Assembly: GCA_017961685.1 (NCBI GenBank)
Contig: JAGCWW010000084.1
Coordinates: 8,450 to 72,449 of the forward strand
From: Acholeplasmatales bacterium
GTDB taxonomy: Bacteria; Bacillota_I; Bacilli_A; Acholeplasmatales; JAEDCM01
Length of the DNA stretch: 64,000 bases
Direction of reading: 5' to 3'
Below are positions 1-64,000 of the stretch, piece after piece; within the stretch, counting starts at the first letter, position 1; each line of letters starts with the position of its first letter. A program made the position numbers and the translations under genes. The notes beneath the pieces were generated by a model. It was not told the DNA's origin and did not search any database. It saw nothing but the letters and a program-made list of their open reading frames with translations.

Positions 1-1
1 T

Positions 2-1567
2 AGATATTATAACACAGAACATGCTCAATCTTCTAGAACTCAACTTTTATATAGTCAATATTTTGAAACCTATCCAGCAAGTTGTGAGAAGTTTAATAAA
101 GAAGAAAGAGAGTTTTTTAAGAGAAATTCTGTAAGTATTTCTGAAGGTAACAATAACCTGTTTGAAGTTTGGCATGTTGTTTGGAGAGGAGAAGCTCGTA
201 GAGGTATTCTTACTTATATCAATGAAGTAGGCTTTCAAACACAAAGAGTAGTTGATGAAGGATATACTTTAAATAAAGAAGCTGGTGATATATCTATAGA
301 ATGGGCTTATGAACCTCAAGTTTATGAAGGTTATCGCATAGGAACACGTTATACAGGAATTTATCCTATTAAAGCTAGACCTTTACCTTATGAACGTAAT
401 GGTAAATTACCTTATAATGGTATAATGGAAGTGCTTCCTTTTATGGGTAAATTTAGTATTATTAAACTTGTTTCTCCATATCAGATTATGAGAAATATTA
501 TATTTTATCATCGTGAGATGGTTATAGCTAAAAATAAAATGCTTATTCTTTTATTACCTGAATCTCTTATTGCTTCTAATACTGAAGATAAGCTTTATAA
601 AATGGCTGCTGATAATGTTCTTCTTGTTGATGATACAGAAGATTCTAATAGTTTAAAGATGCAACAAGTTCGTCTTTTAAATGCTAATTTAGGAGATTAT
701 ATCAAACAACTTACAGACCTTATTGAGTCTATTAAACTTGAAGCAAGAGAAATGGTAGATATGAATATGCAACGATATGGTGAAATTGCTCAATCTGCTG
801 GTAATGCTACAACTCAAGAAGCTATTACACGTTCTTCTATGGGCAGTGTAATAATTGTAACAATGTTTGACGAAATGCGTAAACGTGATTATCAACGTGA
901 TATTGATTTTGCCAAACTTGCATATATTGATGGTTTACAAACTTCTTTCTTTGATGACAAAGATAATCGTCGTTATATAAGTCTTGATGTAAATTCTTTT
1001 ATATGGGGAGATTATTCTGCTTTTGTTAAGAATGACCAAAAAGAAATTGATAAACTTAATGAACTTAAACAATGGGCTTTTTCTGCTGCACAAAATGGTG
1101 ATTTAGATATGGCTATTGCAGCTATAACTGGAAATAATGTTACACAGATTAAAGATACTGTTAATAAGTTTATGGAAATTAAACGTCAGCATGAAGAGCA
1201 AATGAAACAAGCAGAACAAATGTTGAAGCAAGAAGAACTGCAAGCTAAGATTGCTGAGATTCAAGCTAAGGGAGAAGAAGATAGAAAAACAGAAGCTCTT
1301 AAATATCAATATGAGATGCAACTTAAATATATTGATGTTGATATGAGTTTACTTGGCACTCCTGCTGAAGATACCGCTGCTCGTGATAGACTTGCTGAAT
1401 TGGCAGAACAAAATAAAACTAATATTGCTCAACAGAAACTTAATCTTGATAGAGAAAAGTTAGTTGGAGATATGTATAATAAAGCTGCTGATAGACAAGT
1501 TAAACGTGAAGAAATGGAGAATCAATTAAAGATTGCTAGAACTAATAAGAATAAATATGATAAGTAA
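2..1567 (+). CDS. portal protein (5'-truncated by window edge)
   Basis: Frame 2 is open from nt 2 and runs into tracked ORF 425..1567. It lies directly upstream of the head genes. The C-terminal E/K/Q-rich helical tail (KQHEEQMKQAEQMLKQEELQAKIAEIQAK) resembles P22/crAss-type portal barrels. Family call is from memory, not a search. Confidence 0.5.
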   Translation, partial: RYYNTEHAQSSRTQLLYSQYFETYPASCEKFNKEEREFFKRNSVSISEGNNNLFEVWHVVWRGEARRGILTYINEVGFQTQRVVDEGYTLNKEAGDISIEWAYEPQVYEGYRIGTRYTGIYPIKARPLPYERNGKLPYNGIMEVLPFMGKFSIIKLVSPYQIMRNIIFYHREMVIAKNKMLILLLPESLIASNTEDKLYKMAADNVLLVDDTEDSNSLKMQQVRLLNANLGDYIKQLTDLIESIKLEAREMVDMNMQRYGEIAQSAGNATTQEAITRSSMGSVIIVTMFDEMRKRDYQRDIDFAKLAYIDGLQTSFFDDKDNRRYISLDVNSFIWGDYSAFVKNDQKEIDKLNELKQWAFSAAQNGDLDMAIAAITGNNVTQIKDTVNKFMEIKRQHEEQMKQAEQMLKQEELQAKIAEIQAKGEEDRKTEALKYQYEMQLKYIDVDMSLLGTPAEDTAARDRLAELAEQNKTNIAQQKLNLDREKLVGDMYNKAADRQVKREEMENQLKIARTNKNKYDK

Positions 1568-1570
1568 ATT

Positions 1571-2437
1571 ATGGCTAAAAAACATTTAGATGAACAAAAA
1601 GGTAAATTTACGTCAATGCCTTATGTTACTTTTCCATCAATAAATATAAATAAAACAAATGTTGCTAATGTAATAAGACAAAGATTGTATGACAATATAA
1701 TACCTTTTAGTTATAATAAACCGATACAAAGACTTTATTCTGCCGTAGTAAAAAATAAACAATCTAAACATGAAATGATGCCAGATTCTGGTAATTATGA
1801 TGTATTAGATGAATTATGGGCTAATTATTTACAAATTCCTGCAAACAAAAGACATTATGATTCAGCATTAAAAGAATCTAAATATAAACCTTCTATTTCC
1901 AAAGATGCTTTTGCCAAATACTATGCACTACCTCTAACTAACGAAGATAAACAACGTTTAGTAACATACGCTATCAGAGGTTCAAACGTAGAAACAAATC
2001 CCGAACTTGGTGAGTATAAACTAGGGCTAGGAGAAGATACAAATGGTAAATATGTATCTTATTATGATGGTTGGGATTTAAATCCATTTAGAGGTGTAAC
2101 TTCTTATGGTAATAAGTTAATTTCTATACTAGGTTTAGATAAAATAGAAGATTTAAGTTTTGGTATAGGTAAACCTTTAGAAGTATATGATAGATTTTAT
2201 TATGATGATAATGGTAAGCTTATAACAGGAAATAATCTATCGAAAAAGTATGGCGGTTCCCTTCGTCGGTCTCTTAAATCTGGTGGTTCAATTTATATCA
2301 AACCTTCTCATAGAGGTCGTCTTACTGAACTTAAAGCTAGAACTGGAAAATCAGAAGCTGAACTTTATAACGATGGTAATCCTGCTCATAAGAAGATGGT
2401 AGTATTTGCAAGAAATGCTCGTAAATGGAAACAGTGA
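1571..2437 (+). CDS. hypothetical virion-module protein with basic C-terminus
   Basis: ATG ORF of 288 aa starting 4 nt after the portal stop. C-terminus reads GGSLRRSLKSGGSIYIKPSHRG...FARNARKWKQ. Confidence 0.7.
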   Translation: MAKKHLDEQKGKFTSMPYVTFPSININKTNVANVIRQRLYDNIIPFSYNKPIQRLYSAVVKNKQSKHEMMPDSGNYDVLDELWANYLQIPANKRHYDSALKESKYKPSISKDAFAKYYALPLTNEDKQRLVTYAIRGSNVETNPELGEYKLGLGEDTNGKYVSYYDGWDLNPFRGVTSYGNKLISILGLDKIEDLSFGIGKPLEVYDRFYYDDNGKLITGNNLSKKYGGSLRRSLKSGGSIYIKPSHRGRLTELKARTGKSEAELYNDGNPAHKKMVVFARNARKWKQ

Positions 2438-2438
2438 T

Positions 2439-2552
2439 ATGAAAGAAGTTGAAATTAAAACAGGTAATGGAATATATGAAAGAAGTAAACATCTTATTCC
2501 TGTTAGTACAGAGAAAATAACTTATGAAAAATTAGTAAATTATTTTAAATAA
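2439..2552 (+). CDS. small hypothetical protein (37 aa)
   Basis: ATG ORF MKEVEIKTGNGIYERSKHLIPVSTEKITYEKLVNYFK fills the gap between neighbouring genes. It is below the ORF-track size cutoff. Confidence 0.25.
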   Translation: MKEVEIKTGNGIYERSKHLIPVSTEKITYEKLVNYFK

Positions 2553-2558
2553 AGCATT

Positions 2559-3296
2559 ATGGATATTCTTTATGTTTTAGGACATCATTCTAAATGGGAA
2601 GATAATGAATTGCGTTATTCACTTAGAAGTTTAGAAAAATATGGTAAAAATATAGACAATATGTATCTTATTGGTTATAATCCTGGATTTCTTTCTGATA
2701 AAATAAATATACTTGATTATACTGATACTTACAAACATATACAAAAACAAAAGAATATTCTTAAAGCCATATGTTATGCTGTAGATTATTTCAAACTTGA
2801 TGAATTTTTATATTCTTCTGATGACCATTTCTATATAAAAGAAACAGATTTTGATAATTATCCTTATTTTAGTAGAGGAGAATTATCTAAAAATCCTGAT
2901 ACAATTAAAGCTGTTGTTTATAGAAAAAGTTTAAAAGATACAAGAAATATACTTGAACATAACGGTTATACTTATTATAACTTTAGTCAACATGGTAATA
3001 CTCATATGTCTAAACAAGCTATATATTATGCTAAACTTATTATAGAAAAGTCATATAGTACCTTATATGGTTGTGAACCTACTTGTATACTTTTAAATGT
3101 TTTATATAAATACAAGAAATTTCCTATAATACAACGAGAAGATGTTAAGATTTTTAAAGATTTTACAACTAAAGAAGACTTACTTAATCGACTTGGAGAT
3201 AGAGAAGTATTTTCTATATCAAATGAAACTTTGAAAGTGGGTATGAAAGAATGTTTACAAGAATTATTCCCATATAAATCAAAGTATGAATTATAA
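2559..3296 (+). CDS. Stealth CR1/CR2-like putative sugar-phosphate/glycosyl transferase
   Basis: N-terminus DILYVLG..SKWEDNELRYSLRSLEKYG..MYLIGYNPGFL and later LYSSDDHF resemble the Stealth-family conserved regions (DxVYTWV, ELRYSLRS, NDD). The match is from memory only. The gene is followed by its own terminator. Confidence 0.4.
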   Translation: MDILYVLGHHSKWEDNELRYSLRSLEKYGKNIDNMYLIGYNPGFLSDKINILDYTDTYKHIQKQKNILKAICYAVDYFKLDEFLYSSDDHFYIKETDFDNYPYFSRGELSKNPDTIKAVVYRKSLKDTRNILEHNGYTYYNFSQHGNTHMSKQAIYYAKLIIEKSYSTLYGCEPTCILLNVLYKYKKFPIIQREDVKIFKDFTTKEDLLNRLGDREVFSISNETLKVGMKECLQELFPYKSKYEL

Positions 3297-3332
3297 CAAA
3301 TAACGTAACTTTAGTGCATTTCCAAGTTACTC

Positions 3333-3370
3333 GTGGTGGTTGTCCTAGTGATAATCACCACTTATTTTAT
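3333..3370 (+). terminator. rho-independent terminator after the Stealth-like gene
   Basis: gtggtggtt / aatcaccac stem (one mismatch) with an 11-nt loop, followed by ttatttta. Confidence 0.6.
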
Positions 3371-3455
3371 ATAATATTTTGAAATTCAATTTAAGCGCAT
3401 CTATTTTGTTTTGTGTGCAATTATACACAAAAGCACTTTTGAATAAACGTAGCTT

Positions 3456-3473
3456 AAAAGGAACAGAAAAATA
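3456..3473 (+). repeat. 18-nt element AAAAGGAACAGAAAAATA (copy 1)
   Basis: Identical 18-mer recurs at 53383-53400. A diverged version (aaaagaaacagagaaaat) lies at 59854-59871. Confidence 0.7.
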
Positions 3474-3597
3474 GGCTTCTTTACATCACAATTTGATAAC
3501 ATTAACCGAAAATTTAAGTGTTGCTCTTTACATTATAAATACTATTGGCAGTAATTAAAATAGAAGTAATTTAACTAATTAAATTATTATAAACGCT

Positions 3598-3628
3598 TTT
3601 GAAGTTATTATTAAAAGTGCTATTTTTG
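3598..3628 (+). promoter_or_regulatory. Bacteroidota-type promoter (TTTG-N19-TATTTTTG)
   Basis: TTTG at 3598-3601 and TAnnTTTG match at 3621-3628, 47 nt upstream of the ATG at 3675. Consensus is taken from published Bacteroides sigma-A promoters. Confidence 0.55.
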
Positions 3629-3674
3629 CAGCAGATATTTAAAGTATTTGTTTAATCATAGTAAAATTAAAATT

Positions 3675-4991
3675 ATGGACATTGATTTTGAAGGAAAAGG
3701 TGCTGTTAATGCACAACCTAATGGTGGACAGCAAGGAACTTCTGGTAATAACGGTAATCCTGCTAATCAGCCTGATACTACTCATTTAAATGGTAGCGAA
3801 ACTGTTGATATTAACGGAGATGATAAAAACAATAATGGTAATACAGGTGAAGGTGCTACTACTGATGATAATAATGGTGGTAGTAATGGAGAAGAAAATA
3901 AGTCCAATAACTCTTCTACGGGGGGTCTAGAGCCTGGTACTGAAATTGAATTTGATGGTATTATTTATACCGTTGATAATGCAGGAAATGTTGTAGATAA
4001 AGAAGGTAAACTTTTTAAAGAAGCTAAAGATGTAAAAGCATGGCTTGAAGAAAATAATGTTGATGATAATAACGAGAATGATACTTTGTCTATAGATTCT
4101 ATTCGTGAAGCTGTAGGTATTGACATTACTGATGAAAACGGGAAACCTGTAGAATTTACTAATGATGCTGCAGGTGTTAAAAGTTATATAGATTCTGTTA
4201 GAAATCTTCAAGCTGCTGAAATAGCACAAGGTGCTGTTAATAAATTGTTTGCAGATAATCCAGTACTTAAACAGTTTATTGATTATGTTGAAATTACTGG
4301 AAGTCCCAAAGGTTTTGGTGACATTCCCGATAGAAGTGGTATTCAGCTTGATAAAGATAATGAATCTCAGCTTGAAGCTATTGTAAGAATGGCAGCTAAA
4401 GAGTTTGGTAATAGGAGTGTGAGTGATTCTTATATCAAATATCTTAAAGAGTCTGGAGGTCTTTATGATGAAGCTAAAACTCAACTTGAAGCTTTAGTTG
4501 GTAAAGATAAGGCTTATCGTAAAGAAATAGAAAATCGTGCTAAAGCTGCTAGAGAACAAGAGGAACAAAGTGTTCGTAATTATTGGCAAAGCGTTAGTGA
4601 TGCTATAGCTAAAAAAGTTATTGGAGGTTATAAACTTCCTGATAGCTTTGTAAAAGAAATTAATGGTCAAAAGATTACTTATACTACAGAAGATTTCTTT
4701 AAATATCTTTCTGAGCCTGCTGTTAAAGACGAAGATGGTAATGTTTTGACTGGTTATCAAAGAGATTTAGCTAAATTAACTGACGAAGAAGCTTTAAATA
4801 AAGAGCTTCTTGATGCTTGGCTTACATTTACAGGCGGAAGTTATAAAGATTTGATTGACATGGCTATTAAAGAAGATGCTGTTCGCAAATTAGTTATTAA
4901 GTCTAAACAACAACGTTCTGCACATACTGTTAAGATTAATAAGCCAGAAGGTAGTAAAAAAGTAGATTTTAATAAGATTCTACTGAACTAA
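3675..4991 (+). CDS. head-module protein, possible scaffolding/decoration protein
   Basis: ATG at 3675; the track start at 3648 is a TTG. It has a G/N/D-rich low-complexity N-terminus followed by a helical K/E-rich body. It sits directly upstream of the MCP candidate and has strongly biased GGT/GCT/CGT/CTT codon use. Function is guessed from position only. Confidence 0.35.
   Translation: MDIDFEGKGAVNAQPNGGQQGTSGNNGNPANQPDTTHLNGSETVDINGDDKNNNGNTGEGATTDDNNGGSNGEENKSNNSSTGGLEPGTEIEFDGIIYTVDNAGNVVDKEGKLFKEAKDVKAWLEENNVDDNNENDTLSIDSIREAVGIDITDENGKPVEFTNDAAGVKSYIDSVRNLQAAEIAQGAVNKLFADNPVLKQFIDYVEITGSPKGFGDIPDRSGIQLDKDNESQLEAIVRMAAKEFGNRSVSDSYIKYLKESGGLYDEAKTQLEALVGKDKAYRKEIENRAKAAREQEEQSVRNYWQSVSDAIAKKVIGGYKLPDSFVKEINGQKITYTTEDFFKYLSEPAVKDEDGNVLTGYQRDLAKLTDEEALNKELLDAWLTFTGGSYKDLIDMAIKEDAVRKLVIKSKQQRSAHTVKINKPEGSKKVDFNKILLN
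3911..3925 (+). repeat. YnTACGn motif copy
   Basis: ctcttcTACGGGGGG, inside ORF 3675..4991 where it is read as S-S-T-G-G. Confidence 0.9.
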
Positions 4992-5020
4992 GATTTATTA
5001 ATTATTAAATTATTTATTTT

Positions 5021-6511
5021 ATGTACAAACTTAGAGAAGTAAGTCGTGGTAATTATGATGACCGTGGTTATTCAAATGAAGAAACTATTGCTCATCTTAT
5101 GCTTACACATCCTGAGGAAATTAATAACACCCTTACCTATACTTTTGGTATGGATGATGATAGGTTTCCTTTAACTTTCCTTACTGAGGGTCAAGGTTCT
5201 GCTGGTGTTGTTGATATTTCTACAGAGCAGTGGACTTGGAAGATTATGGGACGTATGAAGTTTAATGATTACGTTATTTGGTTTAATACAAGTAATACAA
5301 CTCCTGGTAAGGGTGGTGCTATGTTTGATGTTGAGTTTGCTACTCATTGGTTGATTGAGCAGTATGGTTTGATTGCTCCTGATAGTAGGACTCAAGTTCG
5401 TATTATGAAAGACCTTGGAGAAGGTGCTCATGGTGGTTATCTTTATCGTTTGAAGATTACTAGTCCTAATCCTAATGTTTATGTAGATCCTTCTATGCTT
5501 GCTAAGGGTAAGTATTGGAGTATGACTGCACCTACAATTAGTGCTTCTTACAGTAAGGGAAATCGTTCTAATGTTATGGGTCCTGGTAAGATGACTTCTC
5601 AGCTTGAGTATCATCGTTATTCTAAGGAAATTGCTGGTAACATTAGTAATACTATTGTAACTTACGAGTTTAAGACCACTGATGGTGGTACAACAAATCT
5701 TTGGATTAATGAGGAGATGCGTCAGCATAATATTAATATTCGTATTATGGATGAAGAGCGTCTTTGGCTTGCTGAATATAATCGTACTGAAAACGGTGAA
5801 GTAACTCTTGTTGACCCTGATAATGGTCAACCAATTCCTCATACTTCTGGTATGATGGAGATTTGTCGTGAGGCAAATTATGATACTTATGGTGAATATC
5901 TTACATTGAATAAGATTGAACGTACTATTGGTGATGTTTTGGATAAGGATACTGATACTGGTACTATGGAAGTTGTTCTTATGGCTGGTAAGGGCTTTAT
6001 GCAAGATTTTGACCAAGCTATTCGTAATGATGCTAAGTCTGAAGGTTTTGTTACACCTCTTGGTGACAAGATGATTGAAGATTTTGATGGAGGTCTTTCT
6101 TATGGTAAGTATTTCCGTCGTTATAAGACAGTAGATAATCATATTATTACTTTGAAGCATCTTTCTTTCCTTGATAAGGGTACTCTTGCAGACAATGATA
6201 AGGCTAATGGTAACGTACATCCTCGTACAGGTCTTCCAATGTCTTCACATCAGGCTTTCCTTATTGATATGAGTAAGTATAGTAATAAGGATGAAGGTTC
6301 TGTTCGTAATGTTCGTAAGGTTCGTCTGAAGGGTCAGATTTATCTTAGTGGCGTACTTAAAGGTCTTACTCCTATTCCAGCTTCTTGGGGCGGTGTTCCT
6401 CAGAATAGTCTTGGAACAGAGATTGATATGAGTCGTTATGAGATTAAGAATACTTACGGCTTGCAAGTAAACAATAACACAAAGATGTTCCAATTACAGT
6501 GTAAACTCTAA
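5021..6511 (+). CDS. major capsid protein (HK97-fold type) candidate
   Basis: 496-aa ORF in the portal-scaffold-coat position. It has the strongest high-expression codon bias in the window, and its size fits crAss-like MCPs. No search was possible. Confidence 0.55.
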   Translation: MYKLREVSRGNYDDRGYSNEETIAHLMLTHPEEINNTLTYTFGMDDDRFPLTFLTEGQGSAGVVDISTEQWTWKIMGRMKFNDYVIWFNTSNTTPGKGGAMFDVEFATHWLIEQYGLIAPDSRTQVRIMKDLGEGAHGGYLYRLKITSPNPNVYVDPSMLAKGKYWSMTAPTISASYSKGNRSNVMGPGKMTSQLEYHRYSKEIAGNISNTIVTYEFKTTDGGTTNLWINEEMRQHNINIRIMDEERLWLAEYNRTENGEVTLVDPDNGQPIPHTSGMMEICREANYDTYGEYLTLNKIERTIGDVLDKDTDTGTMEVVLMAGKGFMQDFDQAIRNDAKSEGFVTPLGDKMIEDFDGGLSYGKYFRRYKTVDNHIITLKHLSFLDKGTLADNDKANGNVHPRTGLPMSSHQAFLIDMSKYSNKDEGSVRNVRKVRLKGQIYLSGVLKGLTPIPASWGGVPQNSLGTEIDMSRYEIKNTYGLQVNNNTKMFQLQCKL

Positions 6512-6534
6512 TTATTAATTAAAATTATACGGAT

Positions 6535-7653
6535 ATGAATATTACACCTAATACTCCTACACAAAAGGCTGGTGGAAATACAAGTTCACCTGAGGTAAAA
6601 GTTCCTGCTGGAACTACAAATAATACAACTATTTCTAATGATGAATTGAATAGTGAGTATATTGATAAGCGTAGTGTAACTATTAGTCTTGTACACAACT
6701 ATTCTAATTATCGTCGCGTTAATTTAAAAGTCTTAGGTCAGAGAAAAGAAACTATTGGTTCTTCTGTTAAGTCGTGTCAAATTCTTTCCTCTAACGCTGA
6801 AGAAGTAGCAGCTTATTTTCCAGCTCTTATAGGTTTATCACCTACTAATCCTGATTTTATTACTAGAGTTAAAGCTTGGCTTAGTAATATACAGTTTACT
6901 ATTAACGAGAATGATGTAAGTCTTGATACTACATTTATTTATAAGCATAAAGCTGATTATTTAAAGATTCAAGAAGAAGAAGATAGAATTAATAAAGAGT
7001 ATGATAAAGTTGATAGGGCAAATACTGCTGCTATTAAAGAAGCATTAAAGATTAAAATTGATGCTTTAAATACTCTTGAAAGTTCTAAATATAAATACGG
7101 TCATCCTGCTAAACTTGAAGATTATCTTATGTATCGTCATTGTCTTTTATACTCTGATGTTGCAAAAGATATTGCTCTAATTAATTCAGATCCTACTCTT
7201 AGGTTCTATATTAAGGATGAAGCTAGAGAAGCAGAAAAGCAGAAGAAGTTGACGGAACAAAAGACAAAGGCAATGAAGAACTTTGTTGAACTTAACGGTA
7301 CTGAAGCTAAGTTCAATGCAGTTTATGTTGCTATGTGTGTATTCCGTAATGATAATCTTTCTGAAGCTCTTCTTAAATCTCGTAACGAAAAGGTTGCTGC
7401 ACTTATTGATTTTGTTAATACAAATCCTGATAAGTTCAATCGTTTTGTTGAAGATAAGAATGTTCAGCTCAAAGCGTTTATTGAAACATTGATTGTTCGT
7501 GGTGAACTTGTACGTTCTGAGTTTAATCAGCAAATTTCTACAGCTGAAGGAACATTTATTGGTTCTAATATGAACGAAGCTATTGCTTGGTTTGAAAATG
7601 AAGAACATAAAGATGTTCGTGAAGCTTATGAAAATAAAATTAAACTTTTTTAA
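6535..7653 (+). CDS. head/connector-module structural protein, function unknown
   Basis: 372-aa ATG ORF, tightly packed after the MCP candidate. Confidence 0.6.
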   Translation: MNITPNTPTQKAGGNTSSPEVKVPAGTTNNTTISNDELNSEYIDKRSVTISLVHNYSNYRRVNLKVLGQRKETIGSSVKSCQILSSNAEEVAAYFPALIGLSPTNPDFITRVKAWLSNIQFTINENDVSLDTTFIYKHKADYLKIQEEEDRINKEYDKVDRANTAAIKEALKIKIDALNTLESSKYKYGHPAKLEDYLMYRHCLLYSDVAKDIALINSDPTLRFYIKDEAREAEKQKKLTEQKTKAMKNFVELNGTEAKFNAVYVAMCVFRNDNLSEALLKSRNEKVAALIDFVNTNPDKFNRFVEDKNVQLKAFIETLIVRGELVRSEFNQQISTAEGTFIGSNMNEAIAWFENEEHKDVREAYENKIKLF

Positions 7654-7665
7654 TATATTAGAGTT

Positions 7666-8697
7666 ATGACTATAGCTGAGATGCACGTATGGTTTCGACA
7701 GTATGCTCAACAAATGGGTATGCAAAATGTTCGAGCTATTCTTCCAGAACAAATTGACCTAGTCATTAATTCGAGCATTACAGATACAGTCAATCAGATA
7801 ATCACACAAAACATTGGTATAACTAACGATAGAATTATCACAGATAACTCTAAAATTGGTCAAATCAATGCTCTTAGAAGTCTTTACAAAGTTAAAATTG
7901 TAGATACTACTATCAATCCTGATCTTATAGGTCCTGAGCCTGGTAATCCTTTTTCACTTGGTGATGAAGCTTATATAGAACGCATATATGGTAAAATTGC
8001 TGACTTTAATAATAGTTCGTCTAGATATTATGCGATTGTTAGTGAAACAATTAGTGGAGAAGAAGTCTATAATGCTGTAAGAATACCTAAAGACACGTTT
8101 GATAGTTTAACTGATAAAGTAACTGTTACTAGTCTTGATGACATATCTTCTTATGAAACTGTAGATTATAATGGTTATGGTATTGAACTTGAAGCTACTG
8201 AAAATCAATTTGATTATCTTTATCTTGTAGATTTATCATTAAATTATAGAACTGTAAGTAATAAAGTAACAAATTATTTTCCAGTACGTCTTATAGATGA
8301 TATATATCTTGCTGATACACTTAATGATTTTGTTCTTAGACCTAGATTCAGAACTCCTATTGCAGTAGTATACAATAATCAACTTGATTTGTATATTGAT
8401 GTTTTAGAAGGCACTGATGGCAATAAGCATCTTCCTCAAGGACTTAATACCAATAATCTTCGTGTAAGTTATATTGGTAAACCTGCTAAGGTTCAATATT
8501 TAAGTGATATTGATGGTGTTGATGTAAATTGTGATTTACCTGATTATTTACATGTTGATATTCTTAAACATGCTGTAGACCTTTATCGTATTTCTGTTCA
8601 AGGAGGTATGTATAGTGCTCAACAGCAACAACAAGCTCAAAATCAGGAAATAGCTAGAAATAATGTTCGTCCTGATAATGAAGGTTATCAATCTTAA
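7666..8697 (+). CDS. head/connector-module structural protein, function unknown
   Basis: 343-aa ATG ORF with a Q-rich C-terminus (SAQQQQQAQNQE). Confidence 0.6.
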   Translation: MTIAEMHVWFRQYAQQMGMQNVRAILPEQIDLVINSSITDTVNQIITQNIGITNDRIITDNSKIGQINALRSLYKVKIVDTTINPDLIGPEPGNPFSLGDEAYIERIYGKIADFNNSSSRYYAIVSETISGEEVYNAVRIPKDTFDSLTDKVTVTSLDDISSYETVDYNGYGIELEATENQFDYLYLVDLSLNYRTVSNKVTNYFPVRLIDDIYLADTLNDFVLRPRFRTPIAVVYNNQLDLYIDVLEGTDGNKHLPQGLNTNNLRVSYIGKPAKVQYLSDIDGVDVNCDLPDYLHVDILKHAVDLYRISVQGGMYSAQQQQQAQNQEIARNNVRPDNEGYQS

Positions 8698-8718
8698 ATT
8701 TAAATAATTATTATTAAT

Positions 8719-9702
8719 ATGAAACAACTTTTAATTGTAGATAAGGCTAAAGCCCTTAATGCTAATACAGGTACCACTGTTACTCCATACAATTTGAGTG
8801 GTCTTGCTAAAGGTGCTATTTCTTTCTTTGAACTTGGTGCTTCAAGTCTGCTTTCTGCTGCACCTACGAAGAATTTCGCTATTGCTCTTGGTCGTGGTAG
8901 TAACAGTCCTGCTTTTGTAATTCCTGAAGTTGATATTGATACACTTCAGATTACTAAAGCTCTTCCCGTACCTGGCAAAGCATTTAGTCGTAAGTTTACT
9001 TTCCCCACTCCTGTAAAAGGTAAAGATTATAGTATTATGTTTATTAAGTGTGCTACTGTACCTCATGAACGTAATACTTGGACTTGTACTGTAACTGCTA
9101 GTGGAACTACTGCTTCTACTGAAGCTACTGCAATGAAAACCGCTATTGAAGCAAAGCTTGGCGATAAGTTTACTGTAAGTGTCGCTACTGCTGCTGTTAC
9201 TATTACAGCTAAAACTGTTGGTGAGCAGTGGGAAGCTAAGTTTGCTGATGAACTTACTGGTACTTCTTGGGCTGGTAGTACAGATTATGTGAATGCTGAA
9301 CCTACTATTGGTGATAAAGCTTATGTTCAGCATCTTGCTTCTATGTGTGCTGCTGGTAAGGGCTTTACAGACACATATCGTGATGGTGATACTATCTATC
9401 CTGGTTATCCTGAAGTTGTCGAAGATTTGACTCCAAATACTTCTGGTGATGCTGGCGCTAGTACATCTGGTTATGCAGTATTTACTCTTCGTTTCCAAGT
9501 AGGACGCGATGCTGCTAAAACTCGTGATGAAAAAGTATGGCAAGTAGTTCATATTGCAGTACCTGTTGATAGTGGTTCTGCTTATGCTGCAATTTCTTCA
9601 ATTCTTCCTGAAGGAAATTTTAAGGATGCTAAGACTGCTGCTATTGCTGCAGAAGTTGTAGAAGAAATGGTTAATAGTAGTGACCTTAATGAAAGTGCTT
9701 AA
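8719..9702 (+). CDS. abundant virion protein, possible auxiliary capsid protein
   Basis: 327-aa ORF rich in A/T/G residues, with the same high-expression codon bias as the MCP candidate. It is followed by a hairpin. Confidence 0.4.
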   Translation: MKQLLIVDKAKALNANTGTTVTPYNLSGLAKGAISFFELGASSLLSAAPTKNFAIALGRGSNSPAFVIPEVDIDTLQITKALPVPGKAFSRKFTFPTPVKGKDYSIMFIKCATVPHERNTWTCTVTASGTTASTEATAMKTAIEAKLGDKFTVSVATAAVTITAKTVGEQWEAKFADELTGTSWAGSTDYVNAEPTIGDKAYVQHLASMCAAGKGFTDTYRDGDTIYPGYPEVVEDLTPNTSGDAGASTSGYAVFTLRFQVGRDAAKTRDEKVWQVVHIAVPVDSGSAYAAISSILPEGNFKDAKTAAIAAEVVEEMVNSSDLNESA

Positions 9703-9712
9703 TATGATTATA

Positions 9713-9747
9713 AATCCCAACATCTCCTTTACGGGGGTGCTGGGATT
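9713..9747 (+). promoter_or_regulatory. 7-bp hairpin presenting the YnTACGn motif in its loop
   Basis: aatccca (9713-9719) pairs with tgggatt (9741-9747). The loop is acatctcctttacgggggtgc. It lies between the stop at 9702 and the ATG at 9760. Confidence 0.6.
9723..9737 (+). repeat. YnTACGn motif copy (intergenic)
   Basis: tctccttTACGGGGG, followed 7 nt later by ATTAAACTTAAT (9745-9756). Confidence 0.9.
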
Positions 9748-9759
9748 AAACTTAATACT

Positions 9760-10383
9760 ATGAATGATTTACAGACAATCAATGAGATTGTCAATGAAAG
9801 TGTTAGAAATTCTTCCTATGTAACTGTAATTATTTCTAGTTGTATTTTTATTATTTATACTATTATTGTAAGACTTATTGATTATTTTAAAGCTAAAAAT
9901 AAAAATAAAAGTCTTTATGAAATGGCAATAGCAATTAAAGAAAATACAGCTAATGTAATTAAACTTAATAGCATTTTAGATAAAACATTAAAAGATGCTG
10001 AGAAGAAAGAACTTCGTCAATGTGAAAGAGCTATTGATTTAAGTTTTAAGGCTTTTGGATATAGACTTGCTCAAGAGTGTTCTGCTGTTATAGCTTATAA
10101 TAACATTGATGATAATAAAGAATTAATAGTTGGCAATATAAATAAATTAGTTAGTGCCGAATATTATAAATTATATTCTACTCTTTCAACTTACGAAATA
10201 AATGAAATAAATGTTTCAAACAAACTTAAAGAAGAATGGATAAAAGAAGTAGCTGATAGTCTTATAGCTATTGTCTATGATGGACAAGACGCTATTAATA
10301 GAATAACTCAAATTAACAATAGACTTAACATCTATATTAATGAGTATTCTACTTTTATTAACAATAAAGTTTTTAACACATAA
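9760..10383 (+). CDS. hypothetical protein with N-terminal transmembrane helix
   Basis: 207-aa ORF with a hydrophobic segment VTVIISSCIFIIYTIIVRLI. Confidence 0.6.
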   Translation: MNDLQTINEIVNESVRNSSYVTVIISSCIFIIYTIIVRLIDYFKAKNKNKSLYEMAIAIKENTANVIKLNSILDKTLKDAEKKELRQCERAIDLSFKAFGYRLAQECSAVIAYNNIDDNKELIVGNINKLVSAEYYKLYSTLSTYEINEINVSNKLKEEWIKEVADSLIAIVYDGQDAINRITQINNRLNIYINEYSTFINNKVFNT

Positions 10384-10388
10384 AGTTT

Positions 10389-10625
10389 ATGTTGTATGAT
10401 AAAGCCTTAAAACAAGCAATGCTTGATGTTCTTAATAATAGAGCGTCAAGCATTGCTAATTGTATTCAAGCATTGTTTGATGAAGGTTATATACCTAATA
10501 AAAATAAATTTACTATTCTTGATTGGTCTTCTATTCTTATAGATGCTTATGAAAACATAGATGTTTTGTCAAAAGAACAACACCAAAAACTTGATATTAT
10601 TTTTAATAGAGTATTAAAACTATGA
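10389..10625 (+). CDS. hypothetical protein
   Basis: 78-aa ATG ORF whose stop overlaps the next start (ATGA). Confidence 0.55.
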   Translation: MLYDKALKQAMLDVLNNRASSIANCIQALFDEGYIPNKNKFTILDWSSILIDAYENIDVLSKEQHQKLDIIFNRVLKL

Positions 10626-11380
10626 GTACAAATCTTCAACAAATAGAACCTGAATATATATATGTAACTATACCTGCTGAGTATATATGTGTATATCATC
10701 GTATTCTTGCAATGCTTGCAGATTATGGTGAAGATATGCTTAAAGATTGTAAAGCATCGTGTAAAGATAGGAATGTAAATGTTATTGAATGTTTTAATAT
10801 GTTTAATGCAGCTGTTGCTGCAAGAAAATTAAGTAAAGATAAACTTGCTGAAACTCTTATTAAATATATTAAAGCTAAAATAAATCAAATTTATAAAGGA
10901 CATGATAATTCTACATCTTTTGTATTTCCTATTGATGAAAATGGACAAATTAAAGCTTTTGTATCATGTGGAGAAAGACCTCGTTTTGAAATAAATCCTG
11001 ATGATGGTGCTTTATATGAACATAAGTTTAATAATGGATTTGATGAGCATTTTAAACTTGGTCCAGAAGATGAATCTACCGATGGAGAAGATGTAACACC
11101 CCCCGTAGAAGAAATTGGTTTAGTAATAGATTTTACTCCTGAATATCATCTTGTTGATGGCGAATATAAGCCTTGTGGTGATTTAGTTGTTAGATATAAT
11201 GGAGAATATATTGATCCTAATACTTGTATTATTCAATATTATTTTGATGACATTGTAGTATTAAGATTTAATGATGTTACTGGTTTAACAACAGGAACTC
11301 ATAACTTTAAAGTTGTTGTTACTTATAATAATGAAACTAAAATAGTAAATAAAGATTTATATTATGCAGCTATCAGTTGA
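10622..11380 (+). CDS. hypothetical tail-fibre-module protein
   Basis: 252-aa ORF translationally coupled to its neighbours. Confidence 0.6.
   Translation: MSTNLQQIEPEYIYVTIPAEYICVYHRILAMLADYGEDMLKDCKASCKDRNVNVIECFNMFNAAVAARKLSKDKLAETLIKYIKAKINQIYKGHDNSTSFVFPIDENGQIKAFVSCGERPRFEINPDDGALYEHKFNNGFDEHFKLGPEDESTDGEDVTPPVEEIGLVIDFTPEYHLVDGEYKPCGDLVVRYNGEYIDPNTCIIQYYFDDIVVLRFNDVTGLTTGTHNFKVVVTYNNETKIVNKDLYYAAIS
11099..11113 (-). repeat. YnTACGn motif copy
   Basis: CCCCCCGTAgaagaa, inside ORF 10622..11380 where it is read as T-P-P-V-E-E. Confidence 0.9.
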
Positions 11381-12341
11381 TAAATTAGGTAAAGTTGCTA
11401 TAACTGTAGAAGAAAATTATTGGTCTTTAGAAAAAGACTATGATAAACTTACTATAGTTGAGCAAGAAGGAGTTTTTGGTACTTTTATTAGTAGAAAGCC
11501 AGTTCCTGCTGGTACAGTTCTTACTAATAGAAAATATTGGATTCCTTTTAGTAGTTTAAAAGAAGAAATTGTATTACAATTTAATGAAATTGTAAATGAA
11601 GTCAGAGAGTTAGAAGTTAGTGTAGATGAAAAAGAAGCTGAAATATATAAAGCTATAGCTTCTATTGTTGCTGGTGGTGTAGCTCTTAAACAAAGTTTTG
11701 GAAATTCTGAAGAGTTTGGTATTAGTCAGAAAGTTCTTACAGAAAGTAGAGATGCTTTGCAGGCTCAGATAGATGCTATAATTAGTGATAAGGCTACCGT
11801 TAGTCTTGCTGTTTCTACTAGTACATTTATTGTTGGTGAAAGGACTTTTATTCTTACGGCAAGCACTAATACTAATGCTGAAACTATAGCCATTTATCAA
11901 AGTAATGTTGGTATTGCTATTGGTAGTGGAAAAACTTTGGTAAAAGAAGTTACAGTTAATCAAGCTACTGCTGGAAGTATTGGTTATACAGCTGAGTTTA
12001 CTTTTGCTGGAAATAATAAAAGAACTGCTAATGTTACGGTTTATTTTGTGAACAAAATTTATGTAGGAAGTGGAGCTGTTTATACAGATATTACTACAGA
12101 CTCTTATGCTGTTAGTGCTCGTAGGAGTCCTGCTGGTACATATAATGTTACTGTTGAACAGAATGGTCAATATATATTCTTTGTTATTCCTGCTACAATG
12201 AGTATTACCAAAGCCACTTTAAGTGGATTTGATTTCCCCTTAGAATCTCCTGTAACTGAAACTATAGACAATGTTTCGTATAAAGTTTACAAAAGTAGTA
12301 ATACTATTGATGCAGGTACTTATCAAATTGTAATTTCTTAA
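11364..12341 (+). CDS. tail fibre / Ig-like-repeat protein candidate
   Basis: 325-aa ORF. The beta-rich T/S/V/A sequence is typical of fibre or Ig-like domains, and it sits directly upstream of the large fibre gene. Confidence 0.45.
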   Translation: MQLSVDKLGKVAITVEENYWSLEKDYDKLTIVEQEGVFGTFISRKPVPAGTVLTNRKYWIPFSSLKEEIVLQFNEIVNEVRELEVSVDEKEAEIYKAIASIVAGGVALKQSFGNSEEFGISQKVLTESRDALQAQIDAIISDKATVSLAVSTSTFIVGERTFILTASTNTNAETIAIYQSNVGIAIGSGKTLVKEVTVNQATAGSIGYTAEFTFAGNNKRTANVTVYFVNKIYVGSGAVYTDITTDSYAVSARRSPAGTYNVTVEQNGQYIFFVIPATMSITKATLSGFDFPLESPVTETIDNVSYKVYKSSNTIDAGTYQIVIS

Positions 12342-12353
12342 ATACAAATAAAT

Positions 12354-15320
12354 ATGGCTGAAAATAAAAATATTGAAGTAGGAGGTCGTCTTCATAGTAT
12401 TGCTAGTGGCAATGTTCTTGCAGGTGCCGATGAAATATTTGATGATGCCAAGAATAAGAAACAAAGTGTAATAAACGCTGAAGTTGATAGTATACTTTCA
12501 ACTCATTCTAGTGTTATTGCTGGTCTTAATACTCAAAATTATGTTACTGTTACTGCAACAGAAGAAACAATGGATGTAACTGATGTTCTTCCTTCTGAAG
12601 ACCAAGCTACTGACACTGTTTACAGAGTTGGTTGTTGGAATGGTACAGAGTTTGATGAAAGTTCCTATAGTGAATATGCTTGGAACGGTTCTGCTTATGT
12701 TCATGTTAGTACAAAGACTCAAATAAGTGAAGTCTTTGATATTTCTGCGTATCACGCTAGTGGTGGTGAACTTGCTACTTATGATGATTTGACTGATGCT
12801 CTTGATGGTGGTAATAATATTCCACAATCTCTAAGAAAAGGTGGAATGGAGATTCGTTTCGTACAGACTTCTGACAATAAGTATGTGCAGTTCCGCTATA
12901 TGAGTTCTTCAACCGATGTCGCTGATTTTACAAATGTTGATAATTGGCAGAAGCAAGGCGCAGAAGTGACCATATCTCCAAATAGCCAATTAGGTGGATA
13001 TGACATAAATATCGGAGGTGATTCTACCAATGTTGCACCACAAACTATGATGAACATGTCTGATGGTGCTCTTTACAATGAATTTCCGATAGAGACTGGA
13101 GCCATTAGTAATACAACAGGTAAAGATTACGATTTAGCAAGAAGATGCAGGACGAAGAATTATTTACACACACCTTTTAACATTACTACAAAAGATGGTT
13201 ATATAATAAAGTCTGCTTATAGATATAGCAAATATGATTTGTCTTTTGTTGATTATATAGCAATAGAATCATCTATAGCAAGTATCACTAATAATAATTA
13301 TATATATCGAATTACTTTTGCGAAGTCCGACAACACAGATTTTGATGGAGAAACTTATGACGACATAATTAACGGTTTTAATGGTATAATCGGAATAATT
13401 ACACAAAATATAAGTACTAATGAAAGACAGATTGAATCTAACAATAAAGATACTTTCGGAGTTAAATTGTCGGGAACAGGCAATAATGACACTATAGTTG
13501 ATTTGGCTGTCAATTATCAAGTAGTCATTGGAAAAACATACGCGGTAAAGATAAAAGCATTAGATGATAGCGGAGTGACAGATGGGAAAAACATCTTCTT
13601 TATCCAAAACGCTGACTATTCTCAAACACTCGCATCAATAGTTAAAGGTAGCGGTGTAACATATCTTACATTTATGCCTGATGTGAATGTTATAAATATC
13701 CGATGCCGCGCTACAGTATCAACTGATGTTGGGGTTATTTTCGGAGGTTTGGATATTGAGGTTAAAAATAATACTCAAAGAATCCAAAACTTAGAAAGTA
13801 ATGTAAATTCCGTTAAGACATCTGTCAATGGTCTTTCCAACACAGTAGATGGATTGTTGGTAGATGGTACAGGTGCAGGAGACAGTCCTGTGACATTGTT
13901 GCAAGCATCTACAATAGCTGGAAAGAAATACTTCATAAAGATAAAAACTCTTGATGATAGTGGTGTTGGTAATGGCAAAAATAAATTGTTTGTTCAAAAT
14001 AGTGACTACCAACAAACAATATTGGGTGTTCCCAAAGGAGATACAGATACATTATTCTCTTTTGTTGCTATTGATAGTACGTCTTATATTAGATGCCGTG
14101 CTACAAATGGCACAAAAGTTGAGATACTGTATGACGGTCTTAAATACCATGTAAATGACAATACCGAAGAAATTGAATCGTTAAACCTTCATGTGAGTGG
14201 TAAAGAGGTAAAAGGCACTGGTGTTGGTGATAGTCCTGTAACATTGTATTCAGCAGACACTGTGGCTGGACATCAATATCTCTTGAAGATAATATCACTT
14301 AACGGAACTGGTATCACAGATGGTAAAAATGTGCTATATGTACAAGATAAAACGCATCAGACAACTCTTGCAGCCGTTCAAAAAGGAGTATCTGCTCAGT
14401 TTGTTGCGTTTACAGCAATAAACGAAATATCACATATTAAATGCCGTGCTACAAATGGGACAACTGTAAAATTAATATATGGTGGACTTGAGATAAGTAT
14501 TGATGAGAGGTTTGATAATATCAGCAAACAAATATCTATTGATAATTTAGATAAATTGCCGTCATTATCTGATATAATCCAGCCATCATTTGCCTTGAGT
14601 TTTGCAAGAATAATTACAGATTGGGGATTTGTTGGTGCAAGTTATGATAGTGGTGTCTTTGAGGATTACTCCACAAATCCAGTATCTTATGTTACAGATT
14701 ATTCAAAGTCTGTATGGCAGATATTCTGTAGTATTAACAATGTTCAAGGCTATAATTTCAGTGTAGGTGGACAAACAGCAAAGGGTTGGTGTACAAATCA
14801 AAATGAAAGGGCTTGGTATGGTGCGCAAAGTAGCCCCAAAAAAGGTTATACTATACAATTAGGTGGTAATGACTTGACAAATTATGACAAAGGAGATATT
14901 GGTTCATATCCTGTAGGAGACCCATCAACAGATATTGATTTTGCGGATTGGAATAACAACGCTGATACCTATTGTGGGTGGATAGCGGGAGTAATCCAAC
15001 GTATAAAGAGTATTGCACCATTGGCACCAATATTTATGCTCTCTATTAATAATAGACTATCTGGTAGTCATGATGTAGTCGGGTGGAATGCGGCACTACA
15101 GACTGTTATAAGTATGTGTAATACTCAGTTTGGTCAAGTTTACTATGTTGACCAGTTTGGTTATCCCGATTGGAGAAATGCCGAAGTTGCAAGACGTTAC
15201 TTGGTTGGTGGTCATCCAAATTTTGCTGGATATGTCTATCTTGCAGGTATGTTCAACAAACTTATAGATAACACCATTCGAGATAATATTTATGAATTTA
15301 GACTGATTCAATTTAATTAG
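12354..15320 (+). CDS. tail fibre/spike with three tandem domains and a C-terminal SGNH/GDSL-like esterase domain
   Basis: 988 aa. Three roughly 115-aa tandem repeats share KIK.LDDSG..DGKN..VQ...Q.T......G.......IRCRATNGT. The C-terminal blocks FVGASYDSG, LGGNDL (14862-14873 region) and GGHPNFAGY (His codon 15213-15215) match SGNH blocks I, III and V, recalled from memory. Confidence 0.6.
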   Translation: MAENKNIEVGGRLHSIASGNVLAGADEIFDDAKNKKQSVINAEVDSILSTHSSVIAGLNTQNYVTVTATEETMDVTDVLPSEDQATDTVYRVGCWNGTEFDESSYSEYAWNGSAYVHVSTKTQISEVFDISAYHASGGELATYDDLTDALDGGNNIPQSLRKGGMEIRFVQTSDNKYVQFRYMSSSTDVADFTNVDNWQKQGAEVTISPNSQLGGYDINIGGDSTNVAPQTMMNMSDGALYNEFPIETGAISNTTGKDYDLARRCRTKNYLHTPFNITTKDGYIIKSAYRYSKYDLSFVDYIAIESSIASITNNNYIYRITFAKSDNTDFDGETYDDIINGFNGIIGIITQNISTNERQIESNNKDTFGVKLSGTGNNDTIVDLAVNYQVVIGKTYAVKIKALDDSGVTDGKNIFFIQNADYSQTLASIVKGSGVTYLTFMPDVNVINIRCRATVSTDVGVIFGGLDIEVKNNTQRIQNLESNVNSVKTSVNGLSNTVDGLLVDGTGAGDSPVTLLQASTIAGKKYFIKIKTLDDSGVGNGKNKLFVQNSDYQQTILGVPKGDTDTLFSFVAIDSTSYIRCRATNGTKVEILYDGLKYHVNDNTEEIESLNLHVSGKEVKGTGVGDSPVTLYSADTVAGHQYLLKIISLNGTGITDGKNVLYVQDKTHQTTLAAVQKGVSAQFVAFTAINEISHIKCRATNGTTVKLIYGGLEISIDERFDNISKQISIDNLDKLPSLSDIIQPSFALSFARIITDWGFVGASYDSGVFEDYSTNPVSYVTDYSKSVWQIFCSINNVQGYNFSVGGQTAKGWCTNQNERAWYGAQSSPKKGYTIQLGGNDLTNYDKGDIGSYPVGDPSTDIDFADWNNNADTYCGWIAGVIQRIKSIAPLAPIFMLSINNRLSGSHDVVGWNAALQTVISMCNTQFGQVYYVDQFGYPDWRNAEVARRYLVGGHPNFAGYVYLAGMFNKLIDNTIRDNIYEFRLIQFN
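13473..14515 (+). repeat. three tandem ~350-bp domain repeats inside the fibre gene
   Basis: Repeat units begin near 13473 (GTGNNDTIV), 13863 (DGTGAGDSPV) and 14211 (KGTGVGDSPV). They are diverged at the DNA level. Confidence 0.8.
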
Positions 15321-15323
15321 TAA

Positions 15324-15381
15324 AGAGTTATTGTAATAACTCTGTACGAAAAGTGGGTATGATTTAATATTGTACCCACTT
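15324..15381 (+). terminator. two stem-loops after the fibre gene (putative terminator)
   Basis: agagttatt..aataactct (15324-15343) and aagtgggta..tacccactt (15351-15381). There is no clear T tract. Confidence 0.4.
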
Positions 15382-15628
15382 ATAAACAAAATTATATGAC
15401 TGAGTCTGTCGGTATTACTGCGCGTAATAAAGATAATACTTTTTATTAAATACTTTAGAATATGACATACAAAGAAGAAACTTATGTTCTTGATACTCTT
15501 AAAGAGATACAAGAATTTATTAGAAGTCCAGCATATAACAATATATAAAAAGTTCATGAGAATAATGGTATGTTAAAACAACTTTTGGCACTTGAGTTGT
15601 AAATACTAATTAATTAAAATTTAAAATT

Positions 15629-16033
15629 ATGGAAACAAAAGAAAATAAATCTATTACGTCTTGTTTTGTAACTAATTACATTTTACGAAAAACTGGAGAA
15701 CAAGTTGAAGTTATTGCTCATTATTCAGAAGAAAATGGCGCTAGAAGTGTAAACGATTGGGTTAGCTATATTGACTCAAAGGGTGTAGAACATATTAAAG
15801 AAAATCTTAATATCAGTTTTGACTTTATTGTTAAACCTGATATGCCAGAGTTTATAAAAAAGATATTTAACACACCTTCTGTTCCAGCTATGCCTGATAC
15901 AAATAATTATAGAATATTTGACCTGGCTAAAGAACTATATTTTAAACGTTACCTTCTCGCAAGAGAAGCAATAACTACTGCCAAAGAATTTGTTGAAACT
16001 TTTAATAGTATTATTGATGAAAAGTCAAAGTAA
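15629..16033 (+). CDS. hypothetical protein
   Basis: 134-aa ATG ORF, the first gene of the small-gene island. Confidence 0.6.
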   Translation: METKENKSITSCFVTNYILRKTGEQVEVIAHYSEENGARSVNDWVSYIDSKGVEHIKENLNISFDFIVKPDMPEFIKKIFNTPSVPAMPDTNNYRIFDLAKELYFKRYLLAREAITTAKEFVETFNSIIDEKSK

Positions 16034-16175
16034 ACTTATTGGTAATATAGCTCGTAGGGTAAATATTCCCTATTCTAAAGCAGTTGTTCTTCTTAGACAA
16101 TTAAGTAATAATAAAGACATTCAAACTAAATTGAGAGAGCAAAATGAAAAACAAATAGAACCGATTATATTCTAG
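16017..16175 (+). CDS. small hypothetical protein (52 aa)
   Basis: ATG at 16017; the track start at 15990 is a TTG. It overlaps the previous stop and ends at a TAG inside a 9-nt tandem duplication. Confidence 0.4.
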   Translation: MKSQSKLIGNIARRVNIPYSKAVVLLRQLSNNKDIQTKLREQNEKQIEPIIF

Positions 16176-16219
16176 ATATTCTAGAACGAATTAGAGATGA
16201 AACTCATCAAAATAATATT

Positions 16220-16357
16220 ATGTTGAAACAAATAATTAAAGCTATAAATACATATATTTCTAGACATCATCAAGAAAACGAAGATGATTTTATGAGAAAT
16301 GTTTTAGCTAATTTAATAAGTAGTGGATTTGATATTAAAAGAATTATTAAAAAATAA
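16220..16357 (+). CDS. small hypothetical protein (45 aa)
   Basis: ATG ORF MLKQIIKAINTYISRHHQENEDDF...KRIIKK. The stop abuts the next ATG, and the frame is open upstream to 16150 without an ATG. Confidence 0.3.
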   Translation: MLKQIIKAINTYISRHHQENEDDFMRNVLANLISSGFDIKRIIKK

Positions 16358-16678
16358 ATGGAAATTATTAATAATATTATAGAAACTACAATAAATAGTT
16401 TTGATTTTGTTTATTGTTTAATTGTCAATATTCTTACATATACTGTAATTAAAGTTATTGATGAACTTAATGGTAATAAGCCTATTAGTGTTTGGACTAA
16501 ACGTATAGTGTTATTAATCTGCATCCTCTTTACGGGGGGTCTATATTATACTATAGGCAAAGATTCAGAACTTCTTATAAATAGTGCTATTCTTACTCCT
16601 GTTAGTTGGTCTTGGATATTTAAACCTTTATGTATTAAATTTAATATTGACTATAAACAATTAAAAGAATTAGATTAA
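16358..16678 (+). CDS. small membrane protein (holin-like topology)
   Basis: 106 aa with 2-3 hydrophobic helices (FVYCLIVNILTYTVIKVI, IVLLICILFTGGLYYTI). Confidence 0.5.
   Translation: MEIINNIIETTINSFDFVYCLIVNILTYTVIKVIDELNGNKPISVWTKRIVLLICILFTGGLYYTIGKDSELLINSAILTPVSWSWIFKPLCIKFNIDYKQLKELD
16524..16539 (+). repeat. YnTACGn motif copy
   Basis: tcctcttTACGGGGGG, inside ORF 16358..16678 where it is read as L-F-T-G-G. Confidence 0.9.
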
Positions 16679-16721
16679 CAATTTTTAATATAAATAATTT
16701 TATATTATAGTGAAAATTGTT

Positions 16722-16729
16722 TAATTTTG
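16722..16729 (+). promoter_or_regulatory. possible -7 box TAATTTTG
   Basis: Matches TAnnTTTG 31 nt upstream of the ATG at 16760. No good TTTG -33 element is present. Confidence 0.3.
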
Positions 16730-16759
16730 CAAAGTATTAATTTTTAAATTATTAAGTTT

Positions 16760-16894
16760 ATGGCTAAATCAAGTAGTAAAAGTTCATCTAAAAGTAGTAG
16801 TTCTACTAAAAGTGCAAATAAACCTAAACCTATGACACCAAGAGCAGGTTTTACAGCTAATAGACGTCGTTATGGAGAAGGTGGAAAAGCATAA
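16760..16894 (+). CDS. small Ser/Lys-rich basic protein (44 aa)
   Basis: ATG ORF MAKSSSKSSSKSSSSTKSANKPKPMTPRAGFTANRRRYGEGGKA. It is below the track cutoff and is preceded by a -7-like box. Confidence 0.35.
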   Translation: MAKSSSKSSSKSSSSTKSANKPKPMTPRAGFTANRRRYGEGGKA

Positions 16895-17255
16895 ATATTT
16901 ATACAAGTTGGAATTAGTGTTACTAAAGATAATACCTATGCTTCTAGCATTGTGTTACTTTAGTAACACTATTCTTTCTATTTATGGGTATGATATACCA
17001 ATATTTTCAATATTTGCTGGTATGTCTATTTTTCCTATGATATTTTTATATATTTCTTCTTATGTTTTTAGATTTTGTGAATATCATAGAATGTTTTTAC
17101 ATTATGTAGTATTTAATGATGTGTTTGCTTGGATTGATTTTTATTACGATTTTCCATTTGAAAATAGAGATTATATAGCAATTCATCTTTCTATAGCTTG
17201 TATTTTCTTATTTATTATATTATACTTAAAGGTAAAAGTATGCAAAAAGTTTTAA
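16872..17255 (+). CDS. multi-pass membrane protein
   Basis: 127 aa with 3-4 hydrophobic helices. The true start may be an internal Met (MLLALCYF). Confidence 0.5.
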   Translation: MEKVEKHKYLYKLELVLLKIIPMLLALCYFSNTILSIYGYDIPIFSIFAGMSIFPMIFLYISSYVFRFCEYHRMFLHYVVFNDVFAWIDFYYDFPFENRDYIAIHLSIACIFLFIILYLKVKVCKKF

Positions 17256-17524
17256 CTAAACTTCTTACTAGAACTATGAGAGAAATAGCAGATAAAATTG
17301 ATGCTGGTAATTCTCATTTATCTGAAGAAGAACAATCTGAAATTCTTGCTATGCTTACACATACTGCTATGAGTGCTGAAGAAGTTTGTGAATATTTAAA
17401 TATATCTAGACCTACTTTAACTAATCATATTAGAGATGGACTTATTCCTAAAGGACGTAAACTTCGAGGTAGAAAAGAATTGATTTGGTATAAAGACGAA
17501 CTTATCAATGTAATTAAAAGCTAA
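17240..17524 (+). CDS. HTH (MerR/excisionase-type, HTH_17-like) DNA-binding protein
   Basis: ATG at 17240 (MQKVLTK). The C-terminal SAEEVCEYLNISRPTLTNHIRDGLIPKGRKLRGRKELIWYKDEL fits the excisionase-type HTH pattern. Confidence 0.55.
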   Translation: MQKVLTKLLTRTMREIADKIDAGNSHLSEEEQSEILAMLTHTAMSAEEVCEYLNISRPTLTNHIRDGLIPKGRKLRGRKELIWYKDELINVIKS

Positions 17525-17546
17525 CTTATTAAAAGTTAGCTTTTTC
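17519..17546 (+). terminator. rho-independent terminator
   Basis: agctaactt / aagttagct 9-bp stem with a 5-nt loop, followed by ttttt. Confidence 0.7.
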
Positions 17547-17567
17547 TGTTTTTATTTATCATTGTTT

Positions 17568-17596
17568 TATCTTTGTTAATATCAGTTATATCTTTG
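17568..17596 (+). promoter_or_regulatory. two tandem TATCTTTG (-7-type) boxes
   Basis: TAnnTTTG matches at 17568-17575 and 17589-17596, upstream of the ATG at 17665. The -33 elements are imperfect. Confidence 0.45.
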
Positions 17597-17664
17597 CAAT
17601 ATCTTCTTATTGCGCAATAGATGTAACTAATTTTATTTATTAACAAATTTAAAACAATGTTATT

Positions 17665-18633
17665 ATGGATAAAGACAATGTTCTTGTTTTTCCTGATGCA
17701 CTATCAAGAGGTGCTGTTGGTGGTATTGACCCTGCTCTTATGCTCGCTATTAATAACAATGGTGGTTTCGGTAACAATGGGTATTGGGTTTGGATACTCC
17801 TTATGTGGATGATGTATGGTAATAATGGTTGGGGTAATGGTTTTGGTGGAAACAATGGTACAGGTTTCCTTGCAAATCAACTCAACAACGATGCTGGTCG
17901 TGACCTTCTGCTTCAGGCTATTAATGGTCGTGCTGATGCTGCTGCTCAGATTGCACAGATTACTAATAATAGTGTAGAAAGTGTTAAAAATGCTTTGTTT
18001 ACTATTCAGTCTGCTATTCAGAGTGTTGGTGCTCAGGTTGGTATGAGTGGTCTTGAAACTATCAACGCTCTTCAGCTTGGTAATGCTACTCTTTCTCGTC
18101 AGATTTGTGAGTGTTGTTGCGAAAATCGTCTTGCTATTTGTCAGCAGACTAATGCTCTTCAGAGTACTATGGCAGCTAATCATGCTGAAGATATTCTTCG
18201 TTCCTCTCAAGCTCATGCTGAAGACCGTCTTGATGTTTGTCAGCAAACTAATGACCTTAAAACTCAAAGTATTGTAAATACTCAAGGTATTAAGGATATG
18301 ATTAATCAGCAGACTATCATGATTAATGATAAGTTCTGTGAGTTAGAAAAGAGGGAAATGCAGAATAAGATTGCTACTCAAGGTGATATTATAACTCAGC
18401 TTCGCAATCAGATTAGTAATGACCATCAGACACTTCAATTTAATAGTGCTTTCCATGCTCTTGATGACAAAATTGACGCTATTGCTGCAAAACAGCCTAA
18501 TACTGTTCCTGTACAGTGGCCTAATCTTGTAGCTGCAAATGCTACTCCTTATGTAGGTCAAAGCTATTATCCTGGCTTTTATGGTAATTATGGTGGCTGG
18601 GGTTCTGGTGTTAATGGTGGTGTAATACTTTAA
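17665..18633 (+). CDS. Gly/Asn/Trp-rich, Cys-containing coiled-coil protein of unknown function
   Basis: 322 aa. Termini are GNNGWGNGFGGNNGTGF and YYPGFYGNYGGWGSGVNGG. The core carries a repeated RL.(I/V)CQQTN.L motif and CECCCE. Codon bias suggests high expression. Confidence 0.65.
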   Translation: MDKDNVLVFPDALSRGAVGGIDPALMLAINNNGGFGNNGYWVWILLMWMMYGNNGWGNGFGGNNGTGFLANQLNNDAGRDLLLQAINGRADAAAQIAQITNNSVESVKNALFTIQSAIQSVGAQVGMSGLETINALQLGNATLSRQICECCCENRLAICQQTNALQSTMAANHAEDILRSSQAHAEDRLDVCQQTNDLKTQSIVNTQGIKDMINQQTIMINDKFCELEKREMQNKIATQGDIITQLRNQISNDHQTLQFNSAFHALDDKIDAIAAKQPNTVPVQWPNLVAANATPYVGQSYYPGFYGNYGGWGSGVNGGVIL

Positions 18634-18640
18634 TACGGAT

Positions 18641-18646
18641 AGGAGG
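18641..18646 (+). promoter_or_regulatory. strong Shine-Dalgarno AGGAGG
   Basis: aggagg lies 7 nt upstream of the ATG at 18654. Other genes in the window lack an obvious SD sequence. Confidence 0.6.
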
Positions 18647-18653
18647 TAAAAGT

Positions 18654-18992
18654 ATGAATTGTTGTAATCCAGTTATAGCAACTAATGCAGGTGGTATTCC
18701 GTATATTGTTTCCACTAATACTACTATAGGTACAGAAACTATTAATATTGCTCTTGGTGCTCGTAGAATTCAGCCTATTGGATATATGTCAATTATGATA
18801 AGTGATGTTATTCCAGCTGATGCAACTACAACATTACCTGTAAATCTTACGCTTAATGATGTTACCAAAGCATTAACTTTACCTAATGGTACTCCAGTTA
18901 CAGCTGCTGAACTTTTAAATGTTGGTAATATTCTTGTGTTCAATGATAGAACTAGAGGTTTACTTACATTAATGTCTAGAACGATAGCATAA
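18654..18992 (+). CDS. small beta-rich protein, unknown function
   Basis: 112 aa, starting MNCCNPVIATNAGGIPYIV. It appears co-transcribed with 17665..18633. Confidence 0.6.
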   Translation: MNCCNPVIATNAGGIPYIVSTNTTIGTETINIALGARRIQPIGYMSIMISDVIPADATTTLPVNLTLNDVTKALTLPNGTPVTAAELLNVGNILVFNDRTRGLLTLMSRTIA

Positions 18993-19019
18993 AATATTAA
19001 TCATTAAATTATTAAAACT

Positions 19020-19511
19020 ATGTTTTCAAATTTAAGTAAAGGAAATGTTCTATACGGACTTGATAGACGAGATAAAGTTAAATGGTTTACTGCGTCTATA
19101 AAAGAAGTTATTCCTGCGTATGGTAAAAATAATCCAAATATGTTTGGACAAATACCAGAGCTTAGACTTAATATTATAGTGGATATAAATGGCGAACAAA
19201 GAGAGTTCCAACAAGTGCCCAGTAATAATGCTATTGCTGATTTTGGAGATAAAGCCTTTGTAATTGCTGATAATAAAGATTCACTTTACAATTACATTAA
19301 AACTCTTTCTCAACAGAGTGAAGATATTGTTAAAAGTGCTCCTTATCATGAGTCTTTAATTCCCCAGTATAAGAGTGTTATGAATGAACTTATACCTGGT
19401 AGTGCAGGAAGTGATGAAGTTAAAGAACTTAAAAGTGAAGTAGGAAGTCTTAAAGCACAACTCGCTGAAGCTATTGCTTTACTTAAAGAGAAAACATCTA
19501 AAACTGAATAA
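19020..19511 (+). CDS. hypothetical protein
   Basis: 163-aa ATG ORF with a C-terminal coiled coil (VKELKSEVGSLKAQLAEAIALLKEK). Confidence 0.6.
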   Translation: MFSNLSKGNVLYGLDRRDKVKWFTASIKEVIPAYGKNNPNMFGQIPELRLNIIVDINGEQREFQQVPSNNAIADFGDKAFVIADNKDSLYNYIKTLSQQSEDIVKSAPYHESLIPQYKSVMNELIPGSAGSDEVKELKSEVGSLKAQLAEAIALLKEKTSKTE

Positions 19512-19517
19512 ATTATT

Positions 19518-19748
19518 ATGATGGTAGTTAGATTTCGTAGTGAGTCTGAAGGTAAAGACACACTAAAAAAGTTGAAAAAGATGAAGATGTTCATCAAAGA
19601 TATGATTGAGTGCTTTGAAGATAAAATGGAGGCTGAAGAAGATGATGAAGATTATCGTTATGATGAAGATTATGACGATGATGAAATGGAGCACATGAAC
19701 AAACGAAATGCTCGTTATCGCAGAGGTCGTTATCGTAGAAGTATGTAA
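19518..19748 (+). CDS. small acidic protein with Arg-rich tail
   Basis: 76 aa, containing EAEEDDEDYRYDEDYDDDEMEH followed by RNARYRRGRYRRSM. Confidence 0.5.
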   Translation: MMVVRFRSESEGKDTLKKLKKMKMFIKDMIECFEDKMEAEEDDEDYRYDEDYDDDEMEHMNKRNARYRRGRYRRSM

Positions 19749-19760
19749 ATTGTTTAACTA

Positions 19761-19786
19761 ATAGGAGTGGCTTATGTCGCTCCTAT
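19761..19786 (+). terminator. putative terminator hairpin
   Basis: ataggag / ctcctat stem followed by ttaatttc. Confidence 0.45.
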
Positions 19787-19802
19787 TTAATTTCTTATAA
19801 TT

Positions 19803-20213
19803 ATGTCTAGAAGAGAGAACTTTACAGCATATGAAACTATGCCTGAAGATTTAGCTATTTATATGAGCCATAATGGTCCTCATTTTAATAAAGCTGCTTG
19901 TACGTTTGCTGTTGAAAATATGTTTAACGAAGAAGGTGATGCAATTACACCTTATACTAAAAAAGATGTTGAAAATATTTTAAATAGCAACAATGTAAAA
20001 GTTAAAAATACTAAACTTTATGATGCTATTTATGTAGCTAATATGTGCAAAGCCGATTATTTAAATAGTAGTATTACTAGTGAACAATCACTTGCCAAGT
20101 ATATTAAAGATACTTTAGACGATCCTGATGGTTGTGAAGGTCTTACTTTTAATCGTTGGATTGCTGATATGAAATGGCTTGGTGTACCTATTCCATGGGA
20201 TGAGTTTATATGA
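19803..20213 (+). CDS. hypothetical protein
   Basis: 136-aa ATG ORF whose stop overlaps the next start (ATGA). Confidence 0.6.
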   Translation: MSRRENFTAYETMPEDLAIYMSHNGPHFNKAACTFAVENMFNEEGDAITPYTKKDVENILNSNNVKVKNTKLYDAIYVANMCKADYLNSSITSEQSLAKYIKDTLDDPDGCEGLTFNRWIADMKWLGVPIPWDEFI

Positions 20214-20590
20214 TTAAACAAGTGTTTAAAGTTGAACATTATTGGAAGGTTATAGTCTATTATAATATAGATTATAACCTTTTTTATTATATTGAACGAG
20301 ATTTAATTATTGCTAATATATCTAATAAAACTATAAATAATGTGTATAACAACATGGTTACACATAAAGCTAAAGCTGTTACAATTAGTAATATAAAAAA
20401 TCACATTAGTATTGTTCTTTTTAATAATCATAAATCTATATATGATTATATTAATTCTATAGTACATGAAGCAGAACATATAAAACAAGCTATGCTTGAA
20501 TGTTATAATGTTAAAGATATTGGTGAACCTCCAGCATATACTATTGGTTATTTAGCTATGAAAATGTTAATGGTGTTAAAACATTTATAA
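20210..20590 (+). CDS. minimal HExxH (zincin-like) protein
   Basis: 126 aa. HEAEH is encoded at 20465-20479 (SIVHEAEHIKQAM). Confidence 0.45.
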   Translation: MIKQVFKVEHYWKVIVYYNIDYNLFYYIERDLIIANISNKTINNVYNNMVTHKAKAVTISNIKNHISIVLFNNHKSIYDYINSIVHEAEHIKQAMLECYNVKDIGEPPAYTIGYLAMKMLMVLKHL

Positions 20591-20719
20591 ATTTAACTAT
20601 ATTTTTTAATATTTAAAAATCATCATAAAACGATTTTATTTTCAAATAGTTATAATTGTTCACAAGGCTTAAAATAAGCCAAATTTAGCCGATATGAACA
20701 GGAAAAACGGCATAGTCGA

Positions 20720-20751
20720 TTTGCATACTTAGATAAAATGTTTTATCTTTG
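20720..20751 (+). promoter_or_regulatory. Bacteroidota-type promoter (TTTG-N20-TATCTTTG)
   Basis: TTTG at 20720-20723 and TATCTTTG at 20744-20751. This is the best consensus match in the window, about 227 nt upstream of the ATG at 20978. Confidence 0.6.
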
Positions 20752-20821
20752 TCATTGTTAATCATAGTAATAAATATTATATTATTATAATTATTAATAA
20801 ACAAAGAGTTAATTATAAGAA

Positions 20822-20834
20822 CCCCCGTAAAGGA
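20822..20834 (-). repeat. YnTACGn motif copy (intergenic, left member of inverted pair)
   Basis: CCCCCGTAaagga. Confidence 0.9.
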
Positions 20835-20922
20835 CTGTGAATGTTGCTTTTCGTTTTGTTTACAGATTAGTTATGATTATTTTGGTTAATAATGTTTTAT
20901 TTAGTGTATTTATTATCATCCA

Positions 20923-20936
20923 CCTCCTTACGGGGG
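20923..20936 (+). repeat. YnTACGn motif copy (intergenic, right member of inverted pair)
   Basis: cctcctTACGGGGG, followed 7 nt later by ATTAAACTTAAT (20944-20955). Confidence 0.9.
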
Positions 20937-20977
20937 TTTTATAATTAAACTTAATCCTTATAATTTAATATATAAAG

Positions 20978-21664
20978 ATGGCTAGCATTTCTCAAATAGT
21001 TTCTGAATTTGCTCATAGTGTTGGACAACCTAACAATAAAGCACTTAGAGAAAATATTAAATCTTTAATTATTCACACTCGTAATGAAATTATACGAAGA
21101 AGTTATGAGAATCATGGATATATAGATAAAGGTTTAGTTCAAAGATTTAAAGTTAGTTTAATTACAGTAAATGACGGAGAAGTTATATTGCCTGAAGGTA
21201 TAGAAGATACAGACATTGATAAAATTCTTCGTACAGAACAACAAGTTCCAAGACCTGTTAGATTAACTAACAATCTTCCTTTTGATAGAGTTAGTACTGT
21301 TGGGTTTAAAACTAATTTAGAAATTCCATTTATAAAAGAAACTACTGCAAGATTTAGAACTTTTGTTCCTGGTTTAAAAGGACTTCCTTGTTATGATTAT
21401 ATTAACGGGTTTATTTATGTATTTCCAGCAGATAATAGACCTCTTTCTTTTGGTAAACTAGTTATAGAATCTGCTTTTGAAAATCCTACTCCTATAGAAA
21501 TCGCTAATGGTACTATATCAGAGTGGGATTCTTTTATGGATACTAATGAATGGCTTTTATCTGAAGATATGATTGGTCAAATTAAAGATATTATTTATAA
21601 AAGAGATTTACTTAATCAATATAGAGAAACAAATGAAATACCTGCGACTGTAAAATTTAATTAA
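20978..21664 (+). CDS. tail/adaptor-module structural protein, function unknown
   Basis: 228-aa ATG ORF, the first gene after the promoter and leader. Confidence 0.6.
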   Translation: MASISQIVSEFAHSVGQPNNKALRENIKSLIIHTRNEIIRRSYENHGYIDKGLVQRFKVSLITVNDGEVILPEGIEDTDIDKILRTEQQVPRPVRLTNNLPFDRVSTVGFKTNLEIPFIKETTARFRTFVPGLKGLPCYDYINGFIYVFPADNRPLSFGKLVIESAFENPTPIEIANGTISEWDSFMDTNEWLLSEDMIGQIKDIIYKRDLLNQYRETNEIPATVKFN

Positions 21665-21670
21665 TGAATT

Positions 21671-22624
21671 ATGGCACTTAAAGAAACTCCTATAGGTTAT
21701 CGTGTGTATTATAAAAAACTTAGAGAAGATTATACACAAAGAAAAGAAGAGGCTCTTTCTGTTTTAGACGATTTAAAACTTTCTGTAAACGCTTTACATG
21801 AAGATATTAAATCTAATGCAGAACGATACAAAAATGAATTTAATATAAATCTTTTTGACTATAAAGAATTTGTTGAAAATACTTATATAGACGGATTGTT
21901 TATTCGTTTAGCAAAAGGAGCTTTTATTAATCGTAAAGGTAATCATGTTTTAGTAGCTGATTTATTTGATTTATATAATTTAGCTAAAAAACAAAAACAA
22001 ATTTATGATTTAAATGAAGATATAAGATTATATGATAAAATTCTCTTATTAACAATAAAACAATATCATACTATTCTATTAACTTTTTATAATGAAGTAC
22101 ATAAAAAAATGATTATTAAAGGTTATGGGTATGTATTTGAAGGTGATTTAGGTTGGACTTGTATAAATAGATGCAGGCTTAATAAAGTTAAACGACATAT
22201 AGATTTTGCTGCTACAAGAAAAAAGAAAGAAGACATTATTGCTAGAGGTGGAAAACCTTATAATAAAGAAGAAGCAGAATGGTGTGAAAAGAATGGTTTA
22301 CCTTATGATGGTGAACCTTATACTGTTTTACAACATATAGAATCTTGTTATGAAGTTCCTCTTATAGATTGTAAATTACCTAATGGTAGAAAATTTAAAT
22401 TTGAAGCTGCTGATACTAGAGGCTTAGAAGGAAGAGGTAAAACAAATGAAGAACTTAGAGAAATAGCAAAAGATGATCTTGAAGCTATTTGTAATATGCA
22501 AATAGGTCTTAAAACTAAAATAAGTTTATGTAATAATATAGATAAAACTCTTTATACTAATTTTATAAGAAATGAAAATCAAGAACCAATTAACGCTGTC
22601 AAGATTAATAGGAAAAATAGATAA
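21671..22624 (+). CDS. tail-module protein, function unknown
   Basis: 317-aa ATG ORF. Confidence 0.6.
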   Translation: MALKETPIGYRVYYKKLREDYTQRKEEALSVLDDLKLSVNALHEDIKSNAERYKNEFNINLFDYKEFVENTYIDGLFIRLAKGAFINRKGNHVLVADLFDLYNLAKKQKQIYDLNEDIRLYDKILLLTIKQYHTILLTFYNEVHKKMIIKGYGYVFEGDLGWTCINRCRLNKVKRHIDFAATRKKKEDIIARGGKPYNKEEAEWCEKNGLPYDGEPYTVLQHIESCYEVPLIDCKLPNGRKFKFEAADTRGLEGRGKTNEELREIAKDDLEAICNMQIGLKTKISLCNNIDKTLYTNFIRNENQEPINAVKINRKNR

Positions 22625-23312
22625 TGATTTTAATATTAGTGAAAGCGATTGGATACCTAGAGTTGCAGCTTGGGTTACAGATGCTCTTTCACAGATGCAA
22701 ATTCTTCCTATGGAGCGTAAACAAAGAGAATTAGAAGTAAGTGATAAAATTGCTCAATTTCCTTGTTGTATAAATCCTACTGAATTAAAAGTTTTTACTA
22801 CTGATGGTTGTGAAATTCCAGAATTAAATTCTAATAAAGGTTCTTGTGGTTGTGCACTTTATAGTCCAACACAAGAATTTGCTGTTATAGATAATAATGA
22901 TAAAACAGGTTCTAACTATATGAAAATAGTTAGAAATAGACAAGGTTTTAATAGAAATTTTGTTTTAGACGGAAATAAAATTGAACTTAATTTTAACACA
23001 AATAGAATTATTATAGAAAGTTACGAAACTGCTACATATTTTGATGATTATTATCAATGTGAATGTCCTTATATTTATGATAATGGACTTTTACTTGAAG
23101 CTTTAGCTTGGTATTGTTTATTTAAATATCTCAGTAGAGGTAGTAAACATCAAATATATGATTTAAAAAGTCAAAATCCAGCTATTAATCCTTTTATACA
23201 ATGGAATAGTATTAAAAATAAAGCAGCAACATCTGTTAAAATAGAAATTAATAATACTGTTAATGGTTGGAATAATTTCTTTTATAATAGTACATTTTTA
23301 CCTAGAGGATAA
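22572..23312 (+). CDS. tail-module protein, function unknown
   Basis: 246-aa ORF that overlaps the previous gene by 53 nt. The start is uncertain. Confidence 0.55.
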   Translation: MKIKNQLTLSRLIGKIDNDFNISESDWIPRVAAWVTDALSQMQILPMERKQRELEVSDKIAQFPCCINPTELKVFTTDGCEIPELNSNKGSCGCALYSPTQEFAVIDNNDKTGSNYMKIVRNRQGFNRNFVLDGNKIELNFNTNRIIIESYETATYFDDYYQCECPYIYDNGLLLEALAWYCLFKYLSRGSKHQIYDLKSQNPAINPFIQWNSIKNKAATSVKIEINNTVNGWNNFFYNSTFLPRG

Positions 23313-23315
23313 ATT

Positions 23316-26300
23316 ATGGCTCGTATTATTCCGAAATTAAACCTTAATAAAACTCCACAAGTTGTAGATAATAATAGTCTTATATTTGCTAAAAATGTAA
23401 GATTGTTAAAAGACAATACTATAAGTAGAGATAGTGGTATTGATAAAATAGACTTTCCAAGTGATTTAGATGGTTATACTTTAGTTGGATATATTCCTTA
23501 TAATACTAAAGTATATTTATTTTTTTATAATAATACTAACAATTTATCGGTTATCTATGAATATGATGAACAAAAAGAAACTGATAAATTTACAAAATGC
23601 CATACAGGTTGGAAGTATAGTGGAGGAACTATAGAAGGTGTTGTTACTGTTAATTTAAGAAATGACACTCTTATTACTATAACTGAATATTTTGAAAATT
23701 TTGATGAAGAAACTAAACCTTTAATACCTATTAAAACTATAAATTTATCAATATCTACTGATAATGATGATGAATCTATTTATAGCAATGCTCCTATTAT
23801 TCCTGTTTTAAACTTAGTTACAGAAGGAACTTATAATGCTACTATACCTAATGGTGTATATCAATTTTTTGTAAGATATGAAATTGTAAAAGATTATTTT
23901 ACATCATGGTTTCCATGTAGTGAAGAATTGTTTACTGCAAATATTTATCAATCTGATACTACACAAGGTACTGTTAGATATATAAAACCTAATGTAGATA
24001 GTAACGAAAGTTTTGTATTTGCTGTCGACAAGCTTAATAATGATTTTGATACAATTTATAAAGGTTTTCAAATAGGTTATATATTATCACATGACGATAC
24101 AATTAAAGCAAAATCTTGGAAGAAATTTCCAATGACTACTACTAGTATTAAATTTGATTACGATAAAGCTTATACTGAAGACATTGACATATCTGAAATT
24201 ATTAGACCTGTATTAAATCTTTATAATGTTAAAAATATTACTAATTTTAAAAATAAATTTTATATTAGTAATTATATAGAAAGCGATTATAATAAAGATT
24301 TAGCAGAATATGCTAAAAACTGGATAATTCAAGAAGAAGGACAATCTACAGAAGGCATTGGAAGTTATTTATATGATAAAATGGTTGCTAATTATATAAA
24401 TATAGCATACAATACAGATAATATTACAAACTATACAGATATAATACAAAGTTTCGGAGAATATAATACTATTAATTCTATACTTTCCAATAGAGATACA
24501 TTATTAGACAACGGTACTGCATTAGCTCCAGACCCTTGTGAAGAATCTAATTTTCATATATGTACAAGTATACAAACTACAACAGGTCCTGATGGTTGGT
24601 TTGACGATACAGTAGATGATGGAGCTACTGATTATTTAATTGAAGGATGTGATTCTGGTTATACATATAATACTTCTGAAGATTTAGCTGCCGTTAAAAA
24701 TTATGCTATAAATACTCTATATAAATTAACTAATGCTAATGATTCTATATATGTACCTAATAGGTATATTATAGTAAACGAAGAAGATTATAGTACATAT
24801 AGTAGTGCTATAAGTAGTGCAGGTGGCATTAAAGATTGTGATATTTATAGTATTTATTCAGATACACATCCTACTTCTATTTTGATTTCAAATGATTTAA
24901 CTCCAAAGGCTACTTATATATTTAAAAATATTGATGATAGACAGACTTTAGCTAGAGAACAGTTTGGTGGTGTAATACAAGGTTTTGATGTAAATAATCC
25001 AAGTAGTCCTATAGTGAAATATAATGGCTATATTGATGACACTACAGAAGATACTATAGAAAAAACAGAAAAAGCTTTATATTTTAGAGAATATTTTACT
25101 GAATTTAAGATAACAGGAGTTACTGGATATAGTGAATCTCCTAGAAAATATAAGATAAATATTACAAGAAGATATTTATATAAAACATATAGATATAATC
25201 TTATAAATGGTAAAATTGTAAGAGGGAGTAATTTTGAAACAACTAATGTAAAGACATTGATACCCTTTCAGTCTTATAATTTTTATATACATTTTGTAAA
25301 AGATACTGGAGAAATTACAAATGGTTATATAATTAATAATGGTAATTCTTATACTCAAAGATATGACAGTTTTGCGAAAGACCATTATAAGTTATTACCC
25401 AAGTTTGTATATAATAGTGGTAATAGTGATTACACTAATTATACTAATTATAAAAATAAATTAAAACGATACGGATATTCTTATTATTTCTTTAGTATAG
25501 CAAAAGTTGAAAATAGAGTTGTAGAACTTATTAATCCTAAGAACATAGATATGGATTATAAAAAAACTGATGGTGTAACAAATCCTGCTACAGCATTAGC
25601 TTTTGATGCCATTGACGTTGATACATTACAAGTACCTCTTGTTTATAATATTCCTATTTATAAATTAACCAATAGTGACTATAATAAAATCAGTCCATCT
25701 AATATCACAACAAAACTTAATGGACTTTATGTAGATAGCGGACAAGTTGAAGATCAGCTTGTTACTTTATTTGGAGCTTCTGGTAAAGTAGTAGTAAAAG
25801 ATACTTCTGAAGGTGGTGACATACCAGATAGTTATAAATGGTATATAATTCTTCCTACTCAAGCTAATACAGATAATCTTGAATTAATTAAATGTACTAA
25901 ATATTTTAAAATTGCAGATTCTATACAAAATAATAAATTAGAAATTATAGATTATTTTGCTAATTTACAGGATTATATTTGTACTATTTCTAAAAAAGTT
26001 GAAGATGAATATAGTACATTCATTAGCTCTACTGACTATTATGACAAAGATAAAGCGCAAATAAATTCTAATAATTATACTATAACTTTGTCTGAAATAG
26101 AAAGCAAAATGCCATACAGACATAATGATACAATAAAAATTTATTCTAATTTTAATCTTAATTTTCTTGAATTAACTAATGATATTAAGAGACTTGTAAG
26201 AAGATATACAGAATATGAAATAAATTATTATGATTCTGAAACAGGAGATCCTGTATATGTTACAGATGAGAATAATCAAAAAGTTGTTTCTGAAGCTGGT

Positions 26301-27767
26301 CGTCAACTTACTTCCTGTTTTGATTCTTTAACTCTTTCTGATTTATATACATTCCCTTCTATGTTTAAAAATTATACTAGAAGATATTATAGTGTATACG
26401 ATAAAGAAAGCATTGTAGTATATAATAATACATTAAGAGCTTCTGAACTCGAAGGTGATGAAGAAAAAACTTTTGTATATAAATTTTTAGCAGAAGTTAC
26501 TTATAACATTCCTACTGATAAAGGTATAATAACAAATCTTATAAGTGTTGGTGATGCTGTTTTAGTTCACACACAAGATAGTATTTACAAGTTTACAGGT
26601 AAAGTTGCATTAAGTTCTGCTGATACAAATGTACAAACAGTAGAAAGTGATATTTTTGATACTGGTGTTCAAGAAGTTGTTGGTTCTAAATATGGTTTTG
26701 CAGGATTAAAAAATAAACATCATTCTTTATTATCTCAATTTGGTTATATGTTTTGGGATGCAGATGTTAATGTTATTTATGCCTATACCGGTGAAGGTCA
26801 AATGGCTCCAATATCTGACCCAATTAATAAACTTCTTAAATATTTTCCAATAGAAACTATTAATTTCTGTGAAGATTATTATAATGATAGATTTTTTATT
26901 CAAATAACTTATAAACAAGCAATTATTGAAGATAATGTTATTATTGGATATAATTATCCTAAAGTTATTTTAAGTTATAATATTAAAGCTAAATCGTTTG
27001 TAAGTCTCCACGATTTTAGTTTTGAAAAAACATTTAACACAAAAACCAATACATATTTTACACAAATTATAAATGATAAACGAAAACTATATAAACTTAT
27101 AGAAGGTGAAAACAATAATTATGCAGGATATGGAGATTTGCTTACAGTAGATAATATTTATCCTACATTTAAAATTAATACTAAACCTACTAAACCTTGT
27201 GCAGTAATAGATATTATTTATAATAATGATTATGAATTTATTAAAACTCTTGATTCTATTAGTTGGATTTGCAGTGAAATAGATAGTTTACATATTGTTC
27301 CTAATAACAACGGCTATTTATTCTTAGCAGAAGAAGCCCTTGACAGAACATATCCTGGTACACAACTTATGATATATACTGATACTTGTGCTTCTGAATT
27401 ATTAGAAATTATTAAATCTTCTAATGATTATCCTTTTTATAAAAGACTTATTGATAATAATTGGACAGATGTTAAACAAGATGATATATCTCCTAAGAAT
27501 ACAAGTCGTGATGAAACAACTGCTATTTCTACTTCTTATAAATATCCTAGATACAATCTTGGAAAATGGAGTTTTAATTACTTCAGAAACATACTTAATA
27601 ATAAAGATATAAGTATGGCTGAAGCAAATAGAAATTTTGGTAGGTCAGATAATAATAGTCTTATATATGGTAAATACTTTGTATTTAGATTTATTTTTGA
27701 TGTTGATGTAAACTTTAAATTTGAAAATTTGACAATTAATATAAATAATAATTATGGCAATAATTAA
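23316..27767 (+). CDS. large tail (hub/muzzle-like) structural protein
   Basis: 1483-aa ORF rich in N/Y/T. Its position between the tail adaptor genes and the internal-protein genes matches the crAss-like layout. This is inference only. Confidence 0.45.
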   Translation: MARIIPKLNLNKTPQVVDNNSLIFAKNVRLLKDNTISRDSGIDKIDFPSDLDGYTLVGYIPYNTKVYLFFYNNTNNLSVIYEYDEQKETDKFTKCHTGWKYSGGTIEGVVTVNLRNDTLITITEYFENFDEETKPLIPIKTINLSISTDNDDESIYSNAPIIPVLNLVTEGTYNATIPNGVYQFFVRYEIVKDYFTSWFPCSEELFTANIYQSDTTQGTVRYIKPNVDSNESFVFAVDKLNNDFDTIYKGFQIGYILSHDDTIKAKSWKKFPMTTTSIKFDYDKAYTEDIDISEIIRPVLNLYNVKNITNFKNKFYISNYIESDYNKDLAEYAKNWIIQEEGQSTEGIGSYLYDKMVANYINIAYNTDNITNYTDIIQSFGEYNTINSILSNRDTLLDNGTALAPDPCEESNFHICTSIQTTTGPDGWFDDTVDDGATDYLIEGCDSGYTYNTSEDLAAVKNYAINTLYKLTNANDSIYVPNRYIIVNEEDYSTYSSAISSAGGIKDCDIYSIYSDTHPTSILISNDLTPKATYIFKNIDDRQTLAREQFGGVIQGFDVNNPSSPIVKYNGYIDDTTEDTIEKTEKALYFREYFTEFKITGVTGYSESPRKYKINITRRYLYKTYRYNLINGKIVRGSNFETTNVKTLIPFQSYNFYIHFVKDTGEITNGYIINNGNSYTQRYDSFAKDHYKLLPKFVYNSGNSDYTNYTNYKNKLKRYGYSYYFFSIAKVENRVVELINPKNIDMDYKKTDGVTNPATALAFDAIDVDTLQVPLVYNIPIYKLTNSDYNKISPSNITTKLNGLYVDSGQVEDQLVTLFGASGKVVVKDTSEGGDIPDSYKWYIILPTQANTDNLELIKCTKYFKIADSIQNNKLEIIDYFANLQDYICTISKKVEDEYSTFISSTDYYDKDKAQINSNNYTITLSEIESKMPYRHNDTIKIYSNFNLNFLELTNDIKRLVRRYTEYEINYYDSETGDPVYVTDENNQKVVSEAGRQLTSCFDSLTLSDLYTFPSMFKNYTRRYYSVYDKESIVVYNNTLRASELEGDEEKTFVYKFLAEVTYNIPTDKGIITNLISVGDAVLVHTQDSIYKFTGKVALSSADTNVQTVESDIFDTGVQEVVGSKYGFAGLKNKHHSLLSQFGYMFWDADVNVIYAYTGEGQMAPISDPINKLLKYFPIETINFCEDYYNDRFFIQITYKQAIIEDNVIIGYNYPKVILSYNIKAKSFVSLHDFSFEKTFNTKTNTYFTQIINDKRKLYKLIEGENNNYAGYGDLLTVDNIYPTFKINTKPTKPCAVIDIIYNNDYEFIKTLDSISWICSEIDSLHIVPNNNGYLFLAEEALDRTYPGTQLMIYTDTCASELLEIIKSSNDYPFYKRLIDNNWTDVKQDDISPKNTSRDETTAISTSYKYPRYNLGKWSFNYFRNILNNKDISMAEANRNFGRSDNNSLIYGKYFVFRFIFDVDVNFKFENLTININNNYGNN

Positions 27768-29661
27768 ACGTAAACTTAGAAGTCAAAGACCGAAAGCTCT
27801 TCTTGGTGCAGATGGTGCTTTAATGGCTGCTGCTATTGCATTGCAGACAGCAAATGATACTGCAAATACAATTCTTAATGTTCAGCAAGCAAAACAAAAT
27901 GCTAGAACTACTACACAAAATGCAAGACTTCAAGCTGATGCTATAGATAGACAAGCTCAAGCTCAAACTAGAGCTATGGCTCAGCAAAATGAAAATAATA
28001 ACGCTCTTCAACAGAAAATAATTGAAGCTAATAAAGAAAATTTTGAAGACCAAACAAATGTTCTTAGAGATATGAATTTAAATATGGCTATGGAACAAGG
28101 TCGACAAAATACTGAAACTAGAAGAGAAGCTGCTAAACTAATAGTTAAACATGGTGGTAGTGTAAGACGTAAACTTAGAAGTGCTAAAAGCTCCCCCGTA
28201 GAAGGGAATAATATGCCTTTTATTGTTACTGACGGTGGCGGAGTTATTCCTATTGCTACAACTCCTGAAGGTTATGATTTATATGAAATTGTAGGAAACG
28301 ACCATGAACATTATCATAAAACTAGAGGTGGTAAATATAAGTCTGGTGTAGGTTTTAAGTTTGCTAATGGTGGAACAGTTGAAGGCGAAGGTAATCAACG
28401 TTCTTCTACGGGGGAGCTAGTATTAGTTACACCTGATGACGCACTTTTTATTTCTAAACATTCTATTAAAGGTTTTAATCCTACAAATGCTGTTATGAGA
28501 GGTATGCATCCAGTTAAAGCTTTTAATGTTCAAGAATCATTAAAAAATGGTAATAATTCTAATAAAGTTTTTATTGCAGCATACGGAGGAAATATTTATG
28601 ACCAACAACCTGGTATAACTACAGATACAGTTCAACAAAGAACTAAACTTTTAGGTATGCCAAATAATGAAGATATAGTAAATGGTGGTTATAATATATT
28701 AAATGGACAATTTAATTCTACAGATTTGTCTAGAACTAATGTTATGAAAGCTAGACGAGGTTGTAGTATAAAAAGAACTAAAGCTATCGATGGAAAAGGA
28801 ATTAAACAATTAGGTTGGACTAGTTTAGGTGCTAATACTTTAGGAGCTATTGGAGGAACTGTAGCTAATATTCTCGGAAATAAGTGGATTACTAGTGCTA
28901 ATAATGAAGCTGCTGATATTTTAGGACAAGCTTATGATACTGCTGGTTCTCAAATGGCTGCTGCTTGGAGGAATAGAAAAGGTATTGATGAATCTATAAT
29001 ATCAGATGATGATTATCGTTATGATCCAGCTGTAGCGGTTATTAGAACAGCAAGAGTTAATAAAAATGCAGAATTAGAAGGTTTAAATAGACAAGAACGA
29101 AATGAATTAAATTTAGCTACAAGAGGTACTTTAAGTTCTGCTAAACGTAATATTTTAAGAGATAAAATCGCTGATAAATATAATGCTTTAAGAAGTAATA
29201 TATACCAACAATTAGCTAATGAGTCTGAACAGATTAAACAATCTAATGCTCAAATGCTTAATCAAATGTCTGCACAAAATGCTGAATTAGCACAAAGAAG
29301 TAGACAAGCAAGAAGTGAAGCTAGACTTAATCTTGCTAGATATAATAATGATATAGTTAATGAAAATATAATGGGAGCTGCTGATGCAGAAACTAGTGCT
29401 TTACTAAATAAAACTGGTGTTCAAGCTAGTACATTACAAGCAAATGCTAATTCTAGAGCTTCTATGGCTAGTAATATTGCTAATACTTGGAATAATGCTT
29501 TACAAAGCAGTATTGGCACTATGACTAATTTATATGGTGCTGCATTAGGTGCAGATTCTGATGTTTTAGATAAGTTTAATTTTAGATTATTTGGTAGAAC
29601 TAAATCTAAAAATGGTGGTTCTGCTAGACGTTTTAATCTAAAACAAATAAACGTTTATTAA
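27754..29661 (+). CDS. virion internal/ejected (cargo) protein candidate
   Basis: 635 aa with Q/A/N-rich helical N- and C-terminal regions. The peptide GGS.RR.L(K/R) recurs (KHGGSVRRKLRS, NGGSARRFNLKQ). Confidence 0.4.
   Translation: MAIIKRKLRSQRPKALLGADGALMAAAIALQTANDTANTILNVQQAKQNARTTTQNARLQADAIDRQAQAQTRAMAQQNENNNALQQKIIEANKENFEDQTNVLRDMNLNMAMEQGRQNTETRREAAKLIVKHGGSVRRKLRSAKSSPVEGNNMPFIVTDGGGVIPIATTPEGYDLYEIVGNDHEHYHKTRGGKYKSGVGFKFANGGTVEGEGNQRSSTGELVLVTPDDALFISKHSIKGFNPTNAVMRGMHPVKAFNVQESLKNGNNSNKVFIAAYGGNIYDQQPGITTDTVQQRTKLLGMPNNEDIVNGGYNILNGQFNSTDLSRTNVMKARRGCSIKRTKAIDGKGIKQLGWTSLGANTLGAIGGTVANILGNKWITSANNEAADILGQAYDTAGSQMAAAWRNRKGIDESIISDDDYRYDPAVAVIRTARVNKNAELEGLNRQERNELNLATRGTLSSAKRNILRDKIADKYNALRSNIYQQLANESEQIKQSNAQMLNQMSAQNAELAQRSRQARSEARLNLARYNNDIVNENIMGAADAETSALLNKTGVQASTLQANANSRASMASNIANTWNNALQSSIGTMTNLYGAALGADSDVLDKFNFRLFGRTKSKNGGSARRFNLKQINVY
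28193..28207 (-). repeat. YnTACGn motif copy
   Basis: CCCCCGTAgaaggga, inside ORF 27754..29661 where it is read as S-S-P-V-E-G. Confidence 0.9.
28402..28414 (+). repeat. YnTACGn motif copy
   Basis: tcttcTACGGGGG, in the same ORF where it is read as S-S-T-G-E. Confidence 0.9.
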
Positions 29662-29679
29662 TATTTAATTGTTACAAAT

Positions 29680-30945
29680 ATGCCTAGTAAACAATATAAT
29701 CTTGCACAAATTCCAGTAAATTATGCTCCTGGAGTTTATCAAGGGTTTTCTATGAATTTTAAACCTTTAGATGTAACACCTATTGCACAATCTCTTGATA
29801 AAATTGAAGCTAGAATGAATAGAGCTGCTGAACAGCAAACAGCGGTTGATGTTGCTTTAGCTAAAGTTGAAAGTCAACTTAATCCTGCTGAAAGAGAATG
29901 GTTTGCAGGATATAAACAAGATATTAAAAATCAAATTCAAGGAGATATTGATGCAGGTAATTTTGGTTCAGCTATAAGAAAAGCTACAAAACTAGCTGGA
30001 GATGTAGCTTCTGATAGTAGAATTATTGGAAGAATTGAAGCAAACGCTAAATATCAAGAAGAAATTAAAAAACAAAAAGATAGAGTAGCAAGAAAAGAAG
30101 TATCACAAGATGCTTTTAATTGGTGGCTTAAACAAAATGAATATAATTATGAAGATAAATATGATGCAGCAGGAAATGTTGTAAGCGGTTATGAACAGAA
30201 ATTTACTAATTTGTATAGTCAATTAAATATTCCTGGTCTTGCTGTTGCTGCAGTAAATATGATTAAACCTCAAAAAGGTAGTACATCTACAGACGGTTCA
30301 ACAACAGTTCATAATAATACAACTGGAGTTTTAACTAGAGGCGGTGAAACTTATAAACCTGGGGAAGCTATTAATAAATCAGGTCATAGGTCTACTTCTT
30401 TTGAAAAAATATCTAAGGATGATCTTATTGCCAATATGCAAGAAATAATTGCTCTTACACCTGGTGGTATAGAACAAATTGAACAAGAATATGCGGTAGC
30501 TTTAGACAAATTTAATGATTTTGTAAAACAATACGAAGAAGCTTATAATGCAGACCCTTATAGTGAAGAAACTAAGCGACTTGGACAACAATTAGAAAAA
30601 CGTAAAGACCTTTTATTTAAGAATGGTTCAGAAACAACCTATGATGATTATTTTGCAAAAGTTATAACAGATAATCTTTTTGCACAAAATCTTGCTTATG
30701 ATTGGCGAAATACATCTAGTGGTAATACTAGTTCATATTCTTTAAGTAGTACAAATAATCGAAATACTGGTGGTACCTATGGAAGTTCTTCTACTTATTT
30801 TCCTGGTGCTGTCTACAATTCAAGAACTCAAATGTTTGAAGCTCCTATGACTCAACAAAAAACTAATGCAGAAGAAATAGAAAGTGAAAATGTTGCGGCT
30901 AGTGATGGTATTTTAAAAGCTTTACAAGTTTCAGGTATTAAATAA
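29680..30945 (+). CDS. virion internal/ejected protein candidate
   Basis: 421-aa ATG ORF. Confidence 0.4.
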   Translation: MPSKQYNLAQIPVNYAPGVYQGFSMNFKPLDVTPIAQSLDKIEARMNRAAEQQTAVDVALAKVESQLNPAEREWFAGYKQDIKNQIQGDIDAGNFGSAIRKATKLAGDVASDSRIIGRIEANAKYQEEIKKQKDRVARKEVSQDAFNWWLKQNEYNYEDKYDAAGNVVSGYEQKFTNLYSQLNIPGLAVAAVNMIKPQKGSTSTDGSTTVHNNTTGVLTRGGETYKPGEAINKSGHRSTSFEKISKDDLIANMQEIIALTPGGIEQIEQEYAVALDKFNDFVKQYEEAYNADPYSEETKRLGQQLEKRKDLLFKNGSETTYDDYFAKVITDNLFAQNLAYDWRNTSSGNTSSYSLSSTNNRNTGGTYGSSSTYFPGAVYNSRTQMFEAPMTQQKTNAEEIESENVAASDGILKALQVSGIK

Positions 30946-30957
30946 AATTATATTATT

Positions 30958-32796
30958 ATGAGAATACAATTTGATAGTTACGAATATTTTGATGCTAATT
31001 CAAAAGATAGAAATACCTATATTGCTGGTACTAATCCTAGTTACCAGCAATATGCTTTTGATGCTGCTAAATATAAAGATTTAATAGCTCATCGTAGATA
31101 TGATGAAGCTGCAGATTATGCAGAAAAGTTTATTCCAACAGATATAAGTAAGCAAGATGCTTTTAGAAGTAATATTGAAACCTTACGTCGTACAGGTAGA
31201 CAACTTTCTGCCATTTACAGTAGAATAACAAATAAGGATGATTTAGCTCAAGTTGAATTAGCAAGTACAGTTTTTGAAGATGGAGGTCTTGAAAAACTTA
31301 ATACATTTGATATATCTGCTGGAAATTATAATAGGTATGCTAAAGAACTTATAGATTTAAAAGATTATATTGGTAGCTATCACGAGGGAAACAATACATC
31401 AGATAGTTATAGGAATGATAATCTTAAAAAAGTAAATACCATAGGAATTGTATTTAAACCAAAAGAAAGAAGATTTCTTGGTGTAGATTTTATAGCTAGA
31501 GATAATCCATGGAATGTTGAAGTATTTTATGAAAATCTTGGTATTTCAAAAGAAGAACTTAGAAATTCTGGTATACAAGTTATAGAACAAGACGGAAATA
31601 CTGAAATTAAATTTGATAAAAATCATCCTCTTGCAAATAAAATAATGTATGCTGTTCCTGATTTTTATGAAGGTGTAAATAGAGAATATGGTCGTACTCC
31701 TGCGGCTAGAAGTTTGTTTACACTAGGGGTTCTTGCTGGACATAATTATCAACCTTCTGTTGTACCATATGATGAAAATGGAAATAGGCGTGCAGATAAA
31801 GAATATATTACAAGTTTTAGCGGATTTAAAGATATAATAAATAACGCTAAAGATGCCAAAGATGCTGCTTTTAAAAAAGTAAATGTAGATGAACGTAATT
31901 ATTCTTCTACTGTTATTGCGGGAGTTAGTCCATTTTTAGACGAACTTAATGCTCAAGGTTTACCTGAAGAAGAGTATAATACTAAAGCTATGTTTGCTGC
32001 TCCAGAAATATTTAATGCTATTAAAAATTTTAATTCTGCAAATTGTGAAATTTATAGCAATATAAATAATAAAGAAGGAGATGAATTACTGATTCCTTTA
32101 GATAATGCTGATAGAAATGTAGCAGCAAATATTCTTAGTGGAGCTAAACCGAGTGACATGACACTTAATACTATGGTTTCTAATGGAAAAATTGGTCTTC
32201 TTGTTGGAGTTAATGCAAAATATGATAAAGACGGTGATTTAATACAAGAGCGACAACAATTTTTTATTACTGGATTAAAAGGTCTTACAGATGTTCTCCA
32301 AGAAAGAATTAATAAAGATACTTCGTCTAGAGCTACACAAGAAGCTAATAGTATGAATGATTGGGGCTATGAATATAAATGTCAAGACGGTACTATATTA
32401 AAACCTGTTGTTGATGGATTTTCTCGTAATGGCGAATTAATAACTAAAACTGAAGCAATTAGGGACATAAATCGTGATATGGCGATGAGAGATTTAAGTA
32501 GAGGAATGAAACTTAAATATACTAATAACAACGGACAACTTATAAATCTTGATGCTTATGAACGACAAGCTAAATATTCATCATTAGCTATTGCGGCAGA
32601 TTTATATAACGGACAAGTTATACAAACTGATAATACAGGTGATAATTTTGCTATAAATGGTAATAATTTTACAATATTTGATATATTTAATAAAAATATA
32701 GATACAAGTGTTGTAGATTGGCAAACAAATATAATACTGAAGGATATATATTCAATGTATGATAAAATAATGAGTGATTTAATTTATTATAAATAA
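30958..32796 (+). CDS. virion internal/ejected protein candidate
   Basis: 612-aa ATG ORF. Confidence 0.4.
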   Translation: MRIQFDSYEYFDANSKDRNTYIAGTNPSYQQYAFDAAKYKDLIAHRRYDEAADYAEKFIPTDISKQDAFRSNIETLRRTGRQLSAIYSRITNKDDLAQVELASTVFEDGGLEKLNTFDISAGNYNRYAKELIDLKDYIGSYHEGNNTSDSYRNDNLKKVNTIGIVFKPKERRFLGVDFIARDNPWNVEVFYENLGISKEELRNSGIQVIEQDGNTEIKFDKNHPLANKIMYAVPDFYEGVNREYGRTPAARSLFTLGVLAGHNYQPSVVPYDENGNRRADKEYITSFSGFKDIINNAKDAKDAAFKKVNVDERNYSSTVIAGVSPFLDELNAQGLPEEEYNTKAMFAAPEIFNAIKNFNSANCEIYSNINNKEGDELLIPLDNADRNVAANILSGAKPSDMTLNTMVSNGKIGLLVGVNAKYDKDGDLIQERQQFFITGLKGLTDVLQERINKDTSSRATQEANSMNDWGYEYKCQDGTILKPVVDGFSRNGELITKTEAIRDINRDMAMRDLSRGMKLKYTNNNGQLINLDAYERQAKYSSLAIAADLYNGQVIQTDNTGDNFAINGNNFTIFDIFNKNIDTSVVDWQTNIILKDIYSMYDKIMSDLIYYK

Positions 32797-32799
32797 ACT

Positions 32800-35700
32800 A
32801 TGGATATATTTAGTTTTTTAAATAATAGTGGAACAATACAAGTTCCTAATCCAAATTATAAGCCTAAGTCTAAAAATAACATAGAACCTCCTTATATAAC
32901 AGTACCTAGTATACATACTAGACCTAATGCTGCTGTTGAATTAGCGAAAGAATCTGGATTTAATCAATATAGTGTTACATCAAGTGAAGTAGAAAAATAT
33001 CGCAATTATGGTTTAAATTGGAATCCTAGAGATGCTGCCAATGGCAGTCTTGATAGACAACTAGCAGAATCACAGTCTGCTAGTTCTAAATTTATGCACG
33101 CCTTGGAGCAAGCTATTGTTTCTGAAGTTGGTATAGGTACATTAAAAGGTATATCTGATTTAATTGATGGTATAGGTCAAGCTATTGGAGCTTCTGACCA
33201 CGATTATTCTAATCCTGTTAGTCGTAAATTAGAAGAATGGCAAGAAACTTTTAATAATGATATAGCTCCTATTTATACTACTCCTGGTGTTGATATTAGT
33301 AATGGAGGATTACTTGATGCTGGTTGGTGGGCAAGTAATATTCCAAGTGTTATGTCATCACTAACATTATTAATCCCTTCTACGGGGGTTGTTAAAGGTG
33401 TTAGTTATCTTGGAAAACTTGCTAAAGTTGGTCAAGGTGCATCTAAACTTGGAAGAATAACAGCTAGTTCTGCAAAATGGGCTGCTAGAGCAACTAGATT
33501 AAGTAAATCCGCTGCTGCTCAAAAAGCTTATGCTGGACTTAGAAATTTAACAGAATTAAGTAGTGGTACAAAAGCAACTCTTGGAGTTATGGCTGAAAAT
33601 GGTGTTACTGCTCTTTTAAGTCGTACTATGGAAAATTATCAAGAAGCTCGTCAAACATACGATGATATGTATGAACATGCTTCTGATGCTATAAATAAAA
33701 TGAAGCCTGAAGAATATGATAATTTTCTTCGTAGAAATGCGTATTTCCTAGAAGGTGTTGATACTAATAATAAAGATGAAGTAGCAAAAGCTGTTGCAAA
33801 AGAGTCTGCTGATAAAACCTTTGCAATGGATTTTGCTAATATTGGTTTTGATATTCTTCAGCTTTATGCTCTTCGTAATATGACTTTTAAAGGTTTTAGA
33901 AATCAGCCTTCTAGAGCTTCTATTCGCAGAAAACATCTTAACAGTATTAAATATGCTGGTATGGATGATGCTGAAATTGCTGCTAAAAGAGCAGAAATGA
34001 GTTTTCTTGAAAAATCTAAAGATAAACTTGGCGATTGGTTTTATGGCGGTAGATTAGCTGTAGGAGCTCAACTTAGTGAAGGTGTTGAAGAAGCTGTTAA
34101 CTATGTTGCTCAACAAGAGGGCATGAATCTTGGTCATGTTATGTTGGGTGAAATTGAAGATAATACATTTGCTCGTAGACTTGCTGAGTATGCTAAAGCT
34201 CCTGGACTTTGGGAAAGTGCATTTTGGGGAACTCTTGGAGGTATTGTTTTCCAAGAGTTAGGTAGTGGTTTTAATAGAGCACAGAATGCTATTGCTAAAT
34301 ATAATGATAGAAAAAAGTATAAAGAGGATGCTAAAACTAAAGAAAAAGTAGAGAAACCTACTTGGAAAGAACTTTGGCAAACTCCTGAACTGAAACGTCG
34401 TATTGGAGATGTTGAAGCTAGAAATGGAGATTTACAAGATTTTCTTAATAAACTTGATATGATTGAAAATAAATCTCTTAATCCATATGAAACTGATGAA
34501 AATGGTCAAGCTAGAGGCATTTCTAATAACGAGAAACAAATGCTCAAAGAAAAAGCATATACTGATATGCTTAATAAAATGACTCTTAGAGCATTAGATA
34601 GTGGTAATTTTGATTTACTCAAAGAGTATCTTTCTTCAGATGAAATCAAACAAGTTATAATTAATTCTGGAGCTGTTTCTGCTAGTGATGCTACTAGATA
34701 CCAACAAGATGCTATTAAAAACATGGAAGCTATTGAGAAACAATATGATGCTAATGTTATAACTCTCAATAATCTTACCAAAAAACTTAATACTAATAGA
34801 AAAGAACCAATTCCTGTAGAATATATTCAACTTATTGCAAGAAATAATATTGAGCATCAACTTCAAATTAAAGATTGGGAAGCTCAACTTGCTGCTTGGG
34901 AGATTGAAGGAAATGAACAACAAGAACAATTTAGAGATAAACTTGACCCAAATGTTAATTATAAATCTGCAGTAAGACTTGTATTTCTTAGTAATCAACT
35001 TGGAGAACTAGAAAATCAAAAAAGAAAACTTCTTGCTGATAAGAAATTTATTAATAGTGTTTCTGGTCAACAAGAATTAGATTTTCTTAATAATCAGATT
35101 GAAGCAATTCGAGATATGATTTATAATCTCGAGCCTGATAACGCTGTTGGTAATCTTCTTTTTACAATTCAAAATGCTTTAGCTTATGAGAAAGATGATA
35201 CTGGTGTTGCAAGACATAATTGGACAAATGCTGATTATCTTACTTTCAGAACTAATATTATTGAATTAGAAAATACAGAAGATGCTGCTACCATTGAAAG
35301 AATTGATAAATATCTTGCAGAATTAGACCCAAGACTTGCTGGTGTAGGCAAAAATGATATTATGCGTCATAAACTTCTAGATGATAATATTCGAAGAGCT
35401 TATGATGATAACCGCGGTCTTACTAAAATATCTCAAGATTTACATGATACATTCTTTAGGATTGCTGATTTACAAACAGCTATCGCATTAGAAAGAAATC
35501 AAATTAAACTTACTGAAGATGAAGTATTAAATGAAGTAAGTGCTATTCATAATTTTTTAAATGAAGCTCGTAAAAAAGCCATCGATGATGCAAATGCAAC
35601 ACTTGCTGGTTTAGCTAAAACTTATGGCAGCGATGTTGTTCGTCAAGCTCTTTATGATAGATATCAAAATAATACTGTAAAAGAAGATTATTTTGGTACA

Positions 35701-38700
35701 GAAGGTAAAGCTATATCAGATGCAAGAACGTTTAATGATGCTTTAGATATTCTTAATCTTGATTCTGCTGCCAATAGAAATCTTTTTGGTTATATTGATG
35801 AATTACTTAAATTACAAGATGCTATTAGTGCTGCACAAGGAGAAAATTCTTCCACATCTGAAGAAACAATTTCAGCCACTCAAACTGAGCAAGCGGACAA
35901 TACATTATCAGAGCAAGTTGAAAGTGACACAAAGCAAAAGGAACAGATAAAACCCACTATTCCACAAAGTGAAACACCTTTACAAAAACAATCACAAACG
36001 AGCCAAAATGGAGTTATTACTCTTAAAGAAAATGGAGTAGAATATGCTACTCTTATTCCTAATTCTGATATAGATGGATCTTATACATTAAATATACTTA
36101 ATAACAATCCTTCTAGTCTTGCCTATTTAAATAATGAAGATTTTTATACAAAAGACGGCGTTAGTCTTACTGAAGATTACATTATTAGTGAAAAGCCTGT
36201 AGTTAGAAGAAATAAAGATGGCTCTCTGACCCCCGTAAGGAAAGGATTGATTATTAAAGCTAGTGAAGATAATATTGCTAAAGAAGAAGAAAAACAAGTT
36301 GCTCAAGCTGAAGCTGAGGCTGCATCTCCTTCCTCTACGGGGGGTGTTGTGCAAACTGAAATACCTATTGCTCCTATTCCTGTAGCTACTAATGTTGCTG
36401 CTACTAATGAATATGTTTCTAATCAAACTCAATCTAATGCAGATGTTGTTTCTGGTAATGCTGCTAATGAAATTGGAGCTGAAGTACGAGACGCTCTTAA
36501 GAAAGGTAGTGCTATTGATTGGAATAATTTAAGAGAACGAATGATGAATAAATATCTGCCATCAGCAGAAGATAAAGCAGATACTGAAAGATTAATTGAT
36601 ACTGCTATTCGTTCTTGGAAAGGAATATATGAACGCAAAATAAGTAATAAATCTAATGTTGTTGATGATGCTTTAGTTATGAATAGTTCTATTACTGAGA
36701 AAACTAGAACTAATAAAGCATTGCTTGACGATTTTTATAAAGCTATAGATAAACTTGTTGAGAAATATATAAAAGATGTTGCTGCTGACAAGAGTGATGG
36801 TAAATATTATGTTAGAGTAGAAGATTTACTTCGTTATTGTAATAATGCAACTGAAACTCAAACTACTGCTCAACTATTATTTAATAATCTTGTTGAATAT
36901 ATGAATTCTTCTGATAAATATATTGTTATTGATGGAAATTTATCAGATGCTATAAATAAAGCTAATCAATCTGCTCGTACAAGAATAAATCAATTAAGTA
37001 CTAGAAATGGACTTTATGGCATAAACTTTGAAGGCTTTGTTTCAACTCTTGTTGGTGATGATTTAAAGAAAGTTTTAGATGTTGTTAATAATCTTAATTT
37101 AGGAGATAAAATAGCATTTACTACTACTCCTTCGGGTATACGATTTACAGTAAATGATGTTATGATTGGTTCTTTACCTATTCCTAAAATAGGTAGTAAA
37201 GGAGAACATTGGCAATATAATGACGGTTGGAAAACTGATATTCTTGATGTTAAAGGAACTAAAGTAAGTGCTCTCAAAGATTTGTTTAAAAAATGGATTT
37301 TAAATCCTGATAATAACGTTGACATTCAAGAATTAAACGATATTGTTATTCAGGCTGCTTTTGATAAACTTGAACAATCAGATTTAAACAATCTTGCAAA
37401 ACAACTTTTAAAGAATAAAGAATTTCTTAAAGCCAAAAAAGCAGGATTTGTTTCAGATACTGCTGAATCTTATATATTATTAAATGGTCTTGCTAAACTT
37501 TGGGGATATACTCGTCAAGCTAATGGTCTTACTAAAGAAGAAACTACTGAACTTAGAGAACTTAGTGTAGACAAATGGTTTGATGATGAAGTTGCTCCAA
37601 GTTTTGATATGGCTGAGGCTCTTGCTGCAAAAGATAACGGAGAAGTTATAGTTGGAAAAATAAGTGAAGGAGAACTTATTAGAATTGACGATGAAAAAGA
37701 TGCTATACCAGTATTTGATGCAATAGGTGAAAAACATAAAGGACAAATTAAAATAGCTGCTGCAGAAAAAATAGGTAAATTATCTGTTGCAGGAAAAGGA
37801 ATAAATGGTCAAATATCTTTAGATTATATAGGTATTGCTGGTGGTATTGGATATGGAAATAGTATAGTTGTAATTCCTTCTAGAAGTGGAAATCACGGAT
37901 ATGTTCACGCTTTTCCTCAACCTATTTCATCTAGTCAATTTACTCCAAAAATAAAAGAGATAGTTGCTGCTGTCTTTGCTGAAATAGATAGAATTGGAGA
38001 AGAAGGAACAGTAGACGAAATATATGATAATTTAGAAAAATTTATTACTTATTTACTAAATAAACCTCGTAATGCAAATACTCCTTTATTTAGAGTTCTA
38101 GGAGAAGGAATTTCTATTTATAGAGATAGAGCTACTGGAGAAAAATTAGGTTTTAGTATTGTTTATAAGAAAAGAAATAAAGATGGTTCAGTAGTAAAAC
38201 ATATTGTAACTATAACAAATAAAGGTAGAAAAGATGGTAAGATTTATAAAAGGTCTGGATTAACAGCTTTTGTTGATGGAACTCATATTTCTGATAATAC
38301 AAAGGAATCAATTAATGCTTTAGAAGATTTTATTAAAAAACGGGCTGTATTTAATATAGGCTTTAATTTTATCAATTCAGACAATAATACATCATTACAA
38401 TTTAATAGTTTAGCATATAGAGATAAAGATACTGGAGAATTTATTATAGAAATTCCCAATCAAGGAAAATTTACTTTTGATTCTTTTAATAGTTTTGTTA
38501 TTGATAATAATTTAATATCTTTAACAACTAGACCTGCTCCTGACGGAACTAATTATAGAAAAGGTGCTAGTGTCGGTAATCAAGCTGCTAATCAAGTATT
38601 GAAAGTAAAACTAAAAGTTGACACATCCACCCTCGTAGAGGAAGGTAATAATGAACCTCCTTCTGCTACACAAACCACTGTTGCTAAAGTTTTAGATATT

Positions 38701-39702
38701 CTTGCTAATAGTAAAAATAGTACTACTACAGGTAGAAGAATTGCTAAACTTATTCTTGGGAATAAGGTTAAAAATCTTAAAATTAACAATAAAATTTTGG
38801 ATTTATTCCCGCAAAATCTTATCTTTGTAGATGAAAATATTGGATATAATGCTATAACAAATATTAGAAATAAAGCAATTCCTCTAGGAAATGGTTCTAG
38901 TATAATAATTCAACCAGGACAAGTTGTTGTTGGCAGAGAATGGTTTAATCTTCTTAATGGAACTATTGCTCAAAGAGAAGAAGCTGTTAGAAAACTTGTT
39001 CATGAAAGATTACATTTAATACTACACAGTAACGGAAACGAAAAATATATTGAACAAATAAGAGATATATTCAATGAATTTGTTGCTAAAAGTACAAATG
39101 AAAATCTTAATAAGTACAAGTTTAATGATACTGCTGAACAAGAAGCTAGATATCGGACTGATGGTAAACTCAATGAAGAAGGTTTTGAAGAGTTCTTAGT
39201 TGAAACTTTAACTTCTAAAGAACTTGCTGAAGAATTAAATAGTATTCAAGTAGAAGAAATAGTAGATAATAAACCTATTAAAAAGAGTCTTCTTCAAAAG
39301 ATTATGGAACGCCTTGCTAATATATTCGGTTGGAATATAAAAGAAGGTAGTCTTTATGAAAAAGAATTTAATGTTCTTAGAAATTTCTTTGAAGAAACTA
39401 AAACTGGAGAAGATATTACTACTGGTACACAAACTGCTACTCAACTAGAATTTAATTTTGATGAACCTGTTACTGAGAAAAAAATAGAACAAGAAGAAGA
39501 AATAAAAGAAACACCTACTGAAGAAAAGAAAGAAAATAGAAGAAGAAGGAGTAATTTCTCTAAATTGTATAGTTCTATTCAAGAAAGTCAATCAAATACC
39601 TTTGCAAATACTAGTTCTTTTATTAATAAATTACCTTTTAATCAACAAGCTGAAGTTATAGATAAACTAGATAAAGGTGAAATTCAAACAAGTTGTAGAT
39701 GA
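32800..39702 (+). CDS. giant virion protein with C-terminal HExxH zincin-like motif
   Basis: 2300 aa. HERLH is encoded at 39001-39015 (aa 2068-2072). It has a hydrophobic segment near aa 170-200 and a low-complexity S/T/Q/E linker near aa 1000-1050. Confidence 0.5.
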   Translation: MDIFSFLNNSGTIQVPNPNYKPKSKNNIEPPYITVPSIHTRPNAAVELAKESGFNQYSVTSSEVEKYRNYGLNWNPRDAANGSLDRQLAESQSASSKFMHALEQAIVSEVGIGTLKGISDLIDGIGQAIGASDHDYSNPVSRKLEEWQETFNNDIAPIYTTPGVDISNGGLLDAGWWASNIPSVMSSLTLLIPSTGVVKGVSYLGKLAKVGQGASKLGRITASSAKWAARATRLSKSAAAQKAYAGLRNLTELSSGTKATLGVMAENGVTALLSRTMENYQEARQTYDDMYEHASDAINKMKPEEYDNFLRRNAYFLEGVDTNNKDEVAKAVAKESADKTFAMDFANIGFDILQLYALRNMTFKGFRNQPSRASIRRKHLNSIKYAGMDDAEIAAKRAEMSFLEKSKDKLGDWFYGGRLAVGAQLSEGVEEAVNYVAQQEGMNLGHVMLGEIEDNTFARRLAEYAKAPGLWESAFWGTLGGIVFQELGSGFNRAQNAIAKYNDRKKYKEDAKTKEKVEKPTWKELWQTPELKRRIGDVEARNGDLQDFLNKLDMIENKSLNPYETDENGQARGISNNEKQMLKEKAYTDMLNKMTLRALDSGNFDLLKEYLSSDEIKQVIINSGAVSASDATRYQQDAIKNMEAIEKQYDANVITLNNLTKKLNTNRKEPIPVEYIQLIARNNIEHQLQIKDWEAQLAAWEIEGNEQQEQFRDKLDPNVNYKSAVRLVFLSNQLGELENQKRKLLADKKFINSVSGQQELDFLNNQIEAIRDMIYNLEPDNAVGNLLFTIQNALAYEKDDTGVARHNWTNADYLTFRTNIIELENTEDAATIERIDKYLAELDPRLAGVGKNDIMRHKLLDDNIRRAYDDNRGLTKISQDLHDTFFRIADLQTAIALERNQIKLTEDEVLNEVSAIHNFLNEARKKAIDDANATLAGLAKTYGSDVVRQALYDRYQNNTVKEDYFGTEGKAISDARTFNDALDILNLDSAANRNLFGYIDELLKLQDAISAAQGENSSTSEETISATQTEQADNTLSEQVESDTKQKEQIKPTIPQSETPLQKQSQTSQNGVITLKENGVEYATLIPNSDIDGSYTLNILNNNPSSLAYLNNEDFYTKDGVSLTEDYIISEKPVVRRNKDGSLTPVRKGLIIKASEDNIAKEEEKQVAQAEAEAASPSSTGGVVQTEIPIAPIPVATNVAATNEYVSNQTQSNADVVSGNAANEIGAEVRDALKKGSAIDWNNLRERMMNKYLPSAEDKADTERLIDTAIRSWKGIYERKISNKSNVVDDALVMNSSITEKTRTNKALLDDFYKAIDKLVEKYIKDVAADKSDGKYYVRVEDLLRYCNNATETQTTAQLLFNNLVEYMNSSDKYIVIDGNLSDAINKANQSARTRINQLSTRNGLYGINFEGFVSTLVGDDLKKVLDVVNNLNLGDKIAFTTTPSGIRFTVNDVMIGSLPIPKIGSKGEHWQYNDGWKTDILDVKGTKVSALKDLFKKWILNPDNNVDIQELNDIVIQAAFDKLEQSDLNNLAKQLLKNKEFLKAKKAGFVSDTAESYILLNGLAKLWGYTRQANGLTKEETTELRELSVDKWFDDEVAPSFDMAEALAAKDNGEVIVGKISEGELIRIDDEKDAIPVFDAIGEKHKGQIKIAAAEKIGKLSVAGKGINGQISLDYIGIAGGIGYGNSIVVIPSRSGNHGYVHAFPQPISSSQFTPKIKEIVAAVFAEIDRIGEEGTVDEIYDNLEKFITYLLNKPRNANTPLFRVLGEGISIYRDRATGEKLGFSIVYKKRNKDGSVVKHIVTITNKGRKDGKIYKRSGLTAFVDGTHISDNTKESINALEDFIKKRAVFNIGFNFINSDNNTSLQFNSLAYRDKDTGEFIIEIPNQGKFTFDSFNSFVIDNNLISLTTRPAPDGTNYRKGASVGNQAANQVLKVKLKVDTSTLVEEGNNEPPSATQTTVAKVLDILANSKNSTTTGRRIAKLILGNKVKNLKINNKILDLFPQNLIFVDENIGYNAITNIRNKAIPLGNGSSIIIQPGQVVVGREWFNLLNGTIAQREEAVRKLVHERLHLILHSNGNEKYIEQIRDIFNEFVAKSTNENLNKYKFNDTAEQEARYRTDGKLNEEGFEEFLVETLTSKELAEELNSIQVEEIVDNKPIKKSLLQKIMERLANIFGWNIKEGSLYEKEFNVLRNFFEETKTGEDITTGTQTATQLEFNFDEPVTEKKIEQEEEIKETPTEEKKENRRRRSNFSKLYSSIQESQSNTFANTSSFINKLPFNQQAEVIDKLDKGEIQTSCR
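33375..33388 (+). repeat. YnTACGn motif copy
   Basis: cccttcTACGGGGG, read as P-S-T-G-V. Confidence 0.9.
36230..36245 (-). repeat. YnTACGn motif copy
   Basis: CCCCCGTAaggaaagg, read as T-P-V-R-K-G. Confidence 0.9.
36325..36344 (+). repeat. YnTACGn motif copy
   Basis: tctccttcctcTACGGGGGG, read as S-P-S-S-T-G-G. Confidence 0.9.
38628..38646 (-). repeat. decayed YnTACGn motif copy
   Basis: ccaCCCTCGTAgaggaagg. The reverse complement is ccttcctcTACGAGGGtgg. Confidence 0.5.
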
Positions 39703-39720
39703 TTATAAATTATAAGTATT

Positions 39721-42700
39721 ATGGATTGTATTTTTTCTGTAGACATTTCAAAGTCTAAAGCACTACAAGCTCTTAAAGATTATTGTGGTGAAAATAGTGA
39801 ACAATTTTTAACGTATATTAATTCTGTAGTAAAGGAACAAGCTGCTGATGGCAGTCTTGTTCCTTCTGCTCATTTTGTAGAATGGTGGAAACAGCGTTTT
39901 AAAAATGAACCTAATTTTAATGCTGGTACTGGTTCTCAAATGAGAGATAGAATTATTAGATATTTTAAAGAAATAAAAGGAGATGTTGAAAGTACTTATA
40001 GAGATGGAGCAACCGCTCAAATACTTTCCACATATGGTTATACTTCTCCGTCTTCTAGAGATTTTTGTAAAAGAATTACAGCAAATTATGTATTAGATGC
40101 TTATAAAAAGAATAGATATATACTTATAAAAGACCCTCAAGTATATAAAGATATACAAGATGCAATAAAAGAACAAGGTGCTAAAACTTTTTATTTTAAT
40201 ATTGCCTTTGATAAACTTAGAGAAGAATTAGCTATAAGAATACTTAAAGCACAAGGTATAAGCAATCCATCAGATGATGACATAGATAATATTTTGGATA
40301 TTATAGAAGATGGTAATAGAAAGTATGTAGAAGATGCTTTAGGGGGTAAAAATATTTCTGTAGAAAATTCTAATCTTATTGCAGTAGTTTATGAATTTCA
40401 AACTTCTCCTGCTTCATTTGTAGAAGAAGTGTCTAGAGATAGTAGACTTTATAAAATATTTAATAAAGATGATGAGTTTGATGACAATAATCAGCCTGAT
40501 GCAGAAGGAGAAAATAATCCTGAAAATGAGGCTGATGAAGATAATGAAGATTTTCTGAATACTACTATTTCAATGTATGACCATACTGGTACATATACTA
40601 GTGCTATGATGCATGTTGATGGTGGTATTAGAGCATATTTAAGTAGTCTTAAGAAATTAAATAGTGGTGTTGGTCTAGATAAAAATCAACCAGATTTGGA
40701 TTTAAATAATCCTCTTGGTATTGCTGACACAATGAACACTGATGAATGTGTAACAATACTTTATCATTATGGCAACTATGACAATGTAGATTCTATGATA
40801 GAATCTATTAAAGCTATTGCTAATAATATTCCTGGATTTGCTGCTTTTCATCAGTTGGCTAAAGACCTTGAAGCTGATAGTGATATTGCTTATCAGTTTT
40901 ATACTACTTTTGGTAAAACAATTATTTCCAAAGTTGAAACTACTGTAAAGGGTTCGATAACAAGAACTAGAATAAGTAATAATCGTAGTAATAAACTTGA
41001 AGCGTTAGGTTTTGAGTTTATGAATTCTGTCAAAACTACAGCTATTGATACTGATTTAGATTTTGCTACAGATGAACTTGCTAATTTAAGAGATAGATTA
41101 AAAACTACTAAACAAGAAATTCTTAAATCTCTTGATAATAAATTTAGAAAAGCTGCTATTGCTGAACTTGCTAAACAACTTAGAAGATATTATCCTACTA
41201 TTTCTGATTATGCTGTAGAAAATTATATTAATAATCATAAGGAAAATGGCATTACTGTAGATGTTGATAAAAACTTTGGAAATCTTATAACTATTTTAGA
41301 AAATACTATAAAATATTCTGAAGGAACTAAAATAGAATATGAAAATAGACAATTAGATATAAATGAAGCTTATAATCATAATAGAAGTTTAGAAAGAAAA
41401 CAATTAGAAACAAATGCTTATGTTCCTGCTTCTGCGTTTATTGATTTAGCTCCATTATATGCCAAACCTTATATAACAAAAGAACAAAAAGGCACAGCTT
41501 TAGAATTAGCTAAAGCTTTAGTTGATTATAGTTTAGTTAGAGTAGAAAATAATTCTAGAACTATACATGGTAATCAATCTTCTGATGTTATAAATAATAG
41601 CTATATTACCAATATTCTCAAAACTTTACAAAATGATACATCTCTTGCAAATTATGGTAAATATAGAGCAAACTCTCATCAATATGATTTCAGTAGAATA
41701 ATGATTGAACATGTTGAAGATGGTGTTGTTGTTAATAAAGGTTTGTTTAGATATAATGATGATGGAGAACTAGTTCAAACAGAATATGCTAAAGACCTTC
41801 TCAAGATTAATCTTTTCAATGGAGCTTCTAATTTAGATACTGATACCAATGTAGCTTATAATCAAATGAGTCAAGGTGATTATATTGGTACAGGTTTTAT
41901 TAATTTCTTTAACGCAGAAGATAAAACCACTGCTAACTATTTTATGCGAGTTCCTTCTGATGCTCCAAGAAATTTTTCAATTAAAGCTCCAAGATATTCA
42001 ATAGCAGGATTATTCAGTATTGCTAATCAATCTGAAGTAACTGCTGCTAAATCTGCTATTCGTAAAAAGGTTACAGAAAAAGGTCTTGTTGAAGACGCAA
42101 TAGACTGGGGAGTAAATGATAAACCATTTGATATTTATTATAGTGATCAAGCTATTCGTCATATGACATCAGATGCTGGAGAAGTATCTGTTAAACTTCC
42201 TGACTTTGTAAAAGGAAATAAAAATTATAAAGAAGGTGAAGAAATAACTGTTAAGTTTAAGTATAAATCTGATAATGCTGAAGATAACCGAGATGTTTAT
42301 CTTATAAGAGGTACTGTCGAAAATGGAAGAATTGTTAATGGTACTTTCTTAGGCGTTATTGGAAATAATTTCTCTTCTGAATTATCTGACGCCTTCGATA
42401 GATATACTGATAGAACTCTAGAAAGACAAGGTATTATTAAATATGCAATAAATAGAAATCATTCTCTTTTTAAACAATTTAGAAATGCTTTCAAACAAGA
42501 ACTTCTTGATGCTGCTGTTGGTATAAATAAATTTTTTGTAACTAATGATGATGGTCTTGTTCAAAGATATTCTGAAAACGAAGCCAAAATGCTTGGTGTA
42601 GAAGAAAAGGCTATTAAATGGAAAGATGGTGTTTCTAAAAATGGAAGAGAAGTATCTGGAGCCTATGAAAATTATCATCATAAAAAAGGAAAAATTGTTG

Positions 42701-45700
42701 AAAAGAAAGAAGGTAAAGAAACATTAGTTGGTAATGTTTTCCATAGTGATAGATTTGTTATATTTGATAAAAATGATAATGAAGTAAGAAATTATGGAGA
42801 AGAGTTACTAGAAGAAGTATTTTCTCTCCTCTACGGGGGGGATGATAATACTTATTTGCATTTTACTAAAAATGCAGATGGTAGCGTAAAAAGAGTAAAT
42901 CTTACTGATACTCAACAAGAAGCGGTTGACAACAAAATTGAAGAATTTATTGTTAATTATATAGAACAAGGTTTCAATAGATTATCTAATGTTGAAGGTT
43001 CTTTAAAAGGTACTGAATTAACTCATAATACTGCTGCCGAATTTTTATTAAACTATCACATGATGTATATCAACTTCAATGACTTGTTTGAAGGTGATAC
43101 AAAGTTTTATGGTACTAGTAGAGATTTCTTAAAGCGTGCTAAAGAAGTACAAGGTAGTGGTGTACCTTATGGTCTTGTAGAATACAATGCTAATCTTGGA
43201 GCTGATAAAACTGAAGTTACAAGAAGTATTCTTACTGGCACTGTGTTTGCTAATGGATATAAAGTAAAACAATATAATAAGTTTAGTGCTGTAACTGTTG
43301 TCAATACAATTATGACAAATGAATCAGCTATTAAAACTTTAAGAAATAAACTTATTAAAGATTGTAAATTATCTGAAGAAGATGCAGATGGATTACTTGC
43401 AGGTTATACTCAAGGAACAAAAGTTAATGATGCTCAGTCTTATATTACTTTTGATGAATGGATTAGACGAATTGCTGCTCGTGGTCAACTTATGAGATAT
43501 AAACCTCTTATAGATAAAATTCTTAATGAAGAAGAACTTAATGCTGAAGAACTTTCAGAGTTTGTTCAAGTTCAAAAGAACTTCTATTATGACCAATATT
43601 ATGATAAGAATGCTGGAGTTTTAGTTCCTCGTCAAATTAAGAATGCTGAATTTGTACTTATTCCTCAACTTATTAAAGGTACAGAACTTGAAGCTGTGGC
43701 TGCTATAATGAATAAGTATGACATCGACCAACTTAATACTGTAGAAACAACTAAGGCAGGTAAAACTGATATTCTTGAAATATTTGATGCTAAAACAGGA
43801 GAAGTTAAACAAGACATTATTGATGAAGTAAATGGCAAGGGTATAAGTAGTTTTGGTAAAAAAGCTACTGCTGCTTCTGAATTATTTAGTTACAATTATT
43901 TGTATACTCAGCAAGAAACTCCCCAACATGTTAATACTGAGAATAAAGCTGGTATTCAAATAATGAAGAAAATACTTGATAATAGTACTCCTGATAGTAA
44001 ACTTTGGGAAACTAAACAAAGATTCTTTAGACTTTATTCTGCAAATATCAGAGATAGTTTCCAAAATCTTATGCAAGAATTGAATCTTGAAGTTGATGAA
44101 AATGGTAATTTAGTTCTTGAAGAAGATGCAGATGGAAATAAAACTATTAAAGGTTTAAATGTTGAGTTATTTTGTCAAAGACTTAAAGAAGAATGTATGC
44201 GTTTAGGTCTTGATAGCAATATGCTTGATTATGTAACTCTTGATGCAACTAGGATGGCAGAAAATGGTTTTAATACTATTATGCCAAACTATATGAGTAT
44301 GGTTTCTCAAAAACTTGAAAGTATTGCTCAAAGTTTGTTTAATAGTAGAATTACAAGACAAAAACTTCCAGGTTTCCATGCTGCTCAGATTACTAATGTA
44401 GGATTTAAAGCTCTTGCTTCGTCTAAAGAACAAGTTTCTTATTCTAAAGAATTAAAATATCATCAAGATGAAAATGGAAAGTATGTTCCTTATGTAGAAA
44501 TAATGCTTCCTGCTTCTGCTTTTGGATTTAAGAGAACTAACGAAGATGAAACTCTTAAGACAAAAGAAGAACTTCTTAAAGAACTTCAAGATGCAGGTCT
44601 TGATGAAATTATAGGTTATCGTATTCCTACTGAAGGTAAACAATCTGTTTGTAGAATGAAAGTTGTAGGCTTTATTGATGATGCTTATGGCTCTACAATA
44701 GTTGTTCCTAATGATTGGGTTACTCAAACAGGTTCTGACTTTGATATTGACTCTGTATATGGTATTCAGTTTGAAACTTATATTGACAAAGAAGGACATA
44801 TAAGAAAAACAGAAAAAATAGATGATTTAGAAATATTATATAAATCCTATGTTCTAAAACATCTTACTAAAGAAGAAAGAATTAAAGCTTTTGAAGACGC
44901 AAAAGCAGGAGAAGCAGTAATAAATGAAATAAAGAATAGAAATAAAGATGAAGATACTAATTATTTCAATAGAGAAAAGTTTATTGCTGAATTAAAACAA
45001 TATTCTACTGAAGCATTATTTGGTGTATTAGAAGATATTGCTGAAGAAAAAGGACTTAAAAGTTTTGAAGAATATTCTAAAGAAGATATTGATGAATTAA
45101 ATTCTCGTGCTTCTAGAAATAATGGAATTCTTCAATGTATGCTTGATATTCTTGGCAGTAATGAAGCTCTTGAAGAAAATCTTTCTCGTTCTAATTTTGA
45201 TGATATAACTAATGCTATTATCAAAAATATGAGTGCTAAAGCTAAATTAGAAAGAGAAAATCGTAGTGCTTATAATTTCTTAGACCAAGCAGCATATCAA
45301 GAAGATGCCATGAGTGGTGCTAGACTTAAAGGCTATAGTGTTACTCGTGATACATTCTGTTCTATTTGTAATACTGTTAGACCTACTATTTCTAAGCAGC
45401 ATCAAGTTAAAGTTGTTTATTCAACTGATATGATTTCTTATAACAAAGCTGTTGAAAGATTTGGAAAAGAAAATGTTGAAAAACAAGGTGATGATAAAAT
45501 TGTTATTACACATGATAGATTAGGTTGGACTAATGATAATAAAAATGTTGTAGGTAAGATTTTAACAGCTTATTCTTCTCAAACTACTGCTCATATTCTC
45601 GATGCTATCAAAGAAGGTGCTGTACCAAATGTAAATGAACTTACTTTTGCAGTATTTAAAATATTCCCAGATTTAGGTATTGACTATGATACTGCTGTTG

Positions 45701-48700
45701 CATTTATGATGCAAGACGGTGTTCGTAGAATTGTTGATGCTTATAATTCTACTAATTCTATTTATCAAGAAAGTAGAGGAAATTATATCAACAAAGCTAT
45801 TCGTGATATAGCTAGAGAATTAGGAATGAATATTTCTGGAGTTTCCAATATATTAGATGTTATATCTGCTCTACAAAAAAGATTTGGTGCTGATTTTGCT
45901 AAAATATTTGGAAAAGATGCAGAAATAACTCTTAATGATGATAAGATTGCTCAAACTGCTATAGATGGAGAACAACTTCAAGATGAAATATTAACCCCCC
46001 GTAGGGGAAAGGATAAACTTCTTTTTGATTTAGGAGTTATACTTCAATATTCTAAACTTAGTCATTTTGGAAATTCTATTACTGCTCTTACTAGAGTTTG
46101 TAATCCTGATAAGTTTGGTGCAAAACAAACAATCTTTGCAACAAATAAAATCTTTGATGACATAAAAGATATACTTAATAGTGATAATCCTATTCCTCTT
46201 GAAGTTAAAAGAACAAATTTCCTTGAAGCTATTTATCCTGATGTAGATAAAACTCTTGATGATTTTATTACAGCTCCTAGAAAAGAATCTGCTTATCCTT
46301 CTCTTTATAATTTCTTAAAATATGCTACTGCTACAAGTATTAAAATTAATAGAAGTTTGTTTACTACACAATCTCCTGAATTTATTAATGCTGTTCGTAG
46401 CATAGAAAGACTTTTAAGTGATAATGGTAAACTTACAGAGAAACAATATAAAGACATTGAGAAATACATCATTGGTCATCTTTATAATACTTGTCAAAGT
46501 ATTATGCGTCCTCTTACTTTCGCGGTCAATGGGGATATTGGGTTTGTACCTATTGCGTTAGAGAATGAAAATAGTCTTTCTCAGCAACAAATGTTTGATG
46601 AAGAACGTCGTCGTATATTTGGATATGGTGCTTCTCCAGAAATAAAACTTGAAGTTGCTAATGTACATGAGCCTACTCAAGATGAAGTTAATGCTTTTGC
46701 AAAGTTAACTCCTGCTCAAAAAGTTGCATACATTCAAGGACATTTTTCTAGTGCCGGTGTATTTAATTATATTCGTACAAATTTATTTAATGAGCGTGCA
46801 GCTAGAAGAACTGGAGCTAGTGGTCAAACTATTGAATTTATTGATACATTAGTAAATGTTGAAGATGTATATCAAGCTTTTGTTAATGCCTTTTCTAGTA
46901 CTAATCCTTTGGTAGCTTTAACTGCTTATGATGTTATTAAATATGCATTTGCTGTTGAAGGTTATAAACTTAAGAGAAATGGTGTTAGCAAAATGATTCC
47001 AAATAGTGTTCTTTATAATGACTTCGGAATATATGGAACAGGAATTGTTCAAGAATTAGATGGAAAAGTTCGTAATATTGGTAAAATATTGGCTGATGAT
47101 ATAGAAAAGATTCAAGAAGATTATATTAGAGGTCATAATATGTATCAAATTCCATCTATTAAAGTTCAAAAACCTAAAGGTAAAGGATATGAACTTGTTT
47201 CAAGAAGCAATGGTATTATTCAACTCGGAAAAGATGACGATAGTATTGCTATAGCTGAAAAGTATAGGATTGTTTATAGACGAGGACAAAACGAAGCTCC
47301 TACGGCAAATGCTTATGTTAGATTAACATTCGGCAAAAGAACTGCTCTGTATAAAATAGATGAAAGAAATAATTCATATTACTTATATCCTCTTAATAAT
47401 CTTGAAGAGAATGAACATGGAGAATTTAGTTCTAATGTAGGAAATAATGTATATCCAAAAGAAGATTATTATCTTAGAATTATTAATGAGTATGAATCTC
47501 AATTCTATGATTTTGATGCTAGTAAATTTAGAGAAATAGCAGATAAATATGATGTTGAAGAATTTAAAGCACCAAAAGAAGAAAAAGTTAAAATCAGTCA
47601 TGCTGCTAAAGAATTTAGTCTTGAACATCCAGCAGATAATATGATAGGTGCTGTTGATAAACTTAAGAAAGATGTACAAAGACATTTTGGCGATGAAGAA
47701 CTTAATAATCCTCTATATATTATAAATGCAGGTTTACATAATGCTATAACTCATCCTGGTTATGCTAATGGTACTACTAAATTATTTACAATTAACAAAG
47801 GAACTGCTAATGAAAGAGTTGTAAGACTTAATGTTTATGGTTTAGAGTATAGTATTCTTGAAAGACTTGCAAATAGGTATCTTGATAAAAATACAGGTAA
47901 ACAAATTAGTAAAGGCGATGAAAAATATACTAATATAATAAAATTCTTTAGAGATAATGGTATTGTTAATATTTCTAAAAATCATCCAACTGTTTTTGTA
48001 GTAAGACCTGCTGCTATTGAAGATGATGGTTTACGTAGGTCTAGTCTTGTTGAAACTGGTACTACTGCTTATAAAGCTATAAATCGTAGATTATCATCTG
48101 TTGAAGATGAAGCTGCAATTAACGCTAATCAAAGACTTAGAGATAAAGGTATTACAACTGATAAGAATTCTGTTGCTAATCATATTGATGAAGTAATTAG
48201 AACAACTGCTGAATATGTTGCAACTGTAACAGAAAAAACTGTTAATGGCCTTAAGTATTTTGCTGAAGACCCAAATGGTAATGGGTATTTATCTGTAACA
48301 GACCCTGGTGTAATTGATTTAATTAAAAACGATCCTGCTCTTATAAGAAAGTTCCTAAAGATTATTCTTGATGCTGAGGCTATTGTAAGTAATTTTAAGA
48401 CTATAAATGAACTTGATATTAAATCTCAAGACCCTGAACTTCAAAGATATCTTAATAAGATTAAAGAGTGTGTCAATGATTTACAAAATAATGCTTTAAT
48501 TCGTGGTGCTAAAGAATTATTTGCAAATAATTATCTTGCAAAGCTAAGTAGTGACCCTCTTATTCAACAAGATATTCTTAACATTCTTGATGGTTATCAT
48601 TCTACAAATTCATTTACTGCTTGGGTTAATGACTTACAAGAAACAACTAATCCGTTTATTCAAGTTTTAAGTAAACAAGTAATCGCTGATATTAGAGCTA

Positions 48701-51700
48701 AAGAATTTGAAGCTGTTCGTAGAGTTCGTGCTTGGCAATCATTTGTAAAAGGAATTAAAGCTAAAGCTGCTGCAGCAGGTAAAACTATAAATTGGGATAA
48801 TATCATTGATGAAGACGGTAGATTTATTCAAGAATATACTCAATCTTTAGTAGATGATATGAATCAAATGCGTGATGCTATTGCATCAGCTAAAGCTACT
48901 TATGGAGAAGGAAGTATTGAACACCTTGAAGCTCAACTTAAATACAATAAGTGGAAACTTGAACATATCAATCAAGAACTTGAAGATGACTATTATCGTA
49001 AGAGAATAGAACTTGATGAAGCTATGCTTCATGGTGTAAGAACTTCTTACATAGATGAAAGAACTGGAATGGTTGTTGAAAGTGAAGAACTTAGTGGAGG
49101 TTATCCAATAGTATTCACTGAATATAAGAAACTTGAAGCTAGACGTAGAGATATTTTAAGTCATGTAGTAAATGGAGTTCTTGATGATTATTGGAAACAA
49201 CAATTAGATGAAGTTAATAGTAAAATAAATGATTTAACTAATCAACTTTATCATGATCCTGTTACTGGTGATCTTATTAGTCGTACAGAATATGATAAAT
49301 ATTTAAATCCTGTTTCTGGTACCGAAGAAGAAAAACGACAAAAACTTCTATATTCTGCTGCTAGTCAAAGAGCTATCGCTAAATACATAAAAGATGTAAG
49401 AGAACTTAATACTGAATATTATGGTTATGATGTAGAATTTGGTTTTGAAGAGGAACTTCAGAGAAATCTTCATATAGTTGAAAGCTATGAGAAGCGTGAT
49501 GCTAATGGAAACATTAGTACTCCTATGAACTTACTTATGGAAAATGATGAGTATGTTCGTGCTAAAGAATGGCTTGCTTCTAACGCTAGATTTGTTGTAT
49601 CTCTTGCTGATGATTCAGAACTTGCTAGAAAACTTAATGAGGCTTATAATGTATTAAGAAGAAGTGATAATACTAAAGAAAATTCTTATGGTCTTGTTAT
49701 AGCTAGAAAAGCTAAAGACAGAAATGCTTATGATAATCGTGGTGTAATAGACGGTACAAAGTTTACAGATGACGATATAAAAGCTATCAAAGCTGACCAA
49801 CAAGCAGCATATAGTTTCAGAGAAGATGCTCCATTCTCGGATAAGGGACTTATAAGCAATGCTTCTCCTACGGGGGAGATATATACATCTGAGTTCTACA
49901 AAGGTATGACTTCTAATGGTACTTCTAATCCAGAATGGATTAAAAAAGTACATGAAATAAATGAACTTCTTGCTCCATACTATGATAATGGTACTAAAAC
50001 TATTAGATTTGACCTTATACCAAACACTGACGAGGGCAGAGCTGTTTATACTAAACTTGAACAACTTTATAAGGATTTAGCCGAAATTAAGAAAACAGTT
50101 GATGGAGATAATGGTAAAGAAATTGCACAATTTATTGAAAAGAACGTTGATTTTAACATCGATAAAGATGAATTTAATAAACAAAAAAGTCTTGCTGAAG
50201 AAAAAGGTAAACTATATTATAGTTTCTGGGTTAAAGCTAATATGGAAATAGTTGATGATGAAGCTGTTCCAAATCATTATATTTATGGTTACACTACACC
50301 TAAAGCAGAAATTAAAGAAAAGTATTTAGATAAGAAAAAGACTGAAGCTCTTCAACTTATTAATAAAATTTATACTACAGTACCTACGGAATACTATTAT
50401 CAAAAAGTTCAAGAAGTTAAACAACAAGGCAAAGAAGCTTATGATAAATGGTATCATGAAAATCATATTTATAATCCATATACTCATACTTATGAACCTC
50501 TTCGTTGTTGGACTAAAAGAACATTCAGAGATACTTCTTCTGCTGTAGGTAAATGGGAAGCTGCAATGAGTAAAAGAACTAGAAAAGCAAAACAAGAATA
50601 TATTAATCCTAATTATAAACCTGAAGTAGGTAATGCTCTTAATTATAAGAAAGGTAGTGGATATGATAATTCTAGAATAAACGATGCAAATGAATTTGAA
50701 AATGAACTTAAACTAGAAATGCAAAAACTTCTTTCTGACCTTGTTAAAACTAAATTTGGAAGAAGATTTATTGATAAAGGTTATCTTCCTGTTAGACGTA
50801 AAGCAGAAGAGCATGATGCTAAGTTTTGGGGAAAAGAACTTCTTAAAACTATCGGTTGGGTTGAAGGACATTCTGGTGAAGAACCTTTCTATGAGGATTT
50901 AGATTATGCTAGAGATAAAACTATTTCAATGCCTATGCTTTCTCTTATTGGTCAAAAAACTCTTGAAAGTTTAAATATAAAAGAACCAAAACGAGAAGAA
51001 TATAATACTGACGCTGAGTATGCAGCTGCTGTAGATAAGTATAATAAAGATGTTGCAGAACTTAAAGAAAATAATAAGCAAGCACATCAGGATGCTATTG
51101 ATAGAAATTGGGAAGAAGTTATAAAAGATTTTATTCTTCAAGCTTCTCATTTCAATGCAGTTCAAGATAACAAATATATGCTATTCTATGGAAAGTCTAT
51201 GCTTGAGAATATGGGTGTTTATCAAAGAAGATATGGTTTCTTTGGAGATTATAAGAAAGACTATATAAATTCTGATGATACTACAACTGAATATATCAAG
51301 CGTAAAGATGAAAATCTTCTTAAACAATATGAAAATTGGATTCGTAGAATAGTTTATGACCAGTGGAAAGAGTCTAATGGAATGTTTACTAAATGGGCTT
51401 CTAGACTTCAAAGTATAACATCTGCTCAATACATGATGATGAATATTAGAGGTGGTATTGCTAATGTTACTTTAGGTGAAACTAACATTCTTGCTGAAGC
51501 TTTTGCTAAAGAATACTTTGGAACAAAAGATTGGCTTGCAGGTAAATCATATTGGATGGCTGGTATTCCAAGTTATTTTGCTAATGCACATAAACCAATT
51601 TCTACTAGTGTTGCAGACGCTATTATTAAATTCTTTAATGTAGTTGACTTTGATGAACTTACTGGTAAATCTAGAATTATAGAGAATCCTGTTAGTGAAG

Positions 51701-53115
51701 GAATGAGGAGATTTACAGGTGCTATGTATAGTCCTCAAAATATTGGTGAAAACTTCATGCAAAATGGTGCTATGTTTAGTATGATGATGAGTCATCGTCT
51801 ATATGAAATAGAAGACCCTGAAACTCATGAAAAGACTATTGTCTTTAAGAATGAACATGAAGCTATGCGGGATGCAGAAATTCAAGCTCTTAGAGATGTT
51901 ATTAAAGATTCCCCCTTAGAGGAAAGATTTAATGATTTCATTAAAAATATTAAAGAAGATGCCAATAAGATGAAAGATTATGCTTGGCGAAGAAAAGATT
52001 TTATAACTCAATTTGCTAAACAATATCTTACTAAAGCACAACAACAAGAATATGTTACTAAACGTAAGGCTCGTCAAGTTGAATATAAACAAGAGTTTTA
52101 TAATGATGAAGCTCATCCTAGATTAATTGACCAATTTGCTCTTGGTGATGACCAACAATTAAGTTTCAAGAAAGATAGCAAACTTGCAGAATATGATATT
52201 CCTAATCAAAATGGTGAACCTAGTGAAGCTTATAAACTTCTTGCAAACTTTAGAGGAAGAGTTATTTCTGTAAACAAAAAGATACATGGTATTTATGATA
52301 GACTTGGTCAAGCACAACTTGAAAAACTATGGTATGGTAGTTTAGTTATGCAATATCATAAACACATGTATACAGGAATACTTAAACGTTGGAGAAGAGA
52401 AGGTTCTTATAATGAAGAAAGAGGTACTATTGAAAAAGGTTGTTATATAGCTCTTATGGACTTCCTTGCAACTCCTTGGCAACAATATAAAGAAAAACTT
52501 GGTATGAATGATGCTCAAGTTGAAACTATGGAAGGAACTCAAAATCTTCTTGGAGAAATAGTTGATTTTGTTACAAACATTCAACTTAATTGGAATCTTC
52601 TTCCTGAACATGAAAGAGCTAATATTCGTAGATGTCTTGGTGATGTATGTGGTGTTCTAAGCGCATTATTTATGGCTATTGCACTTCGTGCTATGATGGA
52701 TGACGATGATGAAGATAGCATCTTATTCAATCTAGGTCTTTATGAAGCTGATAGACTTGCATCTGAAAGTTTCCAATTTAATCCTCTTGGTATGTATAGT
52801 GAAGCAAAGAAACTTTGGAGTACTCCTATTGCTGCTCAAAGCGGATTACAAGATATTATACAAAGTTGTGGACTTCTGTCTAAAATGATTATTGAAGGAG
52901 AAGATTTTGACCCTTATTATCATAGTGGACGATTTGCTGGAGAACATAAGTTAAGTGTATATGTTCAACGTCGTATTCCAATTTGGAGAGGCATTAAGAC
53001 TGGATTTATTGATATTGTAGATAGTAATTCATATTACAAAATGGGAGATAATATGCTTGGCATACTTCCTGTAAATCATTGGTCTAATCTTATTAAAGGT
53101 GTAGAGGATAAATAA
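39721..53115 (+). CDS. giant virion-packaged RNA polymerase candidate (crAss-like two-barrel RNAP fusion protein)
   Basis: 4464-aa uninterrupted ORF. GYRIPTEGKQS...TGSDFDIDSVYG carries the aspartate triad DFDID at 44737-44751 (aa 1673-1677), which resembles the NADFDGD metal-binding motif of double-psi-beta-barrel RNAPs. It is the last gene of the virion block, as in crAss-like phages. Confidence 0.55.
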   Translation: MDCIFSVDISKSKALQALKDYCGENSEQFLTYINSVVKEQAADGSLVPSAHFVEWWKQRFKNEPNFNAGTGSQMRDRIIRYFKEIKGDVESTYRDGATAQILSTYGYTSPSSRDFCKRITANYVLDAYKKNRYILIKDPQVYKDIQDAIKEQGAKTFYFNIAFDKLREELAIRILKAQGISNPSDDDIDNILDIIEDGNRKYVEDALGGKNISVENSNLIAVVYEFQTSPASFVEEVSRDSRLYKIFNKDDEFDDNNQPDAEGENNPENEADEDNEDFLNTTISMYDHTGTYTSAMMHVDGGIRAYLSSLKKLNSGVGLDKNQPDLDLNNPLGIADTMNTDECVTILYHYGNYDNVDSMIESIKAIANNIPGFAAFHQLAKDLEADSDIAYQFYTTFGKTIISKVETTVKGSITRTRISNNRSNKLEALGFEFMNSVKTTAIDTDLDFATDELANLRDRLKTTKQEILKSLDNKFRKAAIAELAKQLRRYYPTISDYAVENYINNHKENGITVDVDKNFGNLITILENTIKYSEGTKIEYENRQLDINEAYNHNRSLERKQLETNAYVPASAFIDLAPLYAKPYITKEQKGTALELAKALVDYSLVRVENNSRTIHGNQSSDVINNSYITNILKTLQNDTSLANYGKYRANSHQYDFSRIMIEHVEDGVVVNKGLFRYNDDGELVQTEYAKDLLKINLFNGASNLDTDTNVAYNQMSQGDYIGTGFINFFNAEDKTTANYFMRVPSDAPRNFSIKAPRYSIAGLFSIANQSEVTAAKSAIRKKVTEKGLVEDAIDWGVNDKPFDIYYSDQAIRHMTSDAGEVSVKLPDFVKGNKNYKEGEEITVKFKYKSDNAEDNRDVYLIRGTVENGRIVNGTFLGVIGNNFSSELSDAFDRYTDRTLERQGIIKYAINRNHSLFKQFRNAFKQELLDAAVGINKFFVTNDDGLVQRYSENEAKMLGVEEKAIKWKDGVSKNGREVSGAYENYHHKKGKIVEKKEGKETLVGNVFHSDRFVIFDKNDNEVRNYGEELLEEVFSLLYGGDDNTYLHFTKNADGSVKRVNLTDTQQEAVDNKIEEFIVNYIEQGFNRLSNVEGSLKGTELTHNTAAEFLLNYHMMYINFNDLFEGDTKFYGTSRDFLKRAKEVQGSGVPYGLVEYNANLGADKTEVTRSILTGTVFANGYKVKQYNKFSAVTVVNTIMTNESAIKTLRNKLIKDCKLSEEDADGLLAGYTQGTKVNDAQSYITFDEWIRRIAARGQLMRYKPLIDKILNEEELNAEELSEFVQVQKNFYYDQYYDKNAGVLVPRQIKNAEFVLIPQLIKGTELEAVAAIMNKYDIDQLNTVETTKAGKTDILEIFDAKTGEVKQDIIDEVNGKGISSFGKKATAASELFSYNYLYTQQETPQHVNTENKAGIQIMKKILDNSTPDSKLWETKQRFFRLYSANIRDSFQNLMQELNLEVDENGNLVLEEDADGNKTIKGLNVELFCQRLKEECMRLGLDSNMLDYVTLDATRMAENGFNTIMPNYMSMVSQKLESIAQSLFNSRITRQKLPGFHAAQITNVGFKALASSKEQVSYSKELKYHQDENGKYVPYVEIMLPASAFGFKRTNEDETLKTKEELLKELQDAGLDEIIGYRIPTEGKQSVCRMKVVGFIDDAYGSTIVVPNDWVTQTGSDFDIDSVYGIQFETYIDKEGHIRKTEKIDDLEILYKSYVLKHLTKEERIKAFEDAKAGEAVINEIKNRNKDEDTNYFNREKFIAELKQYSTEALFGVLEDIAEEKGLKSFEEYSKEDIDELNSRASRNNGILQCMLDILGSNEALEENLSRSNFDDITNAIIKNMSAKAKLERENRSAYNFLDQAAYQEDAMSGARLKGYSVTRDTFCSICNTVRPTISKQHQVKVVYSTDMISYNKAVERFGKENVEKQGDDKIVITHDRLGWTNDNKNVVGKILTAYSSQTTAHILDAIKEGAVPNVNELTFAVFKIFPDLGIDYDTAVAFMMQDGVRRIVDAYNSTNSIYQESRGNYINKAIRDIARELGMNISGVSNILDVISALQKRFGADFAKIFGKDAEITLNDDKIAQTAIDGEQLQDEILTPRRGKDKLLFDLGVILQYSKLSHFGNSITALTRVCNPDKFGAKQTIFATNKIFDDIKDILNSDNPIPLEVKRTNFLEAIYPDVDKTLDDFITAPRKESAYPSLYNFLKYATATSIKINRSLFTTQSPEFINAVRSIERLLSDNGKLTEKQYKDIEKYIIGHLYNTCQSIMRPLTFAVNGDIGFVPIALENENSLSQQQMFDEERRRIFGYGASPEIKLEVANVHEPTQDEVNAFAKLTPAQKVAYIQGHFSSAGVFNYIRTNLFNERAARRTGASGQTIEFIDTLVNVEDVYQAFVNAFSSTNPLVALTAYDVIKYAFAVEGYKLKRNGVSKMIPNSVLYNDFGIYGTGIVQELDGKVRNIGKILADDIEKIQEDYIRGHNMYQIPSIKVQKPKGKGYELVSRSNGIIQLGKDDDSIAIAEKYRIVYRRGQNEAPTANAYVRLTFGKRTALYKIDERNNSYYLYPLNNLEENEHGEFSSNVGNNVYPKEDYYLRIINEYESQFYDFDASKFREIADKYDVEEFKAPKEEKVKISHAAKEFSLEHPADNMIGAVDKLKKDVQRHFGDEELNNPLYIINAGLHNAITHPGYANGTTKLFTINKGTANERVVRLNVYGLEYSILERLANRYLDKNTGKQISKGDEKYTNIIKFFRDNGIVNISKNHPTVFVVRPAAIEDDGLRRSSLVETGTTAYKAINRRLSSVEDEAAINANQRLRDKGITTDKNSVANHIDEVIRTTAEYVATVTEKTVNGLKYFAEDPNGNGYLSVTDPGVIDLIKNDPALIRKFLKIILDAEAIVSNFKTINELDIKSQDPELQRYLNKIKECVNDLQNNALIRGAKELFANNYLAKLSSDPLIQQDILNILDGYHSTNSFTAWVNDLQETTNPFIQVLSKQVIADIRAKEFEAVRRVRAWQSFVKGIKAKAAAAGKTINWDNIIDEDGRFIQEYTQSLVDDMNQMRDAIASAKATYGEGSIEHLEAQLKYNKWKLEHINQELEDDYYRKRIELDEAMLHGVRTSYIDERTGMVVESEELSGGYPIVFTEYKKLEARRRDILSHVVNGVLDDYWKQQLDEVNSKINDLTNQLYHDPVTGDLISRTEYDKYLNPVSGTEEEKRQKLLYSAASQRAIAKYIKDVRELNTEYYGYDVEFGFEEELQRNLHIVESYEKRDANGNISTPMNLLMENDEYVRAKEWLASNARFVVSLADDSELARKLNEAYNVLRRSDNTKENSYGLVIARKAKDRNAYDNRGVIDGTKFTDDDIKAIKADQQAAYSFREDAPFSDKGLISNASPTGEIYTSEFYKGMTSNGTSNPEWIKKVHEINELLAPYYDNGTKTIRFDLIPNTDEGRAVYTKLEQLYKDLAEIKKTVDGDNGKEIAQFIEKNVDFNIDKDEFNKQKSLAEEKGKLYYSFWVKANMEIVDDEAVPNHYIYGYTTPKAEIKEKYLDKKKTEALQLINKIYTTVPTEYYYQKVQEVKQQGKEAYDKWYHENHIYNPYTHTYEPLRCWTKRTFRDTSSAVGKWEAAMSKRTRKAKQEYINPNYKPEVGNALNYKKGSGYDNSRINDANEFENELKLEMQKLLSDLVKTKFGRRFIDKGYLPVRRKAEEHDAKFWGKELLKTIGWVEGHSGEEPFYEDLDYARDKTISMPMLSLIGQKTLESLNIKEPKREEYNTDAEYAAAVDKYNKDVAELKENNKQAHQDAIDRNWEEVIKDFILQASHFNAVQDNKYMLFYGKSMLENMGVYQRRYGFFGDYKKDYINSDDTTTEYIKRKDENLLKQYENWIRRIVYDQWKESNGMFTKWASRLQSITSAQYMMMNIRGGIANVTLGETNILAEAFAKEYFGTKDWLAGKSYWMAGIPSYFANAHKPISTSVADAIIKFFNVVDFDELTGKSRIIENPVSEGMRRFTGAMYSPQNIGENFMQNGAMFSMMMSHRLYEIEDPETHEKTIVFKNEHEAMRDAEIQALRDVIKDSPLEERFNDFIKNIKEDANKMKDYAWRRKDFITQFAKQYLTKAQQQEYVTKRKARQVEYKQEFYNDEAHPRLIDQFALGDDQQLSFKKDSKLAEYDIPNQNGEPSEAYKLLANFRGRVISVNKKIHGIYDRLGQAQLEKLWYGSLVMQYHKHMYTGILKRWRREGSYNEERGTIEKGCYIALMDFLATPWQQYKEKLGMNDAQVETMEGTQNLLGEIVDFVTNIQLNWNLLPEHERANIRRCLGDVCGVLSALFMAIALRAMMDDDDEDSILFNLGLYEADRLASESFQFNPLGMYSEAKKLWSTPIAAQSGLQDIIQSCGLLSKMIIEGEDFDPYYHSGRFAGEHKLSVYVQRRIPIWRGIKTGFIDIVDSNSYYKMGDNMLGILPVNHWSNLIKGVEDK
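40337..40346 (+). repeat. decayed YnTACGn motif copy
   Basis: gctttaGGGGGt. It lacks the C of TACG and has a weak pyrimidine tract. Confidence 0.35.
42821..42841 (+). repeat. YnTACGn motif copy
   Basis: tttctctcctcTACGGGGGGG (7 G), read as L-L-Y-G-G-D. Confidence 0.9.
45995..46013 (-). repeat. YnTACGn motif copy
   Basis: CCCCCCGTAggggaaagga, read as T-P-R-R-G-K. Confidence 0.9.
49862..49876 (+). repeat. YnTACGn motif copy
   Basis: cttctccTACGGGGG, read as S-P-T-G-E. Confidence 0.9.
51911..51926 (-). repeat. decayed YnTACGn motif copy
   Basis: CCCCCTTAgaggaaag, with G changed to T in the GTA. Confidence 0.45.
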
Positions 53116-53150
53116 TAATTTATAATTATAACAATTCATAATATATTTAT

Positions 53151-53183
53151 AAGAGTCTGTCGTGAGATAGGCTCTTATTTTTG
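53151..53183 (+). terminator. rho-independent terminator of the virion block
   Basis: aagagtct / aggctctt 8-bp stem (one G.U pair) with a 10-nt loop, followed by atttttgttt. Confidence 0.7.
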
Positions 53184-53217
53184 TTTATGTATCGAATGTG
53201 GCGCTAGTAATAAGGAT

Positions 53218-53257
53218 AAAAAAAAGAGATACAACCTATCTTCGCAGATAAGTTGTA
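53218..53257 (-). terminator. rho-independent terminator (minus strand)
   Basis: tacaacctatct / agataagttgta stem (11 of 12 bp) with loop tcgc. On the minus strand it is followed by tctc and T8. Confidence 0.7.
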
Positions 53258-53324
53258 CCAACACACATAACTTAAAACATATATAATAGTATTTTATTTA
53301 ATATTTAAATTTTAATTCTAAGAC

Positions 53325-53402
53325 CTTATTTTCTGATTCCTTGCTTATTATATTACTTTATAGTTTTAAGGCAATACAAAGCAAAAGGAACAGAAAAATA
53401 AG
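53325..53402. repeat. long imperfect inverted repeat containing the 18-nt element (copy 2)
   Basis: cttattttctgattccttgc (53325-53344) against gcaaaaggaacagaaaaataag (53381-53402). The 18-mer is at 53383-53400. Confidence 0.6.
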
Positions 53403-53470
53403 ATTTATAAATAACACAGGAATAATCATTATTTTATCGAAGAATTAAAATAAAATATTAAACAAAATAA

Positions 53471-53502
53471 AATAACTCCCAGTTTCACAACTAAGAGTTA
53501 TT
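53471..53502 (-). terminator. putative terminator of the minus-strand block
   Basis: aataactc / gagttatt 8-bp stem with a 16-nt loop. On the minus strand it is followed by ttattttgttt. Confidence 0.5.
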
Positions 53503-53568
53503 AACATAATACAATGATTAACAATCAAAGTAATTACCAATAATTAAACAAAAATCATGAAAATTATA

Positions 53569-53835
53569 TTACAACCGTACATCAATCCATCTTGCAATAA
53601 TAATAGCGGGTCTAGTTCCTATAAACTTAAATTTAATTGAATTGTCTTTAATTAAAAATGTTGTTGGAAAATCTGTAACATTATTACGTTTAAGCCAATT
53701 TTTATCAACAGATTTAACATCTTCAAAAACAACTTCAACTTCTTTTTTAGTAAGACCTAACGCGGCATTTATAAGTTTTTCTAATCTATAACAACTTTCA
53801 CAACCTTCAGTTGTAATTGTATATATTTTATTCAT
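53569..53835 (-). CDS. thioredoxin-fold protein (glutaredoxin/NrdH-like)
   Basis: 88 aa with the CxxC motif TTEGCESCYRL and a downstream DFPTTFL (cis-Pro region). Confidence 0.6.
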   Translation of the reverse strand: MNKIYTITTEGCESCYRLEKLINAALGLTKKEVEVVFEDVKSVDKNWLKRNNVTDFPTTFLIKDNSIKFKFIGTRPAIIIARWIDVRL

Positions 53836-54136
53836 CTTCTTTAATTGGATGCGTGTTGTCTTGTTTTACACTTTCACTTGAAGTTACAACTTTAGCAATA
53901 GATGCTACTTTTTCATAATATTCACCGTCATCAGTAATTTCGATACCTTGATTTTCAAGACGAGCACGAAGAGCTTCTTCATACTTTTTCATAGCAGTAA
54001 GCTGAATACATTTATTAGCAAATTCAACTTTATTATCATTATCACTCTTTTCACTATAAACATAATCGTGTAAAGCTTGAGTGCGAACAACAAGTTGAGC
54101 ATGTTCTTCAATCATACATTTAACAACATTTTCCAT
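53828..54136 (-). CDS. hypothetical protein
   Basis: 102-aa ATG ORF overlapping the next gene's start by 8 nt. Confidence 0.6.
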   Translation of the reverse strand: MENVVKCMIEEHAQLVVRTQALHDYVYSEKSDNDNKVEFANKCIQLTAMKKYEEALRARLENQGIEITDDGEYYEKVASIAKVVTSSESVKQDNTHPIKEDE

Positions 54137-54169
54137 AATAGTTTAATTTAAATGGTTTTAGAATTATTA

Positions 54170-54337
54170 TTATAACTTTAGATTATCAACAGTAGGTTCA
54201 ATAGTTGTACCTGTAGAGGGATCTTTAGAACTAGGATAAGGATTAGGTTGATTAAGTCTCTTTAAATCCATACCAAGCCACATAACAGCTTCTTGAAGTT
54301 TTATAATACAAATATCAACTTCTTTACAAGAATCCAA
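54170..54337 (-). CDS. small hypothetical protein (TTG start; frame open to 54430 without an ATG)
   Basis: Open frame ...RQKIDNVIQDVKELDSCKEVDICIIKLQEAVMWLGMDLKRLNQPNPYPSSKDPSTGTTIEPTVDNLKL. The first ATG is at 54283, and the first canonical alternative start is the TTG at 54337. Confidence 0.3.
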   Translation of the reverse strand: MDSCKEVDICIIKLQEAVMWLGMDLKRLNQPNPYPSSKDPSTGTTIEPTVDNLKL

Positions 54338-54434
54338 CTCCTTAACATCTTGAATAACATTATCAATTTTTTGTCTTAGTCCTTTAATAGCAGGAACTTC
54401 TCTTGTTATATCTATATTATTTATATTTATCTAT

Positions 54435-54557
54435 TTAACATTCTAGTATTATATTTTTGTTCATCATCAGGATGATATTTTGGATTTTATTTGATAAACA
54501 CAATTCCTTACAATCATCACAATGAAAATCTTTATCATCAAGAACCTGTTGAGCCAT
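54435..54557 (-). CDS. small Cys-containing hypothetical protein (40 aa)
   Basis: ATG ORF MAQQVLDDKDFHCDDCKELCLSNKIQNIILMMNKNIILEC that overlaps the dUTPase stop. Confidence 0.25.
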   Translation of the reverse strand: MAQQVLDDKDFHCDDCKELCLSNKIQNIILMMNKNIILEC

Positions 54558-54972
54558 GACCACCTGTACCACGTTCACTAGAAGATAATGTTTCTACTTC
54601 AGTAAATACTATTTGAGGATAAGGAAGAATCATAATTTGACCAATACGGTCTCCAATAGCATAAGGCTGCATATCAATCATAAGAGCATCTCTATCTTTA
54701 AATGTAAGCATGATTTCACCACGATATCCGCTATCAATTATACCTACATGATTAGTAAGATAAGCAGAAGTTTTACGATTACTACTACGAGGAAAAACAA
54801 GTCCTACATATCCTTCAGGAATTTCAATAGCAAGACCTGTACCATAAATGTGATTTTTATGATTTTCGTCATATTCGTAAGAAGTAGCAGTTAAATCCAT
54901 TCCAGCATCACCTTTTTTAGCATAAGAAGGAATTACTGCATTTTCATTAAGTTTTTTAATTTTAACAATCAT
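54538..54972 (-). CDS. dut: dUTP diphosphatase (trimeric dUTPase)
   Basis: Canonical motifs are present: GDAGMDL, VFPRSS, GIIDSGYRGEI, GDRIGQM and SERGTGGHGSTG. Confidence 0.9.
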   Translation of the reverse strand: MIVKIKKLNENAVIPSYAKKGDAGMDLTATSYEYDENHKNHIYGTGLAIEIPEGYVGLVFPRSSNRKTSAYLTNHVGIIDSGYRGEIMLTFKDRDALMIDMQPYAIGDRIGQIMILPYPQIVFTEVETLSSSERGTGGHGSTGS

Positions 54973-55492
54973 TTTTATTTGTTTTAATTAAATAGTTTAT
55001 ACTACCATTATACATATAAGCAGGATTTACAAAATATTCATATTTACTAAACATTGTATCATTTTCATAACCTTTAATTGTACACATACGACGAAGTATT
55101 GCGTTAAGCGATATTTGTTCTTTTTCTTCTTCTGTCTTTGCAGCATCTATTTCATCTTTAAAACAAAGAATATTAATGGCTTTTGTAACATCTCCTGGAA
55201 ATACACCAGTTTCTTGAGAAATATCTTTATTTATAAGTTCGATAACTGTTTGATTGTAAACAAGATGTTCTGTAATATAAGTTACAACTTGTCTAACATA
55301 TTTAGGTTGGGTTTCAAGAAATGATAGAAGTTTAGTTCCAATAGTTATACTGTTAGGCATATATTTAATAGTTTTACGATATTGAGTTCCTTCATCATCT
55401 TCATCTATAAATGTAACTCTTTTTAGAAATAAATTACAATTAATTCTTTTACCTCTTTTTACGTTTATCGTATAAATAGGTGTATATTTCAT
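54962..55492 (-). CDS. hypothetical protein, possible winged-helix DNA-binding/initiator-like protein
   Basis: ATG at 55492 (MKYTPIYTINVKRGKR). The track extends to a TTG at 55552, but that extension overlaps direct repeats. It is downstream of an iteron-like region, and the function is a guess. Confidence 0.5.
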   Translation of the reverse strand: MKYTPIYTINVKRGKRINCNLFLKRVTFIDEDDEGTQYRKTIKYMPNSITIGTKLLSFLETQPKYVRQVVTYITEHLVYNQTVIELINKDISQETGVFPGDVTKAINILCFKDEIDAAKTEEEKEQISLNAILRRMCTIKGYENDTMFSKYEYFVNPAYMYNGSINYLIKTNKNDC

Positions 55493-55532
55493 ACATTTAT
55501 CAATTATTTTATTACATAAGACAAAGATACGC

Positions 55533-55575
55533 ATTTTTAGTGAATACACCAAATTTTTAGTAAAAAATTAGTAAA
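55533..55575. repeat. short direct repeats ATTTTTAGT x2 and TTAGTAAA x2
   Basis: atttttagt at 55533-55541 and 55553-55561. ttagtaaa at 55557-55564 and 55568-55575. Confidence 0.7.
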
Positions 55576-55620
55576 TAGACAAAAAATAAGCCTTATAACT
55601 AATTGTAAACCAACCACATA

Positions 55621-55655
55621 AAAGTCTAATATAAAGGTTATAGCAAAGTCTAATA
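55621..55655. repeat. 11-nt direct repeat AAAGTCTAATA x2 (24-bp period)
   Basis: Copies at 55621-55631 and 55645-55655. Confidence 0.8.
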
Positions 55656-55710
55656 ACACCATATTTAATAATATCAATTTTATATGTATTAAGATAAGTT
55701 AGAATATATC

Positions 55711-55727
55711 TATCTCCTTTACGGGGG
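55711..55727 (+). repeat. YnTACGn motif copy (intergenic, left member of inverted pair)
   Basis: tatctccttTACGGGGG. Confidence 0.9.
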
Positions 55728-55778
55728 TGTTTTAATAAACAATATCTTGTATTACATTAATAAAGTTTTGCTCTCAAT

Positions 55779-55796
55779 CCCCCGTAAGAGGAGATA
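55779..55796 (-). repeat. YnTACGn motif copy (intergenic, right member of inverted pair)
   Basis: CCCCCGTAagaggagata. Together with 55711-55727 it forms a 17-bp inverted repeat with one bulge. Confidence 0.9.
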
Positions 55797-55827
55797 GTGA
55801 TATATGACTTTTACTATATTATTGATA

Positions 55828-56895
55828 TTAAGCAGCATTTATAAGTTCATAAGCTTGATTTAAGGCTTTATTCATAACATTATTAGCATTACCATATAAT
55901 ATACTATCCATACGTTTAGTTCCTGATAGATTAGCAACATTAGAATAAAAACCTGTAACAGCATTATAAGCACCCCAAGAAGTACCAGCTATTTCTTTTT
56001 GACCAACACCATCCATATAATATTCAAACATATTTACAATTTGATTTATCTTACGAGTACTTATACCAGTGCGTTCCATTGTAAGATAATCTCTTGCATA
56101 TAGTTTTTTATATCCATTTTTTTCATCAAATAGATTAAGCTGTGTAATTTCAGCTTCAGTAAGATTTAAATCAGCAAGATACTTCATAACTTGTTCATCA
56201 GAAACTTTTATATTAGCAAGAGCTTCATAAAGTTGTTTAGCATCTTCAGCATAATTACAAGCTATTTTAAGGATTTCACTACCTTGTTGTAATCTTTCTT
56301 TAATTGTCTTTGTATGACGAAGTCTAATATAAGAATCTGCTTTGTTAAAAGCAGCATTTAAACAATTAGTACAAAATACTCTAACAGGTGTAAATAATAT
56401 GTTTATGCTGCAACTACCATCATGAGAATTGCTAAATACAAGATAATTATCAACAGGATCATGATTCACATCAAAAGATACAGGAATTTTTGCAGAAACA
56501 AATATACGTTGACCATAACCAAACATTCCAGCATATTGCCAAATAGCTTTATCAGGTCCAATTGCATCATTAAAGAAATTAAAAGCATCTACATTTTGAA
56601 CAACTTCATATTTATCTTTAACAACGCCTAAAGGTATATTTTCGTCTGTACGATAAGTAGCATACCCGTTAGGACAAGGTCTATAAATATTACCGCTTTG
56701 TGCAAATTCTCCGTTTCTTGTATCAATTATATTACTACCATTAAGATTAAATGGCATTTTTGCATATAATTCGCATTTTTCAACAGTAAAATTAAGGCCT
56801 GCTTTTTCCATAACTTCTTTAGATGTAGTACAATCTGAAACATCTACACCAATACCGTGACTCCAAGGAAAGCCGTTAACTGTATATTTACTCAT
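55828..56895 (-). CDS. DUF932 / TIGR03299-like phage-plasmid protein
   Basis: 355 aa. The N-terminus FPWSHGIGVDVSDCTTSKEVMEKAGLNFTVEK matches the remembered DUF932 pattern (PWHGLG...AGLDWTVEK). Confidence 0.55.
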   Translation of the reverse strand: MSKYTVNGFPWSHGIGVDVSDCTTSKEVMEKAGLNFTVEKCELYAKMPFNLNGSNIIDTRNGEFAQSGNIYRPCPNGYATYRTDENIPLGVVKDKYEVVQNVDAFNFFNDAIGPDKAIWQYAGMFGYGQRIFVSAKIPVSFDVNHDPVDNYLVFSNSHDGSCSINILFTPVRVFCTNCLNAAFNKADSYIRLRHTKTIKERLQQGSEILKIACNYAEDAKQLYEALANIKVSDEQVMKYLADLNLTEAEITQLNLFDEKNGYKKLYARDYLTMERTGISTRKINQIVNMFEYYMDGVGQKEIAGTSWGAYNAVTGFYSNVANLSGTKRMDSILYGNANNVMNKALNQAYELINAA

Positions 56896-57617
56896 TTTAT
56901 TTGAATTGATTTGTTAATTGTAATATGAGCAAGATTGGGTGCACAAGCACCATTTTCTTCAAGCTCTTTCTTAATCTCAGATTTAGATACTACAGGAGTT
57001 AAACTAAAATTATCAGTATATTTAGCAAGTTCTCTTACTACATTGTATCCATTACTTTTAACAATATCAGATACAGGTATTCTAACATTTACTTCTAGTT
57101 TAGTATGAAGAACATCATCGTCTATTGCTATACCTTCAAGAATGCTAGTAATATCATCTATATTTAATCTATCTATAGCATCAAGTTGATTATTTTCTTT
57201 ATTATACAATATAGTATCATCAATAGCACAAGCTATACTTTTAAGTACTTCATCGTTTACAGAAACAGCTTTAGTTTGTCTTATAGATACTATACCAGTA
57301 CCATAATCTAAATATTTAACTCCAGTTTTCTTAATATCTCCAAATTGTTCAATAGCTGAAATTAAAATATTATTAAGATTTTCTATAACTTTTTGCTTTC
57401 TATCAGCTAAATCTTTAAGACGTTTTTGTTCTTGTTTAATAGCATCAATATCAGATTCTAAAAGTTTTATAACTTCAGCATAAGATTTGACTTTATCTTT
57501 AAAATCAGCTTCAGTGATTTGTAAAAGACGTTCAAGTTCAGGAGTTAATTCTCCACCATTTTCTTCTATTTCATCAAAAATAGAAATAAGGGATTGTTGA
57601 ATTTGATAAATGTTCAT
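56892..57617 (-). CDS. Gp157-like (Sipho_Gp157 family) protein
   Basis: 241 aa. The N-terminal MNIYQIQQSLISIFDEIEENGGELTPELERLLQITEADFKDKV...IKQEQKRLKD resembles the Gp157 family pattern. Confidence 0.5.
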   Translation of the reverse strand: MNIYQIQQSLISIFDEIEENGGELTPELERLLQITEADFKDKVKSYAEVIKLLESDIDAIKQEQKRLKDLADRKQKVIENLNNILISAIEQFGDIKKTGVKYLDYGTGIVSIRQTKAVSVNDEVLKSIACAIDDTILYNKENNQLDAIDRLNIDDITSILEGIAIDDDVLHTKLEVNVRIPVSDIVKSNGYNVVRELAKYTDNFSLTPVVSKSEIKKELEENGACAPNLAHITINKSIQIK

Positions 57618-57835
57618 AGGAATATAAAATTATGTTGTACTCTATCTTTAACAACAACAGGTATTGTTTGACCAGGTAAAAAAGAAATAACAAAAAACTC
57701 TCCATCTACAAAAAGAGTACCATTGTCATTTTCAAGAATAAGTAGTTTTTTAAACTTATCTTTAGGATTAAGTTTAACTTGTGCAGTATAAACTCTTGTA
57801 GGTAATCTAGTTACCTTTGTTTTATTTTTTGTCAT
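57614..57835 (-). CDS. hypothetical protein
   Basis: 73-aa ATG ORF with a coupled overlap (ATGA). Confidence 0.55.
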   Translation of the reverse strand: MTKNKTKVTRLPTRVYTAQVKLNPKDKFKKLLILENDNGTLFVDGEFFVISFLPGQTIPVVVKDRVQHNFIFL

Positions 57836-58016
57836 AACTAAAATAATGGTTTTTTATAAGTTTTTTAGCAAGTATTGCCTTATGAAGAGTAGTAACAGGA
57901 ATTTTACAACATCTTGCACAAGTTCTTAGACTTGTATAAGTAGTAATATAATTCCAATCATTATCGTAACATCTTACAAGTTTAGGTTGATTAATACCTA
58001 TTATATTTGTACCCAT
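57822..58016 (-). CDS. small putative DNA-binding protein (NUMOD1-like HTH?)
   Basis: ATG at 58016 (MGTNIIGINQ...); the track start at 58070 is a TTG. The sequence YTSLRTCARCCKIPVTTLHKAI looks HTH-like. Confidence 0.4.
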   Translation of the reverse strand: MGTNIIGINQPKLVRCYDNDWNYITTYTSLRTCARCCKIPVTTLHKAILAKKLIKNHYFSYDKK

Positions 58017-58017
58017 A

Positions 58018-58311
58018 TTAACAAGAGTTTTTAAATAAATTATTAAATTCGCTTGATTCCATATAAGCAAAATCTTTTACTTTTACATTAATATATTCTC
58101 TTTTTATAAATCCTCTATTTCCTGTAGGCTTATTATCTTTAATTTCTAAAATTGTAATATATTCTTTTTTACATTCATCACATAGTTCTCCATACATTTG
58201 CCTGGGTGCTTCTTTTCCACCATTAGCTCCAAGTAAAGCAATAGCTGTATCTTTACAAATAGGACAAACAAGTATAGAAGGATTTACTCCGTATTTTTTA
58301 GATATTCTCAT
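58018..58311 (-). CDS. zinc-ribbon-like hypothetical protein
   Basis: 97 aa with CPICKD...CDECKK (two CxxC pairs). Confidence 0.55.
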   Translation of the reverse strand: MRISKKYGVNPSILVCPICKDTAIALLGANGGKEAPRQMYGELCDECKKEYITILEIKDNKPTGNRGFIKREYINVKVKDFAYMESSEFNNLFKNSC

Positions 58312-59333
58312 TGTTGCATATTTTTTAGAAAAATATTAAATTCTTTAAGTAATTTATCTGCTACAAGTTTTGCATTTGGATGAGGAGCACCGCTTACTCC
58401 TTCTGAACGAAGTTTAAAGAAATGCTTCCAATCATCTTCAAATGCAGTATGAATTAGTTGAGATTTTGTTGCAAGAGGAAGAACCTCTCTAGCCATTTGT
58501 GCAGTCCAGCCTTTAGCAATAAGCATATTATAACACCATTGAGAAAAAGTAATAGAACAAAGATAGAAATCCATATCACACCACGTATTAACAATTTCAT
58601 TATCTTCTTGAGATAAAATACCTTGAGCATAGTCACCAACAGTATCATAAGTATGTCCTTCTAAATAAGGAAGATGTTCTTCGTCTAAAAACCAAGCAGG
58701 AAGTCCTATTTTAAGTTGACCATCATTCCTTTTATTATAATTACAATATCTTGTACTCTCTTCTGCAATAGAATCAACTCTATGACGATTAAATTCACGA
58801 GAAACTCCTATATTAGTAATAAAAGATACAGTAATACGTTTGATATGATAAACAGTTGGAGCACAAATGAATTGAATATCATCAAGCCAATTATTTTCTA
58901 TTATTACTCTAAAATTAGTAGTTATATAAGTTCTACGAACGGCTTTATTATCTTTTGTAATAATTGTTATTGCTTTAGAATAATTATTTGTTCTGTATTT
59001 TGCAGCAATATGTCCTACAACATCTGACCAATTATAATGTGCAGTAAATAGCGCTGAAGGATAATTAAATGATTTAAATGCATTCTCTGGATTAACTTCG
59101 AGATATAAATAAACCGTTCCATTTTCAAGTACAGATAAATGATTAGCTTCACTAGACCAAGGTTCTTTACGAAGAATAACTCTTTTTACAAAATCTTCAT
59201 CAGTTTCCTTATTATCTTTCTTTTCAGATTGATAACAAACACGAGTACAACGAGCAATATGTTTATACATATCTTCTACGGGATTATCATATTTTTGTTC
59301 CCATATTTCAAATGATGGTCTTATAAGTTCCAT
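58308..59333 (-). CDS. thyX: FAD-dependent thymidylate synthase
   Basis: ThyX signature RHRxxSxxxxSxR is present as FNRHRVDSIAEESTRYC. The protein is 341 aa. Confidence 0.85.
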   Translation of the reverse strand: MELIRPSFEIWEQKYDNPVEDMYKHIARCTRVCYQSEKKDNKETDEDFVKRVILRKEPWSSEANHLSVLENGTVYLYLEVNPENAFKSFNYPSALFTAHYNWSDVVGHIAAKYRTNNYSKAITIITKDNKAVRRTYITTNFRVIIENNWLDDIQFICAPTVYHIKRITVSFITNIGVSREFNRHRVDSIAEESTRYCNYNKRNDGQLKIGLPAWFLDEEHLPYLEGHTYDTVGDYAQGILSQEDNEIVNTWCDMDFYLCSITFSQWCYNMLIAKGWTAQMAREVLPLATKSQLIHTAFEDDWKHFFKLRSEGVSGAPHPNAKLVADKLLKEFNIFLKNMQQ

Positions 59334-59335
59334 AA

Positions 59336-59551
59336 TTATCTTTCGTTTAAGTTAAATAAAATATTACCTTCGCTAGATTCAAGAGTTACATAATAATCAA
59401 GATTACCAGGAGCAATATTTACATCTTTCATAGTTTTAACATCTATAAATCTTGTAATATTAGCTTTACGATTTATTATCTGAATACCTTTTTTAAAAGT
59501 TTTAATTCCTTTAATTCTATATTGCACAGGACATACTTTAACTTGTATCAT
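59336..59551 (-). CDS. hypothetical protein
   Basis: 71-aa ATG ORF. Confidence 0.55.
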   Translation of the reverse strand: MIQVKVCPVQYRIKGIKTFKKGIQIINRKANITRFIDVKTMKDVNIAPGNLDYYVTLESSEGNILFNLNER

Positions 59552-59554
59552 AAT

Positions 59555-59722
59555 TTATAAATCTTCAATAGTTAATTTTTCATCAGTAACCATAAAACTT
59601 AATTGATTACTTTTAAGTCCATAAGTTTCACAAAGATATGATTCAATATCTTCTACATCTTCAGGTAGTTTAATGTGATATATAGATGCAGAAGTAAAAT
59701 CAAATATATAACAATGTTCCAT
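59555..59722 (-). CDS. small hypothetical protein (55 aa)
   Basis: ATG ORF MEHCYIFDFTSASIYHIKLPEDVEDIESYLCETYGLKSNQLSFMVTDEKLTIEDL, lying directly downstream of a consensus promoter. Confidence 0.45.
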   Translation of the reverse strand: MEHCYIFDFTSASIYHIKLPEDVEDIESYLCETYGLKSNQLSFMVTDEKLTIEDL

Positions 59723-59731
59723 AATTACTTG

Positions 59732-59763
59732 CAAATATACAAATTATTTGTTACAGTACCAAA
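59732..59763 (-). promoter_or_regulatory. Bacteroidota-type promoter (TTTG-N20-TATATTTG) on the minus strand
   Basis: The minus strand reads aaTTTGgtactgtaacaaataatttgTATATTTGcaagtaattATG. Confidence 0.6.
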
Positions 59764-59850
59764 TTTTATTTAATTTTTTGAAAATTGATTTAAGAGCCTA
59801 AAATTTCTTTGATAGACAATTATTCACTTAAGCATATAAAATCGCTTACA

Positions 59851-59897
59851 ACAAAAAGAAACAGAGAAAATGAGATTTTAATACTCATTATTCTCTG
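59851..59897 (-). terminator. rho-independent terminator (minus strand)
   Basis: The minus strand reads cagagaataatgag-loop-ctcattttctctg followed by tttctttttg, downstream of the TAG stop at 59926. Confidence 0.65.
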
Positions 59898-59925
59898 CTC
59901 CAAATTGCTAAACGTCGAAATTCGA

Positions 59926-60279
59926 CTATAAATCTAATTTATATACATCACCATCATCAAAATGTTCAATATGATTAATAGTTATATTAATATCTTTATC
60001 TAGTGAACTTAAATATGTTTCATCCCATATCCATTTAAGACTTATTTTAATTCTGCCATAAGTATCATATTTTGTTTTATATGTTACAGCAGCATCTTGT
60101 TTATTATCAAGCATGGCTATATAATAGTCAAATTCTTGAGTTTCTGTATTAAATCTTTTACCTATTGTATAATAAAGTCTGAATTTAATTTCTCTAGATA
60201 ATAATTCATTACGTTTGATATTTGTCCAAGTAGTATTTTTATCTATTTTAGGAATAGTATCATAAGCACTAAGATTCAT
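59926..60279 (-). CDS. hypothetical protein
   Basis: 117-aa ATG ORF. Confidence 0.6.
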   Translation of the reverse strand: MNLSAYDTIPKIDKNTTWTNIKRNELLSREIKFRLYYTIGKRFNTETQEFDYYIAMLDNKQDAAVTYKTKYDTYGRIKISLKWIWDETYLSSLDKDINITINHIEHFDDGDVYKLDL

Positions 60280-60887
60280 TATTTTATATTACATTTTAAT
60301 CTATTTAATTTATCATTATATCTATTATATACTTTTAAAGCATTATATTTCTTTACATATTCTATTTTAGCATAATCACCTAATATTTTAATAAAATGTC
60401 CAGTATTAACATATTTATAAAATGTATTACTAGCTTTATGATTCTTTCTACAAAAATCACTAATTGAATCATATATTTCTATACAATCTCCATTCTTATT
60501 TATCTTTTTAATTTGAATAGGTTTATAACCAGAAATATGTTTTTTCTTATGACGTTCATTATATAGTCTAGTACACCATTCTAAATTACCTAAAGAATTA
60601 TTTTTCTTATTACCATCTATATGATTTACTTCCAGTAAATTATTTGGATTTGGAATAAAAGTTTCAGCAACTAAACGATGAACATATTTTCTAGTAGGTT
60701 TATTATTTTTCCATAAATATACAAATTTATAACCACTACCATTATCTCCAGGAGAAATAAATTTCTCCTTTATAGGTTTTACATCACCATTAGAACAAAT
60801 AACACTTCTAGATAAAGATTTAATTTCTCCTTTAGTATTAATTGCATACAACCCTTCAAAACCTTTTATATTAATAAAATCATCCAT
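60279..60887 (-). CDS. HNH homing endonuclease (NUMOD4 + HNH_3 type)
   Basis: IKGFEGLYAINTKGEIKSL (NUMOD4-like) and EVNHIDGNKKNNSLGNLEWCT (HNH). Confidence 0.85.
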   Translation of the reverse strand: MDDFINIKGFEGLYAINTKGEIKSLSRSVICSNGDVKPIKEKFISPGDNGSGYKFVYLWKNNKPTRKYVHRLVAETFIPNPNNLLEVNHIDGNKKNNSLGNLEWCTRLYNERHKKKHISGYKPIQIKKINKNGDCIEIYDSISDFCRKNHKASNTFYKYVNTGHFIKILGDYAKIEYVKKYNALKVYNRYNDKLNRLKCNIK

Positions 60888-60889
60888 TG

Positions 60890-62089
60890 CTAAATAAATA
60901 TTTTCAATAATTTGGCGTGAAACGGGACTTCTTTCTTACCACTCCTCTCTCTGTACTCTACTAATCCCATTTTACCTATTAAATATTGTTTCATGTTTAA
61001 TTGTTTCTTTTGTTCTTCTTGAGGGAGATTAATAGTACATTCAAATGTTTCATCATTTATATCATTTATAAGAGTATAAATAGGAAGACCACGTTTATCT
61101 TCTTGTATATCTATGATTATAAATTTACCATCAAGTTTCTTTTTATATTTGAACATACTACTATTTCGTTTACCAAAAGCATATTCTGCTTCTGGATTAC
61201 GAACAATTAAACCTTCAAAACCCAAGTCAATAAATAGATTTCTACGGTCAGTAGCAGTAGTAATATTGTCAATATTATATGATGGAATAACAAGAAATTG
61301 TTTCTTATTATCCAAATGTTGAGCTTTCGTAACAAATCCTGTGGTTCCACCTTTAATAGCTTTTTCAAGTTCTTCATTTCGTGTATAAGCTGTTATTGCT
61401 TCCATTGTTAAATCGTAACACCAATATTGGAGTTGATAATGCTGAAGAAGAGTATTATTTTTAACAAAAGAGTTAATATCATTAACAGAATATCCTGGAA
61501 GATACAATTCTCCGTCTAAACATACACCTTCCTCAATCATCATATTAATCATATCATCAGACAATTGAGAAGTAATAATTTCATCCATCCATTCAAGATT
61601 CCAACGAGTACCTTCTCTAGATGTATAAGTTAAGCGAAAATTATTGAATAAATCTCCAACAATTTTTTCTGCACCAACTATACAACGAAGACCATTAATT
61701 TTATATTGTCCAAGCATAGTACCACACTTCTCGAAAGGTTTATTATCTTCTAATGTTTTAGCAAGCATTGGAAGCACAAACCCTTCGGAAGTCGTATTAT
61801 ATTTAGGCAAATAAGTTTTTAGATATGTATAAGTATATTGGTCATCAAATATTTTATCAGGAGAATTATCCCATAAATCTTCTATTGCTTTGTATCCTTC
61901 TTTTCGTTTAGCATTAATTCTAGATTGTACTTCATTTGCTTTTTTCATTGTAGGATTAATAAATTCTACATGAGGTTTATGAGCAAATATACCATGTGCG
62001 ATAGAAATAGTACCATCATCTAGTTGATTAATTTGCCAACGAAGAATATTATTTCTAGCATCTCTTTTATATAATGTTACAGGTATCAT
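60890..62089 (-). CDS. ATP-dependent DNA ligase
   Basis: Nucleotidyltransferase motifs are present: KINGLR (motif I, KxDG-like), LDGELY (III), EGLIVRN (IV) and MFKYKKK (V). Confidence 0.75.
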   Translation of the reverse strand: MIPVTLYKRDARNNILRWQINQLDDGTISIAHGIFAHKPHVEFINPTMKKANEVQSRINAKRKEGYKAIEDLWDNSPDKIFDDQYTYTYLKTYLPKYNTTSEGFVLPMLAKTLEDNKPFEKCGTMLGQYKINGLRCIVGAEKIVGDLFNNFRLTYTSREGTRWNLEWMDEIITSQLSDDMINMMIEEGVCLDGELYLPGYSVNDINSFVKNNTLLQHYQLQYWCYDLTMEAITAYTRNEELEKAIKGGTTGFVTKAQHLDNKKQFLVIPSYNIDNITTATDRRNLFIDLGFEGLIVRNPEAEYAFGKRNSSMFKYKKKLDGKFIIIDIQEDKRGLPIYTLINDINDETFECTINLPQEEQKKQLNMKQYLIGKMGLVEYRERSGKKEVPFHAKLLKIFI

Positions 62090-62091
62090 AA

Positions 62092-62577
62092 TTATTTAAT
62101 ATTAAATTTAAGTAAATTAAGTTTAGCAACTTTATTAGCAAGTTTAATCTCTTTAGCAGTAGGTTCAATATTATTCTTCTCCCTACGGGGGGTTGATTGT
62201 TTTGTAGTTCCAGACTTACTTTTAGCTTTTGGTTTACATGCATCATAATCTACAGGAGGAGTAGTCTTTTCAAATTCTAAATTAGCCTTGTGTTGAGTAA
62301 GAAGATTATTAAACCATGTATCCCTATCAGATTCATCTACATAAGTATTGATTGTATAAACTATTTCTGTGATAGCCCTAACATAAATATAACTTATTGT
62401 TTGAATTGGTCTTAAACCATCTTCCCAAACTTTACTTGCATTTAATGAAGCAATACTTAAATGAAGAAATTTATCTAATCCTAGTCTGCTAATTTCATGA
62501 GGAATATAATTAATCATAAAATTATCTGGTTCTTCGATATACCTACTAAGACATTTTAATTGTTCTGGTATAGTCAT
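62092..62577 (-). CDS. hypothetical protein
   Basis: 161-aa ATG ORF with a basic C-terminal tail. Confidence 0.6.
   Translation of the reverse strand: MTIPEQLKCLSRYIEEPDNFMINYIPHEISRLGLDKFLHLSIASLNASKVWEDGLRPIQTISYIYVRAITEIVYTINTYVDESDRDTWFNNLLTQHKANLEFEKTTPPVDYDACKPKAKSKSGTTKQSTPRREKNNIEPTAKEIKLANKVAKLNLLKFNIK
62174..62192 (+). repeat. YnTACGn motif copy
   Basis: ttcttctcccTACGGGGGG, antisense to ORF 62092..62577 (codons S-T-P-R-R-E-K). Confidence 0.9.
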
Positions 62578-63055
62578 AGTTTATTTTTAAAAAAATATGT
62601 TTAAAAAGTACAATTCTTTCAGGCTTATCTATACTAGCATAAGCGTATTGTGCAAGTTCAGCAGAATTAAAGGTTTCTGTCCAACGAATTCTATTGCTAG
62701 GAGATTTACATTGATGCGTTTTAAAATTATAATCAGAAGGTATAGAAATTCCAGAAGAACTAAGATAATTTAGAAAATCAAAGTCTTCTATTATATTATA
62801 ATCACTGCTATCAGTATTAAAATCTACTACACCATAACAATAAACATTAATAGGTTCTATTGTAAAACTCATATCACCTCTTTCAAGATTTAATGTTTTA
62901 TTATTATCCAATTCGTGTTCTTCCTCTTCAGTAATATATGTCATAAAAGTAGCAATAGTAGTTTTATTAGGCGCTAATCTTTTATTCAACATATAGTAAT
63001 CCTTCGTAATTGGCATAGGAATAATCGTCATTGGTTTCATACTTGATTCTAACAT
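62546..63055 (-). CDS. hypothetical protein
   Basis: 169-aa ORF. It overlaps the primase 3' end, so the true start may be the internal ATG at 62992. Confidence 0.5.
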   Translation of the reverse strand: MLESSMKPMTIIPMPITKDYYMLNKRLAPNKTTIATFMTYITEEEEHELDNNKTLNLERGDMSFTIEPINVYCYGVVDFNTDSSDYNIIEDFDFLNYLSSSGISIPSDYNFKTHQCKSPSNRIRWTETFNSAELAQYAYASIDKPERIVLFKHIFLKINYDYTRTIKMS

Positions 63056-64000
63056 AAATTAAAGTTTCTTTAATAAATTGATTAATAACATCTATTGAAT
63101 ATATATCGTGTAAGTCTGCAAAGTCTTTAGCTTTATAATTATATAAACCAAATTCTCCTCTAGTTATAAAAAGATATGGTATATTGTAAGTTTCTTGTAA
63201 GTACTTAGCACCATGTCTACCAGCTTTATCAAAATCTAATAAACTTAATATTATACCACTAGGCGTAAGTTTATTGAGTAAATAATCATATTCTTGTTGT
63301 GTAAGTTTATAACTTTCACTAGGAAGGTTTACAACTCCTATATTAAGTTTATTTCCAGCTCCCCCGTAAAGAAGATGGTTAGCTAAATGTGAACCTATAC
63401 TAAGTCTATCTTTGCTGCTTTTAGTAATAAGTATATAATCATAATTATCAAGTTCTAAATTTAATAAACCTTCTATTACATTACAATTAGTAATAAATTT
63501 TTGTTCTCGTTTATTTCTATCTCTTAAAGGAAAATAAAGTTTAATAAGATAAATTCCAGCTCTATTTTGACCAAGCATATAAGCATAACAAGGATCTTTA
63601 ATATTATATTTATATACAGGTTCACTATTAATACCTCTATTTACATAATATTGGTCAACAGCAAAAACAAAGTGAGTATTAAGGTATTGAAGGTTAATAC
63701 CCCAATGTTCCCATATATTTTTATCTTGTTTATTCCAACTTCTTGGAAGAAATTCAATAATAGCTTTATGCTTTTGACCTTTTCTAAGTGCGTCTTGTAT
63801 TATAGAATCTATATTTTCATCTATTTCTTTTCCATCTATTATATTACTAAAAGTTTCAGCAATATGTTTAAGTATGAAATAAAAATCTTGTTTATTATTA
63901 GGTTCTATTTTTCTATTATATACAAGGCTTAATACATGTGCTACAACATCATACACATCACCAAAAAAGCCAAAACCTCCAAAATCTCTAACTTTTAATC
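62982..64000 (-). CDS. DnaG-like primase (Toprim domain), 5' end beyond the window
   Basis: The frame stays open to nt 64000; the track start at 63956 is a GTG. Toprim-like ILITKSSKDRL and LDFDKAGRHG (DxD) are present. Confidence 0.5.
   Translation of the reverse strand, partial: LKVRDFGGFGFFGDVYDVVAHVLSLVYNRKIEPNNKQDFYFILKHIAETFSNIIDGKEIDENIDSIIQDALRKGQKHKAIIEFLPRSWNKQDKNIWEHWGINLQYLNTHFVFAVDQYYVNRGINSEPVYKYNIKDPCYAYMLGQNRAGIYLIKLYFPLRDRNKREQKFITNCNVIEGLLNLELDNYDYILITKSSKDRLSIGSHLANHLLYGGAGNKLNIGVVNLPSESYKLTQQEYDYLLNKLTPSGIILSLLDFDKAGRHGAKYLQETYNIPYLFITRGEFGLYNYKAKDFADLHDIYSIDVINQFIKETLIYVRIKYETNDDYSYANYEGLLYVE
63361..63375 (-). repeat. YnTACGn motif copy
   Basis: CCCCCGTAaagaaga. It is sense to the primase ORF, where it is read as L-L-Y-G-G-A. 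Confidence 0.9.

Follow-up and report, generated by a model that had tools for sequence, protein, structure and literature searches.

Module map of a predicted single-gene virion RNA polymerase in an Intestiviridae crAss-like phage

The window, i.e., the whole stretch of 64,000 nucleotides analysed here, contains a gene of 13.4 kb on the forward strand, which raises the question of which functions are combined in one polypeptide of this size and whether it acts as one chain. As stated in a preliminary description made from the DNA sequence alone, the open reading frame (39721-53115) is uninterrupted, with an ATG start, zero internal stops and 4464 amino acids (predicted mass ~507 kDa). The window belongs to an Intestiviridae crAss-like phage: its major capsid protein shares 83 % identity with Obtuvirinae phages, and portal and capsid PHROGs were matched. 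With a probability of about 0.9, the giant gene represents the form that the crAss-like virion RNA polymerase (RNAP) takes in the Intestiviridae, orthologous to gp44 of the prototype crAssphage, and hence an already known type in a divergent genome.

Orthology with gp44 is apparent from (i) the BLASTP alignment of aa 1-4459 with aa 1-4619 of the giant protein of phage cr271_1, (ii) three segments colinear with gp44, and (iii) an 8-way alignment of giant proteins. The genomic context agrees, with the giant gene closing the virion block, a large HExxH-encoding gene upstream and a block on the opposite strand downstream. Identity to any database protein does not exceed 57 % in the core and amounts to 43.5 % overall for the nearest annotated relative. 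At the nucleotide level, the annotated phage collection contained no close genome (best match 76 % identity over 12 % of the gene).

The single-polypeptide form had been regarded as unusual in the preliminary description. This view does not hold, since seven annotated Intestiviridae relatives including the prototype crAssphage carry the same single giant gene (4070-4620 aa), as do 18 of 18 complete IMG/VR loci; a fused giant RNAP is therefore not novel. The split-gene state is that of the Steigviridae (phi14:2, crAss001), and the study on phi14:2 already noted that these proteins are fused into one huge polyprotein in some phages. The present contribution is a residue-level map of the fused form, which delimits the polymerase body with its landmarks, the linker and the cargo module at the C-terminus (Table 1). 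The label 'nuclear pore complex-like protein' given to the giant gene in the GenBank records of cr271_1 and cr8_1 is a misannotation.

Table 1. Coordinates of the giant gene, its modules and adjacent features in the window
Feature	Position (nt)	Strand	Basis or remark
Partner virion protein, 2300 aa, crAssphage gp45 orthologue	32800..39702	+	BLAST to gp45 and cr271_1 upstream gene
Giant gene, KP06_gp44 orthologue: predicted virion RNAP + C-terminal cargo module	39721..53115	+	ORF call, cr271_1/gp44 colinearity
N-terminal region aa 1-297	39721..40611	+	no BLAST alignment except with cr271_1 and ctcc615, the closest relatives
Acidic stretch aa 248-283, 15 D/E vs 1 K/R	40462..40569	+	
gp66-type virion RNAP body aa 298-2256	40612..46488	+	hhalign, profile vs 6VR4
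First (beta-like) barrel region aa ~1101-1392, before connector	43021..43896	+	approximate boundaries
Connector-domain equivalent aa 1393-1554	43897..44382	+	mapped from gp66 1095-1238
Catalytic barrel segment, IGYRIPTEGKQS (aa 1631-1642) to GSDFDID	44611..44751	+	invariant, 8/8 giants
Bridge-helix equivalent aa ~1852-1892, approximate	45274..45396	+	mapped from gp66 1529-1559
Trigger-loop equivalent aa ~1943-1983, approximate	45547..45669	+	mapped from gp66 1598-1636
Junction/linker aa ~2551-2850, least conserved, gap-rich	47371..48270	+	identity to other giants 0.17-0.21
Middle segment aa 2961-3174	48601..49242	+	weak hhalign match to gp076 604-827, probability 83 %, E = 8e-6
All-alpha C-terminal module aa 3808-4431	51142..53013	+	common to Crassvirales virion cargo proteins
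Single strongly hydrophobic helix aa ~4304-4322	52630..52686	+	Kyte-Doolittle peak 1.77; DDDDED acidic run after it
Terminator-like hairpin + T-run	53149..53178	+	34 nt past stop codon
Motif copy ctcctc-TACGGGGG (42832+), encodes invariant L-Y-G	42826..42839	+	same alignment column in 6/8 genomes
Exact motif copy	45996..46009	-	cr271_1 copy at same alignment column
Exact motif copy (49869+)	49863..49876	+	
Decayed motif copy TAAGGGGG, one mismatch	51911..51924	-	

Module architecture and possible processing

According to the preliminary description, no function was assignable before aa ~1500 and after aa ~1900. Both flanks do contain assignable parts: aa 298-2256 are homologous to aa 232-1861 of the phi14:2 virion RNAP gp66 (GenBank gp077; PDB 6VR4; hhalign E = 8e-51, 1531 columns), and aa 3808-4431 to phi14:2 gp076 (aa 885-1410; hhalign probability 99.9 %, E = 7.5e-32) and, by BLASTP, crAss001 gp49. 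A second profile-profile alignment with gp66 extended over up to 1677 columns (E = 4e-55). For the ~1300 residues of aa ~2260-2960 and ~3175-3800, no relative was detected outside the Intestiviridae.

The N-terminal 297 residues yielded no match beyond the closest relatives and no Pfam family, the other genomes becoming alignable from aa ~280-330 onwards. The acidic stretch close to their end is present in all eight giants, directly N-terminal to the residue aligned with aa 232 of gp66. Judged from its place in the alignment, it is the positional equivalent of the cleft-blocking domain of gp66 (aa 196-233) and may serve self-inhibition. Within the polymerase body, aa 1191-1362 of the first-barrel region aligned with aa 932-1095 of 6VR4, and this region is rich in invariant residues (K1286, K1307, NAEFVLxP 1308-1315). 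The connector, bridge-helix and trigger-loop landmarks of gp66 likewise map onto conserved segments of the giant protein, the trigger-loop region containing the invariant residues T1956, A1957, D1961, K1964 and N1970.

The structural model of the all-alpha C-terminal module (AF2; pLDDT 78.7, pTM 0.80) matched, among other entries of BFVD, phi14:2 S0A048 (Foldseek, E = 1e-15), and a structural search with it retrieved no solved neighbour. A hydrophobic peak equivalent to that of its single strongly hydrophobic helix is found in cr271_1, gp44, phi14:2 gp076 and crAss001 gp49. From domain architecture, this module more likely serves packaging or delivery than as a subunit of the polymerase, given that unrelated N-terminal enzymes carry it in other crAss lineages. 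The older designation of this part of gp44 as an 'unknown RNAP subunit' is thus probably wrong, the module being common to cargo with other enzymes.

Polymerase body and C-terminal module are separated by a junction that coincides with a gap between the gp44 BLAST segments (aa 2547-2859) and is a candidate linker or processing region. In an alternative reading, the giant protein would be a true polyprotein that is cleaved at this linker, either by the upstream protein through its HExxH domain or by a different protease, into a ~280-kDa RNAP and a ~200-kDa cargo protein, equivalents of crAss001 gp50 and gp49, respectively. The two modules are indeed separate genes in Steigviridae, the junction is the least conserved and most gap-rich part of the protein, cleavage was held likely by the authors of the phi14:2 study, and zincin peptidases also accompany N4-type virion RNAPs. 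Moreover, the adjoining gene encodes a conserved HExxH protein, its HERLH (aa 2068-2072, nt 39001-39015) occupying a position equivalent to that in gp45, in cr271_1 and in crAss001 gp47. Its homologue in this region, gp45, is annotated as zincin, but Pfam gave no match for the protein of the window. Neither a cleavage site nor a processed product is known, and the fusion is intact in every Intestiviridae genome examined, implying translation at least as a single chain. Processing is accordingly rated at slightly less than even odds.

Catalytic core and polymerase identity

The preliminary description proposed a crAss-type two-barrel virion RNAP with DFDID at nt 44737-44751. This position corresponds to aa 1673-1677, within the stretch IGYRIPTEGKQS...TQTGSDFDIDSVYG quoted there; GACTTTGATATTGAC is the sole match in the window to the back-translated DFDID pattern (shuffles 0/100), and the loop equals the catalytic 1361-DFDID-1365 of gp66. 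A phmmer search with aa 1001-2000 recovered 6VR4 (E = 8.9e-23) with identical GSDFDID and IGYRIP loop, and a profile search against 6VR4 yielded E = 2.5e-30; together with the hhalign match over aa 298-2256, homology to gp66 thus reaches far beyond the motif. The full-length query did not recover 6VR4 from the PDB sequences, which is a query-length or filter effect, because the 1000-aa segment does so. Full-length searches of Pfam and PHROGs, both without a model for the giant-protein family, gave nothing relevant, and Pfam scans of sub-segments only sub-threshold noise.

The absence of a double-psi beta-barrel fold around the catalytic region had been named as a refuting outcome, but the fold comparison supports the polymerase: the AF2 model of aa 1080-1980 had 6VR4 as top Foldseek match (E = 3.2e-20, probability 1.0), the model being moderately confident (pLDDT 68) and of a global TM of 0.30 to 6VR4, with the barrels not superposed individually. 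All further matches of this model, to Pol V, AR9 and PhiKZ RNAPs, were weak. DFDID agrees with the family rule, according to which the fourth position of the metal-binding motif DFDxD is Ile or Val, and G1671, D1673, F1674, D1675 and D1677 are invariant in all eight giants. In gp66, which is virion-borne and whose Mg-dependent RNA synthesis on DNA templates resists rifampicin, each D-to-A change in the triad abolishes activity; D1673, D1675 and D1677 are the predicted Mg-binding residues of the catalytic barrel. Such mutants as well as virion mass spectrometry have already been reported for phi14:2 and crAss001 proteins. Sequence and model together place the giant protein in the gp66 family, as a predicted crAss-type two-barrel virion RNAP, bearing out the earlier proposal.

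A chiefly structural or ejection protein, in which the polymerase-like part is a degenerate relic incapable of RNA synthesis, is very improbable. Most of the protein is helical and free of enzymatic signatures, and there is a weak likeness, below significance, to T7 internal virion protein D; yet the triad and its surrounding loop are invariant over eight genomes sharing 28-48 % identity overall, the bridge-helix and trigger-loop regions are conserved, and polymerase activity has been shown for the homologue gp66. An artefact of assembly or annotation, e.g., two or three genes merged via a missed stop or a chimeric contig, was considered in the preliminary description and could be suggested by the family entries in protein databases (fragments of at most 1555 aa only), but is practically excluded by the end-to-end colinearity with the independently assembled cr271_1 gene, by the same single ORF in seven annotated genomes and in all 18 IMG/VR relatives containing the whole gene (stop-free, 4305-4757 aa), and by a composition even along the whole gene. 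Terminator-like sites, one of which follows the gene, number three in 1 kb (0.1 expected).

A dispersed nucleotide motif

The preliminary description also reported three canonical and two decayed copies of a motif inside the gene. As the motif was not defined there, it was taken as Y6-TACGGGGG, apart from which no word of the window is strongly over-represented; a k-mer enrichment scan, and not a generic repeat finder, revealed it. The window contains 18 exact copies (~0.2 expected), or 20 at up to one mismatch (0.81 expected). Within the gene, three exact copies are confirmed and one decayed copy is credible, whereas the second decayed candidate (49263+, two mismatches) is indistinguishable from chance, with 10 two-mismatch instances observed versus 11.7 in shuffles. 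The cr271_1 copy at the column of the minus-strand copy 45996 lies in another reading frame and encodes a different peptide. A ~17-nt element, ATCYTY-TACGGGG-[G/C]GG, occupies conserved positions in and around the giant gene and occurs throughout Intestiviridae genomes. The motif is family-wide and under selection at the nucleic-acid level.

Several functions were considered for this motif. An RNA hairpin (stem of Y-tract and G-run, UACG tetraloop) was suggested by favourable local folds (mean z -0.99 versus -0.28 in controls), but was rejected, since the clade with the GGGCGG variant retains the upstream ATCTTC without compensatory change (>20 instances). A promoter is unlikely, 13 of 20 copies being intragenic and both strands being used. 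Strand alternation and even spacing are no general rule (P = 0.017 and 0.0009 in the window, 0.058 and 0.063 in cr271_1, absent in p-crAssphage). An inverted motif pair upstream of 'IHF-like' genes is a weak lead, the gene at 20978-21664 being Pfam CrAss_Ring_2, a tail ring protein. Neither Rfam families nor tRNAs were found in the window, and a literature search retrieved no paper tying the motif sequence to crAss phages. That the ~17-nt element is an undescribed cis-acting signal for a phage-encoded factor, conceivably the virion RNAP itself, is an improbable proposition. The early transcripts of phi14:2 showed no common motif that would define recognition sites of its RNAP. Were the virion RNAP the reader of the element, the giant gene would contain signals addressed to the polymerase that it encodes. 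The motif is a more interesting by-product than the re-identification of the RNAP.

Comparison with known systems

In the proposed mechanism, a single ~507-kDa chain would combine a two-barrel, Mg-dependent and DNA-dependent RNAP (aa ~298-2256), a linker and the all-alpha C-terminal module. By homology, it would be synthesized late and enter the capsid as cargo alongside the upstream HExxH protein, where the acidic segment may hold it inactive prior to ejection. It would then pass the tail partly unfolded, ahead of or with the DNA, refold in the host and transcribe the early genes without recourse to the polymerase of the host.

Among cellular enzymes, Neurospora QDE-1 and the eukaryotic RNAi RdRPs are single-chain two-barrel polymerases and, according to the published structure, the closest relatives of gp66; direct similarity to QDE-1 was not detected in searches with the protein of the window. 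N4 gp50 (~3500 aa) resembles the giant protein in its predicted mode of action, as a giant packaged polymerase which the virion ejects for early transcription in the host, and it possesses flanking injection/encapsidation regions and an associated zincin peptidase. It differs in its T7-like single-subunit fold as opposed to two barrels, and N4 or T7 RNAP chains were recovered neither by sequence nor by fold searches with the window protein. The likeness to N4-like virion RNAPs is a functional analogy only.

The Steigviridae homologues share ~17-25 % identity with the giant protein. In case of crAss001, gp50 corresponds to the polymerase part and gp49 to the C-terminal module, and gp47 carries HExxH like the upstream protein of the window; in contrast to the latter's arrangement, these are three separate genes with gp47 on the opposite strand. 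All three products were found in virions by mass spectrometry and modelled as ejected cargo. In case of phi14:2, gp66 is identical in DFDID and flanking loop and is the best structural match, but is a stand-alone protein of 2180 aa. The C-terminal module there constitutes the tail of gp076 (gp65 in the original paper), a separately encoded protein that carries HExxH at its N-terminus, unlike the window, where HExxH resides on the upstream protein. The phi14:2 products gp076-078 are annotated as structural from MS/MS.

The nearest counterpart is KP06_gp44 of Carjivirus communis (prototype crAssphage, 4070 aa), annotated as 'putative RNAP catalytic subunit fused to unknown RNAP subunit'. It and its orthologues in cr271_1, cr8_1, ctbg_1, cr11_1, cr3_1 and crAss002 (gp33) differ from the protein of the window by an overall identity of only 28-48 % and, except for cr271_1, by an N-terminal region that BLAST does not align. 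In all of them, as here, one giant gene ends the virion block, preceded by a gene for a ~2000-2700-aa HExxH protein and followed by a replication block on the opposite strand, and beyond aa ~298 the proteins run colinear up to their C-termini, both the DFD[IV]D loop and the C-terminal module being retained.

Virion RNA polymerase in the giant protein

The uninterrupted ORF at 39721-53115 on the plus strand (ATG start) encodes a giant protein of 4464 aa which includes a virion RNA polymerase of the phi14:2 kind. As stated in the preliminary description, DFDID is encoded at 44737-44751, within IGYRIPTEGKQS...TQTGSDFDIDSVYG; it is the sole match of the back-translated pattern in 64 kb, and none of 100 shuffles matched. 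When searched with the whole protein, Pfam, PHROGs and PDB sequences yielded no match, owing to insufficient sensitivity. Taken alone, aa 1001-2000 match the phi14:2 virion DNA-dependent RNA polymerase gp66 (PDB 6VR4; E=8.9e-23), with IGYRIPTEGKQS...TQTGSDFDIDSVYG opposite IGYRIPNQGQSS...TKTGSDFDIDKMY, and a profile built from eight full-length giants (the present protein and seven annotated Intestiviridae orthologues) matches 6VR4 at E=2.5e-30. Profile-profile comparison with phi14:2 gp66 plus crAss001 gp50 equates aa 298-2256 with gp66 232-1861 (E=8e-51 in a local run; a second result for the same comparison was E=4e-55 over 1677 columns). When aa 1080-1980 were modelled with AlphaFold2 (alignment of 48 sequences, pLDDT 68), 6VR4 was the only strong Foldseek match in the PDB (E=3.2e-20, probability 1.0), followed by weak matches to the two-barrel polymerases Pol V and the AR9 and PhiKZ non-virion RNAPs. 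Residues G1671, D1673, F1674, D1675 and D1677 as well as YRIPTEGKQS are unchanged in all eight giants, the overall identity of which is only 28-48%. The RNA-polymerase reading is thus borne out by sequence, profile and fold matches; from these, the mapped gp66 landmarks and the invariant residues, a 6VR4-like fold is predicted for aa 1550-1750, i.e., the barrel fold is not missing there.

The earlier view that the bulk of the protein defies assignment is not supported, since both the polymerase body and a C-terminal module matching phi14:2 gp076 and crAss001 gp49 can be assigned. The acidic stretch preceding the polymerase body coincides exactly in position with the cleft-blocking domain of gp66 (aa 196-233), which, in crystals of the self-inhibited enzyme, fills the groove for the RNA-DNA hybrid. 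Its acidic character is kept in 8/8 giants, and it may be functionally equivalent to that domain.

Features of the giant protein, its surroundings and the YTACGGGGG motif (aa, residues of the giant protein; other positions, nucleotides of the window)
Feature	Position	Strand	Remarks
Upstream ORF	32800-39702	+	2300 aa; orthologue of crAssphage gp45; HERLH at aa 2068
N-terminal region	aa 1-297		BLAST-alignable only with closest relatives; ends in acidic stretch
Acidic stretch	aa 248-283		15 D/E, 1 K/R
Polymerase body	aa 298-2256		profile-profile match with gp66
Connector	aa 1393-1554		mapped from published gp66 landmark
DFDID	aa 1673-1677		mapped from published gp66 landmark
Bridge helix	aa ~1852-1892		mapped from published gp66 landmark
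Trigger loop	aa ~1943-1983		mapped from published gp66 landmark
Least conserved, most gap-rich stretch	aa ~2550-2850		gap between BLAST segments with gp44
Middle segment	aa 2961-3174		weak match to phi14:2 gp076 604-827 (probability 83%, E=8e-6)
C-terminal module	aa 3808-4431		gp076 885-1410 (probability 99.9%, E=7.5e-32); also crAss001 gp49
Terminator-like hairpin and T-run	53149-53178	+	34 nt past giant gene stop codon
Terminator-like hairpin and T-run	53259-53228	-	junction of convergent blocks
Terminator-like hairpin and T-run	53502-53471	-	junction of convergent blocks
Motif copies	3916, 9729, 16530, 20928, 28406, 33380, 36335, ~42831, ~49868, 55719, 62183	+	
Motif copies	11100, 20822, 28193, 36230, 38630, 45996, 51911, 55779, 63361	-	
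Exact motif copies in giant ORF	~42832, ~49869	+	
Exact motif copy in giant ORF	45996	-	
One-mismatch motif copy in giant ORF	51911	-	
Bipartite motif copies	9729-9757, 20928-20956		
Bipartite motif copy	63341-63369	-	
Bipartite motif copy in an IMG/VR relative	L001:26359		

Phage identity and the fused gene among relatives

The window (GC ~30%) consists of a plus-strand gene block up to ~53 kb followed by a minus-strand block. Located 5' of the giant ORF are genes with matches to the portal and major capsid PHROGs of crAss phages and to the crAss tail ring protein Pfam family; the capsid protein shares 83% identity with its counterparts in the Obtuvirinae phages cr271_1 (pig) and ctcc615 (mouse). 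Hence, the window comes from a crAss-like phage and belongs to Intestiviridae. A near-identical genome is absent from the annotated phage collection, the top nucleotide match covering 12% of the gene at 76% identity. The upstream gene stops 18 nt 5' of the giant gene, and three terminator-like hairpins are located where the convergent blocks meet (0.1 expected). A tRNA-Gln directly follows the giant gene in cr271_1 and cr8_1; the window contains no tRNA. For a 380-aa ORF (425-1567, plus strand), the match with the crAss portal profile is confined to the C-terminal half of the latter (positions 425-802 of 827), perhaps on account of the window start or of a split or intron in the portal gene. 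A 56-nt direct repeat (14086-14141/14434-14489, 77% identity, 348 nt apart) within a 988-aa ORF (12354-15320) points to domain duplication in a tail protein.

The DFDID region is matched by 141 phage records. The fused polypeptide, previously regarded as unusual, is encoded by the same giant gene in prototype crAssphage (Carjivirus communis; KP06_gp44, 4070 aa) and other Intestiviridae; gp44 carries the annotation 'putative RNAP catalytic subunit fused to unknown RNAP subunit'. Annotated orthologues sampled from three subfamilies include crAss002 and cr3_1 (4245 aa each), cr11_1 (4388 aa), ctbg_1 (4407 aa), cr8_1 (4422 aa) and cr271_1 (4620 aa). Likewise, in each of the 18 IMG/VR relatives in which the gene is complete, a single ORF of 4305-4757 aa runs through without a stop codon, and DFDxD falls at aa 1565-1871. 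The alignment of the present protein with that of cr271_1 spans the full length, and the one with gp44 extends from aa ~298 to 4450, which excludes an assembly artefact; the giant gene is a divergent member of a known, already-annotated kind. In Steigviridae, by contrast, the genes are split: phi14:2 has separate gp078, gp077 (2180 aa, "gp66" of the phi14:2 paper) and gp076, and crAss001 has gp50, gp49 and gp47, the last on the other strand. According to the phi14:2 paper, the DFDxD protein is encoded in all crAss-like phages, and neighbouring proteins are in some phages fused as one huge polyprotein which is likely cleaved. The present protein may be cut in this way at its gap-rich linker.

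The giant orthologues in MT774394.1 (cr271_1, 52341-66203) and MT774384.1 (cr8_1, 3426-16694) bear the GenBank label 'nuclear pore complex-like protein', which is wrong for a virion RNA polymerase gene. The database homologues (P0001-P0143) are all fragments of at most 1555 aa, even from 40-190 kb contigs; in the protein collection, the giants of crAss phages seem to exist as truncated or split entries and are therefore under-reported by single-protein searches.

A dispersed YTACGGGGG motif

The preliminary description counted three canonical and two decayed copies of an undefined motif inside the ORF. A k-mer scan gave one outstanding word, YTACGGGGG; three exact copies and one with a single mismatch lie in the ORF, whereas copies with two mismatches are no more frequent than expected by chance. 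With at most one mismatch, 20 copies are present in the window (0.81 expected), on both strands, 13 of them intragenic. About six pyrimidines always precede the word, the dispersed GC-rich element comprising ~six pyrimidines followed by TACGGGGG. The exact 8-mer occurs 18 times in the window, 17 times in cr271_1 and 10 times in p-crAssphage (0.2-0.3 expected), with no motif copy in the phi14:2 and crAss001 regions. A 14-mer variant matched at least 120 IMG/VR stretches, mostly on crAss-sized contigs, and the 3' tails are lineage-specific in relatives (GGGGCGG, GGGGGGG). The motif is a genome-wide feature, not a property of the giant gene.

A minus-strand copy occupies the same alignment column in the window and cr271_1 in different reading frames encoding unrelated peptides; selection therefore acts at the nucleic acid level. 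At another column, 6/8 genomes have a copy, encoding invariant L-Y-G. Four inverted pairs are spaced 60-213 nt apart (20822-20936, 28193-28414, 36230-36343, 55719-55787), including an intergenic pair 5' of the tail ring protein 2 gene (20978-21664) which is kept in cr271_1 (record positions 31906/31986). A convergent pair ~2.6-3 kb 3' of the giant gene recurs in the IMG/VR relatives L136, L144 and L149. Some copies are bipartite, YTACGGGGG-N10-AAACTTAAT, with a spacing of exactly 10 nt; the one at 9729 ends 3 nt short of the start codon at 9760, and this form might resemble a promoter or leader. Folding suggests an RNA hairpin (Y-tract/G-run stem, UACG loop), a reading contradicted by the GGGCGG clade, in which the compensatory changes that it requires are missing. 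The evenness of spacing between copies and their alternation between strands are significant in the window only. A matching family is absent from Rfam, and among the papers searched none pairs the motif sequence with crAss.

C-terminal module and comparison with known virion polymerases

A single helix of the C-terminal module (aa ~4304-4322) is strongly hydrophobic, and it is conserved in every lineage. The AlphaFold2 model of the module is confident and all-alpha (pLDDT 78.7, pTM 0.80). No significant neighbour was found among solved structures; in a viral predicted-structure library the module matches crAss-like proteins (E 1e-47 to 1e-9), among them phi14:2 gp076 (E=1e-15). In other lineages the module stands behind unrelated N-terminal parts (PD-(D/E)XK nuclease, "exonuclease", ART-PolyVal). 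HExxH is located near the C-terminus of the upstream-type protein in the window, cr271_1, crAssphage gp45 (annotated as 'RNAP-associated protein fused to zincin protease') and crAss001 gp47, but near the N-terminus of gp076 in phi14:2, i.e., it is mobile among crAss proteins. The upstream ORF itself matches no Pfam or PHROG family. Helix, fold, unrelated partners and mobile HExxH together suggest a shared packaging or delivery module rather than a polymerase subunit.

For the giant protein itself, the analysis shows its homology and predicted fold, the catalytic residues, the arrangement of modules and the synteny. Its homologue gp66 is virion-borne, requires Mg and each of three aspartates, uses single-stranded or denatured DNA as template and is responsible for rifampicin-resistant early transcription, while crAss001 gp47, gp49 and gp50 were found in virions and modelled as capsid cargo needing partial unfolding for tail passage. 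Judging from these homologues, the giant protein is probably packaged, ejected and refolded, and would then transcribe the early genes. Neither N4 nor T7 polymerase was among the matches recovered for it, and the polymerase fold of the N4 virion RNAP is unrelated. Outside the order, this N4 enzyme is the closest functional analogue; its polymerase is combined with an injection region and with an encapsidation region that has a zincin peptidase.

Follow-up and report, generated by a model that had tools for sequence, protein, structure and literature searches.

A conserved inverted motif pair beside a RepL-like gene of a crAss-like phage: a putative RNA-priming signal in a possible origin-like cassette

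The oriV of the IncQ plasmids (RSF1010) combines an initiator gene and its binding repeats with AT-rich DNA and with a large inverted repeat, the arms of which harbor the strand-specific signals ssiA and ssiB on opposite strands. In phage P1, asymmetric 17-bp C1 operators are scattered over the genome of ~94 kb, some of them as inverted pairs, and one of these operators, Op53, lies upstream of repL. At the level of primer synthesis, DnaG primases read a template trinucleotide d(CTA), d(TTA) or d(CTG) and start opposite its middle base with a purine, d(CTA) and d(TTA) giving rise to pppAG primers (PMC2978363). The T7 primase makes use of an extended 3' flank, its strong sites form ~14 clusters at intervals of 1-6 kb, and ~100 nt separate the sites at which the two strands are first primed (PMC12839067).

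The window, i.e. the whole 64-kb stretch of DNA analyzed here, belongs to a crAss-like phage (Intestiviridae). The locus of interest is the gap between a DUF932-family gene on the minus strand (55828..56895; Pfam DUF932 E 5e-45, PHROG 1221) and the gene of a RepL-like winged-helix protein of 176 amino acids on the same strand (ORF176, 54962..55492), after which the dUTPase gene (54538-54972) comes next. This gap had been described in the initial annotation as a non-coding stretch of ~275 bp and in fact measures 335 bp (55493-55827). Read from the DUF932 stop codon it presents an inverted motif pair, whose right arm is 31 nt away from that stop, then ~155 bp of AT-rich DNA, a promoter and finally the RepL-like ORF; the AT-rich stretch (157 bp, 80% A+T) encloses two weak direct repeats. 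The convergent gene junction is at a distance of 2.6 kb. Rfam searches gave no match, either for the whole window at the gathering threshold or for 55300-56000 at E <= 1, and the tRNA scan found no tRNA. The gap may best be explained as the upstream control region of the RepL-like initiator gene.

The inverted pair was found as proposed initially, with TATCTCCTTTACGGGGG at 55711-55727 opposed to CCCCCGTAAGAGGAGATA at 55779-55796, one bulge and a spacer of 51 nt (55728..55778, 80% A+T). The left arm (55711..55727) is a minus-strand copy of the motif, CCCCCGTAAAGGAGATA; on the plus strand, TATCTCCTTTACGGGGG is followed there by TGTTTTAATAAA and thus resembles an intrinsic terminator of that strand. 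The right arm (55779..55796) carries the motif copy CCCCCGTAAGAGGAGATA with the C-run on the plus strand. Both arms are part of an extended inverted repeat (55704..55803) with 24-nt arms of 75% complementarity, from which a long hairpin or a cruciform could arise. By itself, the exact 9-bp core of the inverted repeat is unremarkable in such an AT-rich gap, one of equal length being present in 72% of dinucleotide shuffles; the pair as a whole folds far better than shuffles, both as RNA (-36 to -39 kcal/mol, z -4.6 to -5.2) and as single-stranded DNA (-21.7 kcal/mol, z -7.3). The 17-bp inverted pair is real and far beyond chance.

The motif is found throughout the genome. The 64 kb contain 18 copies of its core, CCCCCGTA with six purines after it, as opposed to 0.17 expected from base composition; this G+C-rich motif is the most over-represented 8-mer of the window. 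The purine tail is present in all 18 copies (107 of 108 positions are purines). The motif is strand-asymmetric, with a C-run, GTA and a purine run, and copies are found on both strands (orientation 11:7) at a density of about one per 4-5 kb. About 70% of them reside in coding DNA, in at least five of the six reading frames, ~37% are antisense to the local gene, and the intergenic ones are usually located 8-38 nt past stop codons. The copies group into about 15 site clusters spaced more evenly than expected at random (CV 0.42-0.47 with P 0.0007-0.0011, for three genomes). At least one copy arose by point change without an indel, as inferred from the C-terminus of DUF932, which reads LLYGGAN in the relative L001 and ILYGNAN in the window. 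Since the inverted repeat of the gap is one pair among 18 genome-wide copies, most of them intragenic, it is not a locus-specific operator.

Three further pairs, with the opposite arm orientation, had been noted and are indeed present. The first is intergenic (20822..20936, arms 20822+ and 20929-), 44 nt upstream of the orthologue of crAss002 gp26 and downstream of a Bacteroides-type promoter (20720-20751); the second (28193..28414, 28193+ and 28407-) and the third (36230..36343, 36230+ and 36336-) are embedded in genes of 636 and 2301 codons' worth of amino acids, respectively. Single coding copies are located at 3911..3924 (minus strand, orthologous to cr271_1 14929), 11100..11113 (plus), 16525..16538, 33375..33388 and 62178..62191 (all minus), and a single intergenic copy at 9724..9737 (minus) is situated 24 nt past a stop codon and 25 nt ahead of the next ATG. 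The gene of a virion-RNA-polymerase-like protein of 4464 amino acids contains three copies, at 42826..42839 (minus), 45996..46009 (plus) and 49863..49876 (minus), corresponding to relative positions 0.23, 0.47 and 0.76, the first of which is likewise occupied in cr271_1. The primase gene contains one (63361..63374, plus), with orthologues in p-crAssphage, cr271_1, crAss002, L001, L004 and L005. A host-type -7 box, TAAGTTTA, is seen upstream of three copies and is explained in the primase gene by conserved K-L-N codons. No two neighboring sites are both on the plus strand, in the window as well as in cr271_1, an observation that carries little weight because the sites are largely orthologous and p-crAssphage has a second motif class.

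Comparison with related phages reveals the motif in p-crAssphage, cr271_1, crAss002 and many uncultured relatives, among them L001-L007. There are 19 copies in cr271_1, 16 and 15 of two classes in p-crAssphage, and 14 and 15 in crAss002, the second class being characterized by GTG in p-crAssphage and by CATA in crAss002. In the latter phage, the G-strand is the sense strand in 11 of 14 class A copies and the C-strand in 11 of 15 class B copies. Most window sites are orthologous to sites of cr271_1. The consensus is asymmetric and 14-20 nt long, and its flanks are uniform within a genome and differ between lineages, which implies one co-evolving reader encoded by the phage. No description of the motif was found in the literature on it and on crAss repeats and motifs, of which the coverage was incomplete, so that novelty is not proven.

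As the suggested conservation check revealed, the inverted pair is the sole element of the gap that is kept in relatives whose proteins are 98%, 78% and 51% identical. A scan of viral contigs with TACGGGGG-N30-60-CCCCCGTA returned at least 80 loci, many of them on unrelated G+C-rich contigs, and only the AT-rich crAss-like loci were used. These loci were found by DNA pattern alone; the pair is positioned just 3' of DUF932 in every relative with identifiable flanks, and this placement is shared by many Intestiviridae lineages. The core of the right arm is invariant in the alignment, and spacer lengths lie between 22 and 61 nt. The window, L014, L016, L020, L001, L023, L026, L089, L080 and L003 all have a RepL-like ORF after the pair; in cr271_1, L069 and L086 the pair is kept and a RepL-like gene is not detectable, and crAss002 has the motif but lacks both a RepL-like gene and a pair at DUF932. 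Significant tandem repeats between pair and RepL-like gene are present in L016, L020 and L023 and are lineage-specific.

The possible DNA-binding protein gene at 54962-55492 appears to encode a diverged RepL-family member. Alignment of ORF176 with p-crAssphage gp88 by hhalign yields a probability of 93.4% (E 2.4e-7), phmmer and HMM links tie it to gp43 and gp88, and both of these p-crAssphage proteins pass Pfam RepL (PF05732). ORF176 itself has no direct match in Pfam (E <= 10) or PHROG, and its AlphaFold2 model, built with 9 homologues, is poor (pLDDT 46). These sequence comparisons support the assignment of ORF176 as a probable diverged member of the RepL replication-initiator family. The RepL-like protein was also considered as the genome-wide reader of the motif and rejected, because cr271_1 and crAss002 carry the motif without a detectable RepL-like ORF.

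In p-crAssphage, motif pairs are found upstream of both repL genes, around ~90 nt of AT-rich DNA, and one of them adjoins two 28-bp direct repeats inside the intergenic region of the published predicted origin. The repL modules of this phage share with the window the motif family, the inverted pair, the AT-rich spacer, the RepL-family gene and the nearby direct repeats. Contrary to the window pair, their purine tails point inward and their C/G runs outward, and their arms are flanked by GC-rich elements containing GCGAAGC, which are absent from the window. The p-crAssphage origin was predicted from Ori-Finder and read coverage, at a divergent gene junction and not at the DUF932 locus, and the phage has been proposed to be P1-like (PMC10983915).

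The short direct repeats of the gap exist as listed initially: ATTTTTAGT twice with a period of 20 bp (at 55533 and 55553), TTAGTAAA twice with a period of 11 bp (at 55557 and 55568) and AAAGTCTAATA twice with a period of 24 bp (at 55621-55631 and 55645-55655). The A/T-rich copies of ATTTTTAGT and TTAGTAAA (55533..55575) overlap and flank the -33 element of a minus-strand Bacteroides-type promoter, TTTG-N20-TATCTTTG (55522..55553), upstream of the ATG at 55492. This promoter pattern has 6 matches in the whole window versus 5.6 expected and is not enriched in count; five of the six are intergenic, in sense orientation and upstream of genes, and it is their placement alone that supports them. 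As to the repeats, an 11-mer recurs within 40 nt in 2.5% of shuffles, 8-mer pairs number 8 versus 1.1 expected (p about 0.007), and a 24-nt sliding comparison of the window's gap detects no significant tandem repeat (P = 0.5). The short repeats are only mildly non-random and of marginal significance. The copies of AAAGTCTAATA (55621..55655), kept in L014/L015 only, could possibly represent a binding repeat of the RepL-like protein; the evidence for this is weak.

Hence, the designation iteron-like is not upheld. Iterons are three or more tandem repeats of 17-22 bp, either conserved or co-varying with the initiator, and the gap holds two 11-mers and two 9-mers, i.e. two copies each, which are kept in the 98%-identical relative, lost in those at 78% and 51%, and of which one set overlaps the promoter. 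Some relatives possess tandem repeats of their own, of 24-30 bp and in two copies. An AT-rich element adjoining repeats and a neighboring initiator gene, the RepL-like ORF downstream, are present as in iteron origins. Of the origin-like layout proposed in the initial annotation there remain the RepL-like neighbor and the conserved pair with its AT-rich spacer upstream of RepL-like genes, while iterons and locus-specificity do not.

Taken together, the explanation that we favor, albeit tentatively, is that the locus constitutes a RepL-associated, origin-like cassette and that the motif is a preferred start site of RNA priming. The motif is proposed as a priming start because the template strand reads 5'-YYYYYY-(C/T)TA-CGGGGG-3', which would provide d(CTA) or d(TTA) for initiation, with a G-rich stretch on the 3' side for recognition. 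On the G-strand, (C/T)TA is present in each CCCCCGTA(R) copy with the pyrimidine run 5' of it, in agreement with the trinucleotide rule of DnaG sites; class B of p-crAssphage reads CCA at this position. The motif would accordingly signal the start of RNA synthesis on a single-stranded template, most likely of primers made by the phage primase, a DnaG-family protein (sequence and profile searches of the primase against the PDB gave no match), and a purine-rich primer, pppA(G/A)RRRR, would be copied from the pyrimidine run. Priming of the entire genome would then rely on about 15 evenly distributed site clusters located on both strands. At the locus itself, a bubble might open in the AT-rich spacer with the pair supplying one start site for each strand, and the RepL-like protein might act nearby, possibly at the lineage-specific direct repeats. 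Given its position next to a probable diverged replication-initiator gene, the pair may point to a zone where replication starts, and the locus would be a candidate secondary origin, akin to the combinations of pair and repL seen in p-crAssphage. An origin function is plausible but unproven.

Several observations argue against parts of this proposal. No requirement of DnaG-type primases for sites of 14-20 nt is known, which counts against the priming model, as does the fact that ~37% of the sites would be on the leading-strand template if forks move with transcription. Against the origin model, the arms of the window pair are opposite in orientation to those of the repL-associated pairs of p-crAssphage, whose published predicted origin is at a divergent junction in contrast to the convergent one near the window locus; the pair is kept in phages without a detectable RepL-like gene, the direct repeats of the window are weak, and ORF176 has neither a direct Pfam match nor a good AlphaFold2 model.

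With respect to the systems introduced above, the putative priming sites would share with DnaG and T7 sites a d(CTA)/d(TTA) trinucleotide whose 3' base is cryptic, the purine-initiated primer and the extended 3' flank (PMC2978363, PMC12839067), and with the strong T7 sites the limited number on both strands at distances of 1-6 kb as well as the opposed first sites ~100 nt apart at the origin (PMC12839067). The crAss motif is longer and stricter (14-20 nt) and is kept at orthologous positions across genera, its priming role being putative, and the crAss primase is DnaG-like and stands alone rather than being fused to a helicase. The likeness to IncQ oriV consists in the overall layout and in arms that carry initiation signals on opposite strands, in the present case by proposal. 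However, ssiA and ssiB are confined to oriV and read by RepB', a primase of the archaeo-eukaryotic type, whereas the crAss motif is genome-wide and the primase DnaG-type; moreover, IncQ oriV has three or more iterons and the window two weak repeats. The P1 lytic replicon likewise combines a RepL-family initiator under a regulated upstream promoter with scattered asymmetric sites of ~17 bp, but its operators are located at promoters and oriL within repL, in contrast to the crAss sites, which are mostly intragenic and occur also without a detectable repL.

Alternatively, the gap might be an ordinary region of terminator or insulator plus promoter. The pair would then be transcribed as a long stem-loop that closes the Gam-DUF932 RNA on its 3' side, ends, processes or stabilizes this RNA and shields the RepL-like gene from read-through, this gene being driven by its own Bacteroides-type promoter, and the genome-wide motif would then represent small G-strand RNA hairpins. 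We consider this unlikely. The stem-loop is strong on either strand, the plus strand has a terminator-like hairpin with a T-run at 55711-55729, and a promoter is in place at 55522-55553; in the window lineage, the similarity between the two arms extends past the general motif, the variable spacer length would suit a loop, and the position of intergenic copies shortly past stop codons as well as the better folding of G-strand over C-strand 18-mers (-5.6 vs -2.4 kcal/mol) are in line with an RNA function. The plus strand is antisense to the genes, however, and the stem of the sense (minus) strand has no U-tract after it, while operon ends of this phage carry canonical hairpin-plus-U terminators. 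In addition, the antisense copies mentioned above and the location of most copies deep within long genes speak against this reading, and the uniform flanks per genome favor a sequence-specific reader over a simple structure. A stable cUACGg tetraloop, as in helix 14 of 16S rRNA, was rejected as a general explanation: class A reads YYYC-UACG-GGGG on the G-strand, but the equally frequent class B has UAUG (CATA class of crAss002) or CACG (GTG class of p-crAssphage), which abolish the UACG loop, and the L003-type variant GGGCGG breaks the stem. A cUNCGg hairpin would be expected to retain its UNCG loop, closed by C-G, in every functional copy.

Quite unlikely is a function of the motif as the site of a conserved phage DNA-binding protein, i.e. 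a global regulator or architectural protein, by analogy with the scattered C1 operators of P1, the pair being a bivalent site that would control or insulate the RepL-like gene. An asymmetric consensus of 14-20 bp with lineage-specific flanks uniform per genome, an orientation relative to genes near 50:50 overall and dispersed, conserved sites would be compatible with such a protein, and the pair upstream of a replication-initiator gene might be likened to Op53 of P1. Yet most copies are mid-gene and far from promoters, the purine-only degeneracy over six positions is odd for a duplex operator, the arm spacing of 22 to 61 nt is unsuited to a fixed dimer, a repressor has no obvious use for even spacing, and no candidate reader protein was found.

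The literal iteron model, which takes the short repeats for iterons and the 17-bp inverted repeat for an operator or origin element specific to this locus, both bound by the product of 54962-55492, is improbable. It gains from the RepL-like nature of ORF176 and from some relatives and p-crAssphage, which have significant tandem repeats of 24-31 bp at the equivalent position, in one case more widely spaced. The inverted-repeat sequence is nevertheless genome-wide and occurs also in phages without a detectable RepL-like gene, and the window repeats are two short copies that are lost beyond the 98% relative and are partly promoter.

We attach similarly little probability to another strand-specific event, either a promoter of the giant RNA polymerase with a T7/SP6-like layout or a site-specific single-strand nick. 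T7 and SP6 promoters are built of a recognition block, TA and a purine-rich start, the SP6 promoter reading CTATA and then GAAGAG, to which the layout of CCCCCGTA and then GAAGAG bears some resemblance; site-specific single-strand nicks occur in phages T5, phiKMV and tf. The asymmetric, lineage-specific consensus and the different strand preferences of the two crAss002 classes would fit, and the virion RNA polymerases of crAss phages have no known promoter (bioRxiv 10.1101/2020.03.07.982082). On the other hand, the copies are unrelated to gene starts and many would yield antisense RNA, and the surveyed literature on crAss-like phages contains no report of nicks or polymerase-specific starts.

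Finally, REP/BIME (REPIN), DUS/USS and Chi sequences are also short over-represented oligomers on both strands, often in inverted pairs. REPs are strictly extragenic and moved by RAYT transposases, DUS/USS and Chi occur within genes as well, the density of Chi in E. coli resembling that of the motif, and it is the host machinery that reads Chi and uptake sequences, for which reason lineage-specific flanks within a phage family would be unexpected. Chi-like hotspots are short (5-8 nt) and host-determined, have a strong orientation skew and lack conserved flanks. A REP/REPIN is dismissed on account of the coding copies in several frames and the copy created by substitution without an indel, a Chi-like element on account of the 14-20 nt consensus with its lineage-specific flanks and of the 11:7 orientation without a Chi-type skew, and an uptake sequence by flank conservation, coding location and absence of skew.

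No other viruses are as abundant in the human gut as the crAss-like phages, and to our knowledge little has been reported on where they start replication, how they prime it and which transcription signals are specific to them. In the marine relative phi14:2, the promoters of the virion polymerase yielded no common motif (bioRxiv 10.1101/2020.03.07.982082). The motif reported here lies within essential genes, where it occurs in several reading frames, and its retention at orthologous sites in different genera means that a factor of central importance to the life cycle of the phage must read it. Possibly, though this is rather doubtful, the Intestiviridae possess a hitherto undescribed genome-wide initiation code of ~15-30 conserved, evenly spaced and strand-specific signals in coding and intergenic DNA, which would be read by a co-evolving DnaG-like primase or giant RNA polymerase, the pairs beside RepL-like genes being origins. 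With orphan genes of the ORF176 type beside DUF932 as probable diverged RepL-family initiators, the discussion of p-crAssphage as a phage-plasmid would reach many more Intestiviridae, and since the cultured phage crAss002 carries the motif (29 copies), the question is directly testable.

The window (G+C ~30%) has its closest DNA matches among the Intestiviridae crAss-like phages cr271_1, cr8_1 and Carjivirus communis (p-crAssphage), at only ~65-70% identity, and agrees with cr271_1 in gene order and orientation. A 4464-aa ORF occupies 39721-53115 on the plus strand, and the minus-strand block carries the thioredoxin, dUTPase, DUF932, Gam-like, ThyX and primase genes. At the convergent junction of the two gene arms (53116-53568) canonical intrinsic terminators are found on both strands (53149-53178 plus T-run, plus strand; 53471-53502, minus strand), as well as a further hairpin with a CTTCGC loop (~53229-53260). 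The GC skew changes sign here, 2.6 kb from the inverted motif pair described below. cr271_1 carries a tRNA-Gln at the equivalent place; ARAGORN detected no tRNA in the window.

The non-coding gap between the DUF932 gene (55828-56895, minus strand) and the ORF at 54962-55492 (minus strand) measures 335 bp (55493-55827) and not ~275 bp as in the initial annotation, which proposed iteron-like repeats and a candidate origin or operator here. All repeats listed there are present where they had been placed, but the supposed iterons are weak. The short direct repeats depart only slightly from chance: 2.5% of dinucleotide shuffles contain an 11-mer that recurs within 40 nt, and a 24-nt sliding comparison is not significant. 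In an alignment of the gap with relatives whose homologue of the ORF is 98%, 78% and 51% identical, the two inverted arms (55711-55727, minus strand; 55779-55796, plus strand; 51-nt spacer) alone are invariant, whereas the AAAGTCTAATA and ATTTTTAGT repeats are retained in the 98% relative alone. The inverted repeat is real and far from chance, but it is one occurrence of a motif spread throughout Intestiviridae genomes.

The core of the pair, CCCCCGTA, is the most over-represented 8-mer of the window: 18 exact copies were counted where 0.17 would be expected. Chance is excluded as its origin. Six purines follow each copy (107 of 108 positions). The motif occurs on either strand, both within and between genes; the coding copies use at least five of the six frames and encode LLYGG, SSTGG, PPVE, TPRRG and others. 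The DUF932 C-terminus reads LLYGGAN in the relative L001, where it is a motif copy, and ILYGNAN in the window, with no indel; therefore motif copies arise through substitution and not insertion. In three genomes the spacing of site clusters is more even than at random (CV 0.42-0.47, P ~0.001). Selection on the motif acts at the nucleic-acid level. The ThyX-like gene has near its start a degenerate copy with a shortened C-run (CCCGTAGAAGAT; 59273-59282, minus strand), perhaps a weak site or one in decay. Literature searches of incomplete coverage returned no description of the motif.

Relatives share the core, with flanks uniform inside each genome and different between lineages: aGCTCCCCCGTAGAAGARATG in cr271_1 (19 copies), ACYCCCCGTAGAGGATGGA in p-crAssphage class A (16), CCCCGTGGAGGATGG in its class B (15), TTCCCCCGTAAAGGRG in crAss002 class A (14), TTCCCCCATA(A/G)AGGAG in its class B (15) and CCGCCCCGTAGAAGRT in the L003 type (7 copies in 21 kb). 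That flanks change in concert within a lineage implies a single sequence-specific reader co-evolving with its sites. The motif is absent from L009-L011, distant contigs with a DUF932 gene. The majority of the window sites are orthologous to cr271_1 sites, and in both phages the giant gene holds three copies at relative positions 0.23, 0.47 and 0.75. In all lineages examined the primase gene holds one copy at the same place, overlapping the conserved YGG...LNIGVVN codons (window 63361-63374; p-crAssphage 16626; cr271_1 78007; crAss002 74263; L001 1464; L004 2592). The two classes of p-crAssphage (BK010471; CCCCGTGGAGGATGG, n=15, versus CCCCGTAGAGGATGG, n=16) and crAss002 (MN917146; CCCCCATA(A/G)AGGAG, n=15, versus CCCCCGTA, n=14) are one transition apart, equally frequent and genome-wide, and those of crAss002 favour opposite strands relative to transcription (G-run strand sense in 11/14 class A and 4/15 class B copies); the window has a single class. 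The motif family generally resembles 16S helix 14 (CUCC-UACG-GGAG), and the G-run strand of a degenerate copy in L005 (13372) and L006, CTCCTACGGGCGGCAGAGC, matches universal 16S rRNA 338-356 (ACTCCTACGGGAGGCAGCAG) over most of its length; this likeness was judged coincidental.

On its G-run strand each copy reads 5'-YYYYYY-(C/T)TA-CGGGGG-3'. DnaG primases make pppAG primers, beginning opposite the central base of d(CTA) or d(TTA) (PMC2978363), and the phage primase is of the DnaG family. In T7 a 10-nt 3' flank adds to primase binding, ~14 clusters of strong sites are spaced at 1-6 kb, and the sites primed first on the two strands are separated by ~100 nt (PMC12839067). We infer that the motif may be a preferred priming site, whose purine-only tail would be the primer. 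Such a site would account for the asymmetry and purine-only tail of the motif, for its presence on both strands and within genes, for evenly spaced sites with co-evolving flanks, and for pairs that bracket AT-rich DNA beside initiator genes. Against priming, ~37% of sites would fall on the leading-strand template if forks move with transcription. To our knowledge, no DnaG-type enzyme requires so long a site.

The pair can fold into a strong hairpin on either strand (-36 and -39 kcal/mol as RNA, z -5.2 and -4.6; -21.7 kcal/mol as ssDNA, z -7.3). An RNA hairpin, terminator or insulator would fit copies after stop codons and a terminator-like match on the plus strand, but the sense strand lacks a U-tract, whereas canonical terminators exist elsewhere in the phage; numerous copies are antisense deep inside genes, and class B variants abolish the UACG loop. 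Scattered operators such as those of P1 C1 would agree with the asymmetry and near-equal orientation but not with the coding location, purine-only degeneracy and variable arm spacing. Giant-polymerase promoters or site-specific nicks are further alternatives.

In cr271_1 (66211; L102 16211), L001 (16389) and L002 (13571) the giant polymerase-like gene has, immediately 3' of its stop codon, a motif copy and then a partial inverted copy without the G-run (GTAGAAGAGAT...ATCTCTTCTAC), the two together forming a hairpin of 11-12 bp; at this position the window has an ordinary terminator instead. The intergenic region 20590-20978 precedes an orthologue (47% identity) of crAss002 gp26, annotated as a putative IHF subunit. 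Here a Bacteroides-type promoter (20720-20751) is followed after ~70 nt by a motif pair (20822, plus; 20929, minus), its second arm followed by TTTTATAATT, a layout that resembles an attenuator or leader hairpin and recurs in cr271_1 at 31908/31982.

A scan of viral contigs with the pattern TACGGGGG-N30-60-CCCCCGTA turned up crAss-like, AT-rich loci with arm spacers of 22 to 61 nt. Among the matches listed, all those with identifiable flanking genes have the pair immediately 3' of DUF932, in the order Gam, DUF932, pair, (RepL-like), dUTPase. The ORF at 54962-55492, earlier flagged as a possible DNA-binding protein gene, appears RepL-like: it has no direct Pfam or PHROG match and only ten close homologues, and its family profile aligns with p-crAssphage gp88 (93% probability, E 2.4e-7); gp88 and gp43 each pass Pfam RepL. 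Upstream of its ATG (55492) lies a Bacteroides-type promoter, TTTG-N20-TATCTTTG (55553-55522, minus strand), overlapping the ATTTTTAGT repeats. With the family HMM, RepL-like ORFs directly follow the pair in the window, L014, L016 (two), L020, L001, L023, L026, L089, L080 and L003, and none was found in cr271_1, L069, L086, crAss002, L005 or L007. The tandem ORFs of L016 (2476-2991 and 3001-3408), one L001-type and the other a shortened window-type, suggest that RepL cassettes turn over or are exchanged here.

In p-crAssphage a similar module lies upstream of each repL gene (28077-28210, gp43; record 95742-95890, gp88, then two 28-bp direct repeats), and the two appear to be paralogous. Their order is GC-rich element, C-run-strand motif, ~90 nt of AT-rich DNA, G-run-strand motif and GC-rich element containing GCGAAGC, a very stable DNA mini-hairpin. 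Some intergenic copies in p-crAssphage (L012 28195, 44930-44935; L013 45889, record 95889) and crAss002 (L103 4230, 47861; L104 36193, record 86193) have such an element, with the GCGAAGC-including core GGAGCGAAGCG, within ~15 nt after them; it is absent from the window and cr271_1. In L004 (12460) GGTTGCTTCGCAACC adjoins a copy. Schmidtke et al., using Ori-Finder and nanopore coverage, predicted an origin in the intergenic region that contains the gp88 module (PMC10983915). In L016, L020 and L023 the stretch from the pair to the RepL-like gene carries significant lineage-specific tandem repeats. Together these points make the origin reading more than a guess. Against it count the arm orientation (purine tails inward in p-crAssphage, G/C runs inward in the window), the retention of the pair in some lineages without a RepL-like gene, and the convergent junction 2.6 kb away. 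The proposed origin, with its supposed iterons weak and its inverted repeat genome-wide, is supported in part: motif pair, AT-rich spacer and RepL-like initiator gene together form a conserved cassette that is plausibly origin-related.
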